Program-made: the position numbers and the translations under genes
NCBI GenBank assembly: GCA_947478465.1
Contig: CANJWH010000010.1
Location: forward strand, 991 to 64,990
From: Bacteroidota bacterium
Lineage (GTDB): Bacteria > Bacteroidota > Bacteroidia > SXHM01
DNA: 64,000 bases
Direction: 5' to 3'
Notes under the pieces: generated by a model
Seen by the model: the letters and a program-made list of their open reading frames with translations, nothing else
Databases searched by the model: none
What the model was told of the DNA's origin: nothing
Shown here: positions 1-64,000 of the stretch, piece by piece
How positions within the stretch are numbered: the stretch's first letter is position 1
Layout of the letters: every line of letters starts with the position of its first letter

Positions 1-875
1 GGAATTTGTTGCGAGTTTACTTCGTTGGTGTAGTAACCAATCATCTCGTAATTGGCAACGCCTTCAATTACCTCCCAACTTGGAATTTGACTTTGTGTAT
101 AAACCAGACTGCCGTAAGTGCCCGCTACACCAACGCTTTCCTCAAAATCAAAACCGATGAACTTAATAGTTTTTTCAAAATTATAAGGAGCTAAAACCCG
201 CAAAGCTTGTAAGAAGCCAACTACACCTGAGCCATTGTCGTCTGCACCGGGTGCATCGCTCACTGTATCAAAATGTGCATCCACTATAAAGGTATTAGCC
301 TCACTTCCTAATCCTGCTTTTTTTCCGATGATGTTTTGTCCGGTATAACCTGCGCGTTGAAAATCCTGTCGGTAAACATTTAGTCCTGCATCTTGAAACC
401 TTTGTTCAATGGTGTCTTTCACTGCTTCCAGATGTGTTGGGTTAGCAGAATAATGACGTATACCCGAAGCAACAAATTCTAAATCGTTACGCAAAAGCAC
501 ACTGTCTACCTGGTCAACAATGTCCTGTATATTTGGAACTTGTCGGTCATCAGCGATTAGTCGGATAGAATAATTAGTCACGTTGCTGATGGTATCGTAA
601 TTCCAGATAATGTGTTTTCCTGTTCCGGGAACAATTGGAAAACCAACATCGCCAGTTACTGTTCCGCTTGAAACAACATAGTTTTCACCGTCAGCAGAAA
701 ATGCAATTTTGATGTCAACGTTATCATTTTCGTTATCAGCAACATCGTAGTCAATCAATACTTGCCCTGTGTTCCAGGGCGCAACAACCGAAACGTTTGA
801 AATAACCGGAACCTGATTTTGAGCAAGTGCAGCAGCAGAATAACAAATGAGAACGAGAGTAGAGTTTAATTTCAT
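1..875 (-). CDS. M28 family peptidase (aminopeptidase-like), N-terminal part; gene runs off left edge
   Basis: Reverse-strand frame open from the left edge to the ATG (complement) at 873-875. N-terminus MKLNSTLVLICYSAAALAQ is a signal peptide. Motif HFDTVSDAPGADDNGSGV is typical of M28 Zn-peptidases. The protein is truncated at the edge. Confidence 0.6.
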   Translation of the reverse strand, partial: MKLNSTLVLICYSAAALAQNQVPVISNVSVVAPWNTGQVLIDYDVADNENDNVDIKIAFSADGENYVVSSGTVTGDVGFPIVPGTGKHIIWNYDTISNVTNYSIRLIADDRQVPNIQDIVDQVDSVLLRNDLEFVASGIRHYSANPTHLEAVKDTIEQRFQDAGLNVYRQDFQRAGYTGQNIIGKKAGLGSEANTFIVDAHFDTVSDAPGADDNGSGVVGFLQALRVLAPYNFEKTIKFIGFDFEESVGVAGTYGSLVYTQSQIPSWEVIEGVANYEMIGYYTNEVNSQQI

Positions 876-973
876 ACTTAAATATATTGGTAAAACTGAA
901 AGGTAAATGTATAGAAACAAATCAAAATCATAAACTCTACCCATTCAGTAGATTTTATATTTTTGCAGCCCCG

Positions 974-1540
974 ATGAAATACATCAGTAAAAGAGAACGC
1001 AATAAATTAAAAGGCCACAAAGGACTTGCCGTGTGGCTTACCGGACTTTCGGGTGCCGGAAAATCAACTATTGCCGTTGAGCTGGAGCAACAACTTTTTG
1101 CAAAAAATATTCACACCTATACATTAGACGGAGATATTTTAAGAACCGGTTTGAATAAAGATTTATCCTTTACCGAAGAAGCCCGCAAAGAAAATATCCG
1201 CAGAACAGGTGAGGTTGCCAAACTGTTTGTTGATTCGGGAGCAGTTGTTATAGCTGCTTTTATTTCTCCTTTTGCAAGTGACAGAAACATTGTGCGCGAA
1301 TTGCTGGGCGAAGAATTTGTGGAGGTATTTGTAAATTGTCCTTTAGAAGTTTGCGAAGAACGTGATGTAAAAGGCTTGTATAAAAAAGCGCGCAAAGGCG
1401 AACTAAAAAATTTCACGGGAATTGACTCGCCTTACGAAACACCTGTTAATCCTGAATTAACATTGAATACACATTTACAGAGTTTAGAAATCTGTGTAAA
1501 TGAAATTCTTGAACACATTTTGCCAAAGATTGAATTATAG
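974..1540 (+). CDS. cysC: adenylyl-sulfate (APS) kinase
   Basis: LAVWLTGLSGAGKST P-loop and overall APS-kinase similarity. The ORF-track ATG at 887 is an upstream extension; the internal ATG at 974 (MKYISKRERNKL...) matches the usual CysC N-terminus. Confidence 0.85.
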   Translation: MKYISKRERNKLKGHKGLAVWLTGLSGAGKSTIAVELEQQLFAKNIHTYTLDGDILRTGLNKDLSFTEEARKENIRRTGEVAKLFVDSGAVVIAAFISPFASDRNIVRELLGEEFVEVFVNCPLEVCEERDVKGLYKKARKGELKNFTGIDSPYETPVNPELTLNTHLQSLEICVNEILEHILPKIEL

Positions 1541-1542
1541 AA

Positions 1543-2448
1543 ATGAATTCGTATAAACTTTCACACTTAAAAGAATTAGAATCCGAATCCATTTTTGTGA
1601 TTCGTGAAGTGGCTGCACAGTTTGAAAAACCGGCACTGCTTTTTTCGGGAGGCAAGGACAGTATTGTTTGCTTTCATCTGGCACGCAAAGCATTTTTTCC
1701 AGCTAACATTCCGTTTCCTTTAGTACATGTTGATACCGGACACAACTTTGAGGAGACACTTATTTACCGTGACAATCTTGCAAAAAAATACGGAGCACAA
1801 TTGCTCATTGGTTCGGTTCAGGAAAGTATTGACAGCGGAAGAGTGACAGAAGAAAAAGGCTACAATGCAAGTCGCAATGTTTTGCAAACGGTTACGCTGC
1901 TCGACACAATTGAAAAATATAAATTCGATGCCTGCATAGGCGGAGCGCGCAGAGACGAAGAAAAAGCAAGAGCCAAAGAGCGTTTCTTTTCACACCGCGA
2001 TGAGTTCGGTCAGTGGGACCCGAAAAATCAAAGACCGGAACTCTGGAATATTTTCAACGGAAGAAAAAATGTTGGCGAACACTTTCGTGTATTTCCAATC
2101 AGCAACTGGACTGAGATGGATGTGTGGCAATACATTCTGCACGAAAATATTGAAATGCCTTCCTTGTATTTCACACACGAACGGGAATGTTTTGTTAGAG
2201 ACGGAGTAATTTATGCGCATGCAAATGTTATTCCGTTAAAGCCAACAGAAAAAGTAGAAAAAATGCAGGTGCGTTTTCGCACCATTGGTGATATCAGTTG
2301 CACAGGTGCAGTGTTATCCACCGCAAATTCAGTAGAAGAGATTGTTGCTGAAGTTGCTGCAACCAGAGTAACAGAAAGAGGCAGCAGAATAGATGACAGA
2401 CGAAGTGAAGCAGCAATGGAAGACCGCAAAAAATCAGGATATTTTTAA
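1543..2448 (+). CDS. cysD: sulfate adenylyltransferase subunit 2
   Basis: PAPS-reductase-like ATP pyrophosphatase fold, LLFSGGKDS motif, about 300 aa. Immediately follows cysC. Confidence 0.9.
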   Translation: MNSYKLSHLKELESESIFVIREVAAQFEKPALLFSGGKDSIVCFHLARKAFFPANIPFPLVHVDTGHNFEETLIYRDNLAKKYGAQLLIGSVQESIDSGRVTEEKGYNASRNVLQTVTLLDTIEKYKFDACIGGARRDEEKARAKERFFSHRDEFGQWDPKNQRPELWNIFNGRKNVGEHFRVFPISNWTEMDVWQYILHENIEMPSLYFTHERECFVRDGVIYAHANVIPLKPTEKVEKMQVRFRTIGDISCTGAVLSTANSVEEIVAEVAATRVTERGSRIDDRRSEAAMEDRKKSGYF

Positions 2449-2449
2449 A

Positions 2450-3715
2450 ATGGATACACAGGGATATTTGGATATGGAGTTGTTGCGTTTTACAACCGCA
2501 GGTTCAGTTGATGATGGCAAAAGCACACTCATCGGAAGATTATTATATGATTCGAAATCAATTTTTGAAGACCAGTTAGATGCTGTAAAAGCAAGCAGCG
2601 AAAAAAAAGGATTGCAGCATGTTGATCTTTCACTTTTAACAGATGGCTTGCGAGCCGAGCGTGAACAGGGAATAACTATAGATGTTGCGTATCGCTACTT
2701 TGCAACACCTAAACGCAAATTCATTATTGCCGATACGCCCGGACATATTCAGTACACGCGCAATATGATTACAGGCGCATCAACTGCCAACCTTGCGCTG
2801 ATTTTAATTGATGCACGGAAAGGTGTGATTGAGCAAACCTGTCGCCATTCATTCATAGCATCGTTGCTAAAAATTCCACATTTGATTGTATGTGTAAACA
2901 AAATGGATTTAGTGGATTATAGTGAAGAAGTTTACAACCGCATTGTTGATGAATACAAAAAATTTGCTGCGCATCTCGATGTTAAGGATATTGAGTTTGT
3001 ACCAATCTCTGCGTTGCATGGCGATAATGTAGTTGACCGTTCCACTAACATGGATTGGTTCAAAGGTTCACCACTTTTAAATACGCTGGAAAATGTACAT
3101 ATCGGCAGTGACTGGAATCATGAAGATGCGCGGTTTCCGGTTCAATATGTTATTCGACCCCATACAGATGCGTTCCATGATTACCGCGGCTATGCCGGAA
3201 GAATTGCCGGAGGAGTTTTTAAACCGGGTGATGAAGTTGTTGCACTTCCTTCGGGCTTTACATCAAAAATAAAATCCATTGCAACGTTGGATGGAGATTT
3301 GTATGAGGCTTTCGCACCGATGTCAGTTTCTATTACGTTGGAAGATGAGATAGACATTAGTCGCGGTGATATGCTTGTAAAAAAAGGAAATCAACCTGAA
3401 AACACACAAGACGTGGATGCAATGTTATGCTGGCTCAATAATAAGTCGCCACAACCCGGTGCAAAATATTTTTTGAAACACACCAGCAATGATGCTCGTG
3501 CTGTTATCAAAGAAATAAATTACAAGGTTGACATCAACACACTTAATAAACAGGAAGAAGACAAGAGTGTGAAAATGAATGATATTTTCCATGCACGTTT
3601 ACGCACCACCAAGCCCTTATTCACAGACAGCTACAACCTTAACCGTATTACCGGAAGCCTTATTCTTATTGACGAAGGCACCAACGAAACAGTGGCCGCG
3701 GGAATGATTCAGTAA
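2450..3715 (+). CDS. cysN: sulfate adenylyltransferase subunit 1 (GTPase)
   Basis: LLRFTTAGSVDDGKSTLIGRLL G1 motif, DTPGH and NKMD GTPase motifs. ATG at 2450 lies 2 nt after the cysD stop; the ORF-track start at 2393 is an in-frame upstream alternative. Confidence 0.9.
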   Translation: MDTQGYLDMELLRFTTAGSVDDGKSTLIGRLLYDSKSIFEDQLDAVKASSEKKGLQHVDLSLLTDGLRAEREQGITIDVAYRYFATPKRKFIIADTPGHIQYTRNMITGASTANLALILIDARKGVIEQTCRHSFIASLLKIPHLIVCVNKMDLVDYSEEVYNRIVDEYKKFAAHLDVKDIEFVPISALHGDNVVDRSTNMDWFKGSPLLNTLENVHIGSDWNHEDARFPVQYVIRPHTDAFHDYRGYAGRIAGGVFKPGDEVVALPSGFTSKIKSIATLDGDLYEAFAPMSVSITLEDEIDISRGDMLVKKGNQPENTQDVDAMLCWLNNKSPQPGAKYFLKHTSNDARAVIKEINYKVDINTLNKQEEDKSVKMNDIFHARLRTTKPLFTDSYNLNRITGSLILIDEGTNETVAAGMIQ

Positions 3716-4771
3716 TTACAGAGCAGGAGCTTTTTTGTATTCAGCAGGAACATCTCCTGTCAGCGATTTTAAAAATGCTTCAACCGAATTTATTTCTTCG
3801 GGGCTCATGCGATAAGCTAATTGAGCAACAGCCATAATCTGAATTGCTTTTTTAAGATCAACAACGCTGCCATCATGAAAATATGGATGGGTTTTTTCTA
3901 TGTTGCGAAGTGAAGGAACTTTGAACATATACTTATCATCTTGCTGTTTTGTAACTGCGGCCCTTCCTTCATCAATTTTTTTGCTTTCAGTCAGCGTCCA
4001 GTATTCACGGTGAACACCAAATTTCTGCATCATGCTTCCACCTAAAGTTACACCATTGTGACAGGTTGTACAACCTATTTTTATAAAATTATTTAGTCCT
4101 TTTTTTTCGTCCAGCGTTAGCGCAGTATTATCACCTGCAAGGTATTTATCAAAACGTGAAGGCGTTATCAACTTGCGCTCAAAAGCAGCAATTGCTTTAC
4201 GCATGTTTTCATAAGTAATTCCTTTTCCCGGAAAAGCTTCGTTGAATAGTTGCTTGTATTCAGGAACTGTGGAAAGACGTTTTACTAAAAATGTCTCATC
4301 AGGAATTTCCATTTCAACGGGATTTAATATAGGCATCCCTGCTTGTTCTTCGACATCTTTTGCACGGCTGTCCCAGAATTGTGTCGTATGCAATGCAGCA
4401 TTCAAAACAGTAGGTGAATTACGGTCGCCATTTTTTCCTGCATCACCCGGTGAGGTGGGTAAATTATCCACTCCAAAAGTTTCCAGATTGTGGCAGGAGT
4501 TGCAACTGATTTTTCCTTCTTTTGATAAACGCGTATCAAAATATAAAGCATGACCAAGCTTTACTTTTGCATCCGTAATCGGATTGTCAGGGTTTTCTGC
4601 AACTGCCGTTAATGCTGCAAAAGCAGATAATCTTGGTTTTATTTCCGCATCTATTTTTGCTTCTTCATTTTCTGTGCTTACTTCCTGTTTTTGTTCTGGT
4701 TGCGAAGAACAACTGTTTAGAAAAAGAGCGACAGAAATTGCTGCTGTAAAGTAAAGATTGAATTTGTTCAT
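3716..4771 (-). CDS. di-heme cytochrome c peroxidase
   Basis: Two CXXCH motifs (CNSCH, CTTCH). Lipoprotein-type signal (LFLNSC). Length and overall similarity match the bacterial CCP/MauG family. Confidence 0.85.
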   Translation of the reverse strand: MNKFNLYFTAAISVALFLNSCSSQPEQKQEVSTENEEAKIDAEIKPRLSAFAALTAVAENPDNPITDAKVKLGHALYFDTRLSKEGKISCNSCHNLETFGVDNLPTSPGDAGKNGDRNSPTVLNAALHTTQFWDSRAKDVEEQAGMPILNPVEMEIPDETFLVKRLSTVPEYKQLFNEAFPGKGITYENMRKAIAAFERKLITPSRFDKYLAGDNTALTLDEKKGLNNFIKIGCTTCHNGVTLGGSMMQKFGVHREYWTLTESKKIDEGRAAVTKQQDDKYMFKVPSLRNIEKTHPYFHDGSVVDLKKAIQIMAVAQLAYRMSPEEINSVEAFLKSLTGDVPAEYKKAPAL

Positions 4772-4894
4772 TGTTATAGGTTTTAAAATTTCAAAAATAG
4801 TATACGTATTGGTTAAACTGTGTAACCGATGTTACAAAAACAACTAAAATAAATCTTTGTTCAAATTATCGGATATTTGGAACTTCTTTACAGC

Positions 4895-5995
4895 ATGAAA
4901 AATTTACACGTTTTTCTACTATTGTTTATTGCATCTGGCAATTTGTTTGCGCAGGAAAATCTGCTTTCCAACTCAGATTTTGAAAAACACAAAGCTTTGC
5001 CTACTGATATAGGGCAAGGAAAAAATTGTCTGTCAGATTGGATAAACCAGGTATTGGAGGGTGGTGGTGATTATTATCATGCCGATTCAAAGGGTACAAA
5101 ATCTAATACAAGCAGGAATTATTTTGGCAAACAAGAACCTCATTCGGGCAAAGCTTATGCAGGTATTTGTATCACCAGAAATTACCGCGAATACCTTCAA
5201 ACTCAATTAAGAAAACCGCTCGAAAAAGGGAAAAAATATAAAGTGGAATTGTACATCAGTCGTGGTGATGCAAAGTGGTTGGGTTCAATGAAAGGTTTCT
5301 GTATCATTTTTTCTTCTGATACTTTCAGACTTGAGAAATACGGACCTCTAATCTCAAAACCGTCTATGGTTTTCAGAAATGAAGCCGGATACAATAACTC
5401 AGAAGAATGGGTGCAGTTAAGTCAGATTTATGAGGCAGATGGTACAGAAAGGTATCTTACATTCGGTTGCTTTGTTTATCGCGAAAAAACAGAATTCGCA
5501 ATTATGAATTACAATGTTGAAATTCCCGGAAAAAGAAATTACGCCCACTATTTTATTGATGATTTTACTTTAATTCCTTTGGATGAAAAAATAATTCCGG
5601 TTGAAGTTGTTGAACAAAAACCTTCTGAAATTGAAGCACAGAAAATGTATGAAACAGGCAAAGCCCACATTTTTAAAAATATTGTTTTTGAATCGGGGAA
5701 AGCAGATTTGCTGCCTTCATCGTTTAATGAGTTAAACGAACTTGCAGATTATCTAATTAACAATCCAGCTGTGAGAGCAAATATTATTGGACATACCGAT
5801 AATATTGGGAAGAAAGAAGATAACCTTGCGCTTTCAAAAAACCGGGCCCAAACAGTTATAAATTTTCTTAAAGAAAAAAACATCAGCGCATCAAGGCTTT
5901 CTTTTGACGGGAAGGGTGACATGGAGCCAATTTCTAAAAACGAGACTGAAGAAGGCAGACAAATTAACAGAAGGGTTGAAGTAGTGTTTCAATAA
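4895..5995 (+). CDS. OmpA-family protein (unknown N-terminal domain + C-terminal OmpA/peptidoglycan-binding domain)
   Basis: C-terminal OmpA-like domain (TDNIGKKEDNLALSKNRA...NRRVEVV). Signal peptide MKNLHVFLLLFIASGNLFAQ. ORF-track ATG at 4877 is an alternative start. Confidence 0.7.
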   Translation: MKNLHVFLLLFIASGNLFAQENLLSNSDFEKHKALPTDIGQGKNCLSDWINQVLEGGGDYYHADSKGTKSNTSRNYFGKQEPHSGKAYAGICITRNYREYLQTQLRKPLEKGKKYKVELYISRGDAKWLGSMKGFCIIFSSDTFRLEKYGPLISKPSMVFRNEAGYNNSEEWVQLSQIYEADGTERYLTFGCFVYREKTEFAIMNYNVEIPGKRNYAHYFIDDFTLIPLDEKIIPVEVVEQKPSEIEAQKMYETGKAHIFKNIVFESGKADLLPSSFNELNELADYLINNPAVRANIIGHTDNIGKKEDNLALSKNRAQTVINFLKEKNISASRLSFDGKGDMEPISKNETEEGRQINRRVEVVFQ

Positions 5996-6045
5996 GTTAG
6001 TCCTGCTATTCATTTAATTTCTAATTTCGCGCAAAATATAAACAC

Positions 6046-6918
6046 ATGAAACAGACTCTTCGAATCCTAACCATTCTGATTCTTACTGCAAGCGTAACTT
6101 CCTGCGTAAGCAAAAAGAAATTCCTTGAATTACAATCTAAAAAAGAAAGTGAACTTAAAAACGCCAACGAATTATTAATGAAGTGCGAAGATGAACGCAA
6201 CCGTTATTCAACTGACCTTATTGAAGCTCGCACTTCGCTTAAATATTTGACTGAACAACTTACAGATTGTAAACAACAACGAGACAAACAAGTTACACAG
6301 GTTGGTGATTTAACTGTTCTCTCACAGGCAGCAAATCAGAACATTAATAAAACGCTGGAACAGCTGGAGAAAAAAGATAAATACATTCAACTCTTGCAGG
6401 CTGCAAAAACAAAAGCCGATTCAATTAATCTTGCTTTAGCTGTTAACCTGAAAGGAGTTTTGAAAGAAGGTTTGGATGACAACGATGTTGAAATAAAAGT
6501 GGACAAAACAGTTGTTTTCATTAATCTTTCAGATAAAATGCTTTATCAAAGCGGAAGCGCAAATCTTACTTCGCGTGCAAAAGAAGTGCTTGGTAAAATA
6601 GCGGCTATAGTTAGTTCAAGAACCGAAATGGAGGTGATGGTAGAAGGTTATACTGACAGTGTGCCAATTAAAAACGATTGTACTGCCGACAATTGGGATT
6701 TAAGCGTAAAACGCGCAACAGCAGTAGTTCGTGTATTGCAAAACGATTATAAAATTGATCCGAATCGTCTTATTGCAGCCGGTCGCGGGCAGTTCAATGC
6801 ACTTGCAGCTAATGATACTGAAGAAGGACGTGCTACCAATCGCAGAACACGCATCATCATTTTACCGAAACTTGATCAGTTTTATGATTTGCTGAACCCT
6901 GCAAAAGCAGCGGAATAA
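6046..6918 (+). CDS. OmpA/MotB-family lipoprotein with coiled-coil region
   Basis: Lipoprotein signal (LTASVTSC). Central coiled-coil-like region. C-terminal OmpA domain (NRRTRIIIL). Confidence 0.7.
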   Translation: MKQTLRILTILILTASVTSCVSKKKFLELQSKKESELKNANELLMKCEDERNRYSTDLIEARTSLKYLTEQLTDCKQQRDKQVTQVGDLTVLSQAANQNINKTLEQLEKKDKYIQLLQAAKTKADSINLALAVNLKGVLKEGLDDNDVEIKVDKTVVFINLSDKMLYQSGSANLTSRAKEVLGKIAAIVSSRTEMEVMVEGYTDSVPIKNDCTADNWDLSVKRATAVVRVLQNDYKIDPNRLIAAGRGQFNALAANDTEEGRATNRRTRIIILPKLDQFYDLLNPAKAAE

Positions 6919-7012
6919 AAGAACTCAGGTGCTTTGGGCAGGAGTTCAAAAATAATTCCCGCCCAAACACCATTTTTTTATCTTTGCCGCCAACCAACGG
7001 AATTCTAACCAG

Positions 7013-8308
7013 ATGAATATAATGGCAGCCACCACCACCCGCGAATTAATCGTATCCGAAGTAGCAGAGAACCTAATTGCCAGCGAGATTATAAAAATCG
7101 CCAACGAGGTAAACGAGAAGATTAAGAACGGTGAGAAAATATATAACCTCACTATCGGAGATTTTAACTCCAATATTTTCCCAATCCCTGATGGATTGAA
7201 AGCTGAAATAATAAAAGCTTACGAAAATAATCAGACCAATTATCCGGCAGCCAATGGAATTCCTGAACTGCGCAAATCGGTTTCAAAATATCTGAAACGC
7301 AAAGGGCATTTGGATTATTCTGAAAATCAAATTCTGATTTCTGCTGGAGCTCGTCCATTGATTTATGCGACTTTCACAGCTCTTTTAGACCCGGGTGATA
7401 CAGTAATTTATCCTGTTCCAAGTTGGAATAATAACCACTACACACATCTTTCTTCTTGCAAAAAAGTAGAGATAGAAACCACTGCCGAAAACAAATTCAT
7501 GCCTTCAGCCGCAGATTTAAAACCTCATTTAGCTGATGCCACAGTAGTTGCTCTTTGCTCACCGCTAAACCCAACTGGAACCATGTTCAGCAAAGAAGGG
7601 TTGGAACAAATCTGTGATTTAATTCTGGAAGAAAATGCAAAGCGTGAAGAAGGCAGAAAACCACTTTATCTCATGTATGACCAGATATACTGGGCATTAA
7701 CCATGACCGGTAATAAGCATTATGATCCGGTTAGTTTGCGCCCTGAGATGCGTAACTACACCATTTACATTGATGGAATTTCAAAAGCATTTGCATCAAC
7801 AGGTGTTCGCGTGGGTTGGGCGTTTGGGCCGCAAAAAATAATTGACAAAATGCGCGCATTGCTTTCACACGTTGGTGCCTGGTCGCCAAAAGCAGAACAG
7901 GTTGCAACCTCAGTTTTTCTGGAAAAAGAAAACGAAGTAGATGAATACCTGACCTGGATAAATAAAAATGTTTCTGAACGTTTAGCCGGTTTTTACAACG
8001 GTTTTCAGACATTGAAGAACGAAGGATTTGCAGTAGATTCAATTGCTCCGCAGGGCGCCATGTATCTTACTGTTCAGTTTGCGTTGCATGGCTACAGAAC
8101 TGAAACAGGAAAAACACTTGCTACTACACAAGATATCACCAGCTATTTATTAGATGAGGCTAAAACAGCATTAGTGCCTTTCTATGCTTTTGGCACTTCA
8201 TCAGAATCAAATTGGTATCGCCTTTCCATAGGCACTGTAAAAACCGAGGATATTGAAAAAGTAATTGCACAAATGCGCACTGCGCTTTCTAAATTGAAAA
8301 AAGGGTAA
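7013..8308 (+). CDS. PLP-dependent aminotransferase, class I/II
   Basis: Fold-type I aminotransferase. Lys motif SKAFASTGVRVGW. About 430 aa. Confidence 0.8.
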   Translation: MNIMAATTTRELIVSEVAENLIASEIIKIANEVNEKIKNGEKIYNLTIGDFNSNIFPIPDGLKAEIIKAYENNQTNYPAANGIPELRKSVSKYLKRKGHLDYSENQILISAGARPLIYATFTALLDPGDTVIYPVPSWNNNHYTHLSSCKKVEIETTAENKFMPSAADLKPHLADATVVALCSPLNPTGTMFSKEGLEQICDLILEENAKREEGRKPLYLMYDQIYWALTMTGNKHYDPVSLRPEMRNYTIYIDGISKAFASTGVRVGWAFGPQKIIDKMRALLSHVGAWSPKAEQVATSVFLEKENEVDEYLTWINKNVSERLAGFYNGFQTLKNEGFAVDSIAPQGAMYLTVQFALHGYRTETGKTLATTQDITSYLLDEAKTALVPFYAFGTSSESNWYRLSIGTVKTEDIEKVIAQMRTALSKLKKG

Positions 8309-8344
8309 ACAGTGTAGAGACCGGACGCGAACGTCTTTACAAGA

Positions 8345-9439
8345 ATGGGAATGAAAAATAATTACGTTGTAATAATGGCAGGCGGGGTAGGAACAAGGTT
8401 CTGGCCTATGAGCCGCACTCCGCACCCAAAGCAATTTCTGGATGTGTTGGGAACAGGTAAAACACTAATACAACAGACCTACGATCGTTTTCAAAAAGTT
8501 TGTCCGCCAGAAAATATTTTTGTGGTAACCAATGAAAGTTACCGTGAACTGGTAAAGGAGCAACTACCTGCTCTTACCAGCGAACAAATCATTTGCGAAC
8601 CAAGTCGCAAGAATACTGCTCCCTGTGTAGCTTATGCTGCTTTTCGCCTCAGCTCTATAAACCCTGATGCGAATATGGTGGTGGCCCCTTCAGACCATCT
8701 TATTCTTAATACCGAAGGTTTTGTGAGTGTTATCAATAAAGCACTGGAAACAACGGCAAAGTATAATGTGTTATGTACGCTTGGAATAAAACCTTCGCGC
8801 CCTGATACCGGTTACGGATACATTCAGTTTAACGAACAGGAATTTTTAAACGGAAGTGGCGAGGTAAGAAAAGTAAAAACTTTTACCGAAAAGCCTGACC
8901 TTGATATGGCAAAGCAATTTCTTGCCAGCGGTGATTTTTTATGGAATTCAGGAATTTTTATCTGGTCTGCAAAAAGTATTCTTAGCGCTTTCCGTGACCA
9001 TTCCAGTGAGATGTTTCAGGTTTTTGGCGAAGGAAAAACACTTTACGGAACACCTGGCGAAGAAGCATTTATTAAAAAAGCATATACCGTTTGCAAAAAT
9101 ATTTCCATTGACTATGCCGTAATGGAAAAAGCAAAAAACGTTTACGTTCTGTCTGCAGACATCGGCTGGAGCGACCTCGGGACATGGGGTTCACTCTATG
9201 AATATGCTGATAAAAATTCAGACGGAAATACCATCATCGGAAAAAATGTGGTGGTTTACGATACCAAAAACTGTATTGTTAATGTTCCTAAAGAAAAGTT
9301 AGTTGTATTAGAAGGACTGGAAGACTATATAGTAGTTGAGTCTGACGGAATACTATTGATTTGCCGTAAAACAGAAGAGCAGAAAATCAAGTTGATTGTA
9401 AATGATGTTACAATCTCTAAAGGCGAAAAGTTCGTTTAA
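8345..9439 (+). CDS. mannose-1-phosphate guanylyltransferase
   Basis: MAGGVGTRFWPMSRTPHPKQFL nucleotidyltransferase motif. 364 aa without an isomerase domain, i.e. ManC-type. Confidence 0.85.
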   Translation: MGMKNNYVVIMAGGVGTRFWPMSRTPHPKQFLDVLGTGKTLIQQTYDRFQKVCPPENIFVVTNESYRELVKEQLPALTSEQIICEPSRKNTAPCVAYAAFRLSSINPDANMVVAPSDHLILNTEGFVSVINKALETTAKYNVLCTLGIKPSRPDTGYGYIQFNEQEFLNGSGEVRKVKTFTEKPDLDMAKQFLASGDFLWNSGIFIWSAKSILSAFRDHSSEMFQVFGEGKTLYGTPGEEAFIKKAYTVCKNISIDYAVMEKAKNVYVLSADIGWSDLGTWGSLYEYADKNSDGNTIIGKNVVVYDTKNCIVNVPKEKLVVLEGLEDYIVVESDGILLICRKTEEQKIKLIVNDVTISKGEKFV

Positions 9440-9444
9440 TTTCT

Positions 9445-9504
9445 CGTTACCCTGAACTTGCTTCAGGGCCTATTCTGAGATGCTGAAACAAGTTCAGCAT
9501 GACG
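9445..9504. repeat. palindromic intergenic repeat element, copy 1 (family CGTCAcccTGAACTTGTTTCAG-spacer-CTGAAACAAGTTCAGCATGACG)
   Basis: Sequence cgttaccctgaacttgcttcagggcc...gatgctgaaacaagttcagcatgacg sits between two convergent genes. The two arms are inverted copies, and each arm can also fold as its own hairpin. Confidence 0.8.
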
Positions 9505-9509
9505 TAATG

Positions 9510-10259
9510 TTAGTTTGTAAACTTCTTATACTGATCATCCACCGCCTTATCTACAGGCAGCAAAATTTTCCCGAACATAATTATTGCTTTTGCTGAGTCG
9601 GCATAGCTTTGGTCTTTTAACAGGTTTGAATAATTTACAAACGCATCAGAAAGTGACGCTTCAATAAGTTTTGGGGCTCTGTAAGTTCCTTCCTGTGCGC
9701 TTTTTTCTAGCTGAGGCATTGCATCGTTCAGGCTTTTGTAGGCTTCGCTGCCGTTGCGCATAAGTGCATCACACACACCTTTTACAAACAAAAGCTCAAA
9801 ATTATCGGGGTCAAGTTTTACCAATGGTTTGTAGTAATAAGATGATGCTTTGCTGTAGTCTTTTTTATCAACCAATGCTTTTGCTTCTTCCAGACAAGTC
9901 TGGCGAAGTTTGTCTAAGTACTCGCTGTTGTCTTTGTAGAAATTTAATTCTTTGTCATAGGTTTTCATTTTCACTGCATACTTCAGTGCATCTTTTAAAG
10001 CTGATTTGTAATACTCTTTTATTTTGGCGTCTTCAGAGAAATGGAACTCATAATAACACATGCTGATGTAGAGATAAGGCTCGGGATTTTTTGCATATTT
10101 CTCGCTTTCAGTATAGGTCTCGGCTTTATAGGCGCAGTCTTCAAACTTTCCTTTATCATAAAGTTCTTCAAGTTTAATCAATTCCCCACCGATTACTTGT
10201 GCTGATAATTTAGAAGTAATAAGTATGATGCAGGATGCAATTGTAAAAATGTATTTCAT
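9510..10259 (-). CDS. hypothetical secreted protein
   Basis: Signal peptide, Lys/Tyr-rich, helical-repeat-like. No recognisable catalytic motif. Confidence 0.55.
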   Translation of the reverse strand: MKYIFTIASCIILITSKLSAQVIGGELIKLEELYDKGKFEDCAYKAETYTESEKYAKNPEPYLYISMCYYEFHFSEDAKIKEYYKSALKDALKYAVKMKTYDKELNFYKDNSEYLDKLRQTCLEEAKALVDKKDYSKASSYYYKPLVKLDPDNFELLFVKGVCDALMRNGSEAYKSLNDAMPQLEKSAQEGTYRAPKLIEASLSDAFVNYSNLLKDQSYADSAKAIIMFGKILLPVDKAVDDQYKKFTN

Positions 10260-10309
10260 TATTTATTTTTTGTGAAGCGCAAAAATAGTTTTTTACTTTT
10301 ATCGCACCG

Positions 10310-11038
10310 ATGCGAACGATAGAAATAACCACCACACAGAATGTAACCATTGAATATGAACTCGCTTCGTTTCGCGATCGCTTCTTTGCATTCTTCCTTG
10401 ATTTCTGGATTCTGAATTTTTCTATACTGCTTCTTTATCTTTTCTGGATGTGGGTTTTTGGCTTAGACAGCATCAACTATTTTCTGTATCTGGTTATACT
10501 TCCTATCTATCTTTTCTATTCGCCTGCAAGTGAAATTTGGATGAACGGACAATCATTGGGTAAAAAAGCAATTGGTATAAAAGTGGCGAAGCTAAATGGC
10601 AAACAACCCGTGATAAGTGATTATTTGATTCGCTGGGCTTTCAGGCTTGTTGACATTTGGTTTTCCTCAGGCACAATTGCTGCGGTGTTAGTAAACTCTA
10701 CTGTTCGTGGTCAAAGACTGGGTGATATGCTGGCACATACAACAGTTATTAAAACGCGTTCATCATTAAGCATTGAAATTGCAGACGTATTGAGAATAAA
10801 TACCCGCGAAAATTATGAGCCCAAATATCCCCAGGTTCGTGGGTTGAGTGAGAGCGATATGCTGCTGATAAAATCATTAATTGAACGCACCAAAAAATAT
10901 AACAATACGGCACACAAAGAAGCATTGGATATGTTAGTACAAAAACTGCGGGATGTTCTTAACATTGACGAAAAACCAAAAGATAAAGTTGCTTTTTTAA
11001 AAACGTTGCTGAATGATTATATAGTTCTCACCAGATGA
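10310..11038 (+). CDS. RDD-family membrane protein
   Basis: RDRFFAFFLD motif of the RDD domain plus transmembrane segments. Confidence 0.7.
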   Translation: MRTIEITTTQNVTIEYELASFRDRFFAFFLDFWILNFSILLLYLFWMWVFGLDSINYFLYLVILPIYLFYSPASEIWMNGQSLGKKAIGIKVAKLNGKQPVISDYLIRWAFRLVDIWFSSGTIAAVLVNSTVRGQRLGDMLAHTTVIKTRSSLSIEIADVLRINTRENYEPKYPQVRGLSESDMLLIKSLIERTKKYNNTAHKEALDMLVQKLRDVLNIDEKPKDKVAFLKTLLNDYIVLTR

Positions 11039-11799
11039 AACTGCTTTTCAAAATCATACAACCTGTTTATTCCATTTGGAGTTACCTGATTTTTTTTCTC
11101 TTCGTGGCAGTGAGCATTTTTATTACTCCGCTAATAATTATAGCAGGAGGTAAAAATTATATTCGCCCGCTGATGAGGTATTACCGCTTTTGGAGTGATG
11201 TATGGTTTGCGCTCAGTTTTATGAAACAGGATTTTACGGGCTATGAGAATATTGACCCCAACCTCGCTTATGTAGTTTCGGGTACACACTCTTCAACGCT
11301 GGATTTGTTTGCCTGTGGTTCGTCCATAAAAATGGCGTACAAAACTTTGGCTAAAGTGGAGACCGGAAAAATTCCTGTAGTAGGTTATCTATTTCGTGTT
11401 GCCTGTTTGTTTGTTGACCGCAGCAGCCCCGAAAGCCGCAAGGCAAGCATTGATAATATGATAAAGGAATTGCGCCAGGGAACTTCCATTCTTATTATGC
11501 CCGAAGGCACACGCAACCGCTCGGGCAAGCCGTTGAAAGAATTTCATGATGGAGCTTTCCGTATTGCAATAGAAACACAAACACCATTGCTGCCCATGGT
11601 GGTTTTAAACTGCCGCACGCTGATGCCGATGGATACGTTATTGGTTACACCCGGAACGGTGGGTGTGCGTTTTCTTAAACCGATTGAAACTACCGGCATG
11701 ACCGAAAAAGATATTCCAGCACTAAAGGACAAGGTTTACAAATTACAGGAAGAGGTGATTTTGAAGGAGGATTCTTTCTTTGAGTTAAGTAGGAATTAG
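11035..11799 (+). CDS. 1-acyl-sn-glycerol-3-phosphate acyltransferase-like (lysophospholipid acyltransferase)
   Basis: N-terminal TM segment, acyltransferase motifs (H-x4-D region; PEGTRNRSG), 4-nt overlap with the upstream gene. Confidence 0.78.
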   Translation: MKLLFKIIQPVYSIWSYLIFFLFVAVSIFITPLIIIAGGKNYIRPLMRYYRFWSDVWFALSFMKQDFTGYENIDPNLAYVVSGTHSSTLDLFACGSSIKMAYKTLAKVETGKIPVVGYLFRVACLFVDRSSPESRKASIDNMIKELRQGTSILIMPEGTRNRSGKPLKEFHDGAFRIAIETQTPLLPMVVLNCRTLMPMDTLLVTPGTVGVRFLKPIETTGMTEKDIPALKDKVYKLQEEVILKEDSFFELSRN

Positions 11800-11896
11800 G
11801 CAAGTAGCTAAATCCTATTTGGCTACTTGCCTATATGGCTTACCTTTGCGGCTAACCTCTATTTGGCTACTTGCCTAACTTCTACTTGGCTTAAAA

Positions 11897-12367
11897 ATGA
11901 TTACAATCTACACCGATGGCAGTGCACTTGGAAACCCCGGACCGGGTGGCTACGGTATTGTGCTTTTAAAAGATCATCACCGCAAAGAAGTTTCGCAGGG
12001 CTACCGATTGACTACAAACAACCGTATGGAACTGCTCAGCGTTATTGTTGCTTTGGAAATGATTAAAGTACCCAATAGTCAAATTACCATTTTTTCCGAT
12101 TCTAAATATGTAGTTGACTCGGTTGACAAGGGTTGGGTTTTTGGTTGGGTAAAAAAAGGCTTTAAAGACAAAAAAAATGTTGACCTCTGGAAACGCTTCC
12201 TTTTAATTTACCCCCAACACCATATAAAATTCAAGTGGGTAAAAGGTCATGCTGCCAACCCCTTAAATGAACGCTGCGACCAACTTGCAGTAGCTGCTTC
12301 CAACAGCAGAAATTTATTGGTAGATGAAGGGTATGAGGCTATCCGTAAAGCGGAAGGTTTGTTTTAG
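11897..12367 (+). CDS. rnhA: ribonuclease HI
   Basis: IYTDGSALGNPGPGGYG and MELLSVIVALE motifs; about 155 aa. Confidence 0.9.
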   Translation: MITIYTDGSALGNPGPGGYGIVLLKDHHRKEVSQGYRLTTNNRMELLSVIVALEMIKVPNSQITIFSDSKYVVDSVDKGWVFGWVKKGFKDKKNVDLWKRFLLIYPQHHIKFKWVKGHAANPLNERCDQLAVAASNSRNLLVDEGYEAIRKAEGLF

Positions 12368-12713
12368 CCACAGATTAGCACAGATTTTCTTCTATTTCCT
12401 ATGCATTTCAACCTCCATCCGCTATATAAAACCTCCTATCATGTAGTGATAATCTATGATTTTTTATAAAAAATTGAACATTAGTACATTTTGGGATGCT
12501 TCCAAATATTCATTTTTAAACTTATTATTGTTCTAAATTTAAGTTTATCATAATAAATTAAACATTAGTATATACTAAAATATAGTTTAATATAAAATAA
12601 TTAATAAAAGAATATAGTGTAATTTACTTTATTGTAAAAATATATATATTAGCATCCTTGTATTTAGTATTTTGTATTCAAAACTCAATTTTTAGCCCCT
12701 AAAACATAAAATA

Positions 12714-13649
12714 ATGTCAGCCGAGGCAAAGTTCTACCCTAAATCAAATCAAGGCCGCCTACAAGCGCTAATGATGGCGTTTATGCAAAACGCTAATGCA
12801 ACGGGCAATAATCCGCTAACACAACGTACAAAAGACCGTCTGAATGCTATATACCCAGAGTATAATAGCAAGATGCTGGCAATGCGTTCAAAAAAAGCAG
12901 AGTCAGCCGGCCTTATGGCTGAAAAAGAAAAGCTGCGTGAAAAAGTAGCCATGTATTGTTCTCATTTTATTCAGGTATTTAATATGTGTATAAGAAGGGG
13001 TGAGTATCCTGCAGGCGACCGCGCTTTTTACCAGTTGGCAGTTGAAAACGAAAAACTGCCCCCCCTTCAGTTAGAGCGTCAGGTTGCCAGAGTTGCCCAA
13101 AATATAATAAAGGGAGAGCAAATACGTGTAACACAAGGTGGTTCACCAATGAGCCGTCCTTCAGCCGATGAGATTGAGGATATTTTCATCATTTATAAAA
13201 ACCTGATATCCACCGGCAGCAATGCCAAAGATGCACTTGACAATGCACAGGAAGATTTGCAGCGCCTTAACAAAGAGGCCAATGGGGTGATAAAAAAAGT
13301 ATGGCATGAGGCAGAGGTTTTTTATAATGAACAGTCCCGTCCTTCTATGCGCGAACATGCCCGCAGATGGGGAGTAGAATATGCCCGCAAAGGCTACAAG
13401 AAAAAAATATACGGGACCGTTACCGATCACGAGACCGGTATGCCGCTTGAGCGTGTGCAAGTCAAATTATCCTCAGGTCGCAAAAAAATCATCACCTCTA
13501 TTGATGGCAAATTTGTACTTCCCACCTCGCTTATGGATGAACAAAAACTAACCGCAACACTTGCCGGCTACAAACATCTTGAAACAGAAATTACCCTTTA
13601 TGAAAATCGGGATACTGTCTGTAATATCAGGATTGTGAAAGTTGAGTAA
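12714..13649 (+). CDS. hypothetical protein with C-terminal carboxypeptidase-regulatory-like beta-sandwich
   Basis: No signal peptide. C-terminus GTVTDHETGMPLERVQVKL..IDGKFVL resembles a CarbopepD_reg-like domain. Preceded by a 350-bp very AT-rich region. Confidence 0.5.
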   Translation: MSAEAKFYPKSNQGRLQALMMAFMQNANATGNNPLTQRTKDRLNAIYPEYNSKMLAMRSKKAESAGLMAEKEKLREKVAMYCSHFIQVFNMCIRRGEYPAGDRAFYQLAVENEKLPPLQLERQVARVAQNIIKGEQIRVTQGGSPMSRPSADEIEDIFIIYKNLISTGSNAKDALDNAQEDLQRLNKEANGVIKKVWHEAEVFYNEQSRPSMREHARRWGVEYARKGYKKKIYGTVTDHETGMPLERVQVKLSSGRKKIITSIDGKFVLPTSLMDEQKLTATLAGYKHLETEITLYENRDTVCNIRIVKVE

Positions 13650-13690
13650 CCTCAAAAAACCTGCTACCCTTTGAGGGTTTTTTGAGGGTC
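13650..13690 (+). terminator. rho-independent terminator-like hairpin
   Basis: cctcaaaaaacc...gggttttttgaggg forms a 12-bp stem and is followed by a T-run. Confidence 0.6.
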
Positions 13691-13815
13691 AGACATTTTT
13701 GTGCCGGCTCTTTTGTGCCAATTTGTTGACTAAAATCACATTCTTTTCTGACTGCCATCATTGTCCGCAAAATGCGCTCTATACATCTTTGTGCTAAACC
13801 AAAAATATAATTATC

Positions 13816-14487
13816 ATGAAAAAAATCTTTTCAATTGCGCTCACAGCAGTGTTGCTTACCTCACTAAATTCCTGTAAAAAGGACTCGCCCGAAGGTCCCA
13901 ACGATTTAGGAGGCGAAACTAATATTGAGCTTACACAGGTAGGCAATGTTTCGTCAGCCTATATGAAGTTTGGTAGTATGAATTTACCCTCTGGAGAAAT
14001 GACGGTTACCAGCAATGACAATGGAATAGTTACTTACCATATGTTTGTTGACCTTACCGGCTCGCCCGACTCTGCAATGTTGGCAGGCGTTATACCCGAT
14101 TCGTATAAAGATGCCGATGGAAATGTGTCAACAGAATTTACGTTCAAAATTACTTCAGAAGGTGTTCAGGATATATTTAAACGCGACCGTCCTTGGACGA
14201 TTGTAAAATATGATGATGAAGTAGGTACAACCTACCCATTCACTACTGATAACGGAACCGAATTGGTGCGTACCATTACCGAAAAAACCGGGCAGGACGA
14301 TTGGCCAATGGGTTTTATGTACATCAAAACCTCTAAGGTTGAACAACTTTTGCCGCCAACAGACAAGACTGCTGAAAAAATAACCTTCCGCGCTAACCAC
14401 AAATTTGGTCTTGTTTACATCGAACTTCAGTTGAAAAATGGAGGAGGCACAGCCAGTATAGATATTGTTCCCTGGTTTCTGCTTTAA
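13816..14487 (+). CDS. hypothetical lipoprotein
   Basis: Lipobox LTSLNSC after an N-terminal signal. No known catalytic motif. Confidence 0.55.
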   Translation: MKKIFSIALTAVLLTSLNSCKKDSPEGPNDLGGETNIELTQVGNVSSAYMKFGSMNLPSGEMTVTSNDNGIVTYHMFVDLTGSPDSAMLAGVIPDSYKDADGNVSTEFTFKITSEGVQDIFKRDRPWTIVKYDDEVGTTYPFTTDNGTELVRTITEKTGQDDWPMGFMYIKTSKVEQLLPPTDKTAEKITFRANHKFGLVYIELQLKNGGGTASIDIVPWFLL

Positions 14488-14558
14488 TTCATAGTTTTAA
14501 AAATAAAAAGAGCAGTCCCGCCAAAGGTGGAACGGCTCTTTTTATTTTTAACAGTTAT

Positions 14559-14906
14559 TTACTGTTTTGTTGCAGTTTTCCCTAAAAACAACAACTCATT
14601 TACCACAATCTCGGTGATGTATTTTTTCTCACCTTCTTTAGATGTGTAGTTGCGTGAAGTCAGTTTACCTTCAATAGCTACCTCGCTGCCTTTGGTCAGA
14701 TATTTTTGCGCAAGCTCTGCGGTTTTTCCCCAGGCAACCAGATTGTGCCAGCAGGTTTCGGTTACTTTTTCGCCTTTTGCGTTGGTAAAAGTTTCGTTGG
14801 TGGCAAGCGCAATACGTGCTACTTTTTTACCTTTCTCAAATTCTTTCACTTCAGGAGTTGCTCCCAGATTTCCGATTAAGCGTACGCTGTTTCTTAATGT
14901 GTTCAT
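14559..14906 (-). CDS. ssb: single-stranded DNA-binding protein (short form, no acidic tail)
   Basis: OB-fold SSB similarity (RLIGNLGATPEV...WHNLVAWGKTAE). Only 115 aa and ends without a DDDIPF-type tail. Confidence 0.82.
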   Translation of the reverse strand: MNTLRNSVRLIGNLGATPEVKEFEKGKKVARIALATNETFTNAKGEKVTETCWHNLVAWGKTAELAQKYLTKGSEVAIEGKLTSRNYTSKEGEKKYITEIVVNELLFLGKTATKQ

Positions 14907-15072
14907 GATGTTTTTGTTTTTTAGTTAAACGTGAATTTTGTTTTGTCATTGTTGACGGCACAAAGGAACATCCACCCCAAACCGAAAGGCGGAAAGTATC
15001 CGTTTACTTCTGAAAATAAACGTGTATAGCCGTTTGTAAACGGATAAATAGTTATACATTTACACAAATAAG

Positions 15073-15453
15073 TTGCTGAAAATGAAAGAAGAGAAACAAT
15101 GTCTTGAATGTGGCGAACATTTAAAAGGCCGTGCCGACAAAAAATTCTGTGACGACCAGTGTCGCAGTAATTACAACAACAAAGCCAACAGCGATACCAC
15201 TGCAGAAATGCGCAACGTAAACAACATTTTGCGCAAAAACCGCAGAATACTCAGCACCATCGTTTCGCCCGATGGCAAAGGAAAAATCAGCAAAGCAAAA
15301 CTAACCGACAAAGGATTTAATTTCAAATACCACACCCATACTCACACGACTTTAAAAGGAAGCACTTACAAACTGTGCTACGATTATGGATATTTGCCCA
15401 TTGAAAATGATTTCATCATGGTTGTAAAATGGGACGCGGGGTTTAAGCAATGA
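15073..15453 (+). CDS. hypothetical protein with N-terminal zinc-ribbon-like CxxC...CxxC
   Basis: CLECGEH...CDDQCRS four-Cys motif, basic middle region. Unknown function. Confidence 0.45.
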   Translation: MLKMKEEKQCLECGEHLKGRADKKFCDDQCRSNYNNKANSDTTAEMRNVNNILRKNRRILSTIVSPDGKGKISKAKLTDKGFNFKYHTHTHTTLKGSTYKLCYDYGYLPIENDFIMVVKWDAGFKQ

Positions 15454-17303
15454 AAATAACGTTTAATCTAGGTTCCGCTTTCACTATTATCTTCATTTTA
15501 TTTCTTGCAGTTTTCACTTTCCCCGAATTTGATCCTGTCATCGGACTTGGCTTAGATCAGGGCTATGTTTTTTGCTTCAACTATTTTTTCAATCAGGGAA
15601 TTTCACATGGCACTGATGCTATTTTCAGTTACGGTCCTTTAGGTTTTATACGCTTTCCGCTGCTGATAGGAAATAATTATCTGCTTACGTTTTGTTTCAC
15701 GTTTGCTTTTCAACTGCTTTTTTTGTGGCTTATTTTTCAGGCTGCACGACACGTAAACGAAAAAAATATTTGGCTTGCCTTCATTGCTGCTTTATTGCTA
15801 AGCGCCAACCTGCGCATTGACGAAAAAATGATGGGTTGTGTGGCGTTTGCGTTGGTGCTGCATTCCACTTCGCGCAAAAATTATTTTCTGATAATTGCGG
15901 CTGTTGTTACCGCACTTTCGTTTTTTGTAAAGCTGAACATTGCAGCAGCTGCTGTAATGATGGCGTCATCGTATCTGGTTCTTGATTTTATCCGGAATAA
16001 AAAATTCAAGAATCTTTTAATCACTCTTGGAGTTGGTTTTAGTATTTATTTTTTCTTGTGGTTTGCCATCAATCATAATTTATATGGCAGCTTGCTACAC
16101 CTTCGCAACTGGTTTTTCATCAGCAACGGAAACCTTGGTGCTACTTCAGTAAATGCACCTAACGATAAAACTCTACTCTCGTTGATGCTCATTTTTCTTG
16201 CCGGATATTGGCACTTGTTCCGCAGCAAAAATGTAAATACTGTGTACGTGATTTTTGCGTTTGCATTGTGGGCAGTATTTCGGTATTCCATTGCCCGTGA
16301 AGAGAATCATCATGCAATGGCATTTTTTAATTTCCTGATTTTATTTGGTGGAACTTTGTTTCTTGCTGATGAAAAGATCGGTGGTCTGCGGATTGCTATT
16401 CTTATTGCTATTCCTTATTTATATTATCAAAATATAAAACAGACCGGGCATTTTCACATGGAATGGAAAATCAAACATGGAGGAATTGCCAATTTCAAAA
16501 GAGCGATAAATATTTTTCGCGATGGGGAAGAGGAGTTCAACAAACAATCGCAACAAAATCTTGCTGCTGTTGTGTTAGCCGACAGCGCCCGAAAAATTAT
16601 TAGTAATAATACCGTTGATATTTTCCCTTGGGAAACAAGTTATGTTGCTGCCAATAAACTGAACTACAGAAACCGTCCGCTCTTTCAATTGGGTTGTGTA
16701 AACAGTGCTGTTCTGGATAAAGTAAATGCAGATTTTCTGCAATCAGAAAAAGCGCCCCTCTATTACATCTGGACCAAACAAAACTGGTGGGGACAGGAAA
16801 TGAGCAGCATAGATTTCCGCTACATTTTAAGCGATGATGGCCAGGTAAATTTTGCAATCATGAATAATTACTCACAGATATATGAAGATGAAAAAGTGCG
16901 CATTCTTAAACGCACAGAGAAAGAAAAATTAGCAGTTGAAAAATTCAATCACACAAATACTATCAATTGGAACGAGTGGACTCTACTTCCTGAATTAGCA
17001 AACGGAATTGCCTTGCGCATGAAGTTCAACATTGACAGAACATTCGTGGGAAAACTCAAGCATTCATTTTATAAAGAGCCTGAATATTATATGCTCTATC
17101 AATTACAAAACGACAGCATTAAAAAACATCGGCTAATAGTACAAAACACTGAAAGCGGAATTTGGGCTGCACCTTATTTAACGCAATACAGCGATAGCCT
17201 GAAAGGTGAAAAAGTAAAAGCAATTAAGTTTGTTTATACCGACCGCGAGTTTATTTACAAGCCGCAGTTCAGTGTGGAATGGGAGCAGATAAAAGTAAAA
17301 TAA
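15450..17303 (+). CDS. polytopic membrane protein of unknown function
   Basis: About 12 predicted hydrophobic helices in the N-terminal 330 aa and a soluble C-terminal domain. 4-nt overlap with the upstream gene. Confidence 0.6.
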   Translation: MKITFNLGSAFTIIFILFLAVFTFPEFDPVIGLGLDQGYVFCFNYFFNQGISHGTDAIFSYGPLGFIRFPLLIGNNYLLTFCFTFAFQLLFLWLIFQAARHVNEKNIWLAFIAALLLSANLRIDEKMMGCVAFALVLHSTSRKNYFLIIAAVVTALSFFVKLNIAAAAVMMASSYLVLDFIRNKKFKNLLITLGVGFSIYFFLWFAINHNLYGSLLHLRNWFFISNGNLGATSVNAPNDKTLLSLMLIFLAGYWHLFRSKNVNTVYVIFAFALWAVFRYSIAREENHHAMAFFNFLILFGGTLFLADEKIGGLRIAILIAIPYLYYQNIKQTGHFHMEWKIKHGGIANFKRAINIFRDGEEEFNKQSQQNLAAVVLADSARKIISNNTVDIFPWETSYVAANKLNYRNRPLFQLGCVNSAVLDKVNADFLQSEKAPLYYIWTKQNWWGQEMSSIDFRYILSDDGQVNFAIMNNYSQIYEDEKVRILKRTEKEKLAVEKFNHTNTINWNEWTLLPELANGIALRMKFNIDRTFVGKLKHSFYKEPEYYMLYQLQNDSIKKHRLIVQNTESGIWAAPYLTQYSDSLKGEKVKAIKFVYTDREFIYKPQFSVEWEQIKVK

Positions 17304-17336
17304 AAGAGCCCCGCAATCTGCGGGGCTCTTTTATTT
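17303..17336. terminator. bidirectional rho-independent terminator
   Basis: aaaagagccccgcaatctgcggggctctttt is a perfect 11-bp GC-rich stem flanked by A-run and T-run, between convergent genes. Confidence 0.85.
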
Positions 17337-17350
17337 TTATGTATTACAAC

Positions 17351-17953
17351 TTACGCCTTTTTCAAATTCGCAGCTACTTCATCCCAGTTAATTACATTCC
17401 AGAAAGCGCCAATGTAATCAGGTCTGCGGTTTTGGTAGTGTAGGTAATACGCATGTTCCCATACATCAAGACCAAGAATAGGAGTTCCTTTTACTTCAGC
17501 AATATCCATCAAAGGATTATCCTGATTAGGTGAAGAGGTAACAACTAATTTACCGTCATGCACCAATAGCCAAGCCCATCCCGAGCCAAAGCGTGTTGCA
17601 CCTGCATTGTTAAATTGTTCTTTAAATGTATCAAACGATCCGAAGTCGCGGTTGATAGCAGCAGCTAAATCTCCTGTTGGCAATCCACCACCTCCGGGTT
17701 TCATCACTTTCCAGAACAGACTGTGGTTATAGTGCCCGCCACCGTTGTTGCGCACAGCAGCTGATACTTTTGAAATGTTTTTCAAAATCTCTTCAATGCT
17801 TTGCGAAGCCAGCGGAGTTCCTTCAATAGCTTTGTTCAGGTTAGTAACATATGCGTTGTGATGTTTGCTGTGATGGATTTCCATTGTGCGTGCATCAATA
17901 TGCGGCTCCAACGCAGCATATTCATAAGGAAGTTTTGGTAATTCAAATGCCAT
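17351..17953 (-). CDS. sodA: Fe/Mn superoxide dismutase
   Basis: HHSKHH and DVWEHAYYL motifs; 200 aa. Confidence 0.92.
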
Positions 17954-18069
17954 GATATTTTAGTTTTTAAGGGTTAGTAATTTTTAAGAGGCTTCAAAGA
18001 TAGAACTCTGTGAAAACAAATTCAAACTTAATGAAATGATAACACCTCAAGCCTGAAAAAGTTTTATTT

Positions 18070-18243
18070 CTAACCTTTAGCAGTGCTTATCTTCTTGTTC
18101 ATTTCTCTTCCGTTGCTGAACAAACCACCGGCATAATAAAAGTCGGCATCAGCTAAGACTAAGAATCTTGCTTCCAGTTTTTCTATTTGTGCTAACAGAC
18201 GCTGTTTAACTGCAAGTTGAGTCGTTTTAGTAGTTTTACTCAT
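18070..18243 (-). CDS. small hypothetical protein (57 aa), speculative
   Basis: ORF only, starting MSKTTKTTQ. No similarity recognised. Lies in a 490-bp gap between sodA and the next gene. Confidence 0.25.
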   Translation of the reverse strand: MSKTTKTTQLAVKQRLLAQIEKLEARFLVLADADFYYAGGLFSNGREMNKKISTAKG

Positions 18244-18442
18244 GTTATTATTTGTTTTTAAGTTGTATTCGTGAGACTTCGTGTTCATTGTTTTATGTTT
18301 TAATGAATTATCAGACTGCAAAGATGTATTGTCTTTAAAGCAATAGTGTTGCACAATTCCTTAATAGACTTGTATCATTCACACATTCTTCTGCTATTAG
18401 TATTACTGAATACTTATTTTTGGCTGCACTAAAAACACAATC

Positions 18443-19792
18443 ATGGCAGACTTTATACTTGAATACGGACACAAACCCGGATGGAAATCAATTTTCAATT
18501 TGCTTGGAATTACAGTTCCTCCGCGACTGAAACGTTTAAAAGGCAGTTGGAAAAAACAAATCCTTGCCGGTAAAAAAGTAGTGACTTCAACAGGTGGGAT
18601 TAATTCTTTCGTTATCAGAAATATCTATGATGAACTAGGCGGCCATGCTTTAATAAATTCTCTTCCTGCCGAAGACCGCGCAGATGTTTTGTTGTTTGAT
18701 GCAACAGGAATCGAATCCGTTGCCCAACTGAAATTACTCTATGGTTTTTTTCATGCTAATGCAGGGAAGCTGGCTAATAATTCACGCGTTGTTATAATCA
18801 GTCTTAACCCCACAGGAAGTGCAGAACATGTTTCTGCACAACAAGCGATAGAAGGTTTTTCGCGTTCAGTTGCAAAAGAAGTTGGCAGAAAAGGAGCTAC
18901 AGTAAATCTTGTGCGTTTGGAAAATAAAAACGCAACAGAGCAACAACTTTTACCTGTTTTGAATTTTCTTTTTTCAGAAGCATCTGCATTTGTAACGGCA
19001 CAGGTTTTCAGAATCAATTCAACAGGAAATGTTCCGCAAATTATTCCTTTGGAAAATTCGCTTACAGGAAAAATTGCATTGGTAACAGGCGCTGCACGCG
19101 GCATTGGCGAAGCCACTGCACGCAAACTTGCTGCTGAAGGCGCAACCGTTATTGTGCTCGACAGACCGGAAGATTCAGAGGCAGGAAAAAAAGTTGCCGA
19201 CTCCATTAACGGAAAATTTCTTGCTGCTGATATGAGTAAAGAAGAGTCTGCAACAATCATAAATGATTACCTTAAAAAAGAATTTAATGGTGTTGATATT
19301 GTAATTCACAATGCAGGAATTACACGCGATAAAACCATTGCAAAAATGGATGAAAAATATTGGGATATGGTGTTGAATGTAAATCTGCAAGCGCTCATCA
19401 GAACCAATAATCTGTTGCTGAAATCAGGAACCATCCGCAACAACGGACGAATTGTTTGTCTTTCTTCCATCTCTGGTTTTTCAGGCAATTTCGGACAGAC
19501 AAATTATTCTGCAACTAAAGCAGGAATCATTGGTTATGTAAAAGCATTAGCTGAAGAACAAGCGGCAAACAACATTACTTCAAACGCAGTTGCTCCAGGT
19601 TTTATTGAAACCAAAATGACAGCAAAAATGCCTTTGTTCACCAAAATGGGCGGACGCAGATTGAGCAACTTAAACCAAGGCGGTTTAGCTGAAGATGTGG
19701 CTGATATGATTACTTTCCTCTCCTCACCGGGTGCGGCAGGTATTAATGGACAAACCCTGCGGGTTTGCGGAGGAAGTTATATCGGAGCGTAA
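18443..19792 (+). CDS. high-molecular-weight 3-oxoacyl-ACP reductase-like SDR (FabG4-like two-domain protein)
   Basis: C-terminal classical SDR (TGAARGIGEA, NAGITRD, YSATKAG). A further N-terminal 200-aa Rossmann-like domain gives a two-domain architecture of about 450 aa, as in the HMW FabG family. Confidence 0.75.
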   Translation: MADFILEYGHKPGWKSIFNLLGITVPPRLKRLKGSWKKQILAGKKVVTSTGGINSFVIRNIYDELGGHALINSLPAEDRADVLLFDATGIESVAQLKLLYGFFHANAGKLANNSRVVIISLNPTGSAEHVSAQQAIEGFSRSVAKEVGRKGATVNLVRLENKNATEQQLLPVLNFLFSEASAFVTAQVFRINSTGNVPQIIPLENSLTGKIALVTGAARGIGEATARKLAAEGATVIVLDRPEDSEAGKKVADSINGKFLAADMSKEESATIINDYLKKEFNGVDIVIHNAGITRDKTIAKMDEKYWDMVLNVNLQALIRTNNLLLKSGTIRNNGRIVCLSSISGFSGNFGQTNYSATKAGIIGYVKALAEEQAANNITSNAVAPGFIETKMTAKMPLFTKMGGRRLSNLNQGGLAEDVADMITFLSSPGAAGINGQTLRVCGGSYIGA

Positions 19793-19796
19793 AGTT

Positions 19797-21182
19797 TTAC
19801 ACCATTTTCTTTGGGTCAACCCAAAGATCAAATTGCTCGTTGGTAACTAAGCCCAATTCAATTGCAACCTGACGAAGTGTTTTGTGTTCTTTGTGCGCTT
19901 TCTTCGCAATTTTTGCCGCGTTCTCGTAACCGATATGCGGATTTAATGCAGTAACAAGCATCAGACTTTTCTCCAAATGTTCTTTTATCAGTTCGAGATT
20001 TGGCTCCAGTCCGATTGCACATTTATCATTAAATGAAACACATGCATCACCAATCAATCGGGCTGATTGCAAAACATTGGCAGCAATCACAGGTTTAAAA
20101 ACATTTAGTTCAAAATGTCCTGTTGCACCACCAATTGAAACGGCAACATCATTTCCTATCACTTGTGCGCAAACCATTGTCAATGCTTCAGGTTGTGTAG
20201 GATTAACTTTGCCGGGCATAATAGAAGAACCAGGTTCGTTGTCGGGAATAATTATTTCACCAATTCCTGAGCGAGGACCTGAACTCAACATGCGGATATC
20301 GTTAGCAATTTTCATCAACGAAACTGCTGAGCGTTTCAATGCACCTGATAGCTCAACCATTGCATCATGTGCTGCCAGTGCTTCAAATTTATTAGGTGCA
20401 GTTATAAAAGGAAGCCCTGTTAATTCAGCAATTTTTTTCGCAACCAACACATCATAACCTTTTGGAGCATTCAATCCTGTGCCAACTGCTGTGCCGCCAA
20501 GAGCAAGCTCTTTCACTGCTTCTAACGCATTGTTTAAAGCGCGAATGCTATTATCAATCTGTTGCACGTATCCGGAAATTTCCTGGCCGAGTGTAAGGGG
20601 AGTTGCATCCATAAAATGCGTGCGACCAACTTTTACAATGTCTTTGAAATCCTTTGATTTTGCTGCGAGTGTGTCGCGGAGTTTTTTCATTCCCGGAATA
20701 GTAATTTCTACCACCTGTTTGTATGCCGCAATATGCATGGCAGTTGGGAATGTATCGTTTGAAGATTGTGATTTATTTACATCATCATTCGGATGCAGAA
20801 CTTTTTTCTCGTCTGTTAATTTTCCTCCGCTAAGAACATGAGCGCGATATGCAACTACTTCGTTCACGTTCATGTTGCTTTGTGTTCCGCTTCCTGTTTG
20901 CCAGATTACCAGAGGAAATTCATGGTCAAGTTTCCCTGCAAGAATTTCATCACACACGTTTGCAATCAAATCTTTTTTGTCGGCAGTCAAAACGCCCAAT
21001 TCTGTGTTTGCCATTGCAGCAGCCTTTTTCAGGTAAGCAAAAGCATAAATAATTTCGCGGGGCATGCTTGCCTCAGGACCTATTTTAAAATTGTTGCGTG
21101 AGCGTTCAGTTTGTGCGCCCCAATATTTTTCGGCAGGCACTTTCACCTCGCCCATTGTATCTTTTTCTATTCTGTAGTCCAT
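19797..21182 (-). CDS. fumC: class II fumarate hydratase
   Basis: [13 protein letters not shown] signature. N-terminus ...[19 protein letters not shown] is fumarase-type rather than aspartase-type. Confidence 0.9.
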
Positions 21183-21292
21183 ATTTTATTTTGTTTTTTG
21201 CGGTGACAAAAGTATCAACTATTCTAATTCATTTTCAACGAATAAAAATTTACTTTTACCCGCTTAAAATCAAAACCTTCTCAGCAAAACAC

Positions 21293-22246
21293 ATGATTGT
21301 TTTGAATAAAAATATTCTATTCCTTGATACTGTTCACATTGCCCTGCGCGATGAATTAAGGAAGCTCGGTTGCCACTGTGAACTGGATGATAAGAGCAGC
21401 AAAGAAGAAATTGAGAAAAAGATTGGAGATTATGATGGTATTGTTGTCCGCAGCCGGATAAAAATTGATGCTGCGCTAATTGACAAAGCAACAAAGCTGA
21501 AATTTATTGCGCGTGCCGGAGCAGGAATGGAAAATATTGACTCGGAATACGCGAAAAAGAAAAAAATAAAATGTATCAATGCACCCGAAGGCAATCGTGA
21601 TGCAGTAGGAGAACATGCTTTGGGTATGTTGCTTTCTTTGATGAATAATCTAAATAAAGCAGATAGGGAAGTGCGTCAGGGAAAATGGCTTCGCGAAGAA
21701 AACCGCGGAACAGAACTGATGTTTAAAACAGTTGGAGTTATTGGCTACGGAAATATGGGAACTGCTTTTGCGCGCAGGCTTCAGAGTTTTAGTGTAATGG
21801 CATTAGCTTTCGATAAATACAAAGAAAACTTTGGCGATGATTTTATTATTGAAACTAACATGGACACCATTTTTGAAGAAGCTGAAGTTGTAAGTCTCCA
21901 TGTTCCGCTTACAGAGGAAACGGAATATTTAGTGGATGATAAATTTCTAAGTCGCTTTAAAAATCCGATTTACCTCATCAATACTTCACGGGGAAAAGTA
22001 GTGAATACACAAGATTTAGTAAAGCACATTAAATCAGGAAAAGTATTAGGAGCTTGCTTAGATGTGTTGGAGTACGAATCTTCATCACTTGAAAAATTAG
22101 AGCCCAAAGATTTGCCACCTGCATTGAAATATCTTTATGAAAGCGATAAGGTAATCCTTTCGCCACATATTGCAGGCTGGACATTTGAAAGCAATCAGCG
22201 TATTTCTTTGGTGCTGGCTGAAAAGATTGCGAAGATTTTGAAATAA
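21293..22246 (+). CDS. D-isomer-specific 2-hydroxyacid dehydrogenase (SerA-like/hydroxypyruvate reductase-like, no ACT domain)
   Basis: NAD-binding GxGxxG (GYGNMGTAFARR) and a catalytic domain with the conserved His region (PHIAGWT). The ORF-track start at 21098 overlaps the fumC start; the internal ATG at 21293 is used. Confidence 0.78.
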   Translation: MIVLNKNILFLDTVHIALRDELRKLGCHCELDDKSSKEEIEKKIGDYDGIVVRSRIKIDAALIDKATKLKFIARAGAGMENIDSEYAKKKKIKCINAPEGNRDAVGEHALGMLLSLMNNLNKADREVRQGKWLREENRGTELMFKTVGVIGYGNMGTAFARRLQSFSVMALAFDKYKENFGDDFIIETNMDTIFEEAEVVSLHVPLTEETEYLVDDKFLSRFKNPIYLINTSRGKVVNTQDLVKHIKSGKVLGACLDVLEYESSSLEKLEPKDLPPALKYLYESDKVILSPHIAGWTFESNQRISLVLAEKIAKILK

Positions 22247-22247
22247 C

Positions 22248-22311
22248 CCGTCACCCTGAACTTGTTTCAGGGTCTCACAAATCAAGATGCTGAAACAAGT
22301 TCAGCATGACG
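22248..22311. repeat. palindromic intergenic repeat element, copy 2
   Basis: ccgtcaccctgaacttgtttcagggtctcacaaatcaagatgctgaaacaagttcagcatgacg. Its right arm supplies the spurious ATG at 22306. Confidence 0.85.
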
Positions 22312-22323
22312 AAACAAATAAAT

Positions 22324-23403
22324 ATGGACAAATTACTCTTTACCCCCGGACCTTTAACCACCAGCAAAACAGTTAAAGAAGCCATGCTTCACGATTATGG
22401 TTCGCGCGATTCAAAATTTGTAAACATGGTTCGCGAAGTGCGTGACAAACTTTTGACTCTTGCAGGAGTTTCAAAAGAAAAAGGATATGAAACAGTTATT
22501 GTACAAGGCTCCGGAACATTTGGAATTGAGGCAACTATTTCTTCCTCTGTTCCGCGAGATGGACATTTGCTGATTGTTATCAATGGCGCCTACGGCCATC
22601 GTATGGCTAAAATTTGCAGCGTGCATGGAATAAAACACACTTCACTTGTTTTTGCAGAAAATGAAATTCCAACTATTGAGAAAACAGAAGCTGCCCTGAA
22701 AGACGACAGCAGCATAACACATCTCGCTATTGTTCACAGCGAAACCACCACAGGGATTTTTAACCCGATAAATGAGTTTGGTGCACTTGCCGCAAAGTAT
22801 AGCAAGACTTATATTGTTGATGCCATGAGCAGTTTTGGTGCTGTTCCTGTAAATGTTGCTGAGTTTAATATTGACTTTCTGGTTTCTTCTTCCAACAAGT
22901 GCATTGAAGGAGTTCCCGGTTTTTCTTTCATCATTTCCAAACGTGAAAAATTGATGCAGTGTAAAGGACAAGCAAGAAGTCTTGTGCTTGATATTTTTGC
23001 TCAATGGGAAGGCTTGGAAAATGACGGGCAGTTCCGTTTTACACCACCTACTCATAGCCTTGCAGCTTTTCACAAAGCGCTTGAAGAATTAGAAGTGGAG
23101 GGAGGGGTTTCTGCCCGCTCTGTCCGTTACAAAGAAAATTATCAAACGCTTATTTCAGGAATGCGCAAACTGGGCTTTAAAGAATACCTTGAACCCGAAA
23201 AACAAGGCTATATCATTACATCTTTCTTATATCCGTCAGCAGGTTTTAACTTTAAAGAGTTCTATAATTCACTAAACGAAAAAGGTTTTGTCATTTATCC
23301 GGGCAAACTAACTCAGGCTGATGCATTCCGAATTGGGAATATTGGTCAGCTGTACAAAAAAGATATGGAGGCTTTATTACAAGCGATAGAATCGCTCTTA
23401 TAA
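22324..23403 (+). CDS. class V aminotransferase (AGXT/PhnW-like; serine-pyruvate or 2-aminoethylphosphonate-pyruvate transaminase family)
   Basis: N-terminus LLFTPGPLTTS is typical of the AGXT/PhnW family; about 360 aa. Start moved from 22306 to 22324 because 22306 lies inside the repeat element. Confidence 0.78.
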   Translation: MDKLLFTPGPLTTSKTVKEAMLHDYGSRDSKFVNMVREVRDKLLTLAGVSKEKGYETVIVQGSGTFGIEATISSSVPRDGHLLIVINGAYGHRMAKICSVHGIKHTSLVFAENEIPTIEKTEAALKDDSSITHLAIVHSETTTGIFNPINEFGALAAKYSKTYIVDAMSSFGAVPVNVAEFNIDFLVSSSNKCIEGVPGFSFIISKREKLMQCKGQARSLVLDIFAQWEGLENDGQFRFTPPTHSLAAFHKALEELEVEGGVSARSVRYKENYQTLISGMRKLGFKEYLEPEKQGYIITSFLYPSAGFNFKEFYNSLNEKGFVIYPGKLTQADAFRIGNIGQLYKKDMEALLQAIESLL

Positions 23404-23544
23404 TTATTAAGTCTTCTTGTCGTTTATACCCGATTCTCGTCATTTAAACGATTAACACCCTAATTGTTAGCAAATTTTAACACCCCCCTTGAACTTTCGG
23501 GCAGGATTATTGTTAATGTTACAACATCATTTAAAAATTACATT

Positions 23545-23691
23545 ATGACTAAGCCGAAAAGAAAAATTAGCAAAACGCCACAAAAGAGGATTAAAGTTCA
23601 GTTGGACTACAAAACCATCATCACTATTAACAGGATGGAATCATTGAAATTGTGGCTCGAAAGATACCCGGAAGCAAAGGTTCTTGCTTAA
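23545..23691 (+). CDS. small basic hypothetical protein (48 aa), speculative
   Basis: ORF only (MTKPKRKISKTPQKRIK...); Lys/Arg-rich. Confidence 0.25.
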   Translation: MTKPKRKISKTPQKRIKVQLDYKTIITINRMESLKLWLERYPEAKVLA

Positions 23692-23824
23692 CAACAAAAA
23701 ATTTATCTGACAGGAAAGCAATTTTGTCATGCTTGACATGCTTCCCAATCTATAATCAGTTCTTGATATAGGTTTCTAAAAATATTTCTTGTTGCTTAAA
23801 GAACTCAGCACAAGATTCTACAGT

Positions 23825-24706
23825 TTAACGTTTTATCAATAACTTACCAGTTGTAATGGTGGTTTCGTTACGGTCAAAAATTCTGTAAAAATAAGTCCCG
23901 TTAATAAGGTTAGTAACGTTTACATCTTGCTTAACTTCGTTAACCTGATAGGTTTCTACCTTTCTTCCAGTTACATCAAAGATTGTAAGGGTTGCTTCCG
24001 TTTTTAAGTTAATAATATGGATAGTATTTTCGGCTGGGTTAGGGCCAAGACCAACTTTTACTTTATTAATGTGATCTTCAATGCCTGTATTATCAAAGTC
24101 AAAGGCTAAATCATCTAAAAATAAAGTTGAACCTTCAAAACCATTAGCGCCTGCACTGGAGATTAACACTAAAACAGCAGTATCGGGATTTTCGGTTGAA
24201 ATGTATTCTATTGAGTCAACAAATTCTTCGTAGCTTGAATTGGTTTGTGTAAATTCAATAATTGTATGTCCTATTGTTTCACGTTGTGTTCCATTCCATT
24301 TACTAAGGGTAACTTCAACAGAGGCTGTATCACCGTTAACCGGGGTATACATAAACCATCCAGACAGAGAGATGGGTCGCTGATTATATGCTATGCCTCC
24401 GCTAATAGTTCCATCAGTATTAATTGTACCTGTTGCGCAAATTCCTGGGGCAACATATTGTGAAATATTTTTAGTTAATAATTTCAGAGCAGTTAATCCA
24501 CCATGTACTTCATTTGAGTTAGTGGTTTTTATTGCTGTGCCGTTCGGTAATATAGATGCTACTAATGAGTTTATTGTTCCCCACCCATTTGGGTCGTCAT
24601 AACCTGGTCCCGCTGTCCAATCTTCAAACCCGGGATTGGGAATAGATTGTGATTTTGTATCAATTGAAAACAAGGCTAATAAAATTACTGGTACTAATTT
24701 TTTCAT
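23825..24706 (-). CDS. secreted hypothetical protein with T9SS type-A C-terminal sorting domain
   Basis: Signal peptide. C-terminal about 80 aa ends ...NGTYFYRIFDRNETTITTGKLLIKR, typical of a Por/T9SS CTD. Confidence 0.7.
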   Translation of the reverse strand: MKKLVPVILLALFSIDTKSQSIPNPGFEDWTAGPGYDDPNGWGTINSLVASILPNGTAIKTTNSNEVHGGLTALKLLTKNISQYVAPGICATGTINTDGTISGGIAYNQRPISLSGWFMYTPVNGDTASVEVTLSKWNGTQRETIGHTIIEFTQTNSSYEEFVDSIEYISTENPDTAVLVLISSAGANGFEGSTLFLDDLAFDFDNTGIEDHINKVKVGLGPNPAENTIHIINLKTEATLTIFDVTGRKVETYQVNEVKQDVNVTNLINGTYFYRIFDRNETTITTGKLLIKR

Positions 24707-24743
24707 GTTCTTTTTTGTTTGGTATTAAAATTACAGGGATGTT

Positions 24744-26387
24744 TTATTTAATAACTATTCGTTGTACAGATTGATAATTCCCGGCTGAGATTGCGACCAA
24801 GTAGATACCTGCTGCATATTTTTCAGGGAACTCAATTTCATCTAAATAATTTCCTGCGGGTTTATTTTTTTGACTCATCAGAAGTGATTTTTCGCCCAAA
24901 ATGTTAATGAGTTCAACTTTAAGATCTGAAGTAGTTGGTAAAATATAATTCATCGAAATCATATCTGATGCAGGATTTGGGAAGACGCTAACTTTAAGAG
25001 GGTTATTATCAGGATTATCAATACCCGATAACAAGTCTCCATAAATATATTGAAAGCCCATTACCATCATTTCCTCTTCAGAAGTAATGCCCCAGAAAAT
25101 AGTATCAGACGTATAATTTTTATAACGAGCACGGTGAATGAAGCCTAAACGGGGATCTACCTGAAGCAGGTTGTTATCATCAAAAAATTCTAAAGTTCCG
25201 TCAACTCCAAAACGGTGATAACCTACATTAAAACCTTGCTCATAACTATACCAGCTTTCGTATTCCTGAGTACCCATAGTGCCGTCAGGGTTGCGCAGGA
25301 AAATATCGTAATCTGTTCCGTATTTATGAGTATGTCCGTATAGCTGCCATATTTTCCAGTATCTGGTTTCGTTGGTATCGTTTGCTATTTCAATAAATTC
25401 ATGCTCCACATTATCGGGTGGTATTGCAATAGTGAAAACAGGATAATTTCTGATGAGCATAAAATCGGTAGCAGTACCTGTTGGTTGAGTATAGATATTC
25501 ATATACAGGTCGCAAGCCAAAACAGTGTCAGGGTTGGGATTTCTAATATGAAGGTTAAGGTCAAGAATAGAATTTTGTGCCCAGAAATAAGCAGTTGTAG
25601 GTGGTAAATCATATGTCCATACATTGGCACCGGTTCCAATTCCATCCGATACATCAGCATGTGAACTTAGTGCTTCAGGTCTTAAGCCATCATTATAGTT
25701 AGCTGCACCTCCCGGAAAGAATTTATACATTACAAAATGGTGCGTGCTTGGTGGTAACATTGTTTTCACTTTCGGAATTTCAAGATTCGATGTTAAGCGC
25801 AAATCATGTTTGATATAGTAGTAGTCTTCGGTAGCCGGTGGCACCAGAATTTTACCTACATAAATCTGAAATCCGCTGTCGGCCGGAGGAGGCTCATGAG
25901 CAGGATAGGTATCATCTTTTCCGGCACCACTGTAATAAAGATCAATTACAGCATTATCCACAACGTCTCCTGTTTGGGGCGCTCCATGCAATATCCATTG
26001 GCGCACCAGTTCAATATCCTCCTTCGCTAAGGCAGGAAGTCCGCTGGGCATATTATTTCCCTCTGTTCCAGCCAGAGCCATGTGAATATTGTTTTCATTT
26101 AATCCATGTACGATTTTGCGTAAAAGAAAACTGCGGTCAACATATCCGGGTGTTATCAGTTTATCACCTTTTGCTGCTGCTGTTGGATTAACCGGAGTAG
26201 CATTTACCAGGGCAGAATAAAATGCAGATTCAGAAAGTGTAACATTGAACGTTGGTGTTACTCCGCTATGACAACTTGCACCCGCACAGTTAGTTTGCAG
26301 GAGTTGATGAATTTGTGTAAAAGTGCTTTGTGATTTTACACTGATTGAGGTAAAAGCGAAGAAAATTAAGGGTATAAGTTTTCTCAT
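24744..26387 (-). CDS. secreted T9SS-CTD protein, paralogue 1: N-terminal Cys-x4-Cys-His domain + PHM/DBH-like putative copper monooxygenase core
   Basis: Signal peptide. CAGASCH motif. His pattern HH216-217, H280, H351-x-H353 and EEMMVM around 440, with PHM-like spacing. T9SS CTD at the C-terminus (GIYLVAISAGNYQSVQRIVIK). Confidence 0.72.
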   Translation of the reverse strand: MRKLIPLIFFAFTSISVKSQSTFTQIHQLLQTNCAGASCHSGVTPTFNVTLSESAFYSALVNATPVNPTAAAKGDKLITPGYVDRSFLLRKIVHGLNENNIHMALAGTEGNNMPSGLPALAKEDIELVRQWILHGAPQTGDVVDNAVIDLYYSGAGKDDTYPAHEPPPADSGFQIYVGKILVPPATEDYYYIKHDLRLTSNLEIPKVKTMLPPSTHHFVMYKFFPGGAANYNDGLRPEALSSHADVSDGIGTGANVWTYDLPPTTAYFWAQNSILDLNLHIRNPNPDTVLACDLYMNIYTQPTGTATDFMLIRNYPVFTIAIPPDNVEHEFIEIANDTNETRYWKIWQLYGHTHKYGTDYDIFLRNPDGTMGTQEYESWYSYEQGFNVGYHRFGVDGTLEFFDDNNLLQVDPRLGFIHRARYKNYTSDTIFWGITSEEEMMVMGFQYIYGDLLSGIDNPDNNPLKVSVFPNPASDMISMNYILPTTSDLKVELINILGEKSLLMSQKNKPAGNYLDEIEFPEKYAAGIYLVAISAGNYQSVQRIVIK

Positions 26388-26490
26388 TTAAATGCTGCTA
26401 TTTTGTTGGTTATTATTTTTTTAACAAGGCGAATATACAATTATCTTAATACCTGATACAAATTTGTAACATTTTTAATACCAGTAAAAT

Positions 26491-26525
26491 AAAAAAGCCC
26501 CTCGCTTATAACGAAGGGCTTTTTG
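26491..26525. terminator. terminator-like hairpin
   Basis: aaaaaagcccctcgcttataacgaagggcttttt lies downstream of the 26541-28196 gene on the minus strand. Confidence 0.55.
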
Positions 26526-26540
26526 TATCAAATAAAAGTA

Positions 26541-28196
26541 TTACTCAAAAACAATCTTCGCAGTCTCAACTCCTGCACCTGTTGAAACCGATAAGGTGTA
26601 AAAGCCTGCAGTAAGGTTCAAAGCACTTTTGCTCAGTTGCAGTTTTTGTTTACCCTGTGTAATGTAAACAGATTTGGAATAAACCTCTCTGCCCAGATTA
26701 TCAAACAGGCGGATAAAACCCTGTTCAGGTTTTTCGCTGTTGAACGATAAGTTAACCACATCGCCCGAAGGATTAGGATACACATTAAAATAATTGAAAG
26801 GGCTGTTTTCTTCTTTCACACCAATAGTAACAGGTTCGGTGGTGTATTGCATATAGGTTACATACATTTCATCGGTAGTTCTTAATCCAAAACCAATGGT
26901 GTCGGGTCCGGGATTATTAAAAACTGCCTCATGGATAAGTCCGTTGGTAAAATCAACTGGCTGCAAAGGGTCAAAGGTTCTGAAAGGCGGGTGCGACCAA
27001 TCATAATACCCCTGATTAAAGGTGTATTCAACATTGTAATTTCCGTCATAAATATGCTCGCCTTTTGTTCCGTCTGAGTTTCGCATCCATACATCAAACT
27101 GTTTTCCGCGCGCATGGGTATGAGCCATTATAGACCAGATGTAATGTGTGTAGGCGGTGTCAACTTCAAACTGGTTAATCACTAACGTGGTGTCAGTTGC
27201 TGTTGGTAAAAGGTGGAGGTTAAGCGGGTCGCTGCCACCATAATAAACCGGATTCGAAAGCATTTCGGTCTGAGCGGTTCCCATGGTTTGGGTATATACG
27301 TTCATATATATTTCGGCTGGCAAAATAGAGTCGGCATTGTAGTTGGGGATGTGATAGTTAATATCCAGAACGGTGCTGTCCTGCCAGGTAAAAGCAGTGC
27401 CTTCGGGAAGTACCAAATCCTGACTGTTGGGCCACTGACCCAAAATACTGCTGGCATAATAAACACCGGCAGCATCTAAAATAGAATTCACAGGTCTAAG
27501 TCCCGGATTGAAAAATGATTCAAGCCCGTCATTGTATTTATATAAAGCCGTGTGGTGCGAGTATTCGTTGATTTCGGTTCTAACACGATACACTTCTTTT
27601 CCTTCAATCATTTTGGTCTCGTATTTATAAAATACTTCTTGCTCGGTTGAAGGCAATACAAAGAATGGTCCGTAGTGTATCTGGTAACCTTCAGATGGGT
27701 CTGGTGCGGCAAGTGGTGTAATTCTTGGCATCCCCTGTCCGCCATAGAAATCAGCTAATGTTTGTGTATTTACATAATGATTGGTGTCACCTGCTCCCCA
27801 AAGTATCCATTGGCGAATCAATTCTATTTGATCATCAGGTAACTGATTTAAGTTGCTTGGCATTGGATTTCCCATTTGGTTGGTAAGGTAATTAACCCCG
27901 GGATCAATGTCGTGTGCTACTTTTCTGAATAGAAAACTTCTGTCAGGATAACCCGGATCAACTAATTTATAACCTTCGGTGATTGCAGCAGGGTTTATAG
28001 GGTTAACATTTATAAGACGCTGGTAAACCTCAGCAGTTGTGCCAGATAAATTCAGCTGCCCTGAAGGACTGCCTCCGCTGTGACAGCCAGTAGCGCATTT
28101 AAGCTGAAAAATAGCATGCACTTCGTCAAAAGTAGATTGAGCAAAAAGTGAAAAAGGCAAAACAAAAGAAGCAAAAAGTAAAGATTTAAATTTCAT
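26541..28196 (-). CDS. secreted T9SS-CTD protein, paralogue 2 (same architecture as 24744-26387)
   Basis: Signal peptide. CATGCH motif. HH214-215, H282, H359-x-H361, DEMYVTYM. T9SS CTD at the C-terminus. Clear paralogy with the neighbouring gene. Confidence 0.72.
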   Translation of the reverse strand: MKFKSLLFASFVLPFSLFAQSTFDEVHAIFQLKCATGCHSGGSPSGQLNLSGTTAEVYQRLINVNPINPAAITEGYKLVDPGYPDRSFLFRKVAHDIDPGVNYLTNQMGNPMPSNLNQLPDDQIELIRQWILWGAGDTNHYVNTQTLADFYGGQGMPRITPLAAPDPSEGYQIHYGPFFVLPSTEQEVFYKYETKMIEGKEVYRVRTEINEYSHHTALYKYNDGLESFFNPGLRPVNSILDAAGVYYASSILGQWPNSQDLVLPEGTAFTWQDSTVLDINYHIPNYNADSILPAEIYMNVYTQTMGTAQTEMLSNPVYYGGSDPLNLHLLPTATDTTLVINQFEVDTAYTHYIWSIMAHTHARGKQFDVWMRNSDGTKGEHIYDGNYNVEYTFNQGYYDWSHPPFRTFDPLQPVDFTNGLIHEAVFNNPGPDTIGFGLRTTDEMYVTYMQYTTEPVTIGVKEENSPFNYFNVYPNPSGDVVNLSFNSEKPEQGFIRLFDNLGREVYSKSVYITQGKQKLQLSKSALNLTAGFYTLSVSTGAGVETAKIVFE

Positions 28197-28327
28197 TTAA
28201 TTTAGGGTGTTAGAACGAACCAAAAGTATGAATTTATAACTATGGTAACGTTTTACAGCAATAAAAAACCAAAATTCAGAAACTTGTTTACATTTGCCAG
28301 CACATTAACCACAAAAAACAAAAAATA

Positions 28328-29194
28328 ATGATTAAAAAATTACTCTCAATTACATCAATCGCTTTGGTTTCTGTTTTTACAGTAACAGCTCAAACAACTA
28401 TTCCAAACGCAAATTTTGAAACATGGTCTGGCAGCAATGCTACCAGCTGGAACAACCTTAATGGTGTTGCTCCGGGTTCTTGCACAAAAGCAACCGCACC
28501 TGCCGATATTCACGGAGGTTCTGCTGCAATTATCCTTAAAACATTATCGGTATTCGGAAACACAGCTCCCGGAACAGCAGCTACAGGTACTATTAACCTT
28601 TTAGCACAAACTGTTACTGGTGGAACACCATTTACTGCCCGCCCTGATTCATTAACAGGCTGGTATAAATATGTTCCTCAAGGCAATGATGCCGGAAACA
28701 TTGTTGGTATTCTTTTAACTGCTGACCCTGCAAGAGATACCATTGCAACTGCTGTTTTCTTTCCTTCCGGGACAGTAAGCACATATACCTATTTTAAAGC
28801 GGCATTTGAATACCGTTTGCCGGATGTACCAACTCAGGCTCTTTTCATTATGGCATCTAGTGGTGCAAGCGGTGGAGTAGTAAACACCCTTATGTATGTT
28901 GACGATTTAGGTGTTGTATATAACCCATCTGTAGGTGTTGATGAAGCTACTGCAACAAAAGATATTTCAGTTTACCCTAACCCGGTTTCTGATAATCTGA
29001 ATGTTAACATGGCGGGTATTCAAGGTGCAAGCGTTTCAATTTTTGACATCACCGGCAAAAAAGTTGCTCAGCAAATCCTGACCGAAAAACTAAACAGTGT
29101 TAACGTTGCTTCATTGGCAAACGGAATGTACGTTTACCAGGTAAACAGCAACACAAACGGTACTTTGAAAACAGGTAAGTTTATTGTGAAATAA
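28328..29194 (+). CDS. secreted hypothetical protein with T9SS type-A CTD
   Basis: Signal peptide. N-terminal region (PNANFETWSG...) is similar to the 23825-24706 product. C-terminal CTD ...NGMYVYQVNSNTNGTLKTGKFIVK. Confidence 0.7.
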   Translation: MIKKLLSITSIALVSVFTVTAQTTIPNANFETWSGSNATSWNNLNGVAPGSCTKATAPADIHGGSAAIILKTLSVFGNTAPGTAATGTINLLAQTVTGGTPFTARPDSLTGWYKYVPQGNDAGNIVGILLTADPARDTIATAVFFPSGTVSTYTYFKAAFEYRLPDVPTQALFIMASSGASGGVVNTLMYVDDLGVVYNPSVGVDEATATKDISVYPNPVSDNLNVNMAGIQGASVSIFDITGKKVAQQILTEKLNSVNVASLANGMYVYQVNSNTNGTLKTGKFIVK

Positions 29195-29197
29195 ATT

Positions 29198-29285
29198 CCG
29201 TCATTCCGAACTTGTTTCGGAATCTCAGATGTTAAACGAAAACAAAAAGGGAGCCGAATTTCGGTTCCCTTTTTGTTTTGTCATA
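29198..29285. repeat. degenerate half-copy of the palindromic element plus a second long hairpin
   Basis: ccgtcattccgaacttgtttcggaatctcagatg is the left arm and spacer only. It is followed by caaaaagggagccgaaatttcggttccctttttg, a 16-bp stem with one mismatch. Confidence 0.6.
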
Positions 29286-29352
29286 ATCCATATCTTTGCA
29301 ACAAAATAACCCTGTAGTTGTTATACTGTTATAAATTTTAAACCAAAATAAA

Positions 29353-29766
29353 ATGTATCCCGAAGAAATTGTAATACCAATGAAAAAAGACCTGACCAGT
29401 GCAGGTTTTACCGAACTAACAAATCCCGATGCAGTTGATGCAGCTATAAAAGCAGAAGGCACTACTCTGGTTGTGGTTAATTCTGTTTGCGGATGTGCAG
29501 CAGGAGCTGCCCGTCCGGGAGCTAAACTTGCCATTCAGAATTCAGGCAAACGTCCTGACAGGATCACAACTGTTTTTGCTGGTTTTGATACCGAAGCAGT
29601 TGCACGTGCCCGCCAGTACTTTGCACCATATCCTCCATCTTCACCTGCAATGGCTTTATTTAAAGATGGCAAACTGGTTCACTTCATCGAGCGTCACCAT
29701 ATTGAAGGTCGCTCTGCCGAAATGATTGCACAGAACCTGATGGGTGCTTTCGAAGAGTATTGCTAA
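29353..29766 (+). CDS. BrxA/BrxB (YphP/YqiW, DUF1094) family bacilliredoxin-like thiol-disulfide oxidoreductase
   Basis: Thioredoxin-like fold with the CGC active-site motif (VVNSVCGCAAG); about 135 aa. Confidence 0.72.
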   Translation: MYPEEIVIPMKKDLTSAGFTELTNPDAVDAAIKAEGTTLVVVNSVCGCAAGAARPGAKLAIQNSGKRPDRITTVFAGFDTEAVARARQYFAPYPPSSPAMALFKDGKLVHFIERHHIEGRSAEMIAQNLMGAFEEYC

Positions 29767-29789
29767 AGAATAATATCTTCTTTTTAAAA

Positions 29790-29827
29790 AGTAATACAGC
29801 AGGACATTAATCCTGCTGTATTACTTT
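29790..29827 (+). terminator. rho-independent terminator hairpin
   Basis: agtaatacagcaggacattaatcctgctgtattact is a perfect 15-bp stem followed by TTTTAT. It sits immediately upstream of the next ATG. Confidence 0.75.
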
Positions 29828-29828
29828 T

Positions 29829-31142
29829 ATGCCGCTTTCAATTATGGTAACAGCAGTTATAATCACTTTTATTATCGGTTACGTTTGTATAGCGTTTGAG
29901 CATCCGCTTAAAATAAACAAAACCGCCAGTGCTTTACTTACAGGTGTTATTTGTTGGACAATTTATGCGCTTTCGGCAGTGTTGGGTGGTGTGAATGATT
30001 CGCATGAGATAGTTGAACAACTTTCTCATCATCTTGCTCCTATTGCTGAAATTCTGATTTTTCTGATGGGAGCAATGACCATTGTTGAACTGGTTGATAC
30101 GCATCAGGGTTTTAGAATTATTACAGATAGAATAACAACAAAAAGTGCAGTTGTATTAATGTGGATCATCTGCTTTGTTACGTTCTTTCTTTCATCTGTT
30201 TTAGATAATCTTACCACTACTATTGTAATGGTTTCGTTGCTCAGAAAATTGGTGCAAAATCAGCAGCAGCGTTTGATGTATGTGGGCATGGTGGTAATAG
30301 CTGCCAATGCAGGTGGTGCTTGGAGCCCTATTGGTGATGTAACCACTACCATGCTGTGGATAGGTGGACAGGTATCTGCTGCAAATATTATGAAGACACT
30401 TTTTATTCCAAGTCTGGTTTGTATGCTTGTTCCGTTGTTTATTATTTCGTTCAGCATGAAAGGTGATATTCAACCTGATGAAACAGCAAAGAACCCGGAA
30501 ACGGAGACAATAAAAGGAAGTACACTTATGTTTTTTGCAGGTATAGGAGGGTTGTTATTTGTGCCGGCATTTAAAACCATAACTCACCTGCCTCCTTATA
30601 TGGGTATATTGCTGTCACTTGGTTTTATCTGGGTGGTTTCTGAAATTATACATTATGATAAAGAGCCGGAACACAAAAGTCAATATTCACCTGCAAATGC
30701 TTTACAAAAGATTGATATGCCAAGTGTATTGTTTTTCCTCGGAATTCTTCTCGCAATCAGCTCACTTGAAAGTCTTCATATATTAAAAAATCTGGCTGTT
30801 TTTCTCGATACCAGCATTGGAAATCAGGATATCATTGTTTCGGTAATCGGAGTATTATCGGCAGTTATTGATAACGTTCCGCTGGTAGCTGCTTCAATGG
30901 GTATGTATCCTTTAACAGAGTTTCCGATGGACCACAAACTGTGGGAGTTTATGGCCTATGCAGCGGGAACAGGTGGTTCAATGCTTATTATTGGTTCGGC
31001 CGCTGGAGTTGCTGCTATGGGAATGGAGAAAATTGATTTTATCTGGTACCTGAAAAAAATATCATGGCTGGCTGCAATTGGTTATTTTGCCGGTATTGCT
31101 GTGTATCTTTTGATTTACCCGATATTTGCTGTGCCTCATTAA
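29829..31142 (+). CDS. ArsB/NhaD-superfamily ion transporter (NhaD-like Na+/H+ antiporter)
   Basis: About 11-12 TM helices with a duplicated-repeat topology; 437 aa. Family assignment is by resemblance, not by a diagnostic motif. Confidence 0.62.
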   Translation: MPLSIMVTAVIITFIIGYVCIAFEHPLKINKTASALLTGVICWTIYALSAVLGGVNDSHEIVEQLSHHLAPIAEILIFLMGAMTIVELVDTHQGFRIITDRITTKSAVVLMWIICFVTFFLSSVLDNLTTTIVMVSLLRKLVQNQQQRLMYVGMVVIAANAGGAWSPIGDVTTTMLWIGGQVSAANIMKTLFIPSLVCMLVPLFIISFSMKGDIQPDETAKNPETETIKGSTLMFFAGIGGLLFVPAFKTITHLPPYMGILLSLGFIWVVSEIIHYDKEPEHKSQYSPANALQKIDMPSVLFFLGILLAISSLESLHILKNLAVFLDTSIGNQDIIVSVIGVLSAVIDNVPLVAASMGMYPLTEFPMDHKLWEFMAYAAGTGGSMLIIGSAAGVAAMGMEKIDFIWYLKKISWLAAIGYFAGIAVYLLIYPIFAVPH

Positions 31143-31145
31143 TGG

Positions 31146-31904
31146 ATGGAATATTTAATTGAATTTTTTGCAAACGTTGATTTTGAAACAGGGCTTTTTG
31201 TTGTCCTGAATCTGATTATTCTGGAGTGTTTGCTTTCTATTGACAATGCCGCTGTGCTTGCCACTATGGTATTGGATTTACCCGAAAAGCAAAGAGGCAA
31301 AGCATTAAAATATGGAATTATTGGAGCCTATATTTTTCGTGGAGTTTGCCTCATATTTGCTTCTTACCTTATTCAGTTTATGTGGCTCAAAGCGGTGGGC
31401 GGCATTTTCCTGATCTGGTTGTGTGCCGATTATTTTATCACCAAAAAAACACCCGAAACAGAAGACGATTTACTGAACAAAAAAGAAAACCGTTTTTTTA
31501 AATGGATAAATAAACATTTTGGCAAATTCTGGTCAACCGTGGCGTTGATTGAGGTAATGGACTTAGCCTTTTCAATGGACAATGTTTTTGTTGCAGTAGC
31601 TTTTTCTGATAATATTTACCTCATCTGGACTGGCGTTTTTATCGGCATACTGGCCATGCGTTTTGTGGCGCAGGGTTTTGTAAAGTTGCTGGAAAAATTC
31701 CCGGAGCTAACGGCAGTAGCTTTTATTGTTATTGGAATTCTAGGCGTGAAGCTGGTTGCTTCATTTGGTTGCGACTTTTATCCCGAATATGGTTTTTGCC
31801 AATTCCTGAACGGACACAATGCCGACATGATTATATCGGGCTTTACAGTAGTAATGTTTCTTGCGCCTGTAGTTTACAGACTGCTGGTTAAAAGGAATAA
31901 TTAA
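31146..31904 (+). CDS. TerC-family integral membrane protein
   Basis: LSIDNAAVLA and FSMDNVFVA motifs characteristic of TerC/Alx. Confidence 0.8.
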   Translation: MEYLIEFFANVDFETGLFVVLNLIILECLLSIDNAAVLATMVLDLPEKQRGKALKYGIIGAYIFRGVCLIFASYLIQFMWLKAVGGIFLIWLCADYFITKKTPETEDDLLNKKENRFFKWINKHFGKFWSTVALIEVMDLAFSMDNVFVAVAFSDNIYLIWTGVFIGILAMRFVAQGFVKLLEKFPELTAVAFIVIGILGVKLVASFGCDFYPEYGFCQFLNGHNADMIISGFTVVMFLAPVVYRLLVKRNN

Positions 31905-32593
31905 ACCCCAACAGCACTCAGCAATGAGCGGAAAATAAACTGTCCGTCTGTATTGCTCAGCAAAGGATCAGAAGCACGCTCAGGGTGCGGCATCATACCA
32001 AAAACGTTTCTGCCTTCATTACAAACACCTGCAATATTTTCAAACGAACCGTTCGGATTTGCTTCGTCTGTTAACTTTCCGTTCTCATCGCAGTAGCGGA
32101 AAAGAATTTGCTTGTTGGCATTCATCTTTTTCAGCGTGTCGGCATCGGCATAAAATCTTCCTTCTCCGTGCGCAATAGGTATTTTCAATGCTTTGGTTAA
32201 AGGAATTTCAGCGGTAATTAATGAGTCGTTTGTTTCAGCTTTTATAAAAACATTTTTGCAGATAAACTTATGACTGGTATTATGAAGCAATGCTCCCGGA
32301 ACCAAATGCGCCTCGCACAAAATCTGAAAACCGTTGCAAACGCCCAACAGGTAACCACCTGCATTGGCATGTTCAATCACCTTTTCCATAATAGGTGAAA
32401 AACGCGCAATAGCTCCCGAACGCAGATAATCACCGTAAGAAAAACCTCCGGGAAGCACAATAAAATCGCAGCCTTTCAGGTCTTTGTCTTTGTGCCACAG
32501 TTCTTCAACTTGCTGTCCCATACCGTTGCGCAGGGTATAAATCATATCCTGATCGCAATTAGAGCCTGGAAATATTACAACGCCAAATTTCAT
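31901..32593 (-). CDS. purQ: phosphoribosylformylglycinamidine synthase subunit PurQ (glutaminase)
   Basis: [23 protein letters not shown] (catalytic Cys) and MMPHPER motifs. The internal start at 32593 is used instead of 32644, which would add an atypical 17-aa extension. Confidence 0.85.
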
Positions 32594-32786
32594 TTTTCTG
32601 ATAATTTTAGTCCGCAAATTTATCGTTTTAAAAATAGTTGCCACAGATTACACCGTTTTTCACAAATTAATCTGTGCTAATCTCTGTAATTTGTGGCAAA
32701 ATACACTGTTTTCAACTATTCGTCTAAAGCAGGTAACTAAATAGATAATCATCAGTAAAACGTCTTTGATAAAATTGAATCGCCAA

Positions 32787-33713
32787 ATGAAGTTTTTCCA
32801 CGCCATCGTTTTTTTACTGTTCAGTATCACTGCATTTTCACAGACTTCCGAAACCTACAAAGGCAAAAAAGTAAACGAAAAAGATGCTGCAGGACAAAAG
32901 CAGGGGCATTGGGTTATCCTCAATATCGGAGGAAAATTTCCTGGTTTTGCTGAAGGAGAGCTTACCGAAGAAGGCGATTACCTCGACAACAAAAAAATTG
33001 GCATCTGGACAAAATACTACCCCGGAGGAGTTAAAAAACACGAACTTACATTTACCAATAACCAGCCAAACGGATATGCAAAATTTTATTACAAAGATGG
33101 TCTGTTGCAGGAAGAAGGTATGTGGAAAGACAACAAATGGGTGGGTGAGTACCGTTACTATCACGAGAACGGAAATCTCTTCTACAATTGGGTTTACAAT
33201 GCATCAGGCAAACGCGAAGGCGTTCAGCAATATTTCCACGAAAACGGAAATCTTATGATTGAGGGTAATTGGAAAGAAGGTTCTGAAAGCGGTTTGCTGA
33301 AAGAATATTATGAAAACGGTTCAGTAAAAGCAGAGAAAAATTTTACAACCGGAAAAATTGAAGCAGCTACTGTTAAAAACTACGAGTTGAACAAGGAGTT
33401 TGATGATGCTGCACCCAAAGCAAAAAAATTAGCAGAAAGCATCAGACAGCAACATCAGACAAAAGGTGTAAGCACATCAGCAGAAAAAAATAGTTCAGTT
33501 GTTAAAGAAGAAAAAGCTGCAAACGTTGGTATGATTGGTGACGGACAAAAAACAACCTACAACAAATTTGGCAAGCCATTACTTTCTGGTGTTTTCCGCA
33601 ACAGTATGCTTATTGACGGTAAAGAAAATGTGTATGCCGATGACGGCACTTACCTTAAAACCTACATTGTTAAAGAGGGAAAACGTGTAAGTGAAGAGGT
33701 GAACAAACCCTAG
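32787..33713 (+). CDS. MORN-repeat (YwqK-like) secreted protein
   Basis: Signal peptide MKFFHAIVFLLFSITAFSQ. Repeated YYxNGxLxxEGxWKdGkxxG units. Confidence 0.6.
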   Translation: MKFFHAIVFLLFSITAFSQTSETYKGKKVNEKDAAGQKQGHWVILNIGGKFPGFAEGELTEEGDYLDNKKIGIWTKYYPGGVKKHELTFTNNQPNGYAKFYYKDGLLQEEGMWKDNKWVGEYRYYHENGNLFYNWVYNASGKREGVQQYFHENGNLMIEGNWKEGSESGLLKEYYENGSVKAEKNFTTGKIEAATVKNYELNKEFDDAAPKAKKLAESIRQQHQTKGVSTSAEKNSSVVKEEKAANVGMIGDGQKTTYNKFGKPLLSGVFRNSMLIDGKENVYADDGTYLKTYIVKEGKRVSEEVNKP

Positions 33714-33725
33714 AAATAATTAGCC

Positions 33726-33787
33726 CCGTCACCCTGAACTTGTTTCAGGGTCTCATGATAAGATGCTGAAACGAGTTCAGCATGACG
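33726..33787. repeat. palindromic intergenic repeat element, copy 3
   Basis: ccgtcaccctgaacttgtttcagggtctcatgataagatgctgaaacgagttcagcatgacg, followed by a hairpin gaggtcctttattaaaggactttttt. Confidence 0.85.
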
Positions 33788-33837
33788 AAAAAATTCCGTT
33801 CCTTTGAGGTCCTTTATTAAAGGACTTTTTTATTGTT

Positions 33838-35307
33838 ATGACAGAGCAGAAACTTGTAATTTACAACACCCTCACCCGCCAGAAAGAAGATTTCAAACCC
33901 ATCAACCCGCCATTTGTTGGCTTGTATGTATGCGGTCCTACGGTTTACAGCGATGTGCATCTGGGCAATGCCCGCACCTTTGTTTCATTTGATATGATTT
34001 ACCGTTACCTGGTGCATCTTAAATACAAGGTGCGCTATGTGCGCAACATCACGGATGCGGGACATTTAGAGGGAGACCGTGATGAAGGCGATGATAAATT
34101 TGCCAAAAAAGCAAAGCTCGAACAATTGGAGCCAATGGAAATTGTTCAGAAATATACCAACGGCTTTCATGACGTAATGCGCGAGTTAAATACACTTCCG
34201 CCAAGTATTGAACCTACTGCTACAGGCCACATCTGCGAGCAGATTGAAATGGTAAAAAAAATTCTTGCAAAAGGCTATGCCTACGAAACGAGCGGCACAG
34301 TTTACTTTGATGTGGAAAAATATAACAAAGAGTTCCCTTATGGTCAGTTAACCAATCGCAAATTGGAAGAATTGCTGGAAGGCACACGCGAGTTAAGCGG
34401 ACAAGACGAGAAAAAAGGCCGACTTGATTTTGCACTATGGATAAAAGCAAAACCCGAAACATTGATGCAGTGGCCTTCGCCCTGGGGTTGGGGATTTCCC
34501 GGCTGGCACATCGAGTGCTCGGCAATGAGCAGCAAATACCTGGGCGATACTTTTGACATTCACGGGGGCGGAATGGACTTACAGGCAACCCACCATACCA
34601 ACGAAATTGCACAATCGCAGGCATGTAATCACAGTGCGCCTGTAAACTACTGGATGCATACTAACATGCTTACCGTAAACGGTGTGCGCATGTCAAAAAC
34701 TGCCGGCAACGGTTTTCTTCCCGGTGAATTATTTACCGGAAATCATCCACTGCTGGATAAAGGTTATGCACCCATGGCAGTCCGCTTTTTCATGATGCAA
34801 ACGCATTATGGCAGCACACTCGATTTCTCTAACGAAGCCTTGCAGGCATCAGAAAAAGGCTATGCCAAATTAATGAATGCAATGAAAACAGTAGACAGTC
34901 TCAAAGCATCTGCAACCTCAACTTCAAACATCGCTGAGCTTAGAAAAAACTGCTACGATGCCATGAACGATGATTTCAATGCACCAATTCTGGTTGCCAA
35001 TTTATTTGAAGGTGTGCGCATCATCAATTCGGTAAATGATGGAAAAGAAACCATCACAGCCGATGACCTTGCTTTGCTCAAAACTACCATGCAGGATTTT
35101 GTGTACGATGTGTTGGGTTTAAAATCCGAAAACTCCAACACCGCTAATGACAAAGCATTGCAGGGTGTTATGGAAATGATACTTACCATCCGCAAAGACG
35201 CAAAGCAAAATAAAGACTTCGCCACTTCCGATAAAATCCGCAAAGAACTCGAAGCAATCGGCATTCAGATAAAAGATTCAAAAGAAAAAACAGAATGGAG
35301 TTTTTAA
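33838..35307 (+). CDS. cysS: cysteine--tRNA ligase
   Basis: HLGNARTF (HIGH-class motif), RMSKTAGN (KMSKS) and four Zn-binding Cys; 489 aa. Confidence 0.92.
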
Positions 35308-36371
35308 GAAAGTTAGAGGTTAGAAGTTGGATGTTAGAAGGTGGAACCCGGAAAGTAGTTTCCTTTTTTAGGTATTTGAATAAATCTAACATCCCACTTC
35401 TAACATCCATCCTCGTTCTTCTCTTCGCTTCCTGCCAAAACGACCCCGACAAACCCAAGGTTGACGTTCCCACTCCTCCTGCAAAAGTTGTCCCCACTCC
35501 CGATTTCAACCAGGATTCAGCTTTCCTGTTTGTAAAAAAACAAGTTGACTTCGGCCCCCGCGTTCCCAACTCTGCTGCTCATGCAAAATGTGCCGATTAC
35601 CTCACCGCAAAATTCAAGGAATATAAGGCTGATGTAATCGTTCAGCAGGCCGAAGCAAAAGCTTTTGACGGAAAAGTGCTGAAGATGAAAAACATCATTG
35701 CACAATGGCAGCCCGAAAAGCAAAACCGCATCCTGCTATGCGCCCATTGGGATACACGCCCATTTGCCGACCAGGATAAAACAGATTTAAACAAACCCAT
35801 TGACGGTGCCAACGATGGAGGCAGTGGAGTAGGAGTGCTACTCGAAATAGGTCGCCAGTTTGCCGTTTTACAACCTACTATCGGTGTGGATATCATCCTG
35901 TTCGATGCCGAAGACTATGGCCAGCCCGATGGCGGAATGCAGCAGGAACAGCAGAACTCCTATTGCCTTGGTTCACAATACTGGGCTACAAACAAACACA
36001 AACAGGATTATTTCCCCCGTTTTGCCATTCTCTTGGACATGGTGGGTGCTAAAAATGCAACGTTCACCATGGAAGGTGGCTCTATGCACTATGCTCCCAC
36101 AGTAGTAAAAAAGGTATGGGACACCGCTCTCCGTCTGGGCTATTCCTCTTACTTTGTTTATGATCAGACCAATCCCATTACTGACGACCATTATTACATC
36201 AATACCCTGGCCGACATTCCTTCCATAGACATCATTCAGTACGATCCCGCCACCAAATATCACTTTGCTCCCGTGTGGCACACTCACAACGACAAACTGG
36301 AAAACATTGACCCCAAAACCCTGAAAGCGGTGGGGCAAACCTTGTTGGAAGTAGTATATTCTTCTCACTGA
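35295..36371 (+). CDS. M28-family metallopeptidase / glutaminyl-cyclase-like lipoprotein
   Basis: HWDTRPFADQD...DGANDGGSGVGVLLE...DIILFDAEDYG Zn-ligand pattern. In-frame TTG at 35376 would give M-NKSNIPLLTSILVLLFASC, a lipoprotein signal, and may be the true start. The ATG at 35295 overlaps the cysS end and a repeat motif. Confidence 0.72.
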   Translation: MEFLRKLEVRSWMLEGGTRKVVSFFRYLNKSNIPLLTSILVLLFASCQNDPDKPKVDVPTPPAKVVPTPDFNQDSAFLFVKKQVDFGPRVPNSAAHAKCADYLTAKFKEYKADVIVQQAEAKAFDGKVLKMKNIIAQWQPEKQNRILLCAHWDTRPFADQDKTDLNKPIDGANDGGSGVGVLLEIGRQFAVLQPTIGVDIILFDAEDYGQPDGGMQQEQQNSYCLGSQYWATNKHKQDYFPRFAILLDMVGAKNATFTMEGGSMHYAPTVVKKVWDTALRLGYSSYFVYDQTNPITDDHYYINTLADIPSIDIIQYDPATKYHFAPVWHTHNDKLENIDPKTLKAVGQTLLEVVYSSH

Positions 36372-36451
36372 AATTTCTTTGCTTCAAAGTGTTGCAGAGT
36401 AAGGGATTTCCTTACATTTGCCCTCCCTTTTAAAAAATCAGCATTAATATT

Positions 36452-38839
36452 ATGAATAAAGTCATCACCTCCCTGCTTGTAATCCTTATCGCAGGCCTCT
36501 CTGTTTCTAACGCTCAAAACCTTATCACCATTGACAGTAAAGAATACCAGACTTTAAAGGTAGAAGGCAAAATTCCCATGATTCCCCTGGAACAGTTTGC
36601 TAAATACGTTCCCGAGAAAATCCTGAATGCCGAAGACTTTGCTCCTCGCTCTGTTGAAGGCGGAGGCCCTAATGTAAACTGTGGTTGCATCCAAACCCTT
36701 GATGGCACCTACACCCTTGCAATGGCTCCTAATGATGATGGTTCAACCGGCCTCATTTCCCTTCCTTTCAACTTCTGCTTCTATGGAACCAGCCAAACCA
36801 ATATGTATATCAATAACAATGGTAACATCTCTTTTGGTGCCTCTTACGGAACATTCTCTTCCAATCCTTTCCCCGATGCTACCTATGTAATGGTTGCTCC
36901 TTTTTGGGCCGATGTGGATACCCGCGGAACTGGCGAAGTATGGTACAAAGTAACTCCCTCTTATGCCATCATCCGTTGGCACAACGTAGGTTATTTCAGC
37001 TCACAAACCGATAAAATAAACGACTTCCAGCTCATCATCACCGATGGTAACGACCCTATCATTCCCGGTGGAAACAACATTGCTTTCTGCTATGGCGATA
37101 TGCAATGGACTACCGGTTCTGCTTCAAGCGGTGTAGGAGGTTTTGGTGGTACACCTGCAACAGTGGGTGCCAACTATGGTGATGGAACAGCCTTCGCACA
37201 GTTTGGCCGTTTTGACCATGCCGGTAATGATTACGATGGCCCCTTCAATAACTCAGACGGAATCAGCTGGCTCGATAACCAGAGTTTCGTATTCAACGGC
37301 TGCGTAAACAATGCTAACCTTTCACCTATTGCCGACAATGCCCTTGCTATCTGCGATACCATCCAGATTTGTGTGGGCGACACTTTCCCTTTTGAAGTGT
37401 CTTTCCTTTCTCCCGAGCAGGGTCAAATAACCACTACCACCATCGATACTTCGGGCATTTCAGGCTTTGAACTCATCAGCAATACCAGCGGAAACATCTC
37501 GTCAGTATCTGCTGTATTTTATGCTACCGAAGCCAACGCAGGATACAATACCTTTACCCTTAACGCAACCGATAACGGAACACCGGCTCAAACCAACGTG
37601 TTCACAGTAAACATTTTTGTCAGCCGTATTGTGGACCCTCAGGTATTAGGAGACTTTACCTATTGCGCTCCCGGAAGTGTTAGTATAACCCTCGACTCAG
37701 CCTTTGCTTATACAAGCTACATCTGGTCAACCGGAGATGCAAACCCCGATTCAGTCTTAGACCCTTTGTTGGAAGGAAACTATTCTGTTACCTGCTACAA
37801 CGAGTATGGTTGCAACCGCACACTTGATTTCCAGATTGTGGAATTAGGAAACCTGCAAATGACAAATACAGTGAGCAATATCGTTTGTAATGGTGATGCC
37901 AACGGAAGCGTTATTTCTCAGTCAAATGTTCCTGCGCAGCTTAACTTCTTCTGGGAAAACTCTTCAGGCGATACCATTCACGTAGGCTTCATCACTCAGG
38001 GAACCGATCAGGTAAGCGGTCTTGAGCCGGGAACATATTACGTTAGCGCTTACGATACTTTGGGCTGTTTCACCTACCTCGATTCAGTAGTTATTAGCGA
38101 ACCTGCACCATACGTTACTGATAACATGTCTACTCCGGAAACCTGCGAAGATGCAAATGGTGTAGCAATGGTTACAACTGTTACAGGAAACACTTCACCA
38201 TATGCATATGTATGGTCACCCGCAGGCGGAACAGATGACATGGCAGACAGTCTTGCAGCCGGAACCTATACCGTTACCATTACCGATATTAATGGTTGCG
38301 TAAAAGTAGATACAGTAGTTGTTGGCGGAATTTCTTCACCAACAGCAAATTTCAGTAACAACCCTACAGCAGCCCTGTTAGATGTGCCTGTTACCTTCAC
38401 CGATAGCTCACTTGCAAATGGCGATACCATCGTTTCATGGTTCTGGGATTTTGCTGACGGAACAACCGACACGCTTCAAAACCCTGTTCATGCTTTTGCT
38501 GATACCGGAACCTATCCTGTAATGTTAGTTGTTACCAACACAGAAGGTTGCACCGATACCATCATCATCGAAATGTTAGTGATTACTGAAATAGTAGTTC
38601 CTAACGTTTTCACACCAAACGGAGATGGTTTCAATGACACATTTGTTATCCAGTATTTACCACAGCTTTATCCTGGTAGTAAACTCTACATTTACAACCG
38701 TTGGGGTAAACGTGTTTACAAAAGCGATAACTACCAGAACGATTGGGATGGTGATAAGCACAGCGAAGGAACCTATTTCTATGTGCTCGAAGTTTCTGAC
38801 GGAACCAAACAAAAAGGTACCGTTACCATCATGAAGTAA
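36452..38839 (+). CDS. secreted surface protein with SprB-like repeats, a PKD-like domain and a type-B T9SS C-terminal domain (gliding-motility-associated CTD)
   Basis: Signal peptide. CNGDANGS-type SprB repeats and a PKD-like segment ([11 protein letters not shown]). The C-terminal about 90 aa ([16 protein letters not shown]...GTYFYVLEV...) matches the CHU_C/type-B CTD. Confidence 0.8.
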
Positions 38840-38883
38840 AAAATGCTATTGGCTATGTGGCTACTTGGCTAAGAACTCCTTCT

Positions 38884-39837
38884 ATGAAAGTAACCGAACA
38901 TTTCCGCAGAGCAAAGTCAACGCTTTTCTCTATTGAGATTCTTCCGCCACTTAAAGGCGCAAGTATTCAATCCATTTTTGATGGCATTGATCCGTTGGTG
39001 GAATTCAATCCCTCTTTCATTGATGTTACCTATCACCGCGAAGAATACATCCAGCGCAAAAACCGCAAAGGCGAACTGAAGAGAGTAAAGATTCGCAAGC
39101 GCCCCGGTACCGTTGGTATCAGCGCAGCAATACAAGCCCGCTATAAAATCGATACCGTTCCGCATATGATTTGCGGAGGTTTTAGCTTGGAAGAAACCGA
39201 AAACGCTTTATTGGATTTACATTTCCTCGGCATCAACAACGTACTCGCCCTGCAAGGCGATATGATTAAAGCAGACGGGAAATTTATTCCGCACCCCGAT
39301 GGTCACACCTACGCAAACGAACTCGTTGAGCAGATTGTGGACATGAATAAAGGAAAGTACCTCGACAGCGAACTACAGAACGTTGACAAAACAGATTACT
39401 GTATCGGTGTTGCCGGATATCCCGAAAAACATTTCGCTTGCGATGATTTGGATACCGATATGGAAAACCTGAAGCGCAAAGTTGATGCAGGTGCCGAATA
39501 CATTGTTACCCAAATGTTTTACGACAATCAGAAGTTCTTCAACTTTGCTATCCGTTGTCGTAAAGCAGGTATAAACGTTCCCATCATCCCTGGACTTAAA
39601 CCCATTGCAACTAAAAAACAACTCGAGGTATTGCCACGTATTTTCTATGTGGATATTCCTCAGGATTTACGCAAAGCTGTTGAAGCCTGCAAAGATGATG
39701 TTGCCGTAAAACAAGTAGGAGTGGAGTGGGCAATACAGCAAAGCAAAGAGTTAATTGACTTTGGCGCTTTGTGTCTGCACTTCTATACCATGGGCCGCTC
39801 GGAGCAAACACGTGCCATTGCAAAAGCTGTATTTTAA
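38884..39837 (+). CDS. metF: methylenetetrahydrofolate reductase
   Basis: LFSIEILPP...FIDVTYHREE N-terminal MetF motifs and a TIM-barrel-length protein. The internal ATG at 38884 is preferred over 38857. Confidence 0.82.
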   Translation: MKVTEHFRRAKSTLFSIEILPPLKGASIQSIFDGIDPLVEFNPSFIDVTYHREEYIQRKNRKGELKRVKIRKRPGTVGISAAIQARYKIDTVPHMICGGFSLEETENALLDLHFLGINNVLALQGDMIKADGKFIPHPDGHTYANELVEQIVDMNKGKYLDSELQNVDKTDYCIGVAGYPEKHFACDDLDTDMENLKRKVDAGAEYIVTQMFYDNQKFFNFAIRCRKAGINVPIIPGLKPIATKKQLEVLPRIFYVDIPQDLRKAVEACKDDVAVKQVGVEWAIQQSKELIDFGALCLHFYTMGRSEQTRAIAKAVF

Positions 39838-39842
39838 TCGTA

Positions 39843-39904
39843 CCGTCACACTGAACTTGTTTCAGGGTCTTTCTATTGAGATGTTGAAACAAGTTCAGCA
39901 TCAC
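39843..39904. repeat. palindromic intergenic repeat element, copy 4
   Basis: ccgtcacactgaacttgtttcagggtctttctattgagatgttgaaacaagttcagcatcac. Confidence 0.85.
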
Positions 39905-39962
39905 TTTATATCCACATTTTAATAATTCCACTTAATTTTACACTAAACTAAAACCTAAAACC

Positions 39963-40493
39963 ATGTTCAAAAAAATCATATTCATCCTGCTCGGAATTAT
40001 TCTCGCTCTTATTATTGGTTTTATTGCCATCGGTTTTATTAAACCAACATATGAGGGGGGACTAACTGTTACAGTTAACGCGCCCGTTTCAACAACGTTT
40101 GCATACTTTAACAACACCGACAACATGGCAAAATGGATGGATAAGTTTAAAAGTATTGAAAACATTAGCGGAGAAAAAAATCAGGTAGGTTCAAAATGGA
40201 AACTGGTTTATGACGAAAACGGTAGTGACCTTGTAATGACAGAAACGGTTACCGCCTTTGAACAAGACAAACTATTCGCTTTTGATATGGAAGATGAATA
40301 TTTTAAAATGCATATCGAAATCCGGTTTGAAGAAAAAGACGGTAAAACGATTATTACCCAGGTTGACAAGGGAGAAGGGAAAAATCTTCCTGCACGCAGT
40401 ATGGTTGCAATTATGGGCAGCTTAGGACTCATGCAAAAGCAGCAACAGGGAATGTATAACAAACTGAAAGACTTGGTTGAAAAAACACAGTAA
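39963..40493 (+). CDS. SRPBCC-superfamily protein with N-terminal TM/signal anchor
   Basis: N-terminal hydrophobic helix followed by a roughly 140-aa domain resembling the polyketide-cyclase/Bet v1-like SRPBCC fold. Confidence 0.6.
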   Translation: MFKKIIFILLGIILALIIGFIAIGFIKPTYEGGLTVTVNAPVSTTFAYFNNTDNMAKWMDKFKSIENISGEKNQVGSKWKLVYDENGSDLVMTETVTAFEQDKLFAFDMEDEYFKMHIEIRFEEKDGKTIITQVDKGEGKNLPARSMVAIMGSLGLMQKQQQGMYNKLKDLVEKTQ

Positions 40494-40513
40494 AGTTTTT
40501 TTAGTTTTCTGCT

Positions 40514-41281
40514 TTGTTACTTACCGATACACATACCCATCTTTATTCTGCCGAGTTTGACATCGACCGCAAACAGGTTGTTGAGCGTGCTATTGCATCC
40601 GGGGTAAAAAAGTTTTTTCTTCCTAACATTGATAGTTCTTCTGTGGAAGGAATGATTGCACTCTGCGGTCAGTTTCCCGAAAACTGCTTTTCCATGATAG
40701 GTTTGCATCCAACATCAGTAAAAGAAAATTACGAAGAAGAATTAGAAGGTGTAAAAGAGTGGCTTGGCAAACACAAGTTTTGCGCAATTGGTGAAATAGG
40801 CATTGACCTCTACTGGGACAAAACATTTTTCACGCAACAACAACTTGCTTTTGAAACTCAAATAAAATGGGCGCATGAATTTTCGTTGCCCATTGTTATT
40901 CACTCACGCAATTCATTTAACGAGATTGTAGAGGTGTTGCAGAAAAATAAAAACGAAAATCAGCGGGGAATCTTTCATTGCTTTTCAGGCAGTAAAGAAC
41001 AGGCAGAGAAAGCAATTTCTCTTGGTTTTAAATTAGGAATAGGTGGTGTGCTCACTTACAAAAATTCAGGACTTGGTCAGGCCATTGCAGGCATTGACCT
41101 GAAGCATCTGGTTCTTGAAACCGACTCGCCTTATTTAACTCCCGTTCCGCATCGAGGCAAACGAAATGAAAGCGGATATATTACTTTAGTGGCGCAAAAA
41201 CTTGCGGAAATAAAAAACATAAGCGTTGATGAAGTAGCTGAAATTACTACTGCAAACGCTAAAGAAGTTTTTGGAATTTAA
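40514..41281 (+). CDS. TatD-family metal-dependent hydrolase (DNase)
   Basis: DTHTHL N-terminal motif, GEIGIDLYW, IHSR; 255 aa. Confidence 0.88.
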   Translation: MLLTDTHTHLYSAEFDIDRKQVVERAIASGVKKFFLPNIDSSSVEGMIALCGQFPENCFSMIGLHPTSVKENYEEELEGVKEWLGKHKFCAIGEIGIDLYWDKTFFTQQQLAFETQIKWAHEFSLPIVIHSRNSFNEIVEVLQKNKNENQRGIFHCFSGSKEQAEKAISLGFKLGIGGVLTYKNSGLGQAIAGIDLKHLVLETDSPYLTPVPHRGKRNESGYITLVAQKLAEIKNISVDEVAEITTANAKEVFGI

Positions 41282-42313
41282 ATGAAAAAAGAAAAAGCTA
41301 AAGTTCTCTTAATCTACACAGGCGGCACCGTAGGTATGGTACAGGATGAAAAAACCGGTGTGCTCAAACCATTCAGCCTTGAAAGCATCATTGATTACAT
41401 TCCTGAGCTTTCAAGATTTGGCATTCGCATAGATGGATACAGCTTTAATCCGCCAATCGATTCTTCCAACATGAAACCCGAAATATGGATTCAGTTGGCA
41501 GACATCATTGGAAAGAACTACACTAAATACGATGGATTTGTGGTTCTGCACGGATCCGATACAATGGCTTACACCGCGTCTGCCTTGAGTTTTTTATTGG
41601 AAAATTTAGGGAAGCCCGTAATACTAACCGGCTCACAATTACCTGTAAACGTGCTGCGTTCCGATGCGCAGGAAAACATTATTGTCTCCATTGAAATTGC
41701 TGCTGCAAAAGAAAAAGGCAAAGCAAAAATTCCTGAGGTCTGCGTTTATTTTGAAAATCATCTTTATCGCGGAAACCGCACCTATAAACACAATGCTGAA
41801 AACTTTGACGCATTTAATTCTTCTAATTATCCTGAGTTGGCAACAGCAGGAGTTCACATCAAATACAATGACGGAGTTATTGCTAAACCGTCTGCAAAGA
41901 AATTAGTTGTTCATCAATCGCTGGATACAAATATTGCAATCGTAAAATTATTTCCCGGAACAAATCCAGCAGTGTTGGAAAGCATTTTCAATACAAAAGG
42001 ATTGAAAGCTGTTGTGCTGGAAACATACGGCACAGGAAATGCTCCAACCGACAAGGCATTTTTAAAACCGTTGGAAAAAGCAGCTAAAAAAGAAATTATA
42101 CTTTTAAATATAACACAGTGTCGTGCAGGCGCAGTTCAACAAGGCAGGTACGAAACAAGCACAGAGTTGAAGAAGATTGGAATAATAAGTGGTGCCGATA
42201 TGACTACCGAAACGGCAGTTGCCAAACTCATGTTCTTGTTGGGCGAGAATTATCCGGTTGTTTCAATTAAGAAATTGCTGCAACAATCGTTGCGCGGAGA
42301 ATTGACAATTTAA
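41282..42313 (+). CDS. ansA: type I L-asparaginase
   Basis: IYTGGTVGM and HGSDTMAYTASALS motifs; 343 aa. Start abuts the tatD stop. Confidence 0.88.
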   Translation: MKKEKAKVLLIYTGGTVGMVQDEKTGVLKPFSLESIIDYIPELSRFGIRIDGYSFNPPIDSSNMKPEIWIQLADIIGKNYTKYDGFVVLHGSDTMAYTASALSFLLENLGKPVILTGSQLPVNVLRSDAQENIIVSIEIAAAKEKGKAKIPEVCVYFENHLYRGNRTYKHNAENFDAFNSSNYPELATAGVHIKYNDGVIAKPSAKKLVVHQSLDTNIAIVKLFPGTNPAVLESIFNTKGLKAVVLETYGTGNAPTDKAFLKPLEKAAKKEIILLNITQCRAGAVQQGRYETSTELKKIGIISGADMTTETAVAKLMFLLGENYPVVSIKKLLQQSLRGELTI

Positions 42314-42323
42314 AAATTATCAG

Positions 42324-42408
42324 CGGAGAGAGAGGGATTCGAACCCTCGTTACCTTGCGGTAAACACGCTTTCCAAGCGTGCTCGATCGGCCACTCTGAC
42401 ATCTCTCC
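42324..42408 (-). tRNA. tRNA-Ser (anticodon GGA)
   Basis: Minus-strand cloverleaf GGAGAGATGTCAGAGTGGCCGA...CGAATCCCTCTCTCTCCG with a long variable arm. Anticodon loop TTGGAAA gives GGA. No encoded CCA. Confidence 0.85.
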
Positions 42409-42449
42409 GGTTAAAGGGGTTGCGAAAGTAATACTTTTCTCGCGCTTGC

Positions 42450-44249
42450 CTAATTGATATACTCTTTCTTCACTTCAAGAGTCAGGCGGTTGTCGCTCAA
42501 CAAACGCTCACAAAGTGCTGCAGATTTAGGAAGCTCATACAGGAAGAAATAATTCATCGCAGCCAATTTGCCTTGGTAGAAATTAAATTCTTCACCTGAG
42601 GCACCTGCTGTTAAAGCCTTTTGAGCTACCATTCCTTGCTTAAGCCATTGCCATGCAATGGAAACAATTCCTGCGTTTTCAAGAAACAATGTTGCATCAG
42701 CTAAGAAAATTTCAGGAGCCTGTGATTGTGCCAGGCCCATCAATTTCATAGTTACTTCTGTGAACTTCTGCATTGCTTTAGCAAGATTTTCAGCATGTGT
42801 TTTCAGGTTTTCAACGCCTGCTGCTTCTGCAATGGTTTGATTAATTTCTGCTGCATACAACATTAAACCTTGTCCCATTTTCATCGGAATTTTTCTTGCC
42901 AGTAAATCCATTGCTTGTATTCCGGTTGTTCCCTCGTAAATAGGATTGATGCGTGTGTCGCGGAAATATTGCTCTAATGGAAAATCATCGCAGTAGCCGG
43001 CACCGCCAAGTGTTTGAACTGCTGCGCTGGTGCTTAGTACGCTCATTTCAGATGGATATGCTTTTGCAATCGGAGTAAGCAAATTCAGGAGCAAATTGTA
43101 TTTTTCTTTTTCTGCGCCTTCTGTTATTTTTTCCATATCTGAATAATATGCGCACTGCGTTACAAAAGACAAGCATCCTTCTGTAACAGCTTTTTGGAAA
43201 AGCAACATCCGTTTCACATCTGCATAATCAATAATCAACGATTGCGGAACAAGCGGGTCTTTATTTGAAACAGGACGGCCTTGTGGACGCTCATTACAAT
43301 ATTCCAACGAAGCATGGTAAGCCGCGCTACAAAGCGCGGTTGACATCATTCCCACACTGATGCGCGCACCGTTCATCATTTTAAACATATACGAAAGTCC
43401 TTTGTGTGGTTCGCCCACCAGCCATCCTTTACAGTTGTCGGCCTCGCCCATGCTAAGGTGTAAAATAGGACAACCCTTCATTCCCATTTTCCCGAAAACT
43501 CCCGCAGAAATAACATCATTGTTTACTAGCGTTCCATTCTCAGGTCTGTATTTTGGAACTACAAAAAGTGAAATTCCTTTCACCCCAACCGGTCCGCCTT
43601 TTATTTTAGCAAGCATCAGGTGAACAACATTTTCAGCACTATGATAATCACCTGCTGAGATAAAAATCTTTTGCCCTTTTATTTTGTAAGAACCATCTTC
43701 AGATGGCTCAGCAGAGGTAGTAATATCACCTAAAGAACTTCCTGCGTCCGGTTCAGTCAAAGCCATAGTTCCCTGCCATTTTCCTGAATCCATGTGAGGC
43801 ACGTAAGTTTCATTCAACTCCTTACTTCCGAAGCTGCGGATCAAATCTGAAGAGCCCATGGTCAATCCGAAATACGAAGCGGCTGAAGTATTGGCCGCAT
43901 GAAAAACGAAATTGGATGCTGCATACAGAGTTCCCGGCATTTGTTGTCCGCCCTCTTCCAACGAAGCAGAGGCAGAAATCCAGCCACCTTCACCCATGGC
44001 ATCCATCATTTTGCGAACACCATCGTGTACTGTAACCACACCATTTTCAAGGTGAGGTTTTTTCTTGTCCATTTCTGTATAAATTGGGAAAAACAATTCA
44101 TCACCTAATTTTTTTGCGGTGTCAATTGTCATATCAATTACCTCTTTGGTGTAGTCAGCGAAGTAGGGGTTTTTTGAAAGATTTTCTGCTCCTAAAACTT
44201 CGTGAAGCACAAAGCGCAGATTGCGCATGTTTACATATTCTTTTGCCAT
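42450..44249 (-). CDS. long-form acyl-CoA dehydrogenase (about 600 aa, FadE-like)
   Basis: Acyl-CoA dehydrogenase N-, middle- and C-terminal domain similarity (e.g. PIYEGTTGIQ) with an additional C-terminal extension. Confidence 0.85.
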   Translation of the reverse strand: MAKEYVNMRNLRFVLHEVLGAENLSKNPYFADYTKEVIDMTIDTAKKLGDELFFPIYTEMDKKKPHLENGVVTVHDGVRKMMDAMGEGGWISASASLEEGGQQMPGTLYAASNFVFHAANTSAASYFGLTMGSSDLIRSFGSKELNETYVPHMDSGKWQGTMALTEPDAGSSLGDITTSAEPSEDGSYKIKGQKIFISAGDYHSAENVVHLMLAKIKGGPVGVKGISLFVVPKYRPENGTLVNNDVISAGVFGKMGMKGCPILHLSMGEADNCKGWLVGEPHKGLSYMFKMMNGARISVGMMSTALCSAAYHASLEYCNERPQGRPVSNKDPLVPQSLIIDYADVKRMLLFQKAVTEGCLSFVTQCAYYSDMEKITEGAEKEKYNLLLNLLTPIAKAYPSEMSVLSTSAAVQTLGGAGYCDDFPLEQYFRDTRINPIYEGTTGIQAMDLLARKIPMKMGQGLMLYAAEINQTIAEAAGVENLKTHAENLAKAMQKFTEVTMKLMGLAQSQAPEIFLADATLFLENAGIVSIAWQWLKQGMVAQKALTAGASGEEFNFYQGKLAAMNYFFLYELPKSAALCERLLSDNRLTLEVKKEYIN

Positions 44250-44306
44250 AAGTATTTTTTTAAGGGAAGGCGAAAATACAAAATGCTACTTTTGAGCACA
44301 CACAAA

Positions 44307-45179
44307 ATGGAAACTATTTTATCAAACAATTTTCTTCGCGTAAAAGCAAAGTCTAAAGGAGCTGAACTTAGCAGTATCATTGATTTGCGCGATAATTCTG
44401 AACATCTTTGGCAAGCCGACCCTGCTTTCTGGAACTGGCACGCGCCTGTTTTATTTCCAAAAATAGGTGAGTCGGTAAACGAACAAATTTCATTTTCTGG
44501 AACGAAATACAAAATGCCGAAACACGGTTTGGCAAGGCATCTTGATTTTACGGCAGACAAAAAATCAGAGACAGAAGTTGTGTTCATGCTTCGCAGTAAT
44601 GAAGAAACATTGAAGCAATATCCTTTTCGTTTTTGTTTTCAAATCAGTTATATGCTGGAAGAAAACAAGCTTAGAAATATTTACGCTGTGATTAACGAAT
44701 ATGAAAAACCAATGCCTTTCACCATTGGCGGGCATCCTGCTTTTGCAGTTCCATTTTTTGCCAATGAAATGTTGGAAGATTATTTTCTTGAATTTGAAAA
44801 TGAGGAATCAGTTTCACGACATTTAATTGATGATAATGGTTTGTTCAATGGAGTAACAGAATGTGTGTTGAATAACGAAAAGAGAATTCCGCTCACCAAA
44901 GAATTGTTCAACCGTGATGCGTTAATTTTTAAAGAACACGTTTCACGCAAAATTTCTATCGGCAGTAATAACCACAACAAAAGACTGACTGTTGAGTTTG
45001 CAGATTTTCCTTACCTCGGTATTTGGGCAAAACCCGGTGCGCCTTACGTGTGCATTGAGCCCTGGATTGGTTGTGCCGAAAATGCAGGGAAAGAAATTGA
45101 CTTTGCAGAAAAAGAACATTGCATCATCTTGCAGCCGGGAGAAAAATTCAGTTGTGAGTTTTCAGCAACTATCGGATAA
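44307..45179 (+). CDS. aldose 1-epimerase-family (galactose-mutarotase-like) protein
   Basis: WNWHAPVLFPKIG...MPKHGLAR motifs of the aldose-epimerase superfamily. The internal ATG at 44307 is used because the 44202 start overlaps the divergent acyl-CoA dehydrogenase start. Confidence 0.72.
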   Translation: METILSNNFLRVKAKSKGAELSSIIDLRDNSEHLWQADPAFWNWHAPVLFPKIGESVNEQISFSGTKYKMPKHGLARHLDFTADKKSETEVVFMLRSNEETLKQYPFRFCFQISYMLEENKLRNIYAVINEYEKPMPFTIGGHPAFAVPFFANEMLEDYFLEFENEESVSRHLIDDNGLFNGVTECVLNNEKRIPLTKELFNRDALIFKEHVSRKISIGSNNHNKRLTVEFADFPYLGIWAKPGAPYVCIEPWIGCAENAGKEIDFAEKEHCIILQPGEKFSCEFSATIG

Positions 45180-45218
45180 TAGCATCAGCAAAATCCCTAT
45201 TTTCGTGCCTCTTTTGAG

Positions 45219-48200
45219 ATGGACTTAGAGGCTGTAAAGAATAGATTTTCGCAACACCCGCGCATCGCTGAATTGGTTAACTCGCTTTCGGCAGGTAATT
45301 CTACGCGCATTCACATCAAAAATCTTGCTGGCTCGTCTTCAGCTTTTGCTGCGGCAACTGTTGTTTCCAAAATTCCGAAAACGCATGTTTTTATCTTGCC
45401 GGGCAAGGAAGAAGCTGCTTATTTTCTGAATGATATTGAAGTGATGCTGGGCAAAGAACAAGTTTTGTTTTTCCCGATGTCGTATCGCAGGCCTTATAGT
45501 GAAGAGGAGAAGACAGACAACAGCAATGTGGTTGAGCGGGCGGAAACGCTTAACAAACTCAATCAGAATTTTGCGCGAGCAGTTGTTACCTATCCTGAAG
45601 CTCTTTCTGAAAAAGTTATCACGAGAAAAGTTTTAGAAAAGAATACGCTGTTGTTGAAAACAGGCGACACTCACGGAATTGATTTTATCACTGATGTGTT
45701 GTATGAATATCATTTTGAGCAGGTGGATTATGTTTTCCTGCCGGGGCAGTTTGCAGTGCGTGGTGGCATTGTAGATATGTTTTCGTTTTCAGGAGAATAT
45801 CCTTTGCGTGTTGAGTTTTTCGGAAACACGATTGAGAGCATCCGCAGCTTTGATCCTTCAACACAATTGTCGGTTGCCAATCTTGTGCGGGCTACTATTC
45901 TTCCTAATGTACAACAAAGCCTGTTGCACGAAAGCCGTGTTTCCTTTTTAGAATTTATTCCTGCTGAAAGTCTGGTGTGGATCACAGATGTAAGAAGTGC
46001 GGTTGCAGTTTTAAATTCAGAACTGGAGGTGGCAAAAGCAGCTTTTGAGAATCTGAAAACTGAAATGAATTATTTACCGCCTGAGGAAAAATACATCAGC
46101 GGAAATTATTTTATAGACAAGTTTAAACAACACAGTATTGTAGAATTAGGACAGGCAGAATATTTTGATGATGTACAAACGATTGAGTTTAATACTTCGC
46201 CACAACCCGCATTCAATAAGAATTTTGAAATGCTGGGCGATCATCTTCGCAAAAATTCTTCGGCCGGTTATCAAAATCTTTTAGCTGCAGAAAATCCCAA
46301 ACAGGCTGAACGCTTGTATTCTATTTTTGAAGACATGCCTGTTAAAGCAGGAGAAAAGAAACCGGTGTTTACACCTTTAGTAGTTTCGATTTCTGAAGGA
46401 TTTACCGACCATGATTTAAAAATATCTTTCTACACCGACCACCAGATTTTTGAGCGTTACCACCGTTTCAAACTGCGTAACGGTTTTGTAAAATCACGTG
46501 AAGCGATTACGCTGAAAGAATTGCATGGATTAAATCCGGGCGACTTTGTTACCCATATAGATCATGGTATCGGGAGATTTGCAGGTCTGGAAAAAATTGA
46601 TGTGAATGGAAAGATGCAGGAGGCTGTGCGACTGGTTTATCGTGACAATGATATATTGTATGTCAGCATTCATTCGCTGCACCGCATTGCAAAATATTCG
46701 GGGAAAGATGGAAATGAGCCAAAGATAAATAAGTTGGGTTCTGGCGCATGGCAAGCGATGAAGTTGAAAACCAAATCAAAGGTTAAAGACATTGCTAAAG
46801 ATTTAATAAAACTGTATGCACAGCGCAGAGCGAAAAAAGGTTTTGAGTTTTCGCAGGATAATTATTTGCAAACTGAACTTGAAGCAAGTTTTATTTATGA
46901 AGATACGCCTGATCAGGTGAAATCAACTGCGGATGTGAAGAAGGACATGGAGCAAAATTTTCCGATGGATAGATTGATATGCGGTGATGTTGGTTTCGGG
47001 AAAACAGAGATTGCAATACGTGCTGCTTTCAAAGCGGTATGCGACAGCAAGCAGGTGGCAGTCCTGGTTCCTACTACAATTCTTGCATTGCAGCATTACA
47101 AAACTTTTAGTGAGCGATTGAAGAATTTTCCGTGTCGTGTTGATTACATCAATCGTTTTAAAACTGCGGGACAACAAAAAGAAACACTTAAAAAATTAGC
47201 TAATGGAGAGATTGATATCATTATTGGCACTCATCGGATTGTAAGTAAAGATGTAAAGTTTAAAGACCTTGGTTTGCTGATTGTAGATGAAGAACAAAAG
47301 TTTGGCGTAGGTGTGAAAGAGAAACTGAAAGCTTTTCGAGTGAATGTAGATACGCTAACGTTAACAGCAACACCAATCCCACGTACGCTGCAGTTTTCGC
47401 TTATGGGAGCGCGGGATTTATCTATAATTAATACAGCACCTCCAAATCGTTTTCCTGTAATTACCGAAGTGCATACGTTTAATGAAGAAGCTATCCGTGA
47501 TGCTATACGCTATGAAATTGACAGGGGTGGGCAAGTGTTTTTTGTAAATAACAGAATTGAAAATATTCGTGAGGTTGCAGGAATGATTTCACGACTTTGT
47601 CCGGATGTGCGGGTTGGTATAGGGCATGGACAATTAGAAGGACATCAACTCGAAGAAGTGATGATGAATTTTATTGAAGGCGCAACAGATGTGCTGGTTG
47701 CCACATCCATCATTGAATCCGGATTAGATATTTCTAATGCTAACACTATCATCATTAATAATGCGCAAAATTTCGGATTAAGTGATTTGCACCAGATGCG
47801 CGGCAGGGTGGGGCGTTCGAACAAAAAAGCATTTTGTTATTTATTGGCTCCGCCAAGCGAAATGCTGAGCACCGAAGCTAAAAAACGTTTACGGGCAATT
47901 GAAGAATTTTCAGAGCTCGGTAGCGGTTTCAATATTGCCATGCGCGATCTGGATATTCGCGGAGCAGGAAATTTATTGGGTGCTGAACAAAGCGGATTTA
48001 TTTCTGACATTGGGTTTGAGATGTATCACAAAATTCTGGACGAGGCGATACAGGAATTGAAATTGGAGTTGGATCAGGAAACTGACATTCAGCAGAAAGA
48101 AAGAAAACCTAATGCAGCAGCACATATTCAGCAACTTTCTTATGTCAGAGATTGTGTGATTGATACCGACTTGGAAATTCTTTTGCCGGATAATTATGTG

Positions 48201-48596
48201 AATAATATCACAGAGCGTCTAGGGCTTTACCGTGAGCTGGATGATATTGAAAACGAAACAAGCTTACAGCTATTCGAAAAAAATATGATTGACCGTTTTG
48301 GTCCGTTTCCAAAGCAGGCAGAAGAATTACTTAACACTATTCGCTTGCGTTGGATTGCGAAAGAAATTGGTTTTGAACGATTGATTTTAAAGAATAAAAA
48401 ACTTACGGGTTATTTTATTTCTTCACCTAACTCAGCGTATTTTCAAAGTGATATTTTTGGTAAGGTGTTGCAGTATGTCCAAACGCACGGCAAGGATTGC
48501 CGCATGACACAAAAAGGGGAGAAGCTGATGTTGAGTTTTGAAAATGTCAACCGAGTAGACGAAGCAATTCGTTGGTTGAAACAGATTCTTGCTTAA
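45219..48596 (+). CDS. mfd: transcription-repair coupling factor
   Basis: 1125 aa. UvrB-homology N-terminus, RecG-like SF2 helicase core (GDVGFGKTE Walker A, DEEQ) and TRCF C-terminal domain. Confidence 0.95.
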   Translation: MDLEAVKNRFSQHPRIAELVNSLSAGNSTRIHIKNLAGSSSAFAAATVVSKIPKTHVFILPGKEEAAYFLNDIEVMLGKEQVLFFPMSYRRPYSEEEKTDNSNVVERAETLNKLNQNFARAVVTYPEALSEKVITRKVLEKNTLLLKTGDTHGIDFITDVLYEYHFEQVDYVFLPGQFAVRGGIVDMFSFSGEYPLRVEFFGNTIESIRSFDPSTQLSVANLVRATILPNVQQSLLHESRVSFLEFIPAESLVWITDVRSAVAVLNSELEVAKAAFENLKTEMNYLPPEEKYISGNYFIDKFKQHSIVELGQAEYFDDVQTIEFNTSPQPAFNKNFEMLGDHLRKNSSAGYQNLLAAENPKQAERLYSIFEDMPVKAGEKKPVFTPLVVSISEGFTDHDLKISFYTDHQIFERYHRFKLRNGFVKSREAITLKELHGLNPGDFVTHIDHGIGRFAGLEKIDVNGKMQEAVRLVYRDNDILYVSIHSLHRIAKYSGKDGNEPKINKLGSGAWQAMKLKTKSKVKDIAKDLIKLYAQRRAKKGFEFSQDNYLQTELEASFIYEDTPDQVKSTADVKKDMEQNFPMDRLICGDVGFGKTEIAIRAAFKAVCDSKQVAVLVPTTILALQHYKTFSERLKNFPCRVDYINRFKTAGQQKETLKKLANGEIDIIIGTHRIVSKDVKFKDLGLLIVDEEQKFGVGVKEKLKAFRVNVDTLTLTATPIPRTLQFSLMGARDLSIINTAPPNRFPVITEVHTFNEEAIRDAIRYEIDRGGQVFFVNNRIENIREVAGMISRLCPDVRVGIGHGQLEGHQLEEVMMNFIEGATDVLVATSIIESGLDISNANTIIINNAQNFGLSDLHQMRGRVGRSNKKAFCYLLAPPSEMLSTEAKKRLRAIEEFSELGSGFNIAMRDLDIRGAGNLLGAEQSGFISDIGFEMYHKILDEAIQELKLELDQETDIQQKERKPNAAAHIQQLSYVRDCVIDTDLEILLPDNYVNNITERLGLYRELDDIENETSLQLFEKNMIDRFGPFPKQAEELLNTIRLRWIAKEIGFERLILKNKKLTGYFISSPNSAYFQSDIFGKVLQYVQTHGKDCRMTQKGEKLMLSFENVNRVDEAIRWLKQILA

Positions 48597-49756
48597 TCTT
48601 TTTTCGAATCAATTATCACAACTGCATCCGCAATCACCTTTGCCATTTTACTCATTGTATCATTGCTGAGGCATTCAATAGTATCTCGTCTGGTGTGGTA
48701 AGTTGGATGAAGCTTGTGCATTGGCAAACCTACTACTGAAACAGCGGGAATTCCATTTCGGGTGAAACTGGATGCATCAGTAGCGCCTATAGGAATCATT
48801 CCTGATTTTTTCTCCAACCCATTTGATTTAAAAGCTTTACCGAGGGTTTCAATCAGGTATTTATCGTGACGGGCAAAAAGGGATAATTCAAAATCAATAA
48901 TATGCATTTCATTTATGTCGAGCATTCCGTCAAGGTTAATAATATGTGTTGCCTTTATTAGTTCATCACGATGCTTTTGCTCATAGGCTTTTGAACCTTT
49001 GAGACCGGTTTCTTCCGAACCGAAAGAAATGATTTTTAAACGTGTATTTTTCAGAACTGATTTTCCATCTTTCAAAAGATTTTGTGCAGCAAAGAAGGCA
49101 ACAGCAACCCCGGAAAGGTTATCCTGTGCGCCATCTACAACTCGTTTTCCGTGAATAAAAAAGAAGCTTAATGAGAAAATGCTGCAAAATGCAAAGCAAT
49201 ACCAACCATAGCTGAGGAAAGGACTAAACCCAAAAACTAGAGATGATAAATAGAAAACAGGAAGTGTTACAAATGCAACTCCGCTAACCAGCATCATACG
49301 GATACCCCAATCGCGAAAATAATACCACCAGATAAATTCGGGAGTACTATCCATGTGTCCTGAAATAATTACGGTTTGTTTCACTTCGCCAACAGGTTCT
49401 ATTGTGCCGATAACATTACGCGAAGTAAGTTTTGGATAAAAAATATCAAGCCAATCTTTATACATCAGAAAATGAAAAAAGAAAACCACAGAATTTACTG
49501 CACTTACTGCAATGGCAAAGTTTACAGACCAAAGCGGTAAGACCAATGAAATATAAAACAGAATGCAGAAAATTTTAAGAGAAGAAAACTTTGCAGTAAG
49601 AGCATCGGTAAATTCTTCGGTTTCTACGGTGTTGCAAATCGGTTTGAGTTGCTCTGAAAAATACTCTTGTGCATTTTTTTCAGCAATACTTCCAGCCCTT
49701 CGCGGACCAAATTTTTGGATAATAGTGGATACTAAATCTAGAGGAGTTTGCAGCAT
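48593..49756 (-). CDS. membrane-anchored M28-family Zn-peptidase
   Basis: Several TM helices plus an M28 catalytic pattern (HMDS, DNLSGVA, GSEETGLKGS). Convergent with mfd and overlaps its stop by 4 nt. Confidence 0.68.
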   Translation of the reverse strand: MLQTPLDLVSTIIQKFGPRRAGSIAEKNAQEYFSEQLKPICNTVETEEFTDALTAKFSSLKIFCILFYISLVLPLWSVNFAIAVSAVNSVVFFFHFLMYKDWLDIFYPKLTSRNVIGTIEPVGEVKQTVIISGHMDSTPEFIWWYYFRDWGIRMMLVSGVAFVTLPVFYLSSLVFGFSPFLSYGWYCFAFCSIFSLSFFFIHGKRVVDGAQDNLSGVAVAFFAAQNLLKDGKSVLKNTRLKIISFGSEETGLKGSKAYEQKHRDELIKATHIINLDGMLDINEMHIIDFELSLFARHDKYLIETLGKAFKSNGLEKKSGMIPIGATDASSFTRNGIPAVSVVGLPMHKLHPTYHTRRDTIECLSNDTMSKMAKVIADAVVIIDSKKD

Positions 49757-49911
49757 GAAATAATTTTATGATCGGTTTTGTTTCAAAAGTAAAATAAAAA
49801 AGACTCCGCACGCTTTGCGCTTTCACCTGAGATCTCAAAACTTTACGTCCCTTTGCGCAATCCCGCTCTTAACATTGGTTAATTTGCAATCAACCTTTCT
49901 GTCCCTATAAT

Positions 49912-50040
49912 TACCCTAACTCACCGTATTTTCAAAGTGATGCTTTTGGGAAGGTACTTAATTATGTGCAAACACACGGTAAAGATTGCCGCATGACCCA
50001 GAAAGGGGATAAGCTGATGCTGAGTTTTGAGAATGTGGTT
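49912..50040 (+). pseudogene. orphan, divergent duplicate of the mfd 3' end (gene fragment)
   Basis: About 85% nucleotide identity to 48432-48557. Keeps the reading frame (PNSPYFQSDAFGKVLNYVQTHGKDCRMTQKGDKLMLSFENV) but has no upstream gene body and a different tail. Confidence 0.75.
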
Positions 50041-50134
50041 ACGGTCGGGGGTGGGATTAAGTGGTTGGGTGGGATTTTGTCACCCTGAGCATAGTCGAAG
50101 GGCTTTATTATAAGCAAAGCCAACATCCCAACCT

Positions 50135-51817
50135 TCATTGCCTTGCAGTTTTAATACGAAAACAAGTCAAACACCAAGTATTACCATGCTTTATTGAAAC
50201 AGGTGTTGCCCACCATTGATGACCCTCTTTGCATTGCCATAAAAGTTTTGTACTGCTATTTTTATATTCTTTTGATAAGCATAGTCCTTGATTTCTTATG
50301 GCAAGGTGCTGCATTTCCTCTATCGTAAGTTTTTTCAATTTTGAACATTCAGGACACCAACATTTAGCATGAATAATTGATACTGGTGGTGATTGAAATT
50401 GATGGCCCTCTTTACATTCCCAAATAAGTTTAGTGCTAAGGTTTATATACTTTTCTGATAAACATTTCCCACCTCTCAATTTTGCAAGCTCCTGCATTTG
50501 CTCAATTGTCTTCTTTTCAGAACCACTACACTTTAAACACCAACTCTCATTATTTTTTACATTATTAGGAGATGCAAACCATCTGTGTCCTTTTTTGCAT
50601 TCCCATTCTAAATTTCCCTCACTCCCCTTATATTCATTTGAAATAAGCTTTCCTCCTCTTTGTTGAGCAATTCCATTTAACATTGTAATTGCTGAAAAAC
50701 TCTTCTTAAATTCATCAAACGAAATCTCTTCCGGCTTTCTTATAATTTGAACTTCTACTCTCTCCAGCTCTTTTACTATCCACCCGACTAAACCGTCTTT
50801 AATTTTATTAGCAAAGTCTGGAATAAGTATGATTTTAATTCCTTTCTCCCTGCATAATTTTTCTTTTAGACTATCGCGTTTTTGCGCTTCTGATAACGTA
50901 TATTTTTCCGAGTGAAAAAATTTTATCTCTTCAAAGTGCTGAGCACCATTGTACTCAAATGCTAAATTATATTCCTTTGAGTAACCATCTAATTCTAATC
51001 TATTTCCAAGAACTTGTCTTGTTTTTTTGAATTCTGTTTGTAACAAATATTCTAAAATGAATCTGCATTTTTCTTCTGTATAATACCATCTACATTGCGG
51101 ACACCATTGTCCACTGTTCATTATACTTGCTGAAATCATTTCAAATGTATGTCCGTCTGCACATTTCCATTCTAGTTTTGTTCGGCTGTTTACATACGCT
51201 GTTGATAGTAATTCCCCACCTCTCGATTTAGCAATCTCTTGTAACTCTTTAATTGTTGGCTTTGCCTTTCCAGAACATTTTGGACACCATACATTATTGC
51301 CTTTAATATCATGTGCAGTTGCTAAAAAATTATGCCCTTTTTCACATAGCCAAGATAGTTTTTCTTTATTGTGATTATATCTTTCAGATAAACATTGACC
51401 TCCTTTTGTCTTAGCATATTCTTTCATTTCCTCTATGGTCAGTTTTTTTGTTCCACCACATTCGTGACACCAATGTTTAGCATTAATTATTGAACTAGGT
51501 GTTGCAAACCATTCATGCCCTTTATCGCATTGCCAATGAAGAGTTGAATTAATATTCTTATAAGATATTGATAGACATTTCCCCCCTCTTGATTTTGCAA
51601 TTTCTTGCATTTTTTCAAGAGTATATTTTCTTTTTCCTGAGCAATCAGGACACCAATGCCCATATTTTATTGAGTGGTATAAAGCAGTCCATTTGTGCCC
51701 TTTTGCACATTGCCATTCAAGTTTATTATTGCTGTTTTTGAATTCTAATGACAAGCATTTTCCCTCTCGCAGCTTTGCAAGTTCTTGTGCCTTATTAATC
51801 GATAATTCAGATCGCAT
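50135..51817 (-). CDS. multi-zinc-ribbon repeat protein with central DUF559/Vsr-like (PD-(D/E)xK-type) nuclease-like domain
   Basis: Seven tandem roughly 50-aa modules, consensus T[IL]EEMQE[IL]AKxRGGKCLSxxYKNxxxKLxWxCxKGHxWxAxPxSIxxxxxWCPxCSG, four N-terminal and three C-terminal. They flank a core with ELDGYS...LAFEYNGAQH...KRD..L...GIKIILIP resembling DUF559 endonuclease-like domains. Confidence 0.6.
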   Translation of the reverse strand: MRSELSINKAQELAKLREGKCLSLEFKNSNNKLEWQCAKGHKWTALYHSIKYGHWCPDCSGKRKYTLEKMQEIAKSRGGKCLSISYKNINSTLHWQCDKGHEWFATPSSIINAKHWCHECGGTKKLTIEEMKEYAKTKGGQCLSERYNHNKEKLSWLCEKGHNFLATAHDIKGNNVWCPKCSGKAKPTIKELQEIAKSRGGELLSTAYVNSRTKLEWKCADGHTFEMISASIMNSGQWCPQCRWYYTEEKCRFILEYLLQTEFKKTRQVLGNRLELDGYSKEYNLAFEYNGAQHFEEIKFFHSEKYTLSEAQKRDSLKEKLCREKGIKIILIPDFANKIKDGLVGWIVKELERVEVQIIRKPEEISFDEFKKSFSAITMLNGIAQQRGGKLISNEYKGSEGNLEWECKKGHRWFASPNNVKNNESWCLKCSGSEKKTIEQMQELAKLRGGKCLSEKYINLSTKLIWECKEGHQFQSPPVSIIHAKCWCPECSKLKKLTIEEMQHLAIRNQGLCLSKEYKNSSTKLLWQCKEGHQWWATPVSIKHGNTWCLTCFRIKTARQ

Positions 51818-51949
51818 TTTTTTGTTTGATAAAACAAACCTAAAAACTTTCCCGCATCTTCACTAAACGCAATTTCCAATTGCGCTTAGAACACAAGATA
51901 ATTTGCAACTAAGCGAAGCGATCTCACCGAAGGTAATTATCTTTTCAAC

Positions 51950-52400
51950 GTATGTCCATTCCATTTCCAAAACTCCTGCCTTCCTCTGTGCCTCCTCATT
52001 CTAACTCTGTGTAACTTCTCCTCTCCGGTTAAAAAATCCATTTCACATCCCCATTTTCCCTGTCATCCGTGTCCCATTTCCCTTCCCCACACATAAAACA
52101 CCCCATTTCACGCAAAGAAACTGCCATTTAATGCTAAACAATTAACATTTTATGTGTATCAATTAACAGTAACTTCTAATCAATTAACGCTTAATTCGTA
52201 AAAATTAATAGTAAATGTGTATCAATTAATAGTAACTTCTAATTTAATAATACTAAATTCTAATCAATTACCACTTCATTCTAATATATTAACAATAAAT
52301 GTGAACAAATTACCACTAACTTCTAATCAATTACCAATTAATGTGTATTAATTAACTATAATTGCTCCTCAATTAACACTTCAAGCTCCGAAATTGAGAG
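51950..52400. repeat. iteron-like direct-repeat arrays in a divergent intergenic region
   Basis: Five CCATTTC(A/C)C repeats at 51955-52110. A further 8-10 AATCAATTA(A/C)C / AACTTCTAAT repeats, including three roughly 40-bp copies of aatgtgtatcaattaacagtaacttctaatcaattaac, lie at 52130-52380. Confidence 0.7.
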
Positions 52401-52478
52401 CGCAGGTAAAATAAATCCCAGCGCAAGTCAAAAAATCCAGCCTCTAACCTCCAACTTCTAACCTCTAACTTCCAAAAA

Positions 52479-52850
52479 ATGGCAAACCGCTCCTACACAT
52501 CCAACCTCTTCTTAAACATAGAACATGTCTGCGCAGTAAGAAACATTGACCGGCCTTTCACCTTCCTGCGCAAGCACGGTTTTACCCACAACACCGCCTC
52601 ACAGCTTGTCAACAATGAAGTAAAAGAAATCAACCTCGCCTACATCGAGAAGCTCTGCCTCATTTTCAATTGCACCCCCAACGATTTATTTGATTACTCC
52701 CCTTCTAAAGACGCTGCACAAACAAACAACAACCCGCTCATTGCAATTATAAAAACCCGGAAGCCCGTAAACTTCAACGAGCTTCTCCGCGACATGCCCC
52801 TCGATCAGCTCAAAGAAATAGAAGAAGAAATTCGTAAGCGGAAAGCCTGA
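52479..52850 (+). CDS. XRE-family helix-turn-helix transcriptional regulator
   Basis: HTH_XRE-like segment FLRKHGFTHNTASQLVNNEVKEINLAYIEKLCLIFNCTPNDLFDY. Confidence 0.62.
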   Translation: MANRSYTSNLFLNIEHVCAVRNIDRPFTFLRKHGFTHNTASQLVNNEVKEINLAYIEKLCLIFNCTPNDLFDYSPSKDAAQTNNNPLIAIIKTRKPVNFNELLRDMPLDQLKEIEEEIRKRKA

Positions 52851-52890
52851 AAATATAATTTGTAAATTTGCTTCACTAAAACACAAATGC

Positions 52891-53133
52891 ATGAATATTC
52901 AGGTAAGAAAATTAAACTTTATTGAGGAGCTTTTAAGAGTAAGTGATGAGAAAATAATTTCAAAATTAGAAGCGTATCTTAAAGAGGAAAAAAAGAAAAG
53001 TTATGAGAAGGAATTAAAGCCAATGGCTCATAAAGATTTTTATGCAATGATTGACCAGTCGTTAAAAGACAGTAAAGAAGGAAGAGTAACTTCCAATACT
53101 GATTTGAAGAAGAAAATAAAAACGTGGAAATAA
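52891..53133 (+). CDS. putative antitoxin of a type II toxin-antitoxin pair
   Basis: 80-aa charged protein overlapping the downstream toxin gene by 10 nt. Assigned from position and size only. Confidence 0.45.
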   Translation: MNIQVRKLNFIEELLRVSDEKIISKLEAYLKEEKKKSYEKELKPMAHKDFYAMIDQSLKDSKEGRVTSNTDLKKKIKTWK

Positions 53134-53438
53134 AAATATTCTGGTCTGCACTTGCAGAGGATCAATTAAAAAACATTTTTGATTATTATAAAGAAGTTGC
53201 AGGAGAACGAATAGCTAAACGGATAATAAATCAAATTGCGGAACGGGTTACTATCCTTGAAAAAAATCCCAGAGCTGGGCAAAAAGAAGAATTACTGAAA
53301 GAATACTCGGAAGAATTTCGCTACCTCGTAGAATCAAATTACAAAATCATTTACTGGATCAACAGCAATATCATTACTATTTCATCTGTATTTGATTGCC
53401 AGCAAAATCCGGAAAAAATGAAGGAGTTGAAAAAATAG
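53124..53438 (+). CDS. RelE/ParE-family type II toxin
   Basis: 104 aa with an IFWSALAEDQL...YYKE N-terminus and a FRYLVESNYKIIYWINSNIITISSVFDCQQNP C-terminal pattern typical of ParE/RelE toxins. Confidence 0.68.
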   Translation: MEIKIFWSALAEDQLKNIFDYYKEVAGERIAKRIINQIAERVTILEKNPRAGQKEELLKEYSEEFRYLVESNYKIIYWINSNIITISSVFDCQQNPEKMKELKK

Positions 53439-53474
53439 AGCAGGAAGGAATGCTGCTTATCATGAATTAACAAA

Positions 53475-53508
53475 CAAAAAAGTCCCGCATTGCTACAGGA
53501 CTTTTTTT
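53475..53508. terminator. weak bidirectional terminator-like hairpin
   Basis: aaaaaagtcccgcattgctacaggacttttttt sits between convergent genes. Confidence 0.45.
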
Positions 53509-53550
53509 GTGTCTGCCTTCTCGCAAAAAACAGACGCGGGATTGAAAATC

Positions 53551-56500
53551 TTATTGCAGAACCGTTACATTTCCTGTATTGCTAAATCTTCCGTCTTCGT
53601 GTTCCATGCCTTCCCATTGTGTTCCATCCATAAAGGTTGCATCTGCTTTCCAGATATAAGCACCCTGTGGAACAACCACACCATTGTATCTTCCATCCCA
53701 GCTTTCAACAGGTTTGCCATCAATTAACTTACTCGATTCCCAGAGCAGGTTACCCCATTTATCAAATATCATACAGTGGTAAGTTGCTACACCAATACCT
53801 TTTGGCAGGAAGTATCCGAAGTCGCCATCACCACCAACAATCAATGCATTAGGCATAAACAATCCTTTGAAAAGTTCCACTTCAACAGTTTGAGTAATGG
53901 TATCTGAACATCCTGCACCGCTGTAAGCAATCAGTGTTACATCAAACTCACCGTTGTCTGAATAATTGTTTATCGGATCTGTAAGTGTTGATGTTTGTCC
54001 GTCACCAAAATCCCAATCGTACGTTGTTGCACCTGTTGAAAGGTTGGTGAACTGAATTTGTCCGTCAGGGTCAACTACATTGAAATAATCGGAAGTGAAA
54101 TCTGCTACCGGGGTTTGCAACACTGTTACAGCAGAAGTGAGTTCGAGTGTATCGTTACAGATGCCGCCTCCACTTACTACCAATGTTACATCGTATGTTC
54201 CGGGAATTTCATAAGTGTGTGAAGGGTTGCTGAGCATTGAAGTATCACCATCACCAAAGCTCCAGTAGTAGGTAACACCGTCAACTGAATTGTTTGTGAA
54301 GGTCACCGTGTAAGGAGCACAACCTGAGTTTCCGCTCAACGCGAACGATGCAGTAGGTGCAGGATAAACATTGTAAACGTAATCCGAAGTATCTATGCAA
54401 CCACTTGCAGAAGTTGCAGTCAACACAACTGTATAAGTTCCGGTAGTATCAAAACTTGCTTGTCCGTTAGTAGTTGTTGCATTAGTTCCGTTTCCGAAGT
54501 TCCATGAATATGAAACAGCATTTGTTGAAGTATTAGTAAAATCAACTGTTACCGGATAAGTGCAGGAGTAAGTATTTGTAGAAGGCACTGTGAATGCAGC
54601 TACCGGAGGTGCGCTGATTGTTACGGTTACACTGTCCTGAGTTCCTACACAACCAAGTCCATCAGTTACAGTTACTACATACGTTGTAGGTACCGAAGGC
54701 AATACGATGTGCGAAGCTCCGTTTCCAAGACCATTGTTCCAGCTGTAAGTGTACACACCATTACCGCCTGTTGCGGTTGCAGAAATAGTAATACTGTCCC
54801 CTGCACAAACTACGTTTCCGATGCTGTTTATGTCAGCAACCAATTGTGCCGGCTGACCTATTGTAATTGTTTGCGAAGCAGCGCATCCATTTGCATCTGT
54901 AGCTATCACTATGTAAATTCCTGCAGAAAGACCTGTTGCTGTTGAAGTTGTATTATTACTTGGTGTCCAGTCGTAAGAGTAAGGAGTTGTTCCGCCAGTT
55001 ACAAGAACAGTTGCTGTTCCGTTTACTCCACCAAAGCAGGTAGGTTGTGAACTTCCTATTAAAGAAATTGCCATGTTACCCGGAGCAGAGATGGTAACGG
55101 TTGTGCTGTCTGAACATCCTGCGGCATCAGTTACAATAACTGTATGGCTTCCTGAAGTAAGGTTGGTAGCAGTAGCAGTTGTTTGTCCGTTATCCCAAGC
55201 GTAGTGGTAAGTTGGTGTTCCACCCACAACAGCAACAGTTGCAATACCAGTTGCAGAACCACCGCATGCAGGCTGTACAATGTTTGAAATAGTTAAATCA
55301 AGTGCAGCAGGTTCGCTCACAGTAAATGAAAGTTGAAGTGCGCAACCAGTAGAGTCGGTAATATTTACTGAATAGTCACCTGCCAGAAGATTTGTTGCTG
55401 GAACTGTAGTTTGTCCGTTACTCCAAGCATAAGTATATGGAGTATTTCCACCGGCAATGTTAAAGCTGATGCTTCCATTGTTTTCACCATTGCAGGTTAC
55501 ATTGTTTACATCCACATCTCCGGCTGAAAGAACTGCATTTTCGGTAATTACAAAGTTTACAATGGTGATACATTGATTGGCATCACGGATAGTGACAGAG
55601 TGCAATCCGGCCGGCAAATCTGAAACAGTTTGAGTTGTTTGACCATTATCCCAAACGTAGGTATAGCCCGGAATACCACCTGAAACGTTTATAGAAGCCG
55701 ATCCTGTAGCGCCACCTGCACAACCAACATTTACCTGGTTTTCAATAAACGCAGACATTGGTGAAGGCTGTGTGATGACTAAACTTAAAGAAGTATCGCA
55801 ACCACTTGCATCAGTAATCTGAACAGAGTATTCACCTGCGCCAACACCATTCAAATCATGAGTGGTTGCACCGTTAGACCATAAGAAAGTATATGGAGCA
55901 GTTCCGCCAATTACATTAATGAAGCCAGCGCCATTGCTTCCTCCGTTGCAAGTTACATTTAGTATATCAAGAATTGTTGCAGTTAAACTTGGTGGCTCTG
56001 TAATGTCAGCAAAAACAGTTTGTGAGCAACCATTTGCATCAACAACTGTTACCTGATGAATTCCAAATGCAAGACCTGTTGCAGTTTGTGTTGTTTGCCC
56101 GTTGGCCCATGAATAAGTGTAAGGAGCTACTCCACCGGTTACGTTTACTGTTGCAGATCCGTTGGCAACTCCTGCGCAGCTTACAGAAGAAGTATTCTCG
56201 ATAACTGCAGTTAATTGCGTAGGATTAACAACCTGAATAGTGTCAGTTGAAGAACAGCCATTAGCATCTGCTGCAGTTACAATATAAGTTCCTGCGAAAA
56301 GATTAGAAGCAACCGAGCCGGTTTGTCCGTTGCTCCAAAGGTAAGTGTAAGGAGCTGTTCCTCCTGAAGGAGTTGCTGTAGCAACACCGTTTCCGGCACC
56401 AAAGCAACTAACATCTTCACTATTGAAATCAGAAGTTACATCAGCACTTACTGTGAGAGTAATAGGGTTAACAATTCCAGCTTGAGTAGTTGTTGTGCAG

Positions 56501-59500
56501 TTGTTAGCATCTGTAACTGTTACATCATAAATACCCTCGGCAAGATTAGTTGCAGTTGCATTTGTTTGTCCGTTCACCCACAAATAAGTGTAAGGAGCAG
56601 TTCCGCCAGTAACAGAAACTGTAGCACTTCCATTGTTATTTCCATTGCATGAAGGCTGAGTAGTTGATGAAATTGTAGCAACCAGTTGCTCTGGCTCATT
56701 CACCACAATGTTTATAGTAGTATCACAACCCAGAGAATCAGCTAATGTGATTGAATATGTTCCTGCAATTAATCCGGAAATATCTTCTGTTGTAGAACCG
56801 TTACTCCAGGAGTATGAGTAAGGAGCAGTTCCACCGGAAGGTGTGATGTCAATAGCTCCGTCATTTCCTCCATTGCAACTTACATCGCTTACAGCAATAT
56901 TATTAGAAGGAATTGCAAGAGGTTGAGGTTCGCCAACTATAACAGTTAAGATTACATTGCATCCGTTGGTATCTGAAACTGTAACGGTATAAGTTCCGGC
57001 AGCAAGACCTGTTGCTGTAGAACCTGTTTGTGTATTTGACCAAAAGTAGAAATATCCCGGAGTTCCACCAGCGGCCTGAACTGTTGCGCTTCCGTTTGCA
57101 ACACCGTTGCATGAAGGTGTAACAATTGAAACAACATCTGCAGTTAAAACCATAGGATCAACTAGTGTTACAGAAACGGTGGTGTCGCAACCGTTAGCAT
57201 CTGTAGAAGTTACAAAGTATGTTCCGGCAGCTAAGTCGGTTGCAAAATAATCTGTTGAACCGTTAGACCATTGGTAAGTGTATCCGGGGGTTCCGCCATT
57301 TACTAAAACTTCTGCCATACCATCAGCATCGCCTGCGCATGATATGTCCGTTCCGTTATAGTCTGAAGTAACTGTAGCGTATGCAATAAGTGGATTAGGT
57401 TCACCAATAAGTACGTTTGTTGATGCAATGCATCCGTTGTTATCGGTTACACTTACAAAGTAAACACCTGCACTTAGGTTTGTAGCAGTAGATGAAGTTT
57501 GTCCATCACTCCACAAATATTGGTATCCGCTTGCACCTCCGGTAGCGTCAACTGTTGCATAACCATCTGCTAAACCACTGCAGCTTACATTATGTTGGTC
57601 TATTAGATTTACTTCCAACAATTCAGGTTCTGTTAAAGTAATGCTGTCATTAATTGAGCATCCGTTTATATCAGTAATGGTTACATAATATGTTCCTGCA
57701 AAAACAAATACCAGATTTTCGTCAGTTGAAGTAAAACCGTTTGGTCCTGTCCATGCATAATTGTAATCAGCACAATCTGCACCACCACTTAAAGCAAGAT
57801 TGATGCTGCCATTATTAGTATTTGCGCAGTTTATGTTCCAGCCTCCTGCATTTACTGGGCTTGTCAGACTATCAACTGTAAGCGGTGTTGGTTCTGTTAA
57901 TGTAATTGAAGTTGTTGCAGTATTTCCAAGCCCATCTGTAACGGTTACGGAATATGTAGTTGCAGAAAGACCGGTAGCAACTTGTGAAGTTTGTCCGTTG
58001 CTCCATAAGTAAGAATAAGGCATGCATCCACCGGCAGGCAATGCGGTTGCAGTTCCATTATTTCCTCCCGGACAAGTAATATTAAATCCACAGCTAAATG
58101 TATCAGCAACTGCAGAAACTAACAAAGGATTTGCAAGAACAGTTATGTCAAATGAACAGGTTGTTGTATTTCCTGAAGCATCAATTGCTGTGTATGTTAC
58201 AGTTGTTGTTCCAACAGGGAAGCTGTTTCCTGACTGGAAGTTACTGGTCAATGAGGTAACCGCACAGTTGTCAGTAGCAATTGGCGTATTCCATGTAGCA
58301 TAAGGATTGCAATTTGAACTGTCAGGTTGAATTACAATATCAGCAGGACACAAGGTAAATTCAGGTGCAATGTTATCCACTACCGTTATAGTTGAGAAAC
58401 AATTGTCTGAATTTCCATTCACATCCGTAACAGTAAGTGTTACCAGATTTTCGCCAACATTTCCGCAGTTGAAAGATGAAACAGAAATTATCATTGTATC
58501 AATTCCGCATGCATCAGTTGAGCCGTTATCAATTTGTGCAGCGGTGATTGAAATTACTCCATTAGAGTCAAGAGCAACAGTAATATTTTGACAAATTGCA
58601 TTAGGATTGGTTGCATCGACAACTGTAACAGTTGAAGAGCAGGTAGCAACATTTCCGTTGAGGTCAGTAACAGTTAAAGTAACAGTATTAGAGCCAACAT
58701 TTGAGCAGTCAAATGTATTTGGAGAAACTGTCATTGAAGCAATTCCGCATGCGTCTGAAGAACCGTTATCAACCTGTGAAGAAACGATTGAAATATTTCC
58801 TGTTCCGTCTAAATCAATTGTAATATCGCGGCAGATTGCAATTGGATCAACATTATCCTGCACTGTTACAGTTGATATACAGGTTGAAACATTTCCATTA
58901 ACATCAGTCACAGTTAATGTTACAGAATTAGTTCCTATACCAGCGCAAGTAAAGGTGTTAGGGTTCACAGTCATTGTTGCAATTCCGCAGTTGTCAGATG
59001 AACCATTATTTACCTGTGAAGAATCGATTGTTACCTGTCCGTTTGCATCCAACTGAACCGTGATGTCTTGACAAATTGCAATCGGATCTATCTCGTCATT
59101 AATAGTAACTGTTGCTGTGCAAGAAGAAGAGTTTCCGAAAGCGTCTGTAACAGTTAAAGTCACAGTATTTGCACCAACGTTTGAGCAATCAAAATTGGTT
59201 TCACTTACGCTGTATGTTAAGCCATTGTTAGGAGTTGAGCAGTTGTCGAACGAACCATTGTCAACCTCAACAGCAGTAATAACAGCGTTTCCGTTTGCAT
59301 CTAACTGTACTGTTATGTTTTGACAAATAACAGTTGGTGAAACAGTATCGGTAATTGTAACAACAGCATCGCATGAAGAAGAATTTCCGTTAGCATCAGT
59401 TACGGTTAATGTTACTGTGTTGGCTCCGATGTTTGAGCAATCAAAATTAGTTTGACTTGCAGTGTAAATTAAGCCTGAACCTGAATTAGAGCAGTTGTCA

Positions 59501-62500
59501 GTAGTTCCGTTATCTAAGTCAATACCAGTTATAACAACGTTTCCGTTTGCATCCAAAGCAACCGTAATATTCTGACAAACGATAGTTGGATTAATGGTAT
59601 CCTGAACAGTTACAACAGCTGTGCAGGTTGAAATATTTCCGGAGTTATCGGTAGCAGTTAATGTTACAGTATTAGTTCCAACATTTGAACAATCAAATGC
59701 AGAAGGCGAAACAGTAAGTGAAGCAATTCCGCAGGCAGCGTTTGTTCCGCCATCAACTTGTGCAGCTGTAATAATTACGTTTCCGGTTGCATCTAATTGA
59801 ACCGTGATGTCCTGGCAAACTGCAGCAGGCGCAACATTATTCTCAACTGTAACAATGGCTGTGCAGGTTGAAGAATTTCCGTATGCATCTGTAACAGTTA
59901 AGATAACTGTATTAATACCTTCATCTGTGCAATCAAATGTTGTTTGACTTGCTGTGAATGTTAATCCTGAATTGATGTCCGAACAATTATCTGTTGAACC
60001 ACCATCAATATCAATTGCACTGATTGTAACGTTTCCATTTGCATCTAACTGAACGGTAATATTCTGACAGATTGCAACAGGAGAAACAGTATCAGAAACC
60101 GTAACTATTGCATCGCATGAAGATGAATTTCCATAAGCATCAGTTACTGTTAAAGTAATTGTATTTGCACCGATGTTTGAACAATCAAATGAAGTTTGAC
60201 TTGCGCTGAATGTTAATCCTGAGCCCGAAGTTGAGCAGTTATCACTTGAACCGTTGTCAATGTCAGTAGCAACAGTTACTACATTTCCGTTTGCATCTAA
60301 CTGAACTATGATGTTCTGACAGATTACTGTTGGGTTTGTGTCATCCTGAATTGTTACTGTTGCACTGCACGTAGAAGAATTTCCATTGTTATCAGTTACA
60401 GTTAATGTTACCGTGTTTGCACCAATATTTGAGCAATCAAATGCTGAAGGAGAAACTGTCATTGAAGCAATTCCGCATGCATCAGAAGAATTGTTGTTTA
60501 CCTGAGCAGCAGTGATAACAGCATTTCCATTTGCATCTAAGTTTACAGTTATGTTCTGACAAATTGCAATTGGAGCCGTGTTATCCTGAACAGTAACGAT
60601 TGCTGTGCAGGTAGAAATATTTCCATGATTATCGGTTACAGTTAAAGTAACAGTGTTAGTTCCAACATTTGAACACGTGAATGATGAAGGAGAAACTGAA
60701 AGCGAAGCAATTCCGCATGCATCTGAAGAACCATTGTCAATTTGTGCTGCTGTGATAGAAGCAATACCCGCAGCGTTCAGTTGAACAGTGATATTCTGAC
60801 ATTGAGCAATCGGAGCAACATGATCCTGAATAGTAACAATAGCTGAGCAGGTTGCTGTGTTTCCGCTTTGGTCAGTAACAGTTAAGGTTACAGTATTTGC
60901 TCCTATGTTAGAGCAATTAAATGAAGAAGGATTAACACTTAATGTAACTGGTCCGCACTGGTCGCCTGAACCGTTATCAACCTGTGCCGCAGTAATGGTT
61001 GCATTCCCGTTTGCATCCAGTTGAACAGTAATGTTACGACAAAGTGCAATAGGAGGGTTGTTGTCTAAAACAGTAACAGTTGCTGTGCATGTGCTTTGAT
61101 TTCCGTTGTTATCAATTACTGTTAATGTTACTGTATTTGCACCAACATTCGCACAAGTAAATGTTGAAGGCGAAACACTCATTGCAGCAATCCCACAGTT
61201 GTCAAAAGAACCTCCATCCACATCAACAGGAAGAATGGAAATATTTCCGGTTGCATCTAACTGAACAGTTATGTTCTGACAGATTGCAGTTGGAGGTGTG
61301 CTTGCATTATCCTGTACTGTTATTGTTGCTGTGCAGGTAGAAACATTTCCGTTTACATCAGTAACAGTAAGTGTTACTGTATTTGCGCCAACATTTAAAC
61401 AGTTGAAAGTAATTTGCGGCTGTCCGTTAATAGCGATGGAAGCAATTCCGCAATTATCATTTGAACCATTATTGATTTGCGCAGCTGTTACAATTACAGA
61501 ACCTGTTTGGTCTAACTGAACAGTTATGTTCTGACAGATTGCAATAGGATCTACATTATCCTCAACCGTAACCGTAGCAGTGCATGAAGAAACATTTCCG
61601 TTTACATCTGTAACTGTTAATGTAACTGTATTTACTCCAACGTTTGCACAGCTGAAAGCAACCTGTTTTTGACCATTAATGGTTGATGAACCAATTCCGC
61701 ATGCATCGCTGGAAGCACCGGTAACCTGCGAATCTGTAACAATAACAATTCCATTTGAATCAAGTTCAACAATTATATTCTGACAAATGACTACAGGTGC
61801 AATTGTATCTTCAACAGTAACATTTGCAAGGCATGTAGAACTGTTTCCGCTAAGGTCGGTAACAGTTAAAGTAACCGTGTTAAGTCCAACATTTGAACAA
61901 TTAAATGTATTAGGAGAAACCGAAAGAGATGCAATTCCGCAATTATCAAAAGAACCGCCATCAACATCTGCAGCAACAATAGAAGCATTTCCTGTAGCAT
62001 CAAGCTGCACAGTTATATTCTGACAGATAGCTGTAGGTGGTGTGCTTGTATTATCAACAACTGTAATAGTTGCATTGCAGGTAGAAGTATTTCCATTCAC
62101 ATCAGTAACAGTAAGTGTTACTGTATTTGCACCAACATTTAAACAGTTGAAAGTAATTTGCGGTTGTCCGTTAATAGCGATGGAAGCAATTCCGCAATTA
62201 TCATTTGAACCATTATTGATTTGCGCAGCTGTTACAATTACAGAACCTGTTTGGTCTAACTGAACAGTTATGTTCTGACATATTGCATTCGGGTTAATAT
62301 TGTCTTGAACAGTTACAGTAGCATTACAAGTAGAAACATTTCCGTTTATATCTGTTACAGTAAGTGTTACCGTATTAGCTCCAACATTTGCACAGGTAAA
62401 CGTGTTTGGCGAAACGGATATGGATGCAATACCGCACGCATCTGAGCTTCCGTTGTTAACCTGTGCTGCTGCTACTGAAGCATTACCACCTGCGTTTAAC

Positions 62501-64000
62501 TGAACTGTTACGTTATGACAAAGTGCAACCGGTGGAGTAACATCAACAACAGTTACTGTTGCATTACATGAAGATGAATTTCCATTATTGTCAGTAACAG
62601 TTAGAGTTACTGAATTTGCACCAACATTCACACATGTAAATGAAGAAGGTGTAACAGACATTGAAGCAATACCACATGCATCAGAGCTTCCGTTGTTTAT
62701 TTGTGAGGCAGTAATTGTTGCTGTTCCTGCAGCATTCAAATTAATGCTGATGTTTTGACAAATGGCAACAGGATTTGTATTGTCAACGACAGTTACAGTA
62801 GCAGTGCATACAGAAGTATTTCCATTAACATCAGTAACTGTAAGTGTAACGGTGTTTGCTCCAACATTTGCGCACGTAAACGAAGAAGGTGAAACAGATA
62901 TTGAAGCAATACCACAGGCATCACTGCTGTTGTTATTTATCTGTGAAGCAGTAATTGAGGCTTTACCTGCAGCACTTAAATTAACAGTAATATTCTGGCA
63001 ATTTGCTACAGGAGCAACAATGTCCTGGACAGTAACGGTAGCATTACAGGTTGAAACATTTCCATGAATATCTGTTACGGTAAGCGTAACTGTATTAGCT
63101 CCTACATTTGCACAATTGAATGAACTTGGTGAAACATTTACTGATGCAATACCGCATGCATCCGAACTTCCGTTATTTATTTGTGATGCTGTGATGGATA
63201 CATTTCCTAAAGAGTTTAACTGAACTGTAATATTCTGACAAATCGCAGTTGGAGGTGTAACATCTGCAACTGTAACAACAGCATTGCAGGTTGAAGAATT
63301 TCCATGTATATCAGTTACAGTTAAGGTTACAGTATTAGCGCCAATATTTGCACATGTGAATGTTGACGGAGAAACTGAAAGGGATGCAATACCGCAAGCA
63401 TCAGTGGAGCCGTTATTTATTTGTGCTGCTGTAATCGAAACAGTTCCTGCTGAATTGAGATTAACACTTATATTTTGACAAACAGCAACAGGATTTGTGT
63501 TGTCAACAACGGTAACAGTAGCATTGCAGGTTGAAGAATTTCCGTTTACATCAGTAACTGTAAGTGTAACGGTGTTTGCTCCGACATTAGCACAAGTAAA
63601 AGAAGAAGGAGAAACAGAAATAGAAGCAATACCGCAAGCATCAGATGAGCCGTTGTTTACCTGTGAAGCATTAATGGAAATATTTCCTGTAGCATCAAGG
63701 TCAACAGTAATGTTCTGACAAACTGCAACAGGATTAATGTTATCTACTACAGTAACAGTAGCAGAGCAGGTAGAAACATTTCCGTTCACATCTGTAACAG
63801 TTAATGTTACAGGATTAGGTCCAACACCGGCACATGTAAACGAAGATGGGTTAACGGTCATGGATGCAATTCCGCATGCATCAGAACTACCGTTATTAAT
63901 CTGTGCTGCTGTTATAGTAACATTTCCTGCTGCATTTAACTGAGCTGTAATATTCTGGCAAAGAGCAGTTGGAGGAGTAATATCAGCAATGGTAACAGTA
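53551..64000 (-). CDS. giant SprB-like cell-surface adhesin, partial (5' end beyond window): HYR-like repeats + SprB repeats + PKD-like domains + type-B T9SS CTD
   Basis: One continuous minus-strand frame longer than 10.4 kb that stays open to the window edge. More than 25 repeats of about 80 aa (PVAICQNITVQLDANGN...SSDACGIAS...FTCANVGANTVTLTVTDVNGNSSTC), one canonical HYR (CPADIVIQPD...ATDNCAV...TCSFDITV), about 13 SprB-type repeats and PKD-like segments. The C-terminus (...KWGNLLWES...GAYIWKADA...) is a gliding-motility-type CTD. Confidence 0.85.
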   Translation of the reverse strand, partial: TVTIADITPPTALCQNITAQLNAAGNVTITAAQINNGSSDACGIASMTVNPSSFTCAGVGPNPVTLTVTDVNGNVSTCSATVTVVDNINPVAVCQNITVDLDATGNISINASQVNNGSSDACGIASISVSPSSFTCANVGANTVTLTVTDVNGNSSTCNATVTVVDNTNPVAVCQNISVNLNSAGTVSITAAQINNGSTDACGIASLSVSPSTFTCANIGANTVTLTVTDIHGNSSTCNAVVTVADVTPPTAICQNITVQLNSLGNVSITASQINNGSSDACGIASVNVSPSSFNCANVGANTVTLTVTDIHGNVSTCNATVTVQDIVAPVANCQNITVNLSAAGKASITASQINNNSSDACGIASISVSPSSFTCANVGANTVTLTVTDVNGNTSVCTATVTVVDNTNPVAICQNISINLNAAGTATITASQINNGSSDACGIASMSVTPSSFTCVNVGANSVTLTVTDNNGNSSSCNATVTVVDVTPPVALCHNVTVQLNAGGNASVAAAQVNNGSSDACGIASISVSPNTFTCANVGANTVTLTVTDINGNVSTCNATVTVQDNINPNAICQNITVQLDQTGSVIVTAAQINNGSNDNCGIASIAINGQPQITFNCLNVGANTVTLTVTDVNGNTSTCNATITVVDNTSTPPTAICQNITVQLDATGNASIVAADVDGGSFDNCGIASLSVSPNTFNCSNVGLNTVTLTVTDLSGNSSTCLANVTVEDTIAPVVICQNIIVELDSNGIVIVTDSQVTGASSDACGIGSSTINGQKQVAFSCANVGVNTVTLTVTDVNGNVSSCTATVTVEDNVDPIAICQNITVQLDQTGSVIVTAAQINNGSNDNCGIASIAINGQPQITFNCLNVGANTVTLTVTDVNGNVSTCTATITVQDNASTPPTAICQNITVQLDATGNISILPVDVDGGSFDNCGIAAMSVSPSTFTCANVGANTVTLTVIDNNGNQSTCTATVTVLDNNPPIALCRNITVQLDANGNATITAAQVDNGSGDQCGPVTLSVNPSSFNCSNIGANTVTLTVTDQSGNTATCSAIVTIQDHVAPIAQCQNITVQLNAAGIASITAAQIDNGSSDACGIASLSVSPSSFTCSNVGTNTVTLTVTDNHGNISTCTAIVTVQDNTAPIAICQNITVNLDANGNAVITAAQVNNNSSDACGIASMTVSPSAFDCSNIGANTVTLTVTDNNGNSSTCSATVTIQDDTNPTVICQNIIVQLDANGNVVTVATDIDNGSSDNCSTSGSGLTFSASQTSFDCSNIGANTITLTVTDAYGNSSSCDAIVTVSDTVSPVAICQNITVQLDANGNVTISAIDIDGGSTDNCSDINSGLTFTASQTTFDCTDEGINTVILTVTDAYGNSSTCTAIVTVENNVAPAAVCQDITVQLDATGNVIITAAQVDGGTNAACGIASLTVSPSAFDCSNVGTNTVTLTATDNSGNISTCTAVVTVQDTINPTIVCQNITVALDANGNVVITGIDLDNGTTDNCSNSGSGLIYTASQTNFDCSNIGANTVTLTVTDANGNSSSCDAVVTITDTVSPTVICQNITVQLDANGNAVITAVEVDNGSFDNCSTPNNGLTYSVSETNFDCSNVGANTVTLTVTDAFGNSSSCTATVTINDEIDPIAICQDITVQLDANGQVTIDSSQVNNGSSDNCGIATMTVNPNTFTCAGIGTNSVTLTVTDVNGNVSTCISTVTVQDNVDPIAICRDITIDLDGTGNISIVSSQVDNGSSDACGIASMTVSPNTFDCSNVGSNTVTLTVTDLNGNVATCSSTVTVVDATNPNAICQNITVALDSNGVISITAAQIDNGSTDACGIDTMIISVSSFNCGNVGENLVTLTVTDVNGNSDNCFSTITVVDNIAPEFTLCPADIVIQPDSSNCNPYATWNTPIATDNCAVTSLTSNFQSGNSFPVGTTTVTYTAIDASGNTTTCSFDITVLANPLLVSAVADTFSCGFNITCPGGNNGTATALPAGGCMPYSYLWSNGQTSQVATGLSATTYSVTVTDGLGNTATTSITLTEPTPLTVDSLTSPVNAGGWNINCANTNNGSINLALSGGADCADYNYAWTGPNGFTSTDENLVFVFAGTYYVTITDINGCSINDSITLTEPELLEVNLIDQHNVSCSGLADGYATVDATGGASGYQYLWSDGQTSSTATNLSAGVYFVSVTDNNGCIASTNVLIGEPNPLIAYATVTSDYNGTDISCAGDADGMAEVLVNGGTPGYTYQWSNGSTDYFATDLAAGTYFVTSTDANGCDTTVSVTLVDPMVLTADVVSIVTPSCNGVANGSATVQAAGGTPGYFYFWSNTQTGSTATGLAAGTYTVTVSDTNGCNVILTVIVGEPQPLAIPSNNIAVSDVSCNGGNDGAIDITPSGGTAPYSYSWSNGSTTEDISGLIAGTYSITLADSLGCDTTINIVVNEPEQLVATISSTTQPSCNGNNNGSATVSVTGGTAPYTYLWVNGQTNATATNLAEGIYDVTVTDANNCTTTTQAGIVNPITLTVSADVTSDFNSEDVSCFGAGNGVATATPSGGTAPYTYLWSNGQTGSVASNLFAGTYIVTAADANGCSSTDTIQVVNPTQLTAVIENTSSVSCAGVANGSATVNVTGGVAPYTYSWANGQTTQTATGLAFGIHQVTVVDANGCSQTVFADITEPPSLTATILDILNVTCNGGSNGAGFINVIGGTAPYTFLWSNGATTHDLNGVGAGEYSVQITDASGCDTSLSLVITQPSPMSAFIENQVNVGCAGGATGSASINVSGGIPGYTYVWDNGQTTQTVSDLPAGLHSVTIRDANQCITIVNFVITENAVLSAGDVDVNNVTCNGENNGSISFNIAGGNTPYTYAWSNGQTTVPATNLLAGDYSVNITDSTGCALQLSFTVSEPAALDLTISNIVQPACGGSATGIATVAVVGGTPTYHYAWDNGQTTATATNLTSGSHTVIVTDAAGCSDSTTVTISAPGNMAISLIGSSQPTCFGGVNGTATVLVTGGTTPYSYDWTPSNNTTSTATGLSAGIYIVIATDANGCAASQTITIGQPAQLVADINSIGNVVCAGDSITISATATGGNGVYTYSWNNGLGNGASHIVLPSVPTTYVVTVTDGLGCVGTQDSVTVTISAPPVAAFTVPSTNTYSCTYPVTVDFTNTSTNAVSYSWNFGNGTNATTTNGQASFDTTGTYTVVLTATSASGCIDTSDYVYNVYPAPTASFALSGNSGCAPYTVTFTNNSVDGVTYYWSFGDGDTSMLSNPSHTYEIPGTYDVTLVVSGGGICNDTLELTSAVTVLQTPVADFTSDYFNVVDPDGQIQFTNLSTGATTYDWDFGDGQTSTLTDPINNYSDNGEFDVTLIAYSGAGCSDTITQTVEVELFKGLFMPNALIVGGDGDFGYFLPKGIGVATYHCMIFDKWGNLLWESSKLIDGKPVESWDGRYNGVVVPQGAYIWKADATFMDGTQWEGMEHEDGRFSNTGNVTVLQ

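Follow-up and report, generated by a model that had tools for sequence, protein, structure and literature searches.

A nuclease core set between two zinc-module arrays in a Bacteroidota accessory islet: a probable free-standing endonuclease of the homing type

In a 64,000-nucleotide stretch of DNA from a Bacteroidota bacterium (hereafter the window), one gene encodes a protein that is built almost entirely from short repeats placed around a nuclease-like domain. What such a protein does, and why it is found in a small islet that related genomes lack, is the question raised by this locus. Here, we argue that the gene product is probably a free-standing, selfish, site-specific endonuclease, and we hold with moderate confidence that this site-specific DNA endonuclease is of the homing-endonuclease type.

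Zinc-type modules before and after a central domain

The original prediction described seven tandem modules, four ahead of a central domain and three behind it, and this layout is borne out by the WCxxC motifs and by Pfam (Table 1). The motifs start at residues 55, 116, 177 and 238, and again at 426, 487 and 548, with a period of exactly 61, so that a module is 61 aa long instead of the ∼50 aa first proposed, and 127 aa rather than ∼110 aa lie between the two sets of modules. Public gene calls shorten the protein to 430 aa, with the start at M131 (P0001), and label it 'hypothetical'. The 560-aa frame is open throughout, and modules 1 and 2 keep every conserved residue. Each module has a net charge of +3 to +7, and the core has one of -1. 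Pairwise identity among modules 2-7 is 33-54% (module 1, whose register is offset by one residue relative to the other modules, has no valid figure); the repeats are old and did not arise by recent duplications.

Table 1. Features of the islet and of the nuclease gene, in window coordinates
Feature	Position	Strand	Basis or remark
Accessory islet, 3.67 kb	49803-53471		Absent from L003, L004 and L005 (blastn against the window)
mfd 3'-end fossil fragment, 123 bp	49915-50037	+	Sharp boundaries; just downstream of the nuclease stop codon
Nuclease gene (predicted), 560 aa	50135-51817	-	ORF listing; four predicted zinc modules, core, three predicted zinc modules, 6-aa tail
Module 7, aa 494-554	50156-50338	-	Motif and alignment
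Module 6, aa 433-493	50339-50521	-	Motif and alignment
Module 5, aa 372-432	50522-50704	-	Adjoins core; Leu at module position 20; best CapR stretch aa 382-431
Nuclease core (predicted), aa 245-371	50705-51085	-	Alpha-beta-beta-beta-alpha-beta topology
Module 4, aa 184-244	51086-51268	-	Adjoins nuclease core; Leu for Cys at module position 20
Module 3, aa 123-183	51269-51451	-	Net charge +4
Module 2, aa 62-122	51452-51634	-	Net charge +5
Module 1, aa 1-61	51635-51817	-	WQCAKGH and WCPDC; charge +4
Four CCATTTYMC motifs	52038-52111	+	Upstream of nuclease gene
21-bp tandem array, ATCAATTAAC-type core	52125-52380		TRF; periods of 42, 63 and 84 score as well
Cro/C1-type HTH regulator, 123 aa, islet cargo	52479-52850	+	PF13443 HTH_26, E 1.1e-11
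Putative antitoxin (80 aa) and overlapping ParE toxin (104 aa), cargo	52891-53438	+	PF05016, E 1.4e-11

The repeat had first been judged not to be placeable in a named family. A Pfam search assigns it to DUF4379 (PF14311, treble clef zinc finger), which matches seven stretches of the protein with 94.2 bits against a cut-off of 24.5 (E 5.5e-27), and which overlaps there with the CapR homology domain (PF21817; five stretches, 45.3 bits against a cut-off of 24.2, E 1e-11). Repeats scoring at this level lie well outside what chance would give. These matches, together with the DNA binding of relatives, agree with the earlier view of the modules as zinc-type nucleic-acid-binding units; the domain identified by Pfam is DUF4379/CapR and not one with a known non-nucleic-acid function. 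Phage homing endonucleases use CapR as their DNA-binding domain; in EMSA it recognises a specific site on DNA, and Cys-to-Ser mutants lose this binding (PMC8096241). In CasPR proteins, cas silencing requires the CapR domain (bioRxiv 10.64898/2026.02.23.707548). Specific DNA binding by the domain is experimentally known only for CapR, where the Cys ligands are needed, and for the CasPRs (PMC8096241; bioRxiv 10.64898/2026.02.23.707548).

As to the conserved Cys/His set that had been proposed, C36-x3-H40...C56-x2-C59 stands and the 'CLS' Cys as a conserved ligand does not. C36, H40, C56 and C59 are present in all seven modules, and in the family set of 842 modules from 121 proteins C36, C56 and C59 are each found in 842 of 842 and H40 in 833 of 842. 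The 'CLS' Cys is replaced by Leu in modules 4 and 5, and since the family substitutes only L, F or V at this site, it is a core residue and no metal ligand. The lead-in TIEEMQElAK is likewise a conserved helix but not an invariant one, as the seven variants differ (SINKAQELAK, TLEKMQEIAK, TIEEMKEYAK, TIKELQEIAK, AITMLNGIAQ, TIEQMQELAK and TIEEMQHLAI). The module is modelled as a helix, a short strand, a beta-hairpin, a short helix and a knuckle, with pLDDT of 80-92, and a Foldseek search of the PDB with the full-length model returned no credible match to the zinc modules. Judged by family membership and conserved ligands, the modules are predicted to bind zinc and DNA, and the positive net charge of every module indirectly agrees with this.

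The nuclease core and its family

In the AlphaFold2 model the core (pLDDT 90) adopts the Vsr/EDxHD nuclease fold, while the full-length model has a pTM of 0.47, at which the placement of the modules relative to the active site is not readable. A set of 42 diverse homologues keeps E248, D277, H294 and D315 without exception, and the family-invariant core residues are E248, E275, D277, G278, E288, G291, H294, D315 and K318. The spacing from D277 to H294 is 17 residues, equal to that of D196-H213 in I-Bth0305I (PMC3239194), and E288 and N290 are candidate counterparts of I-Bth0305I N208 (His64 in Vsr), the mapping being one of motif spacing without residue-level structural superposition. The predicted fold and the catalytic residues are both intact. 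That the active-site residues are all present, and invariant across these homologues, argues for a working nuclease, and cleavage by the core would be Mg2+-dependent.

At the level of sequence, no Pfam nuclease model matched the core at E≤1, DUF559 (PF04480) and Vsr (PF03852) included, and searches of the PDB at E≤10, by phmmer from the protein and by hmmsearch from a 42-sequence core profile, recovered neither 3R3P nor Vsr. The original description of the core as 'DUF559/Vsr-like' thus holds for the fold and fails for the sequence. Because the core has no sequence match to 3R3P, Vsr or the Pfam nucleases, we regard it as a remote outgroup of the EDxHD/Vsr family, to which it would be linked by modelled fold and motif alone. 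The relatives described in PMC12350094 were likewise placed as a remote outgroup.

The core profile matches ∼9,000 cluster representatives (50% identity) at E≤1e-10, and these clusters span Bacillota, Bacteroidota, archaea, phages and giant viruses. Modules are found on both sides of the core in 100 of the best 148 core-profile matches. Across the family, the arrays around the nuclease comprise 3 to 14 modules, up to 14 in total. Being flanked on both sides is the commonest form of this family of thousands of members. The layout with the nuclease between two arrays differs from that discussed in the literature searched, which describes no target, structure or activity for members flanked on both sides. 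The nuclease core is absent from 7 of the 121 proteins analysed, and a 451-aa protein (L022) has seven modules without a nuclease core. The closest orthologue (P0004) is 64% identical and collinear; beyond it, only 252 of 792 modules find their best match in other proteins at an equal distance from the nuclease, so the order of the modules is no ancient fixed structure. This result is neutral as to a recognition code.

Phage relatives are abundant. There are 427 matching phage records, some of them annotated as Hef-like or VSR homing endonuclease. The protein matches phrog_559 over aa 11-370 (E 9.2e-75) and phrog_681 (E 1.3e-58), the core alone matches PHROGs annotated as homing or intron-encoded nuclease, and the BFVD matches include a 'Group I intron-associated VSR homing endonuclease'. 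PHROG labels the family 'HNH endonuclease', which is the wrong name for a Vsr-like fold. The gene is a typical family member that adds nothing unexpected to the family, and earlier work on phage homing endonucleases had set out the combination of a zinc array with a Vsr-like nuclease (PMC12350094; PMC10448857).

The islet that carries the gene

The gene had been placed in an apparent accessory islet, and three related genomes (L003, L004 and L005), otherwise collinear with the window at 87-90% identity, do not have this islet. In these genomes the adhesin terminator joins the upstream region of the M28 peptidase directly. The islet is an insertion. It has a GC content of 0.356 against ∼0.40 in the flanks, and it marks a strain-variable spot between mfd/peptidase and the giant adhesin gene. 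Its junctions lie at terminator T-runs (CTTTTTT on both sides), for which reason a cleavage site derived from them was rejected. Neither a further copy of the islet nor a donor turned up, so its movement is not observed. Another genome (L002) is identical to the window across the islet and was set aside as evidence on islet transfer; its only differences from the window are two patches of ∼12% divergence, at 42.4-44.0 kb and 46.5-47.6 kb.

The other elements that the original prediction had named beside the gene, that is, an mfd 3' duplicate, iteron-like repeats, an HTH regulator and a toxin-antitoxin pair, were all recovered. The mfd fragment, which pairs as a repeat over 49915-50036, is 85% identical to the resident mfd (48426-48547), with which it shares 104 of 123 positions, as against 116 of 123 with the mfd of relatives. 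It is suggestive of break repair or of an earlier residence elsewhere. The iteron-like repeats are the 21-bp tandem array, which occupies the divergent intergenic region between the nuclease and HTH genes. CCATTTYMC has nine matches in the window against 3.2 expected, and four of the nine lie inside 74 bp. The regulator and the toxin are identified by PF13443 and PF05016 (ParE_toxin), with the toxin ORF at 53124-53438, and the 80-aa putative antitoxin has no Pfam match and a weak PADLOC match to PDC-S59 (E 0.002).

An Rfam search at E≤1 found no intron or other relevant RNA in 49500-53700, and the nuclease gene is free-standing, outside an intron or intein. At the 18 metagenomic loci and the other homologue loci compared, no match was found to the Mfd, peptidase, HTH, antitoxin or ParE of the window; the islet is a one-off mosaic and no conserved operon. 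One homologue (P0079) stands alone as an insertion that follows a series of genes of housekeeping type (dapB, signal peptidase and wbqC). Arrays of 21-bp units were also seen at two other independent homologue loci, L022/L023 (near-duplicate contigs) and L033. That the 21-bp array and the nuclease belong together was considered and rejected, as the arrays elsewhere have unrelated motifs and lie 3-6 kb off.

Biological role and comparison with known systems

To understand how the protein may work, we propose that its seven basic, zinc-stabilised CapR/DUF4379 modules, arranged like beads on either side of the catalytic domain, could grip a long stretch of duplex DNA and set the Vsr/EDxHD metal-dependent nuclease between the two arrays, where it would cut phosphodiester bonds. 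In the core, D277 would hold Mg2+ and H294 would serve as the general base, with E248 and D315 assisting. An allele without the gene could be cut and then repaired from the gene-bearing allele, and such repair would copy the gene together with neighbouring DNA, so that the gene would persist as a free-standing selfish element. Homing would then be its biological role, and the protein may act on its target either as a monomer that spans the site or in dimeric form. We favour this homing-type reading because the islet is absent in collinear relatives, is low in GC and contains a captured mfd fragment, and because PHROG, phage and BFVD matches are annotated as homing endonucleases. Presence/absence polymorphism at a collinear locus is a feature of homing genes, and it is found here, with L003, L004 and L005 lacking the islet. 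We note that elements with an integrase carry several of the bacterial homologues as cargo, beside restriction-type genes, and that a role in defence or conflict fits this too.

Such a role would make the protein a stand-alone, restriction-like nuclease with a long site, carried on mobile elements for defence or inter-element conflict, that cuts phage or rival elements and, owing to the length of its site, spares the host without a methylase. Among the homologues, P0010 has as neighbours a tyrosine integrase and a restriction endonuclease of the Upx-like kind, P0118 adjoins HsdR of a type I system, P0024 is flanked by a resolvase on one side and a phage integrase on the other, and genes for DUF4365, Rep and FtsK occur close to P0035. 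Giant-virus homologues are annotated as 'restriction endonuclease' (PMC5513546), and the islet of the window also has a ParE toxin-antitoxin pair. We nevertheless consider a conflict nuclease unlikely. In PADLOC-DB 2.0, nuclease, HTH protein and ParE all went unmatched, neither a methylase gene nor any other partner accompanies the nuclease in the islet, and the neighbours of the homologues differ, with no mfd, HTH or ParE in common. Moreover, the best-studied relatives, which are those of phages, are homing endonucleases or repressors.

The repressors among them raise the idea of a domesticated DNA-binding repressor or architectural protein with an inactive or structural nuclease. CapR and CasPR are nuclease-free derivatives of the DNA-binding domains of homing endonucleases and repress transcription (PMC8096241; bioRxiv 10.64898/2026.02.23.707548), arrays without a core occur in the family (the 7 of 121 proteins and the L022 protein above), and the 21-bp array, which such a protein may bind, lies with the CCATTT cluster in the gene's own upstream region. 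There is little chance of this, however, given that the active-site residues are all kept and are invariant across the 42 homologues, and that the arrays near other homologues are of unrelated motifs and kilobases from the gene. Even less probable, in our judgement, is RAP-like RNA binding or cleavage, or a Vsr-like mismatch nickase to which the modules lend non-specific tethering. The family is sporadic and islet-borne and is abundant in phages as homing-endonuclease genes, and the T:G-reading helix and intercalating Trp of Vsr are specific to Vsr and absent in I-Bth0305I (PMC3239194).

If the protein is an endonuclease of the homing type, one may ask how it would read its site. About half of the 61 module positions are near-invariant across the 842 modules of the 121 proteins, and ∼16-20 positions are hypervariable, mostly in the loop that precedes the beta-hairpin (23-29), at every other hairpin residue, those that face outward (33/35/37 and 41/43/45), and in the short helix 47-54. 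These variable sites may serve DNA specificity or may be surface drift, as the original prediction allowed. It is conceivable, but we think rather doubtful, that the 61-aa modules form a natural modular DNA-reading array like zinc fingers or TALE repeats. Were this true, with a fixed number of base pairs per module, the protein would be a single-chain nuclease, possibly reprogrammable, of which nature holds thousands of variants. The family is a reasonable source of new long-site nucleases and a test bed for modular reading. For the window itself the gain is mainly one of annotation, in that a 'hypothetical' 430-aa call becomes a complete predicted zinc-finger-array Vsr-type endonuclease.

Among known systems, the phage group II and group I intron homing endonucleases have 3-5 CapR-like domains and an EDxHD/Vsr nuclease (PMC12350094). 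Enzymes of the Eldridge gp068 type resemble the window protein in their tandem ∼60-aa CapR/DUF4379/DUF723 module and their Vsr/EDxHD core, and Bacillus phage Eldridge_068 has a core HMM match (E 7.6e-20) and three module HMM matches. In the intron enzymes 3-5 modules are followed by a C-terminal nuclease and the genes lie inside introns (PMC12350094), whereas the window protein has four plus three modules around a central nuclease and its gene is free-standing on a bacterial chromosome. I-Bth0305I (PDB: 3R3P; PMC3239194) has in common with the window protein the E...D...H...D set and the 17-residue D-to-H spacing, but it carries N-terminal NUMOD/HTH-like motifs where the window protein has its core enclosed by zinc modules, and it acts as a dimer on a 14-bp pseudopalindrome (PMC3239194).

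The Hef-like enzymes of Campylobacter phages (CP30A, F341 and others) also have tandem zinc modules, five in the CP30A gp and nine in F341_142, followed by a Vsr-like ELD...ECNG..H core, and their genes are free-standing among conserved ones, that of CP30A, for instance, between the topoisomerase II subunit genes. They differ in their module period (52 aa against 61 in the window protein) and in that the nuclease comes after the array and is followed by an extra C-terminal domain; their identity to the query in tblastn is 23-30%. CapR of the Vibrio PLE satellite and CasPR draw on the same family of zinc-finger domains for DNA binding, as the match of the query to PF21817 shows, but they are transcriptional repressors with one or two domains and no nuclease (PMC8096241), and the ligands of CapR are reported as four Cys, CxxC...CxC (PMC8096241), as against C-x3-H...C-x2-C in the window modules.

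The T5orf172 homing endonucleases (PMC10448857) resemble the window protein in joining repeated CapR/DUF723/DUF4379-type fingers to a nuclease, and their repeats have been proposed to tune and diversify target recognition via recombination (PMC10448857). They have fewer repeats, and their catalytic domain is an unrelated GIY-YIG-like one rather than a Vsr/PD-(D/E)xK-like one. Engineered zinc-finger nucleases and TALENs offer an analogy only, in that an array of small units positions a nuclease; their folds are unrelated, and their nuclease is appended to one array, whereas that of the window protein is embedded between two.

Zinc modules and nuclease core

A motif scan of the 560-residue product finds WCxxC starting at residues 55, 116, 177 and 238, then at 426, 487 and 548, each with WxCxxGH ~20 residues ahead. 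These positions place tandem modules, four and then three, at a period of exactly 61 residues around a 127-residue insert, the core (aa 245-371). The original prediction had the seven modules and their arrangement right; its module size of ~50 residues has to be corrected. Modules 2-7 share 33-54% identity in pairs, and the repeats are old. C36, H40, C56 and C59 (residues within the 61-residue unit) are present in 7/7 modules. These members of the predicted Cys/His set stand; the Cys of its 'CLS' element is Leu in both modules abutting the core, and the lead-in helix, thought to be invariant, is conserved but not invariant in the module alignment. The Pfam search suggested for the modules placed them in a named family, with matches to PF14311 (DUF4379, 'probable treble clef zinc finger'; 94.2 bits against a cut-off of 24.5, seven stretches) and PF21817 (CapR homology domain; 45.3 bits against 24.2), and these scores exclude a chance origin of the repeats. 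The computed net charge is +3 to +7 for each module and -1 for the core, as expected if the modules bind nucleic acid.

Cys at module position 20 is otherwise 97% conserved among family modules. Of the 19 modules across the family that have another residue there and whose offset is known, 12 lie at -1 or +1 from the nuclease, offsets that hold only ~15% of family modules. This enrichment hints that the core-flanking modules may pack against the nuclease.

The core gave no sequence match in Pfam, NCBIfam or the PDB (phmmer and a 42-sequence profile). In the alignment of 42 diverse homologues, E248, E275, D277, G278, E288, G291, H294, D315 and K318 are invariant, and AlphaFold2 on this alignment predicted a helix-strand-strand-strand-helix-strand topology (pLDDT 90.1, pTM 0.83). 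The full-length model is confident for the domains (pLDDT 85.6) and not for their arrangement (pTM 0.47); with it, Foldseek returned 1vsr (probability 0.99) and 3r3p (0.97) as the sole credible PDB matches. The active site of I-Bth0305I comprises E170, D196, N208, H213 and D222, equivalent to Vsr E25, D51, H64, H69 and D97 (PMC3239194). Mapped by motif order and spacing, the invariant E248, D277, H294 and D315 fit this series, with a D-to-H spacing of 17 in both proteins. The proposed DUF559/Vsr-like core thus holds at the level of fold, with the expected catalytic residues in place; by sequence the 'DUF559-like' label finds nothing in Pfam. The core is thus assigned to the Vsr/EDxHD-type nucleases, and its active site appears intact.

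Public gene calls begin the protein at M131 (430 aa; database entry P0001), so that its first two zinc modules are missing from database entries, and a spurious ORF is called in another frame.

Module variation and the wider family

Entropy calculated from 842 aligned family modules shows that roughly half of the 61 positions hardly vary, including A13, G18, C20, L21, S22, Y25, L32, W34, C36, G39, H40, W42, W55, C56 and C59. It exceeds 2.9 bits at positions 11, 15, 23, 24, 28, 29, 33, 37, 41, 45, 47, 48, 51, 53, 54 and 58, and the clustered variation noticed earlier, at positions 22-31, is among these sites. In the model, the variable positions fall in the loop before the beta-hairpin, at alternate residues of both hairpin strands and in the short helix, the pattern of a single exposed face. 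Such variation is expected from drift as well as from diversifying recognition, and the variable positions may be a recognition code or drift. Each module of the closest orthologue (P0004, 64% identity) lines up with its counterpart in the same order; among more distant homologues, the best match of a module keeps that module's offset from the nuclease in only 252 of 792 cases.

A word-indexed search yielded 1,442 matches among 8,000 candidates scored, from named sources including Bacillus, Priestia, Lysinibacillus, Neobacillus, Woese- and Nanoarchaeota. Among the best 120 of these plus the query, the core is present in 114/121 and flanked on both sides in nearly all, by 3-8 modules N-terminally and 2-8 C-terminally. 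The core is missing from 7/121. Pure arrays of 7-15 zinc modules occur in P0011, P0012, P0045, P0067, P0071, P0083 and P0106 and in locus L022; these could be fragments of genes, or domesticated DNA-binding proteins comparable to CapR and CasPR. An exhaustive core-only profile search of 1.84 billion 50%-identity cluster representatives gave at least 30,001 matches at E<=0.001, 8,992 at E<=1e-10 and 1,101 at E<=1e-30. Modules flank the core on both sides in 100 of the best 148 new representatives, just C-terminally in 36 and just N-terminally in 4; the exact 4+3 layout recurs in two, and a few have two cores split by one module (NzNzz, NzN). As the both-sides layout is the commonest in databases, the gene is nothing unusual within its very large family. 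Annotated phage genomes contributed 427 matching records (tblastn). In PHROGs the protein matches phrog_559 (E 9e-75), and the core alone matches families annotated as homing or intron-encoded nuclease. A BFVD search gave 271 viral structures at E<=1e-3; giant viruses account for many of these, and a 'Group I intron-associated VSR homing endonuclease' is among the hits.

The islet and its flanks

Features of the islet, its surroundings and comparable loci (window coordinates unless a fetched contig is named)
Feature	Coordinates	Strand	Details
Islet	49803-53471		3.67 kb
mfd 3' fragment	49915-50037		123 bp; in islet
Nuclease gene	50135-51817	-	560 open codons; in islet
Module 5	50522-50704		Leu at module position 20; abuts nuclease
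Module 4	51086-51268		Leu at module position 20; abuts nuclease
Stretch affected by public start	51428-51817
Spurious ORF	51487-51663		58 aa; public data
Divergent intergenic region			660 bp; in islet; CCATTTYMC cluster and 21-bp array
CCATTTYMC cluster	52038-52111		four motifs in 74 bp; upstream of nuclease gene
21-bp tandem array	52125-52380		between nuclease and HTH genes; also scores at periods 42, 63, 84
HTH_26 regulator gene			in islet
Antitoxin/ParE pair			in islet
Surface-protein gene	53551-63861		3,436 aa; repetitive
Resident mfd	48426-48547		segment compared with mfd fragment
L002 divergent patches	42400-44000; 46500-47600		~12% divergent
Other 21-bp arrays	L022 10849-10990; L023 7715-7856; L033 13058-13254		homologue loci
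Nuclease-free array	L022 6001-7356

Metagenome contigs match the window exactly (L001) or nearly (L002). Three MAGs labelled Chitinophaga/Bacteroidetes (L003, L004, L005) are collinear with it at 87-90% identity over acyl-CoA dehydrogenase, aldose epimerase, mfd and M28 peptidase, and at ~76% through the 3' end of a giant adhesin gene. Since all three join position 49802 straight to 53472, the sequence between is an insertion. The accessory islet of the original prediction is thereby borne out, and the neighbours claimed for it (mfd 3' duplicate, repeats, HTH regulator, toxin-antitoxin pair) all lie within. Its GC content is 0.356 against ~0.40 in the flanks, both junctions fall at terminator T-runs, and no intron or other RNA family was found at the locus.

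The mfd fragment, sharp at both ends, matches mfd of the three MAGs at 116/123 positions and the resident mfd at 104/123. This fits an islet that formerly lay against mfd in another lineage; it also fits filler DNA from break repair, with the resident 3' end later exchanged by recombination. Over 12.6 kb, L002 departs from the window in two patches alone, one in the acyl-CoA dehydrogenase gene and one inside mfd, which are either recombination tracts or assembly chimeras; the patch inside mfd would show that exchange of this kind, at ~12% divergence, occurs in this gene. Under both scenarios, the fragment marks a past transfer or repair of DNA beside the nuclease gene.

CCATTTYMC occurs 9 times in the whole 64-kb window against 3.2 expected, and its cluster is a possible operator or promoter element. 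Arrays of 21-bp units also occur in two other independent homologue loci (the near-duplicate contigs L022 and L023 counted as one, and L033), 3-6 kb from the homologue gene and with unrelated motifs (ATGTCTTGCAATC; AAGATACATGC). Their recurrence may be coincidence, or a feature common to the carrier elements such as iterons or operator arrays.

The islet is bordered directly by the surface-protein gene, whose product contains many copies of a repeat of ~80 aa ('CQNITVxLDxxGN...TLTVTDxxGN') and, after them, repeats of other types. Identity between this gene and its counterpart in the relatives is only ~76%, as compared with 87-90% for the other flank.

Proposed mode of action and known relatives

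The neighbours of the gene are common to none of the fetched homologue loci. One homologue (P0079, 51% identical) is a solitary gene downstream of a housekeeping-type run (parB, dapB, signal peptidase, wbqC); P0118 lies between UDG and type I HsdR genes, P0010 in a tyrosine-integrase element adjoining an Upx-like restriction endonuclease, P0024 of Bacillus thuringiensis between a resolvase and a phage integrase, and P0035 near Rep, FtsK and DUF4365 genes. Overall, the gene looks self-sufficient and sporadic in distribution, travelling on or between mobile elements. Some of these neighbourhoods favour a nuclease of defence or inter-element conflict; PADLOC has no model for the protein. A domesticated repressor would agree with the existence of nuclease-free arrays and with the repeat arrays upstream of the gene, but the catalytic residues are invariant, which argues against it. 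An RNA-related role, or one in mismatch repair, is suggested by the fold neighbours as its sole basis.

The best-supported reading is a site-specific endonuclease that persists as a free-standing selfish element of homing type. We propose that the two module arrays would bind DNA on either side of the Vsr-type active site. Domain identities, fold, catalytic residues and the islet's status as an insertion come directly from this analysis. Judging from relatives, the protein probably binds zinc and DNA and cleaves in a metal-dependent manner; homing, target and oligomeric state are matters that we can only infer.

The module already has a Pfam family of its own, and the nuclease belongs to the EDxHD/Vsr lineage. 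Their combination is likewise known, published for phage intron endonucleases and annotated in phage genomes. The literature searched does not describe a nuclease embedded between two long arrays, and it contains no biochemical or structural study of any family member with this layout. The remaining interest lies here, in a family recognised bioinformatically and lacking experimental characterisation.

The CapR protein of a Vibrio phage satellite derives by domestication from the DNA-binding domain of a homing endonuclease; EMSA showed it to bind a specific promoter fragment, and this binding was lost when its Cys pairs were mutated (PMC8096241). In CasPR anti-CRISPR proteins, the CapR domain is required for cas silencing, binding inside coding sequences (bioRxiv 10.64898/2026.02.23.707548). 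Zinc-finger domains of the CapR/DUF723/DUF4379 type, single or repeated, are common in T5orf172 homing endonucleases of phages (PMC10448857), and a Lausannevirus gene is described as '4 DUF4379 + restriction endonuclease' (PMC5513546). Between its two genes for topoisomerase II subunits, Campylobacter phage CP30A encodes a 'Hef-like homing endonuclease' with five modules of 52 aa ahead of the nuclease and an extra domain behind it; the phage F341 version has nine modules, and Bacillus phage Eldridge gp068 has three ahead of its nuclease. The most direct precedent is the homing endonucleases of phage group II introns, in which 3-5 domains of ~60 aa related to CapR, DUF4379 and DUF723 are followed by an EDxHD/Vsr-like nuclease of ~100 aa (PMC12350094).
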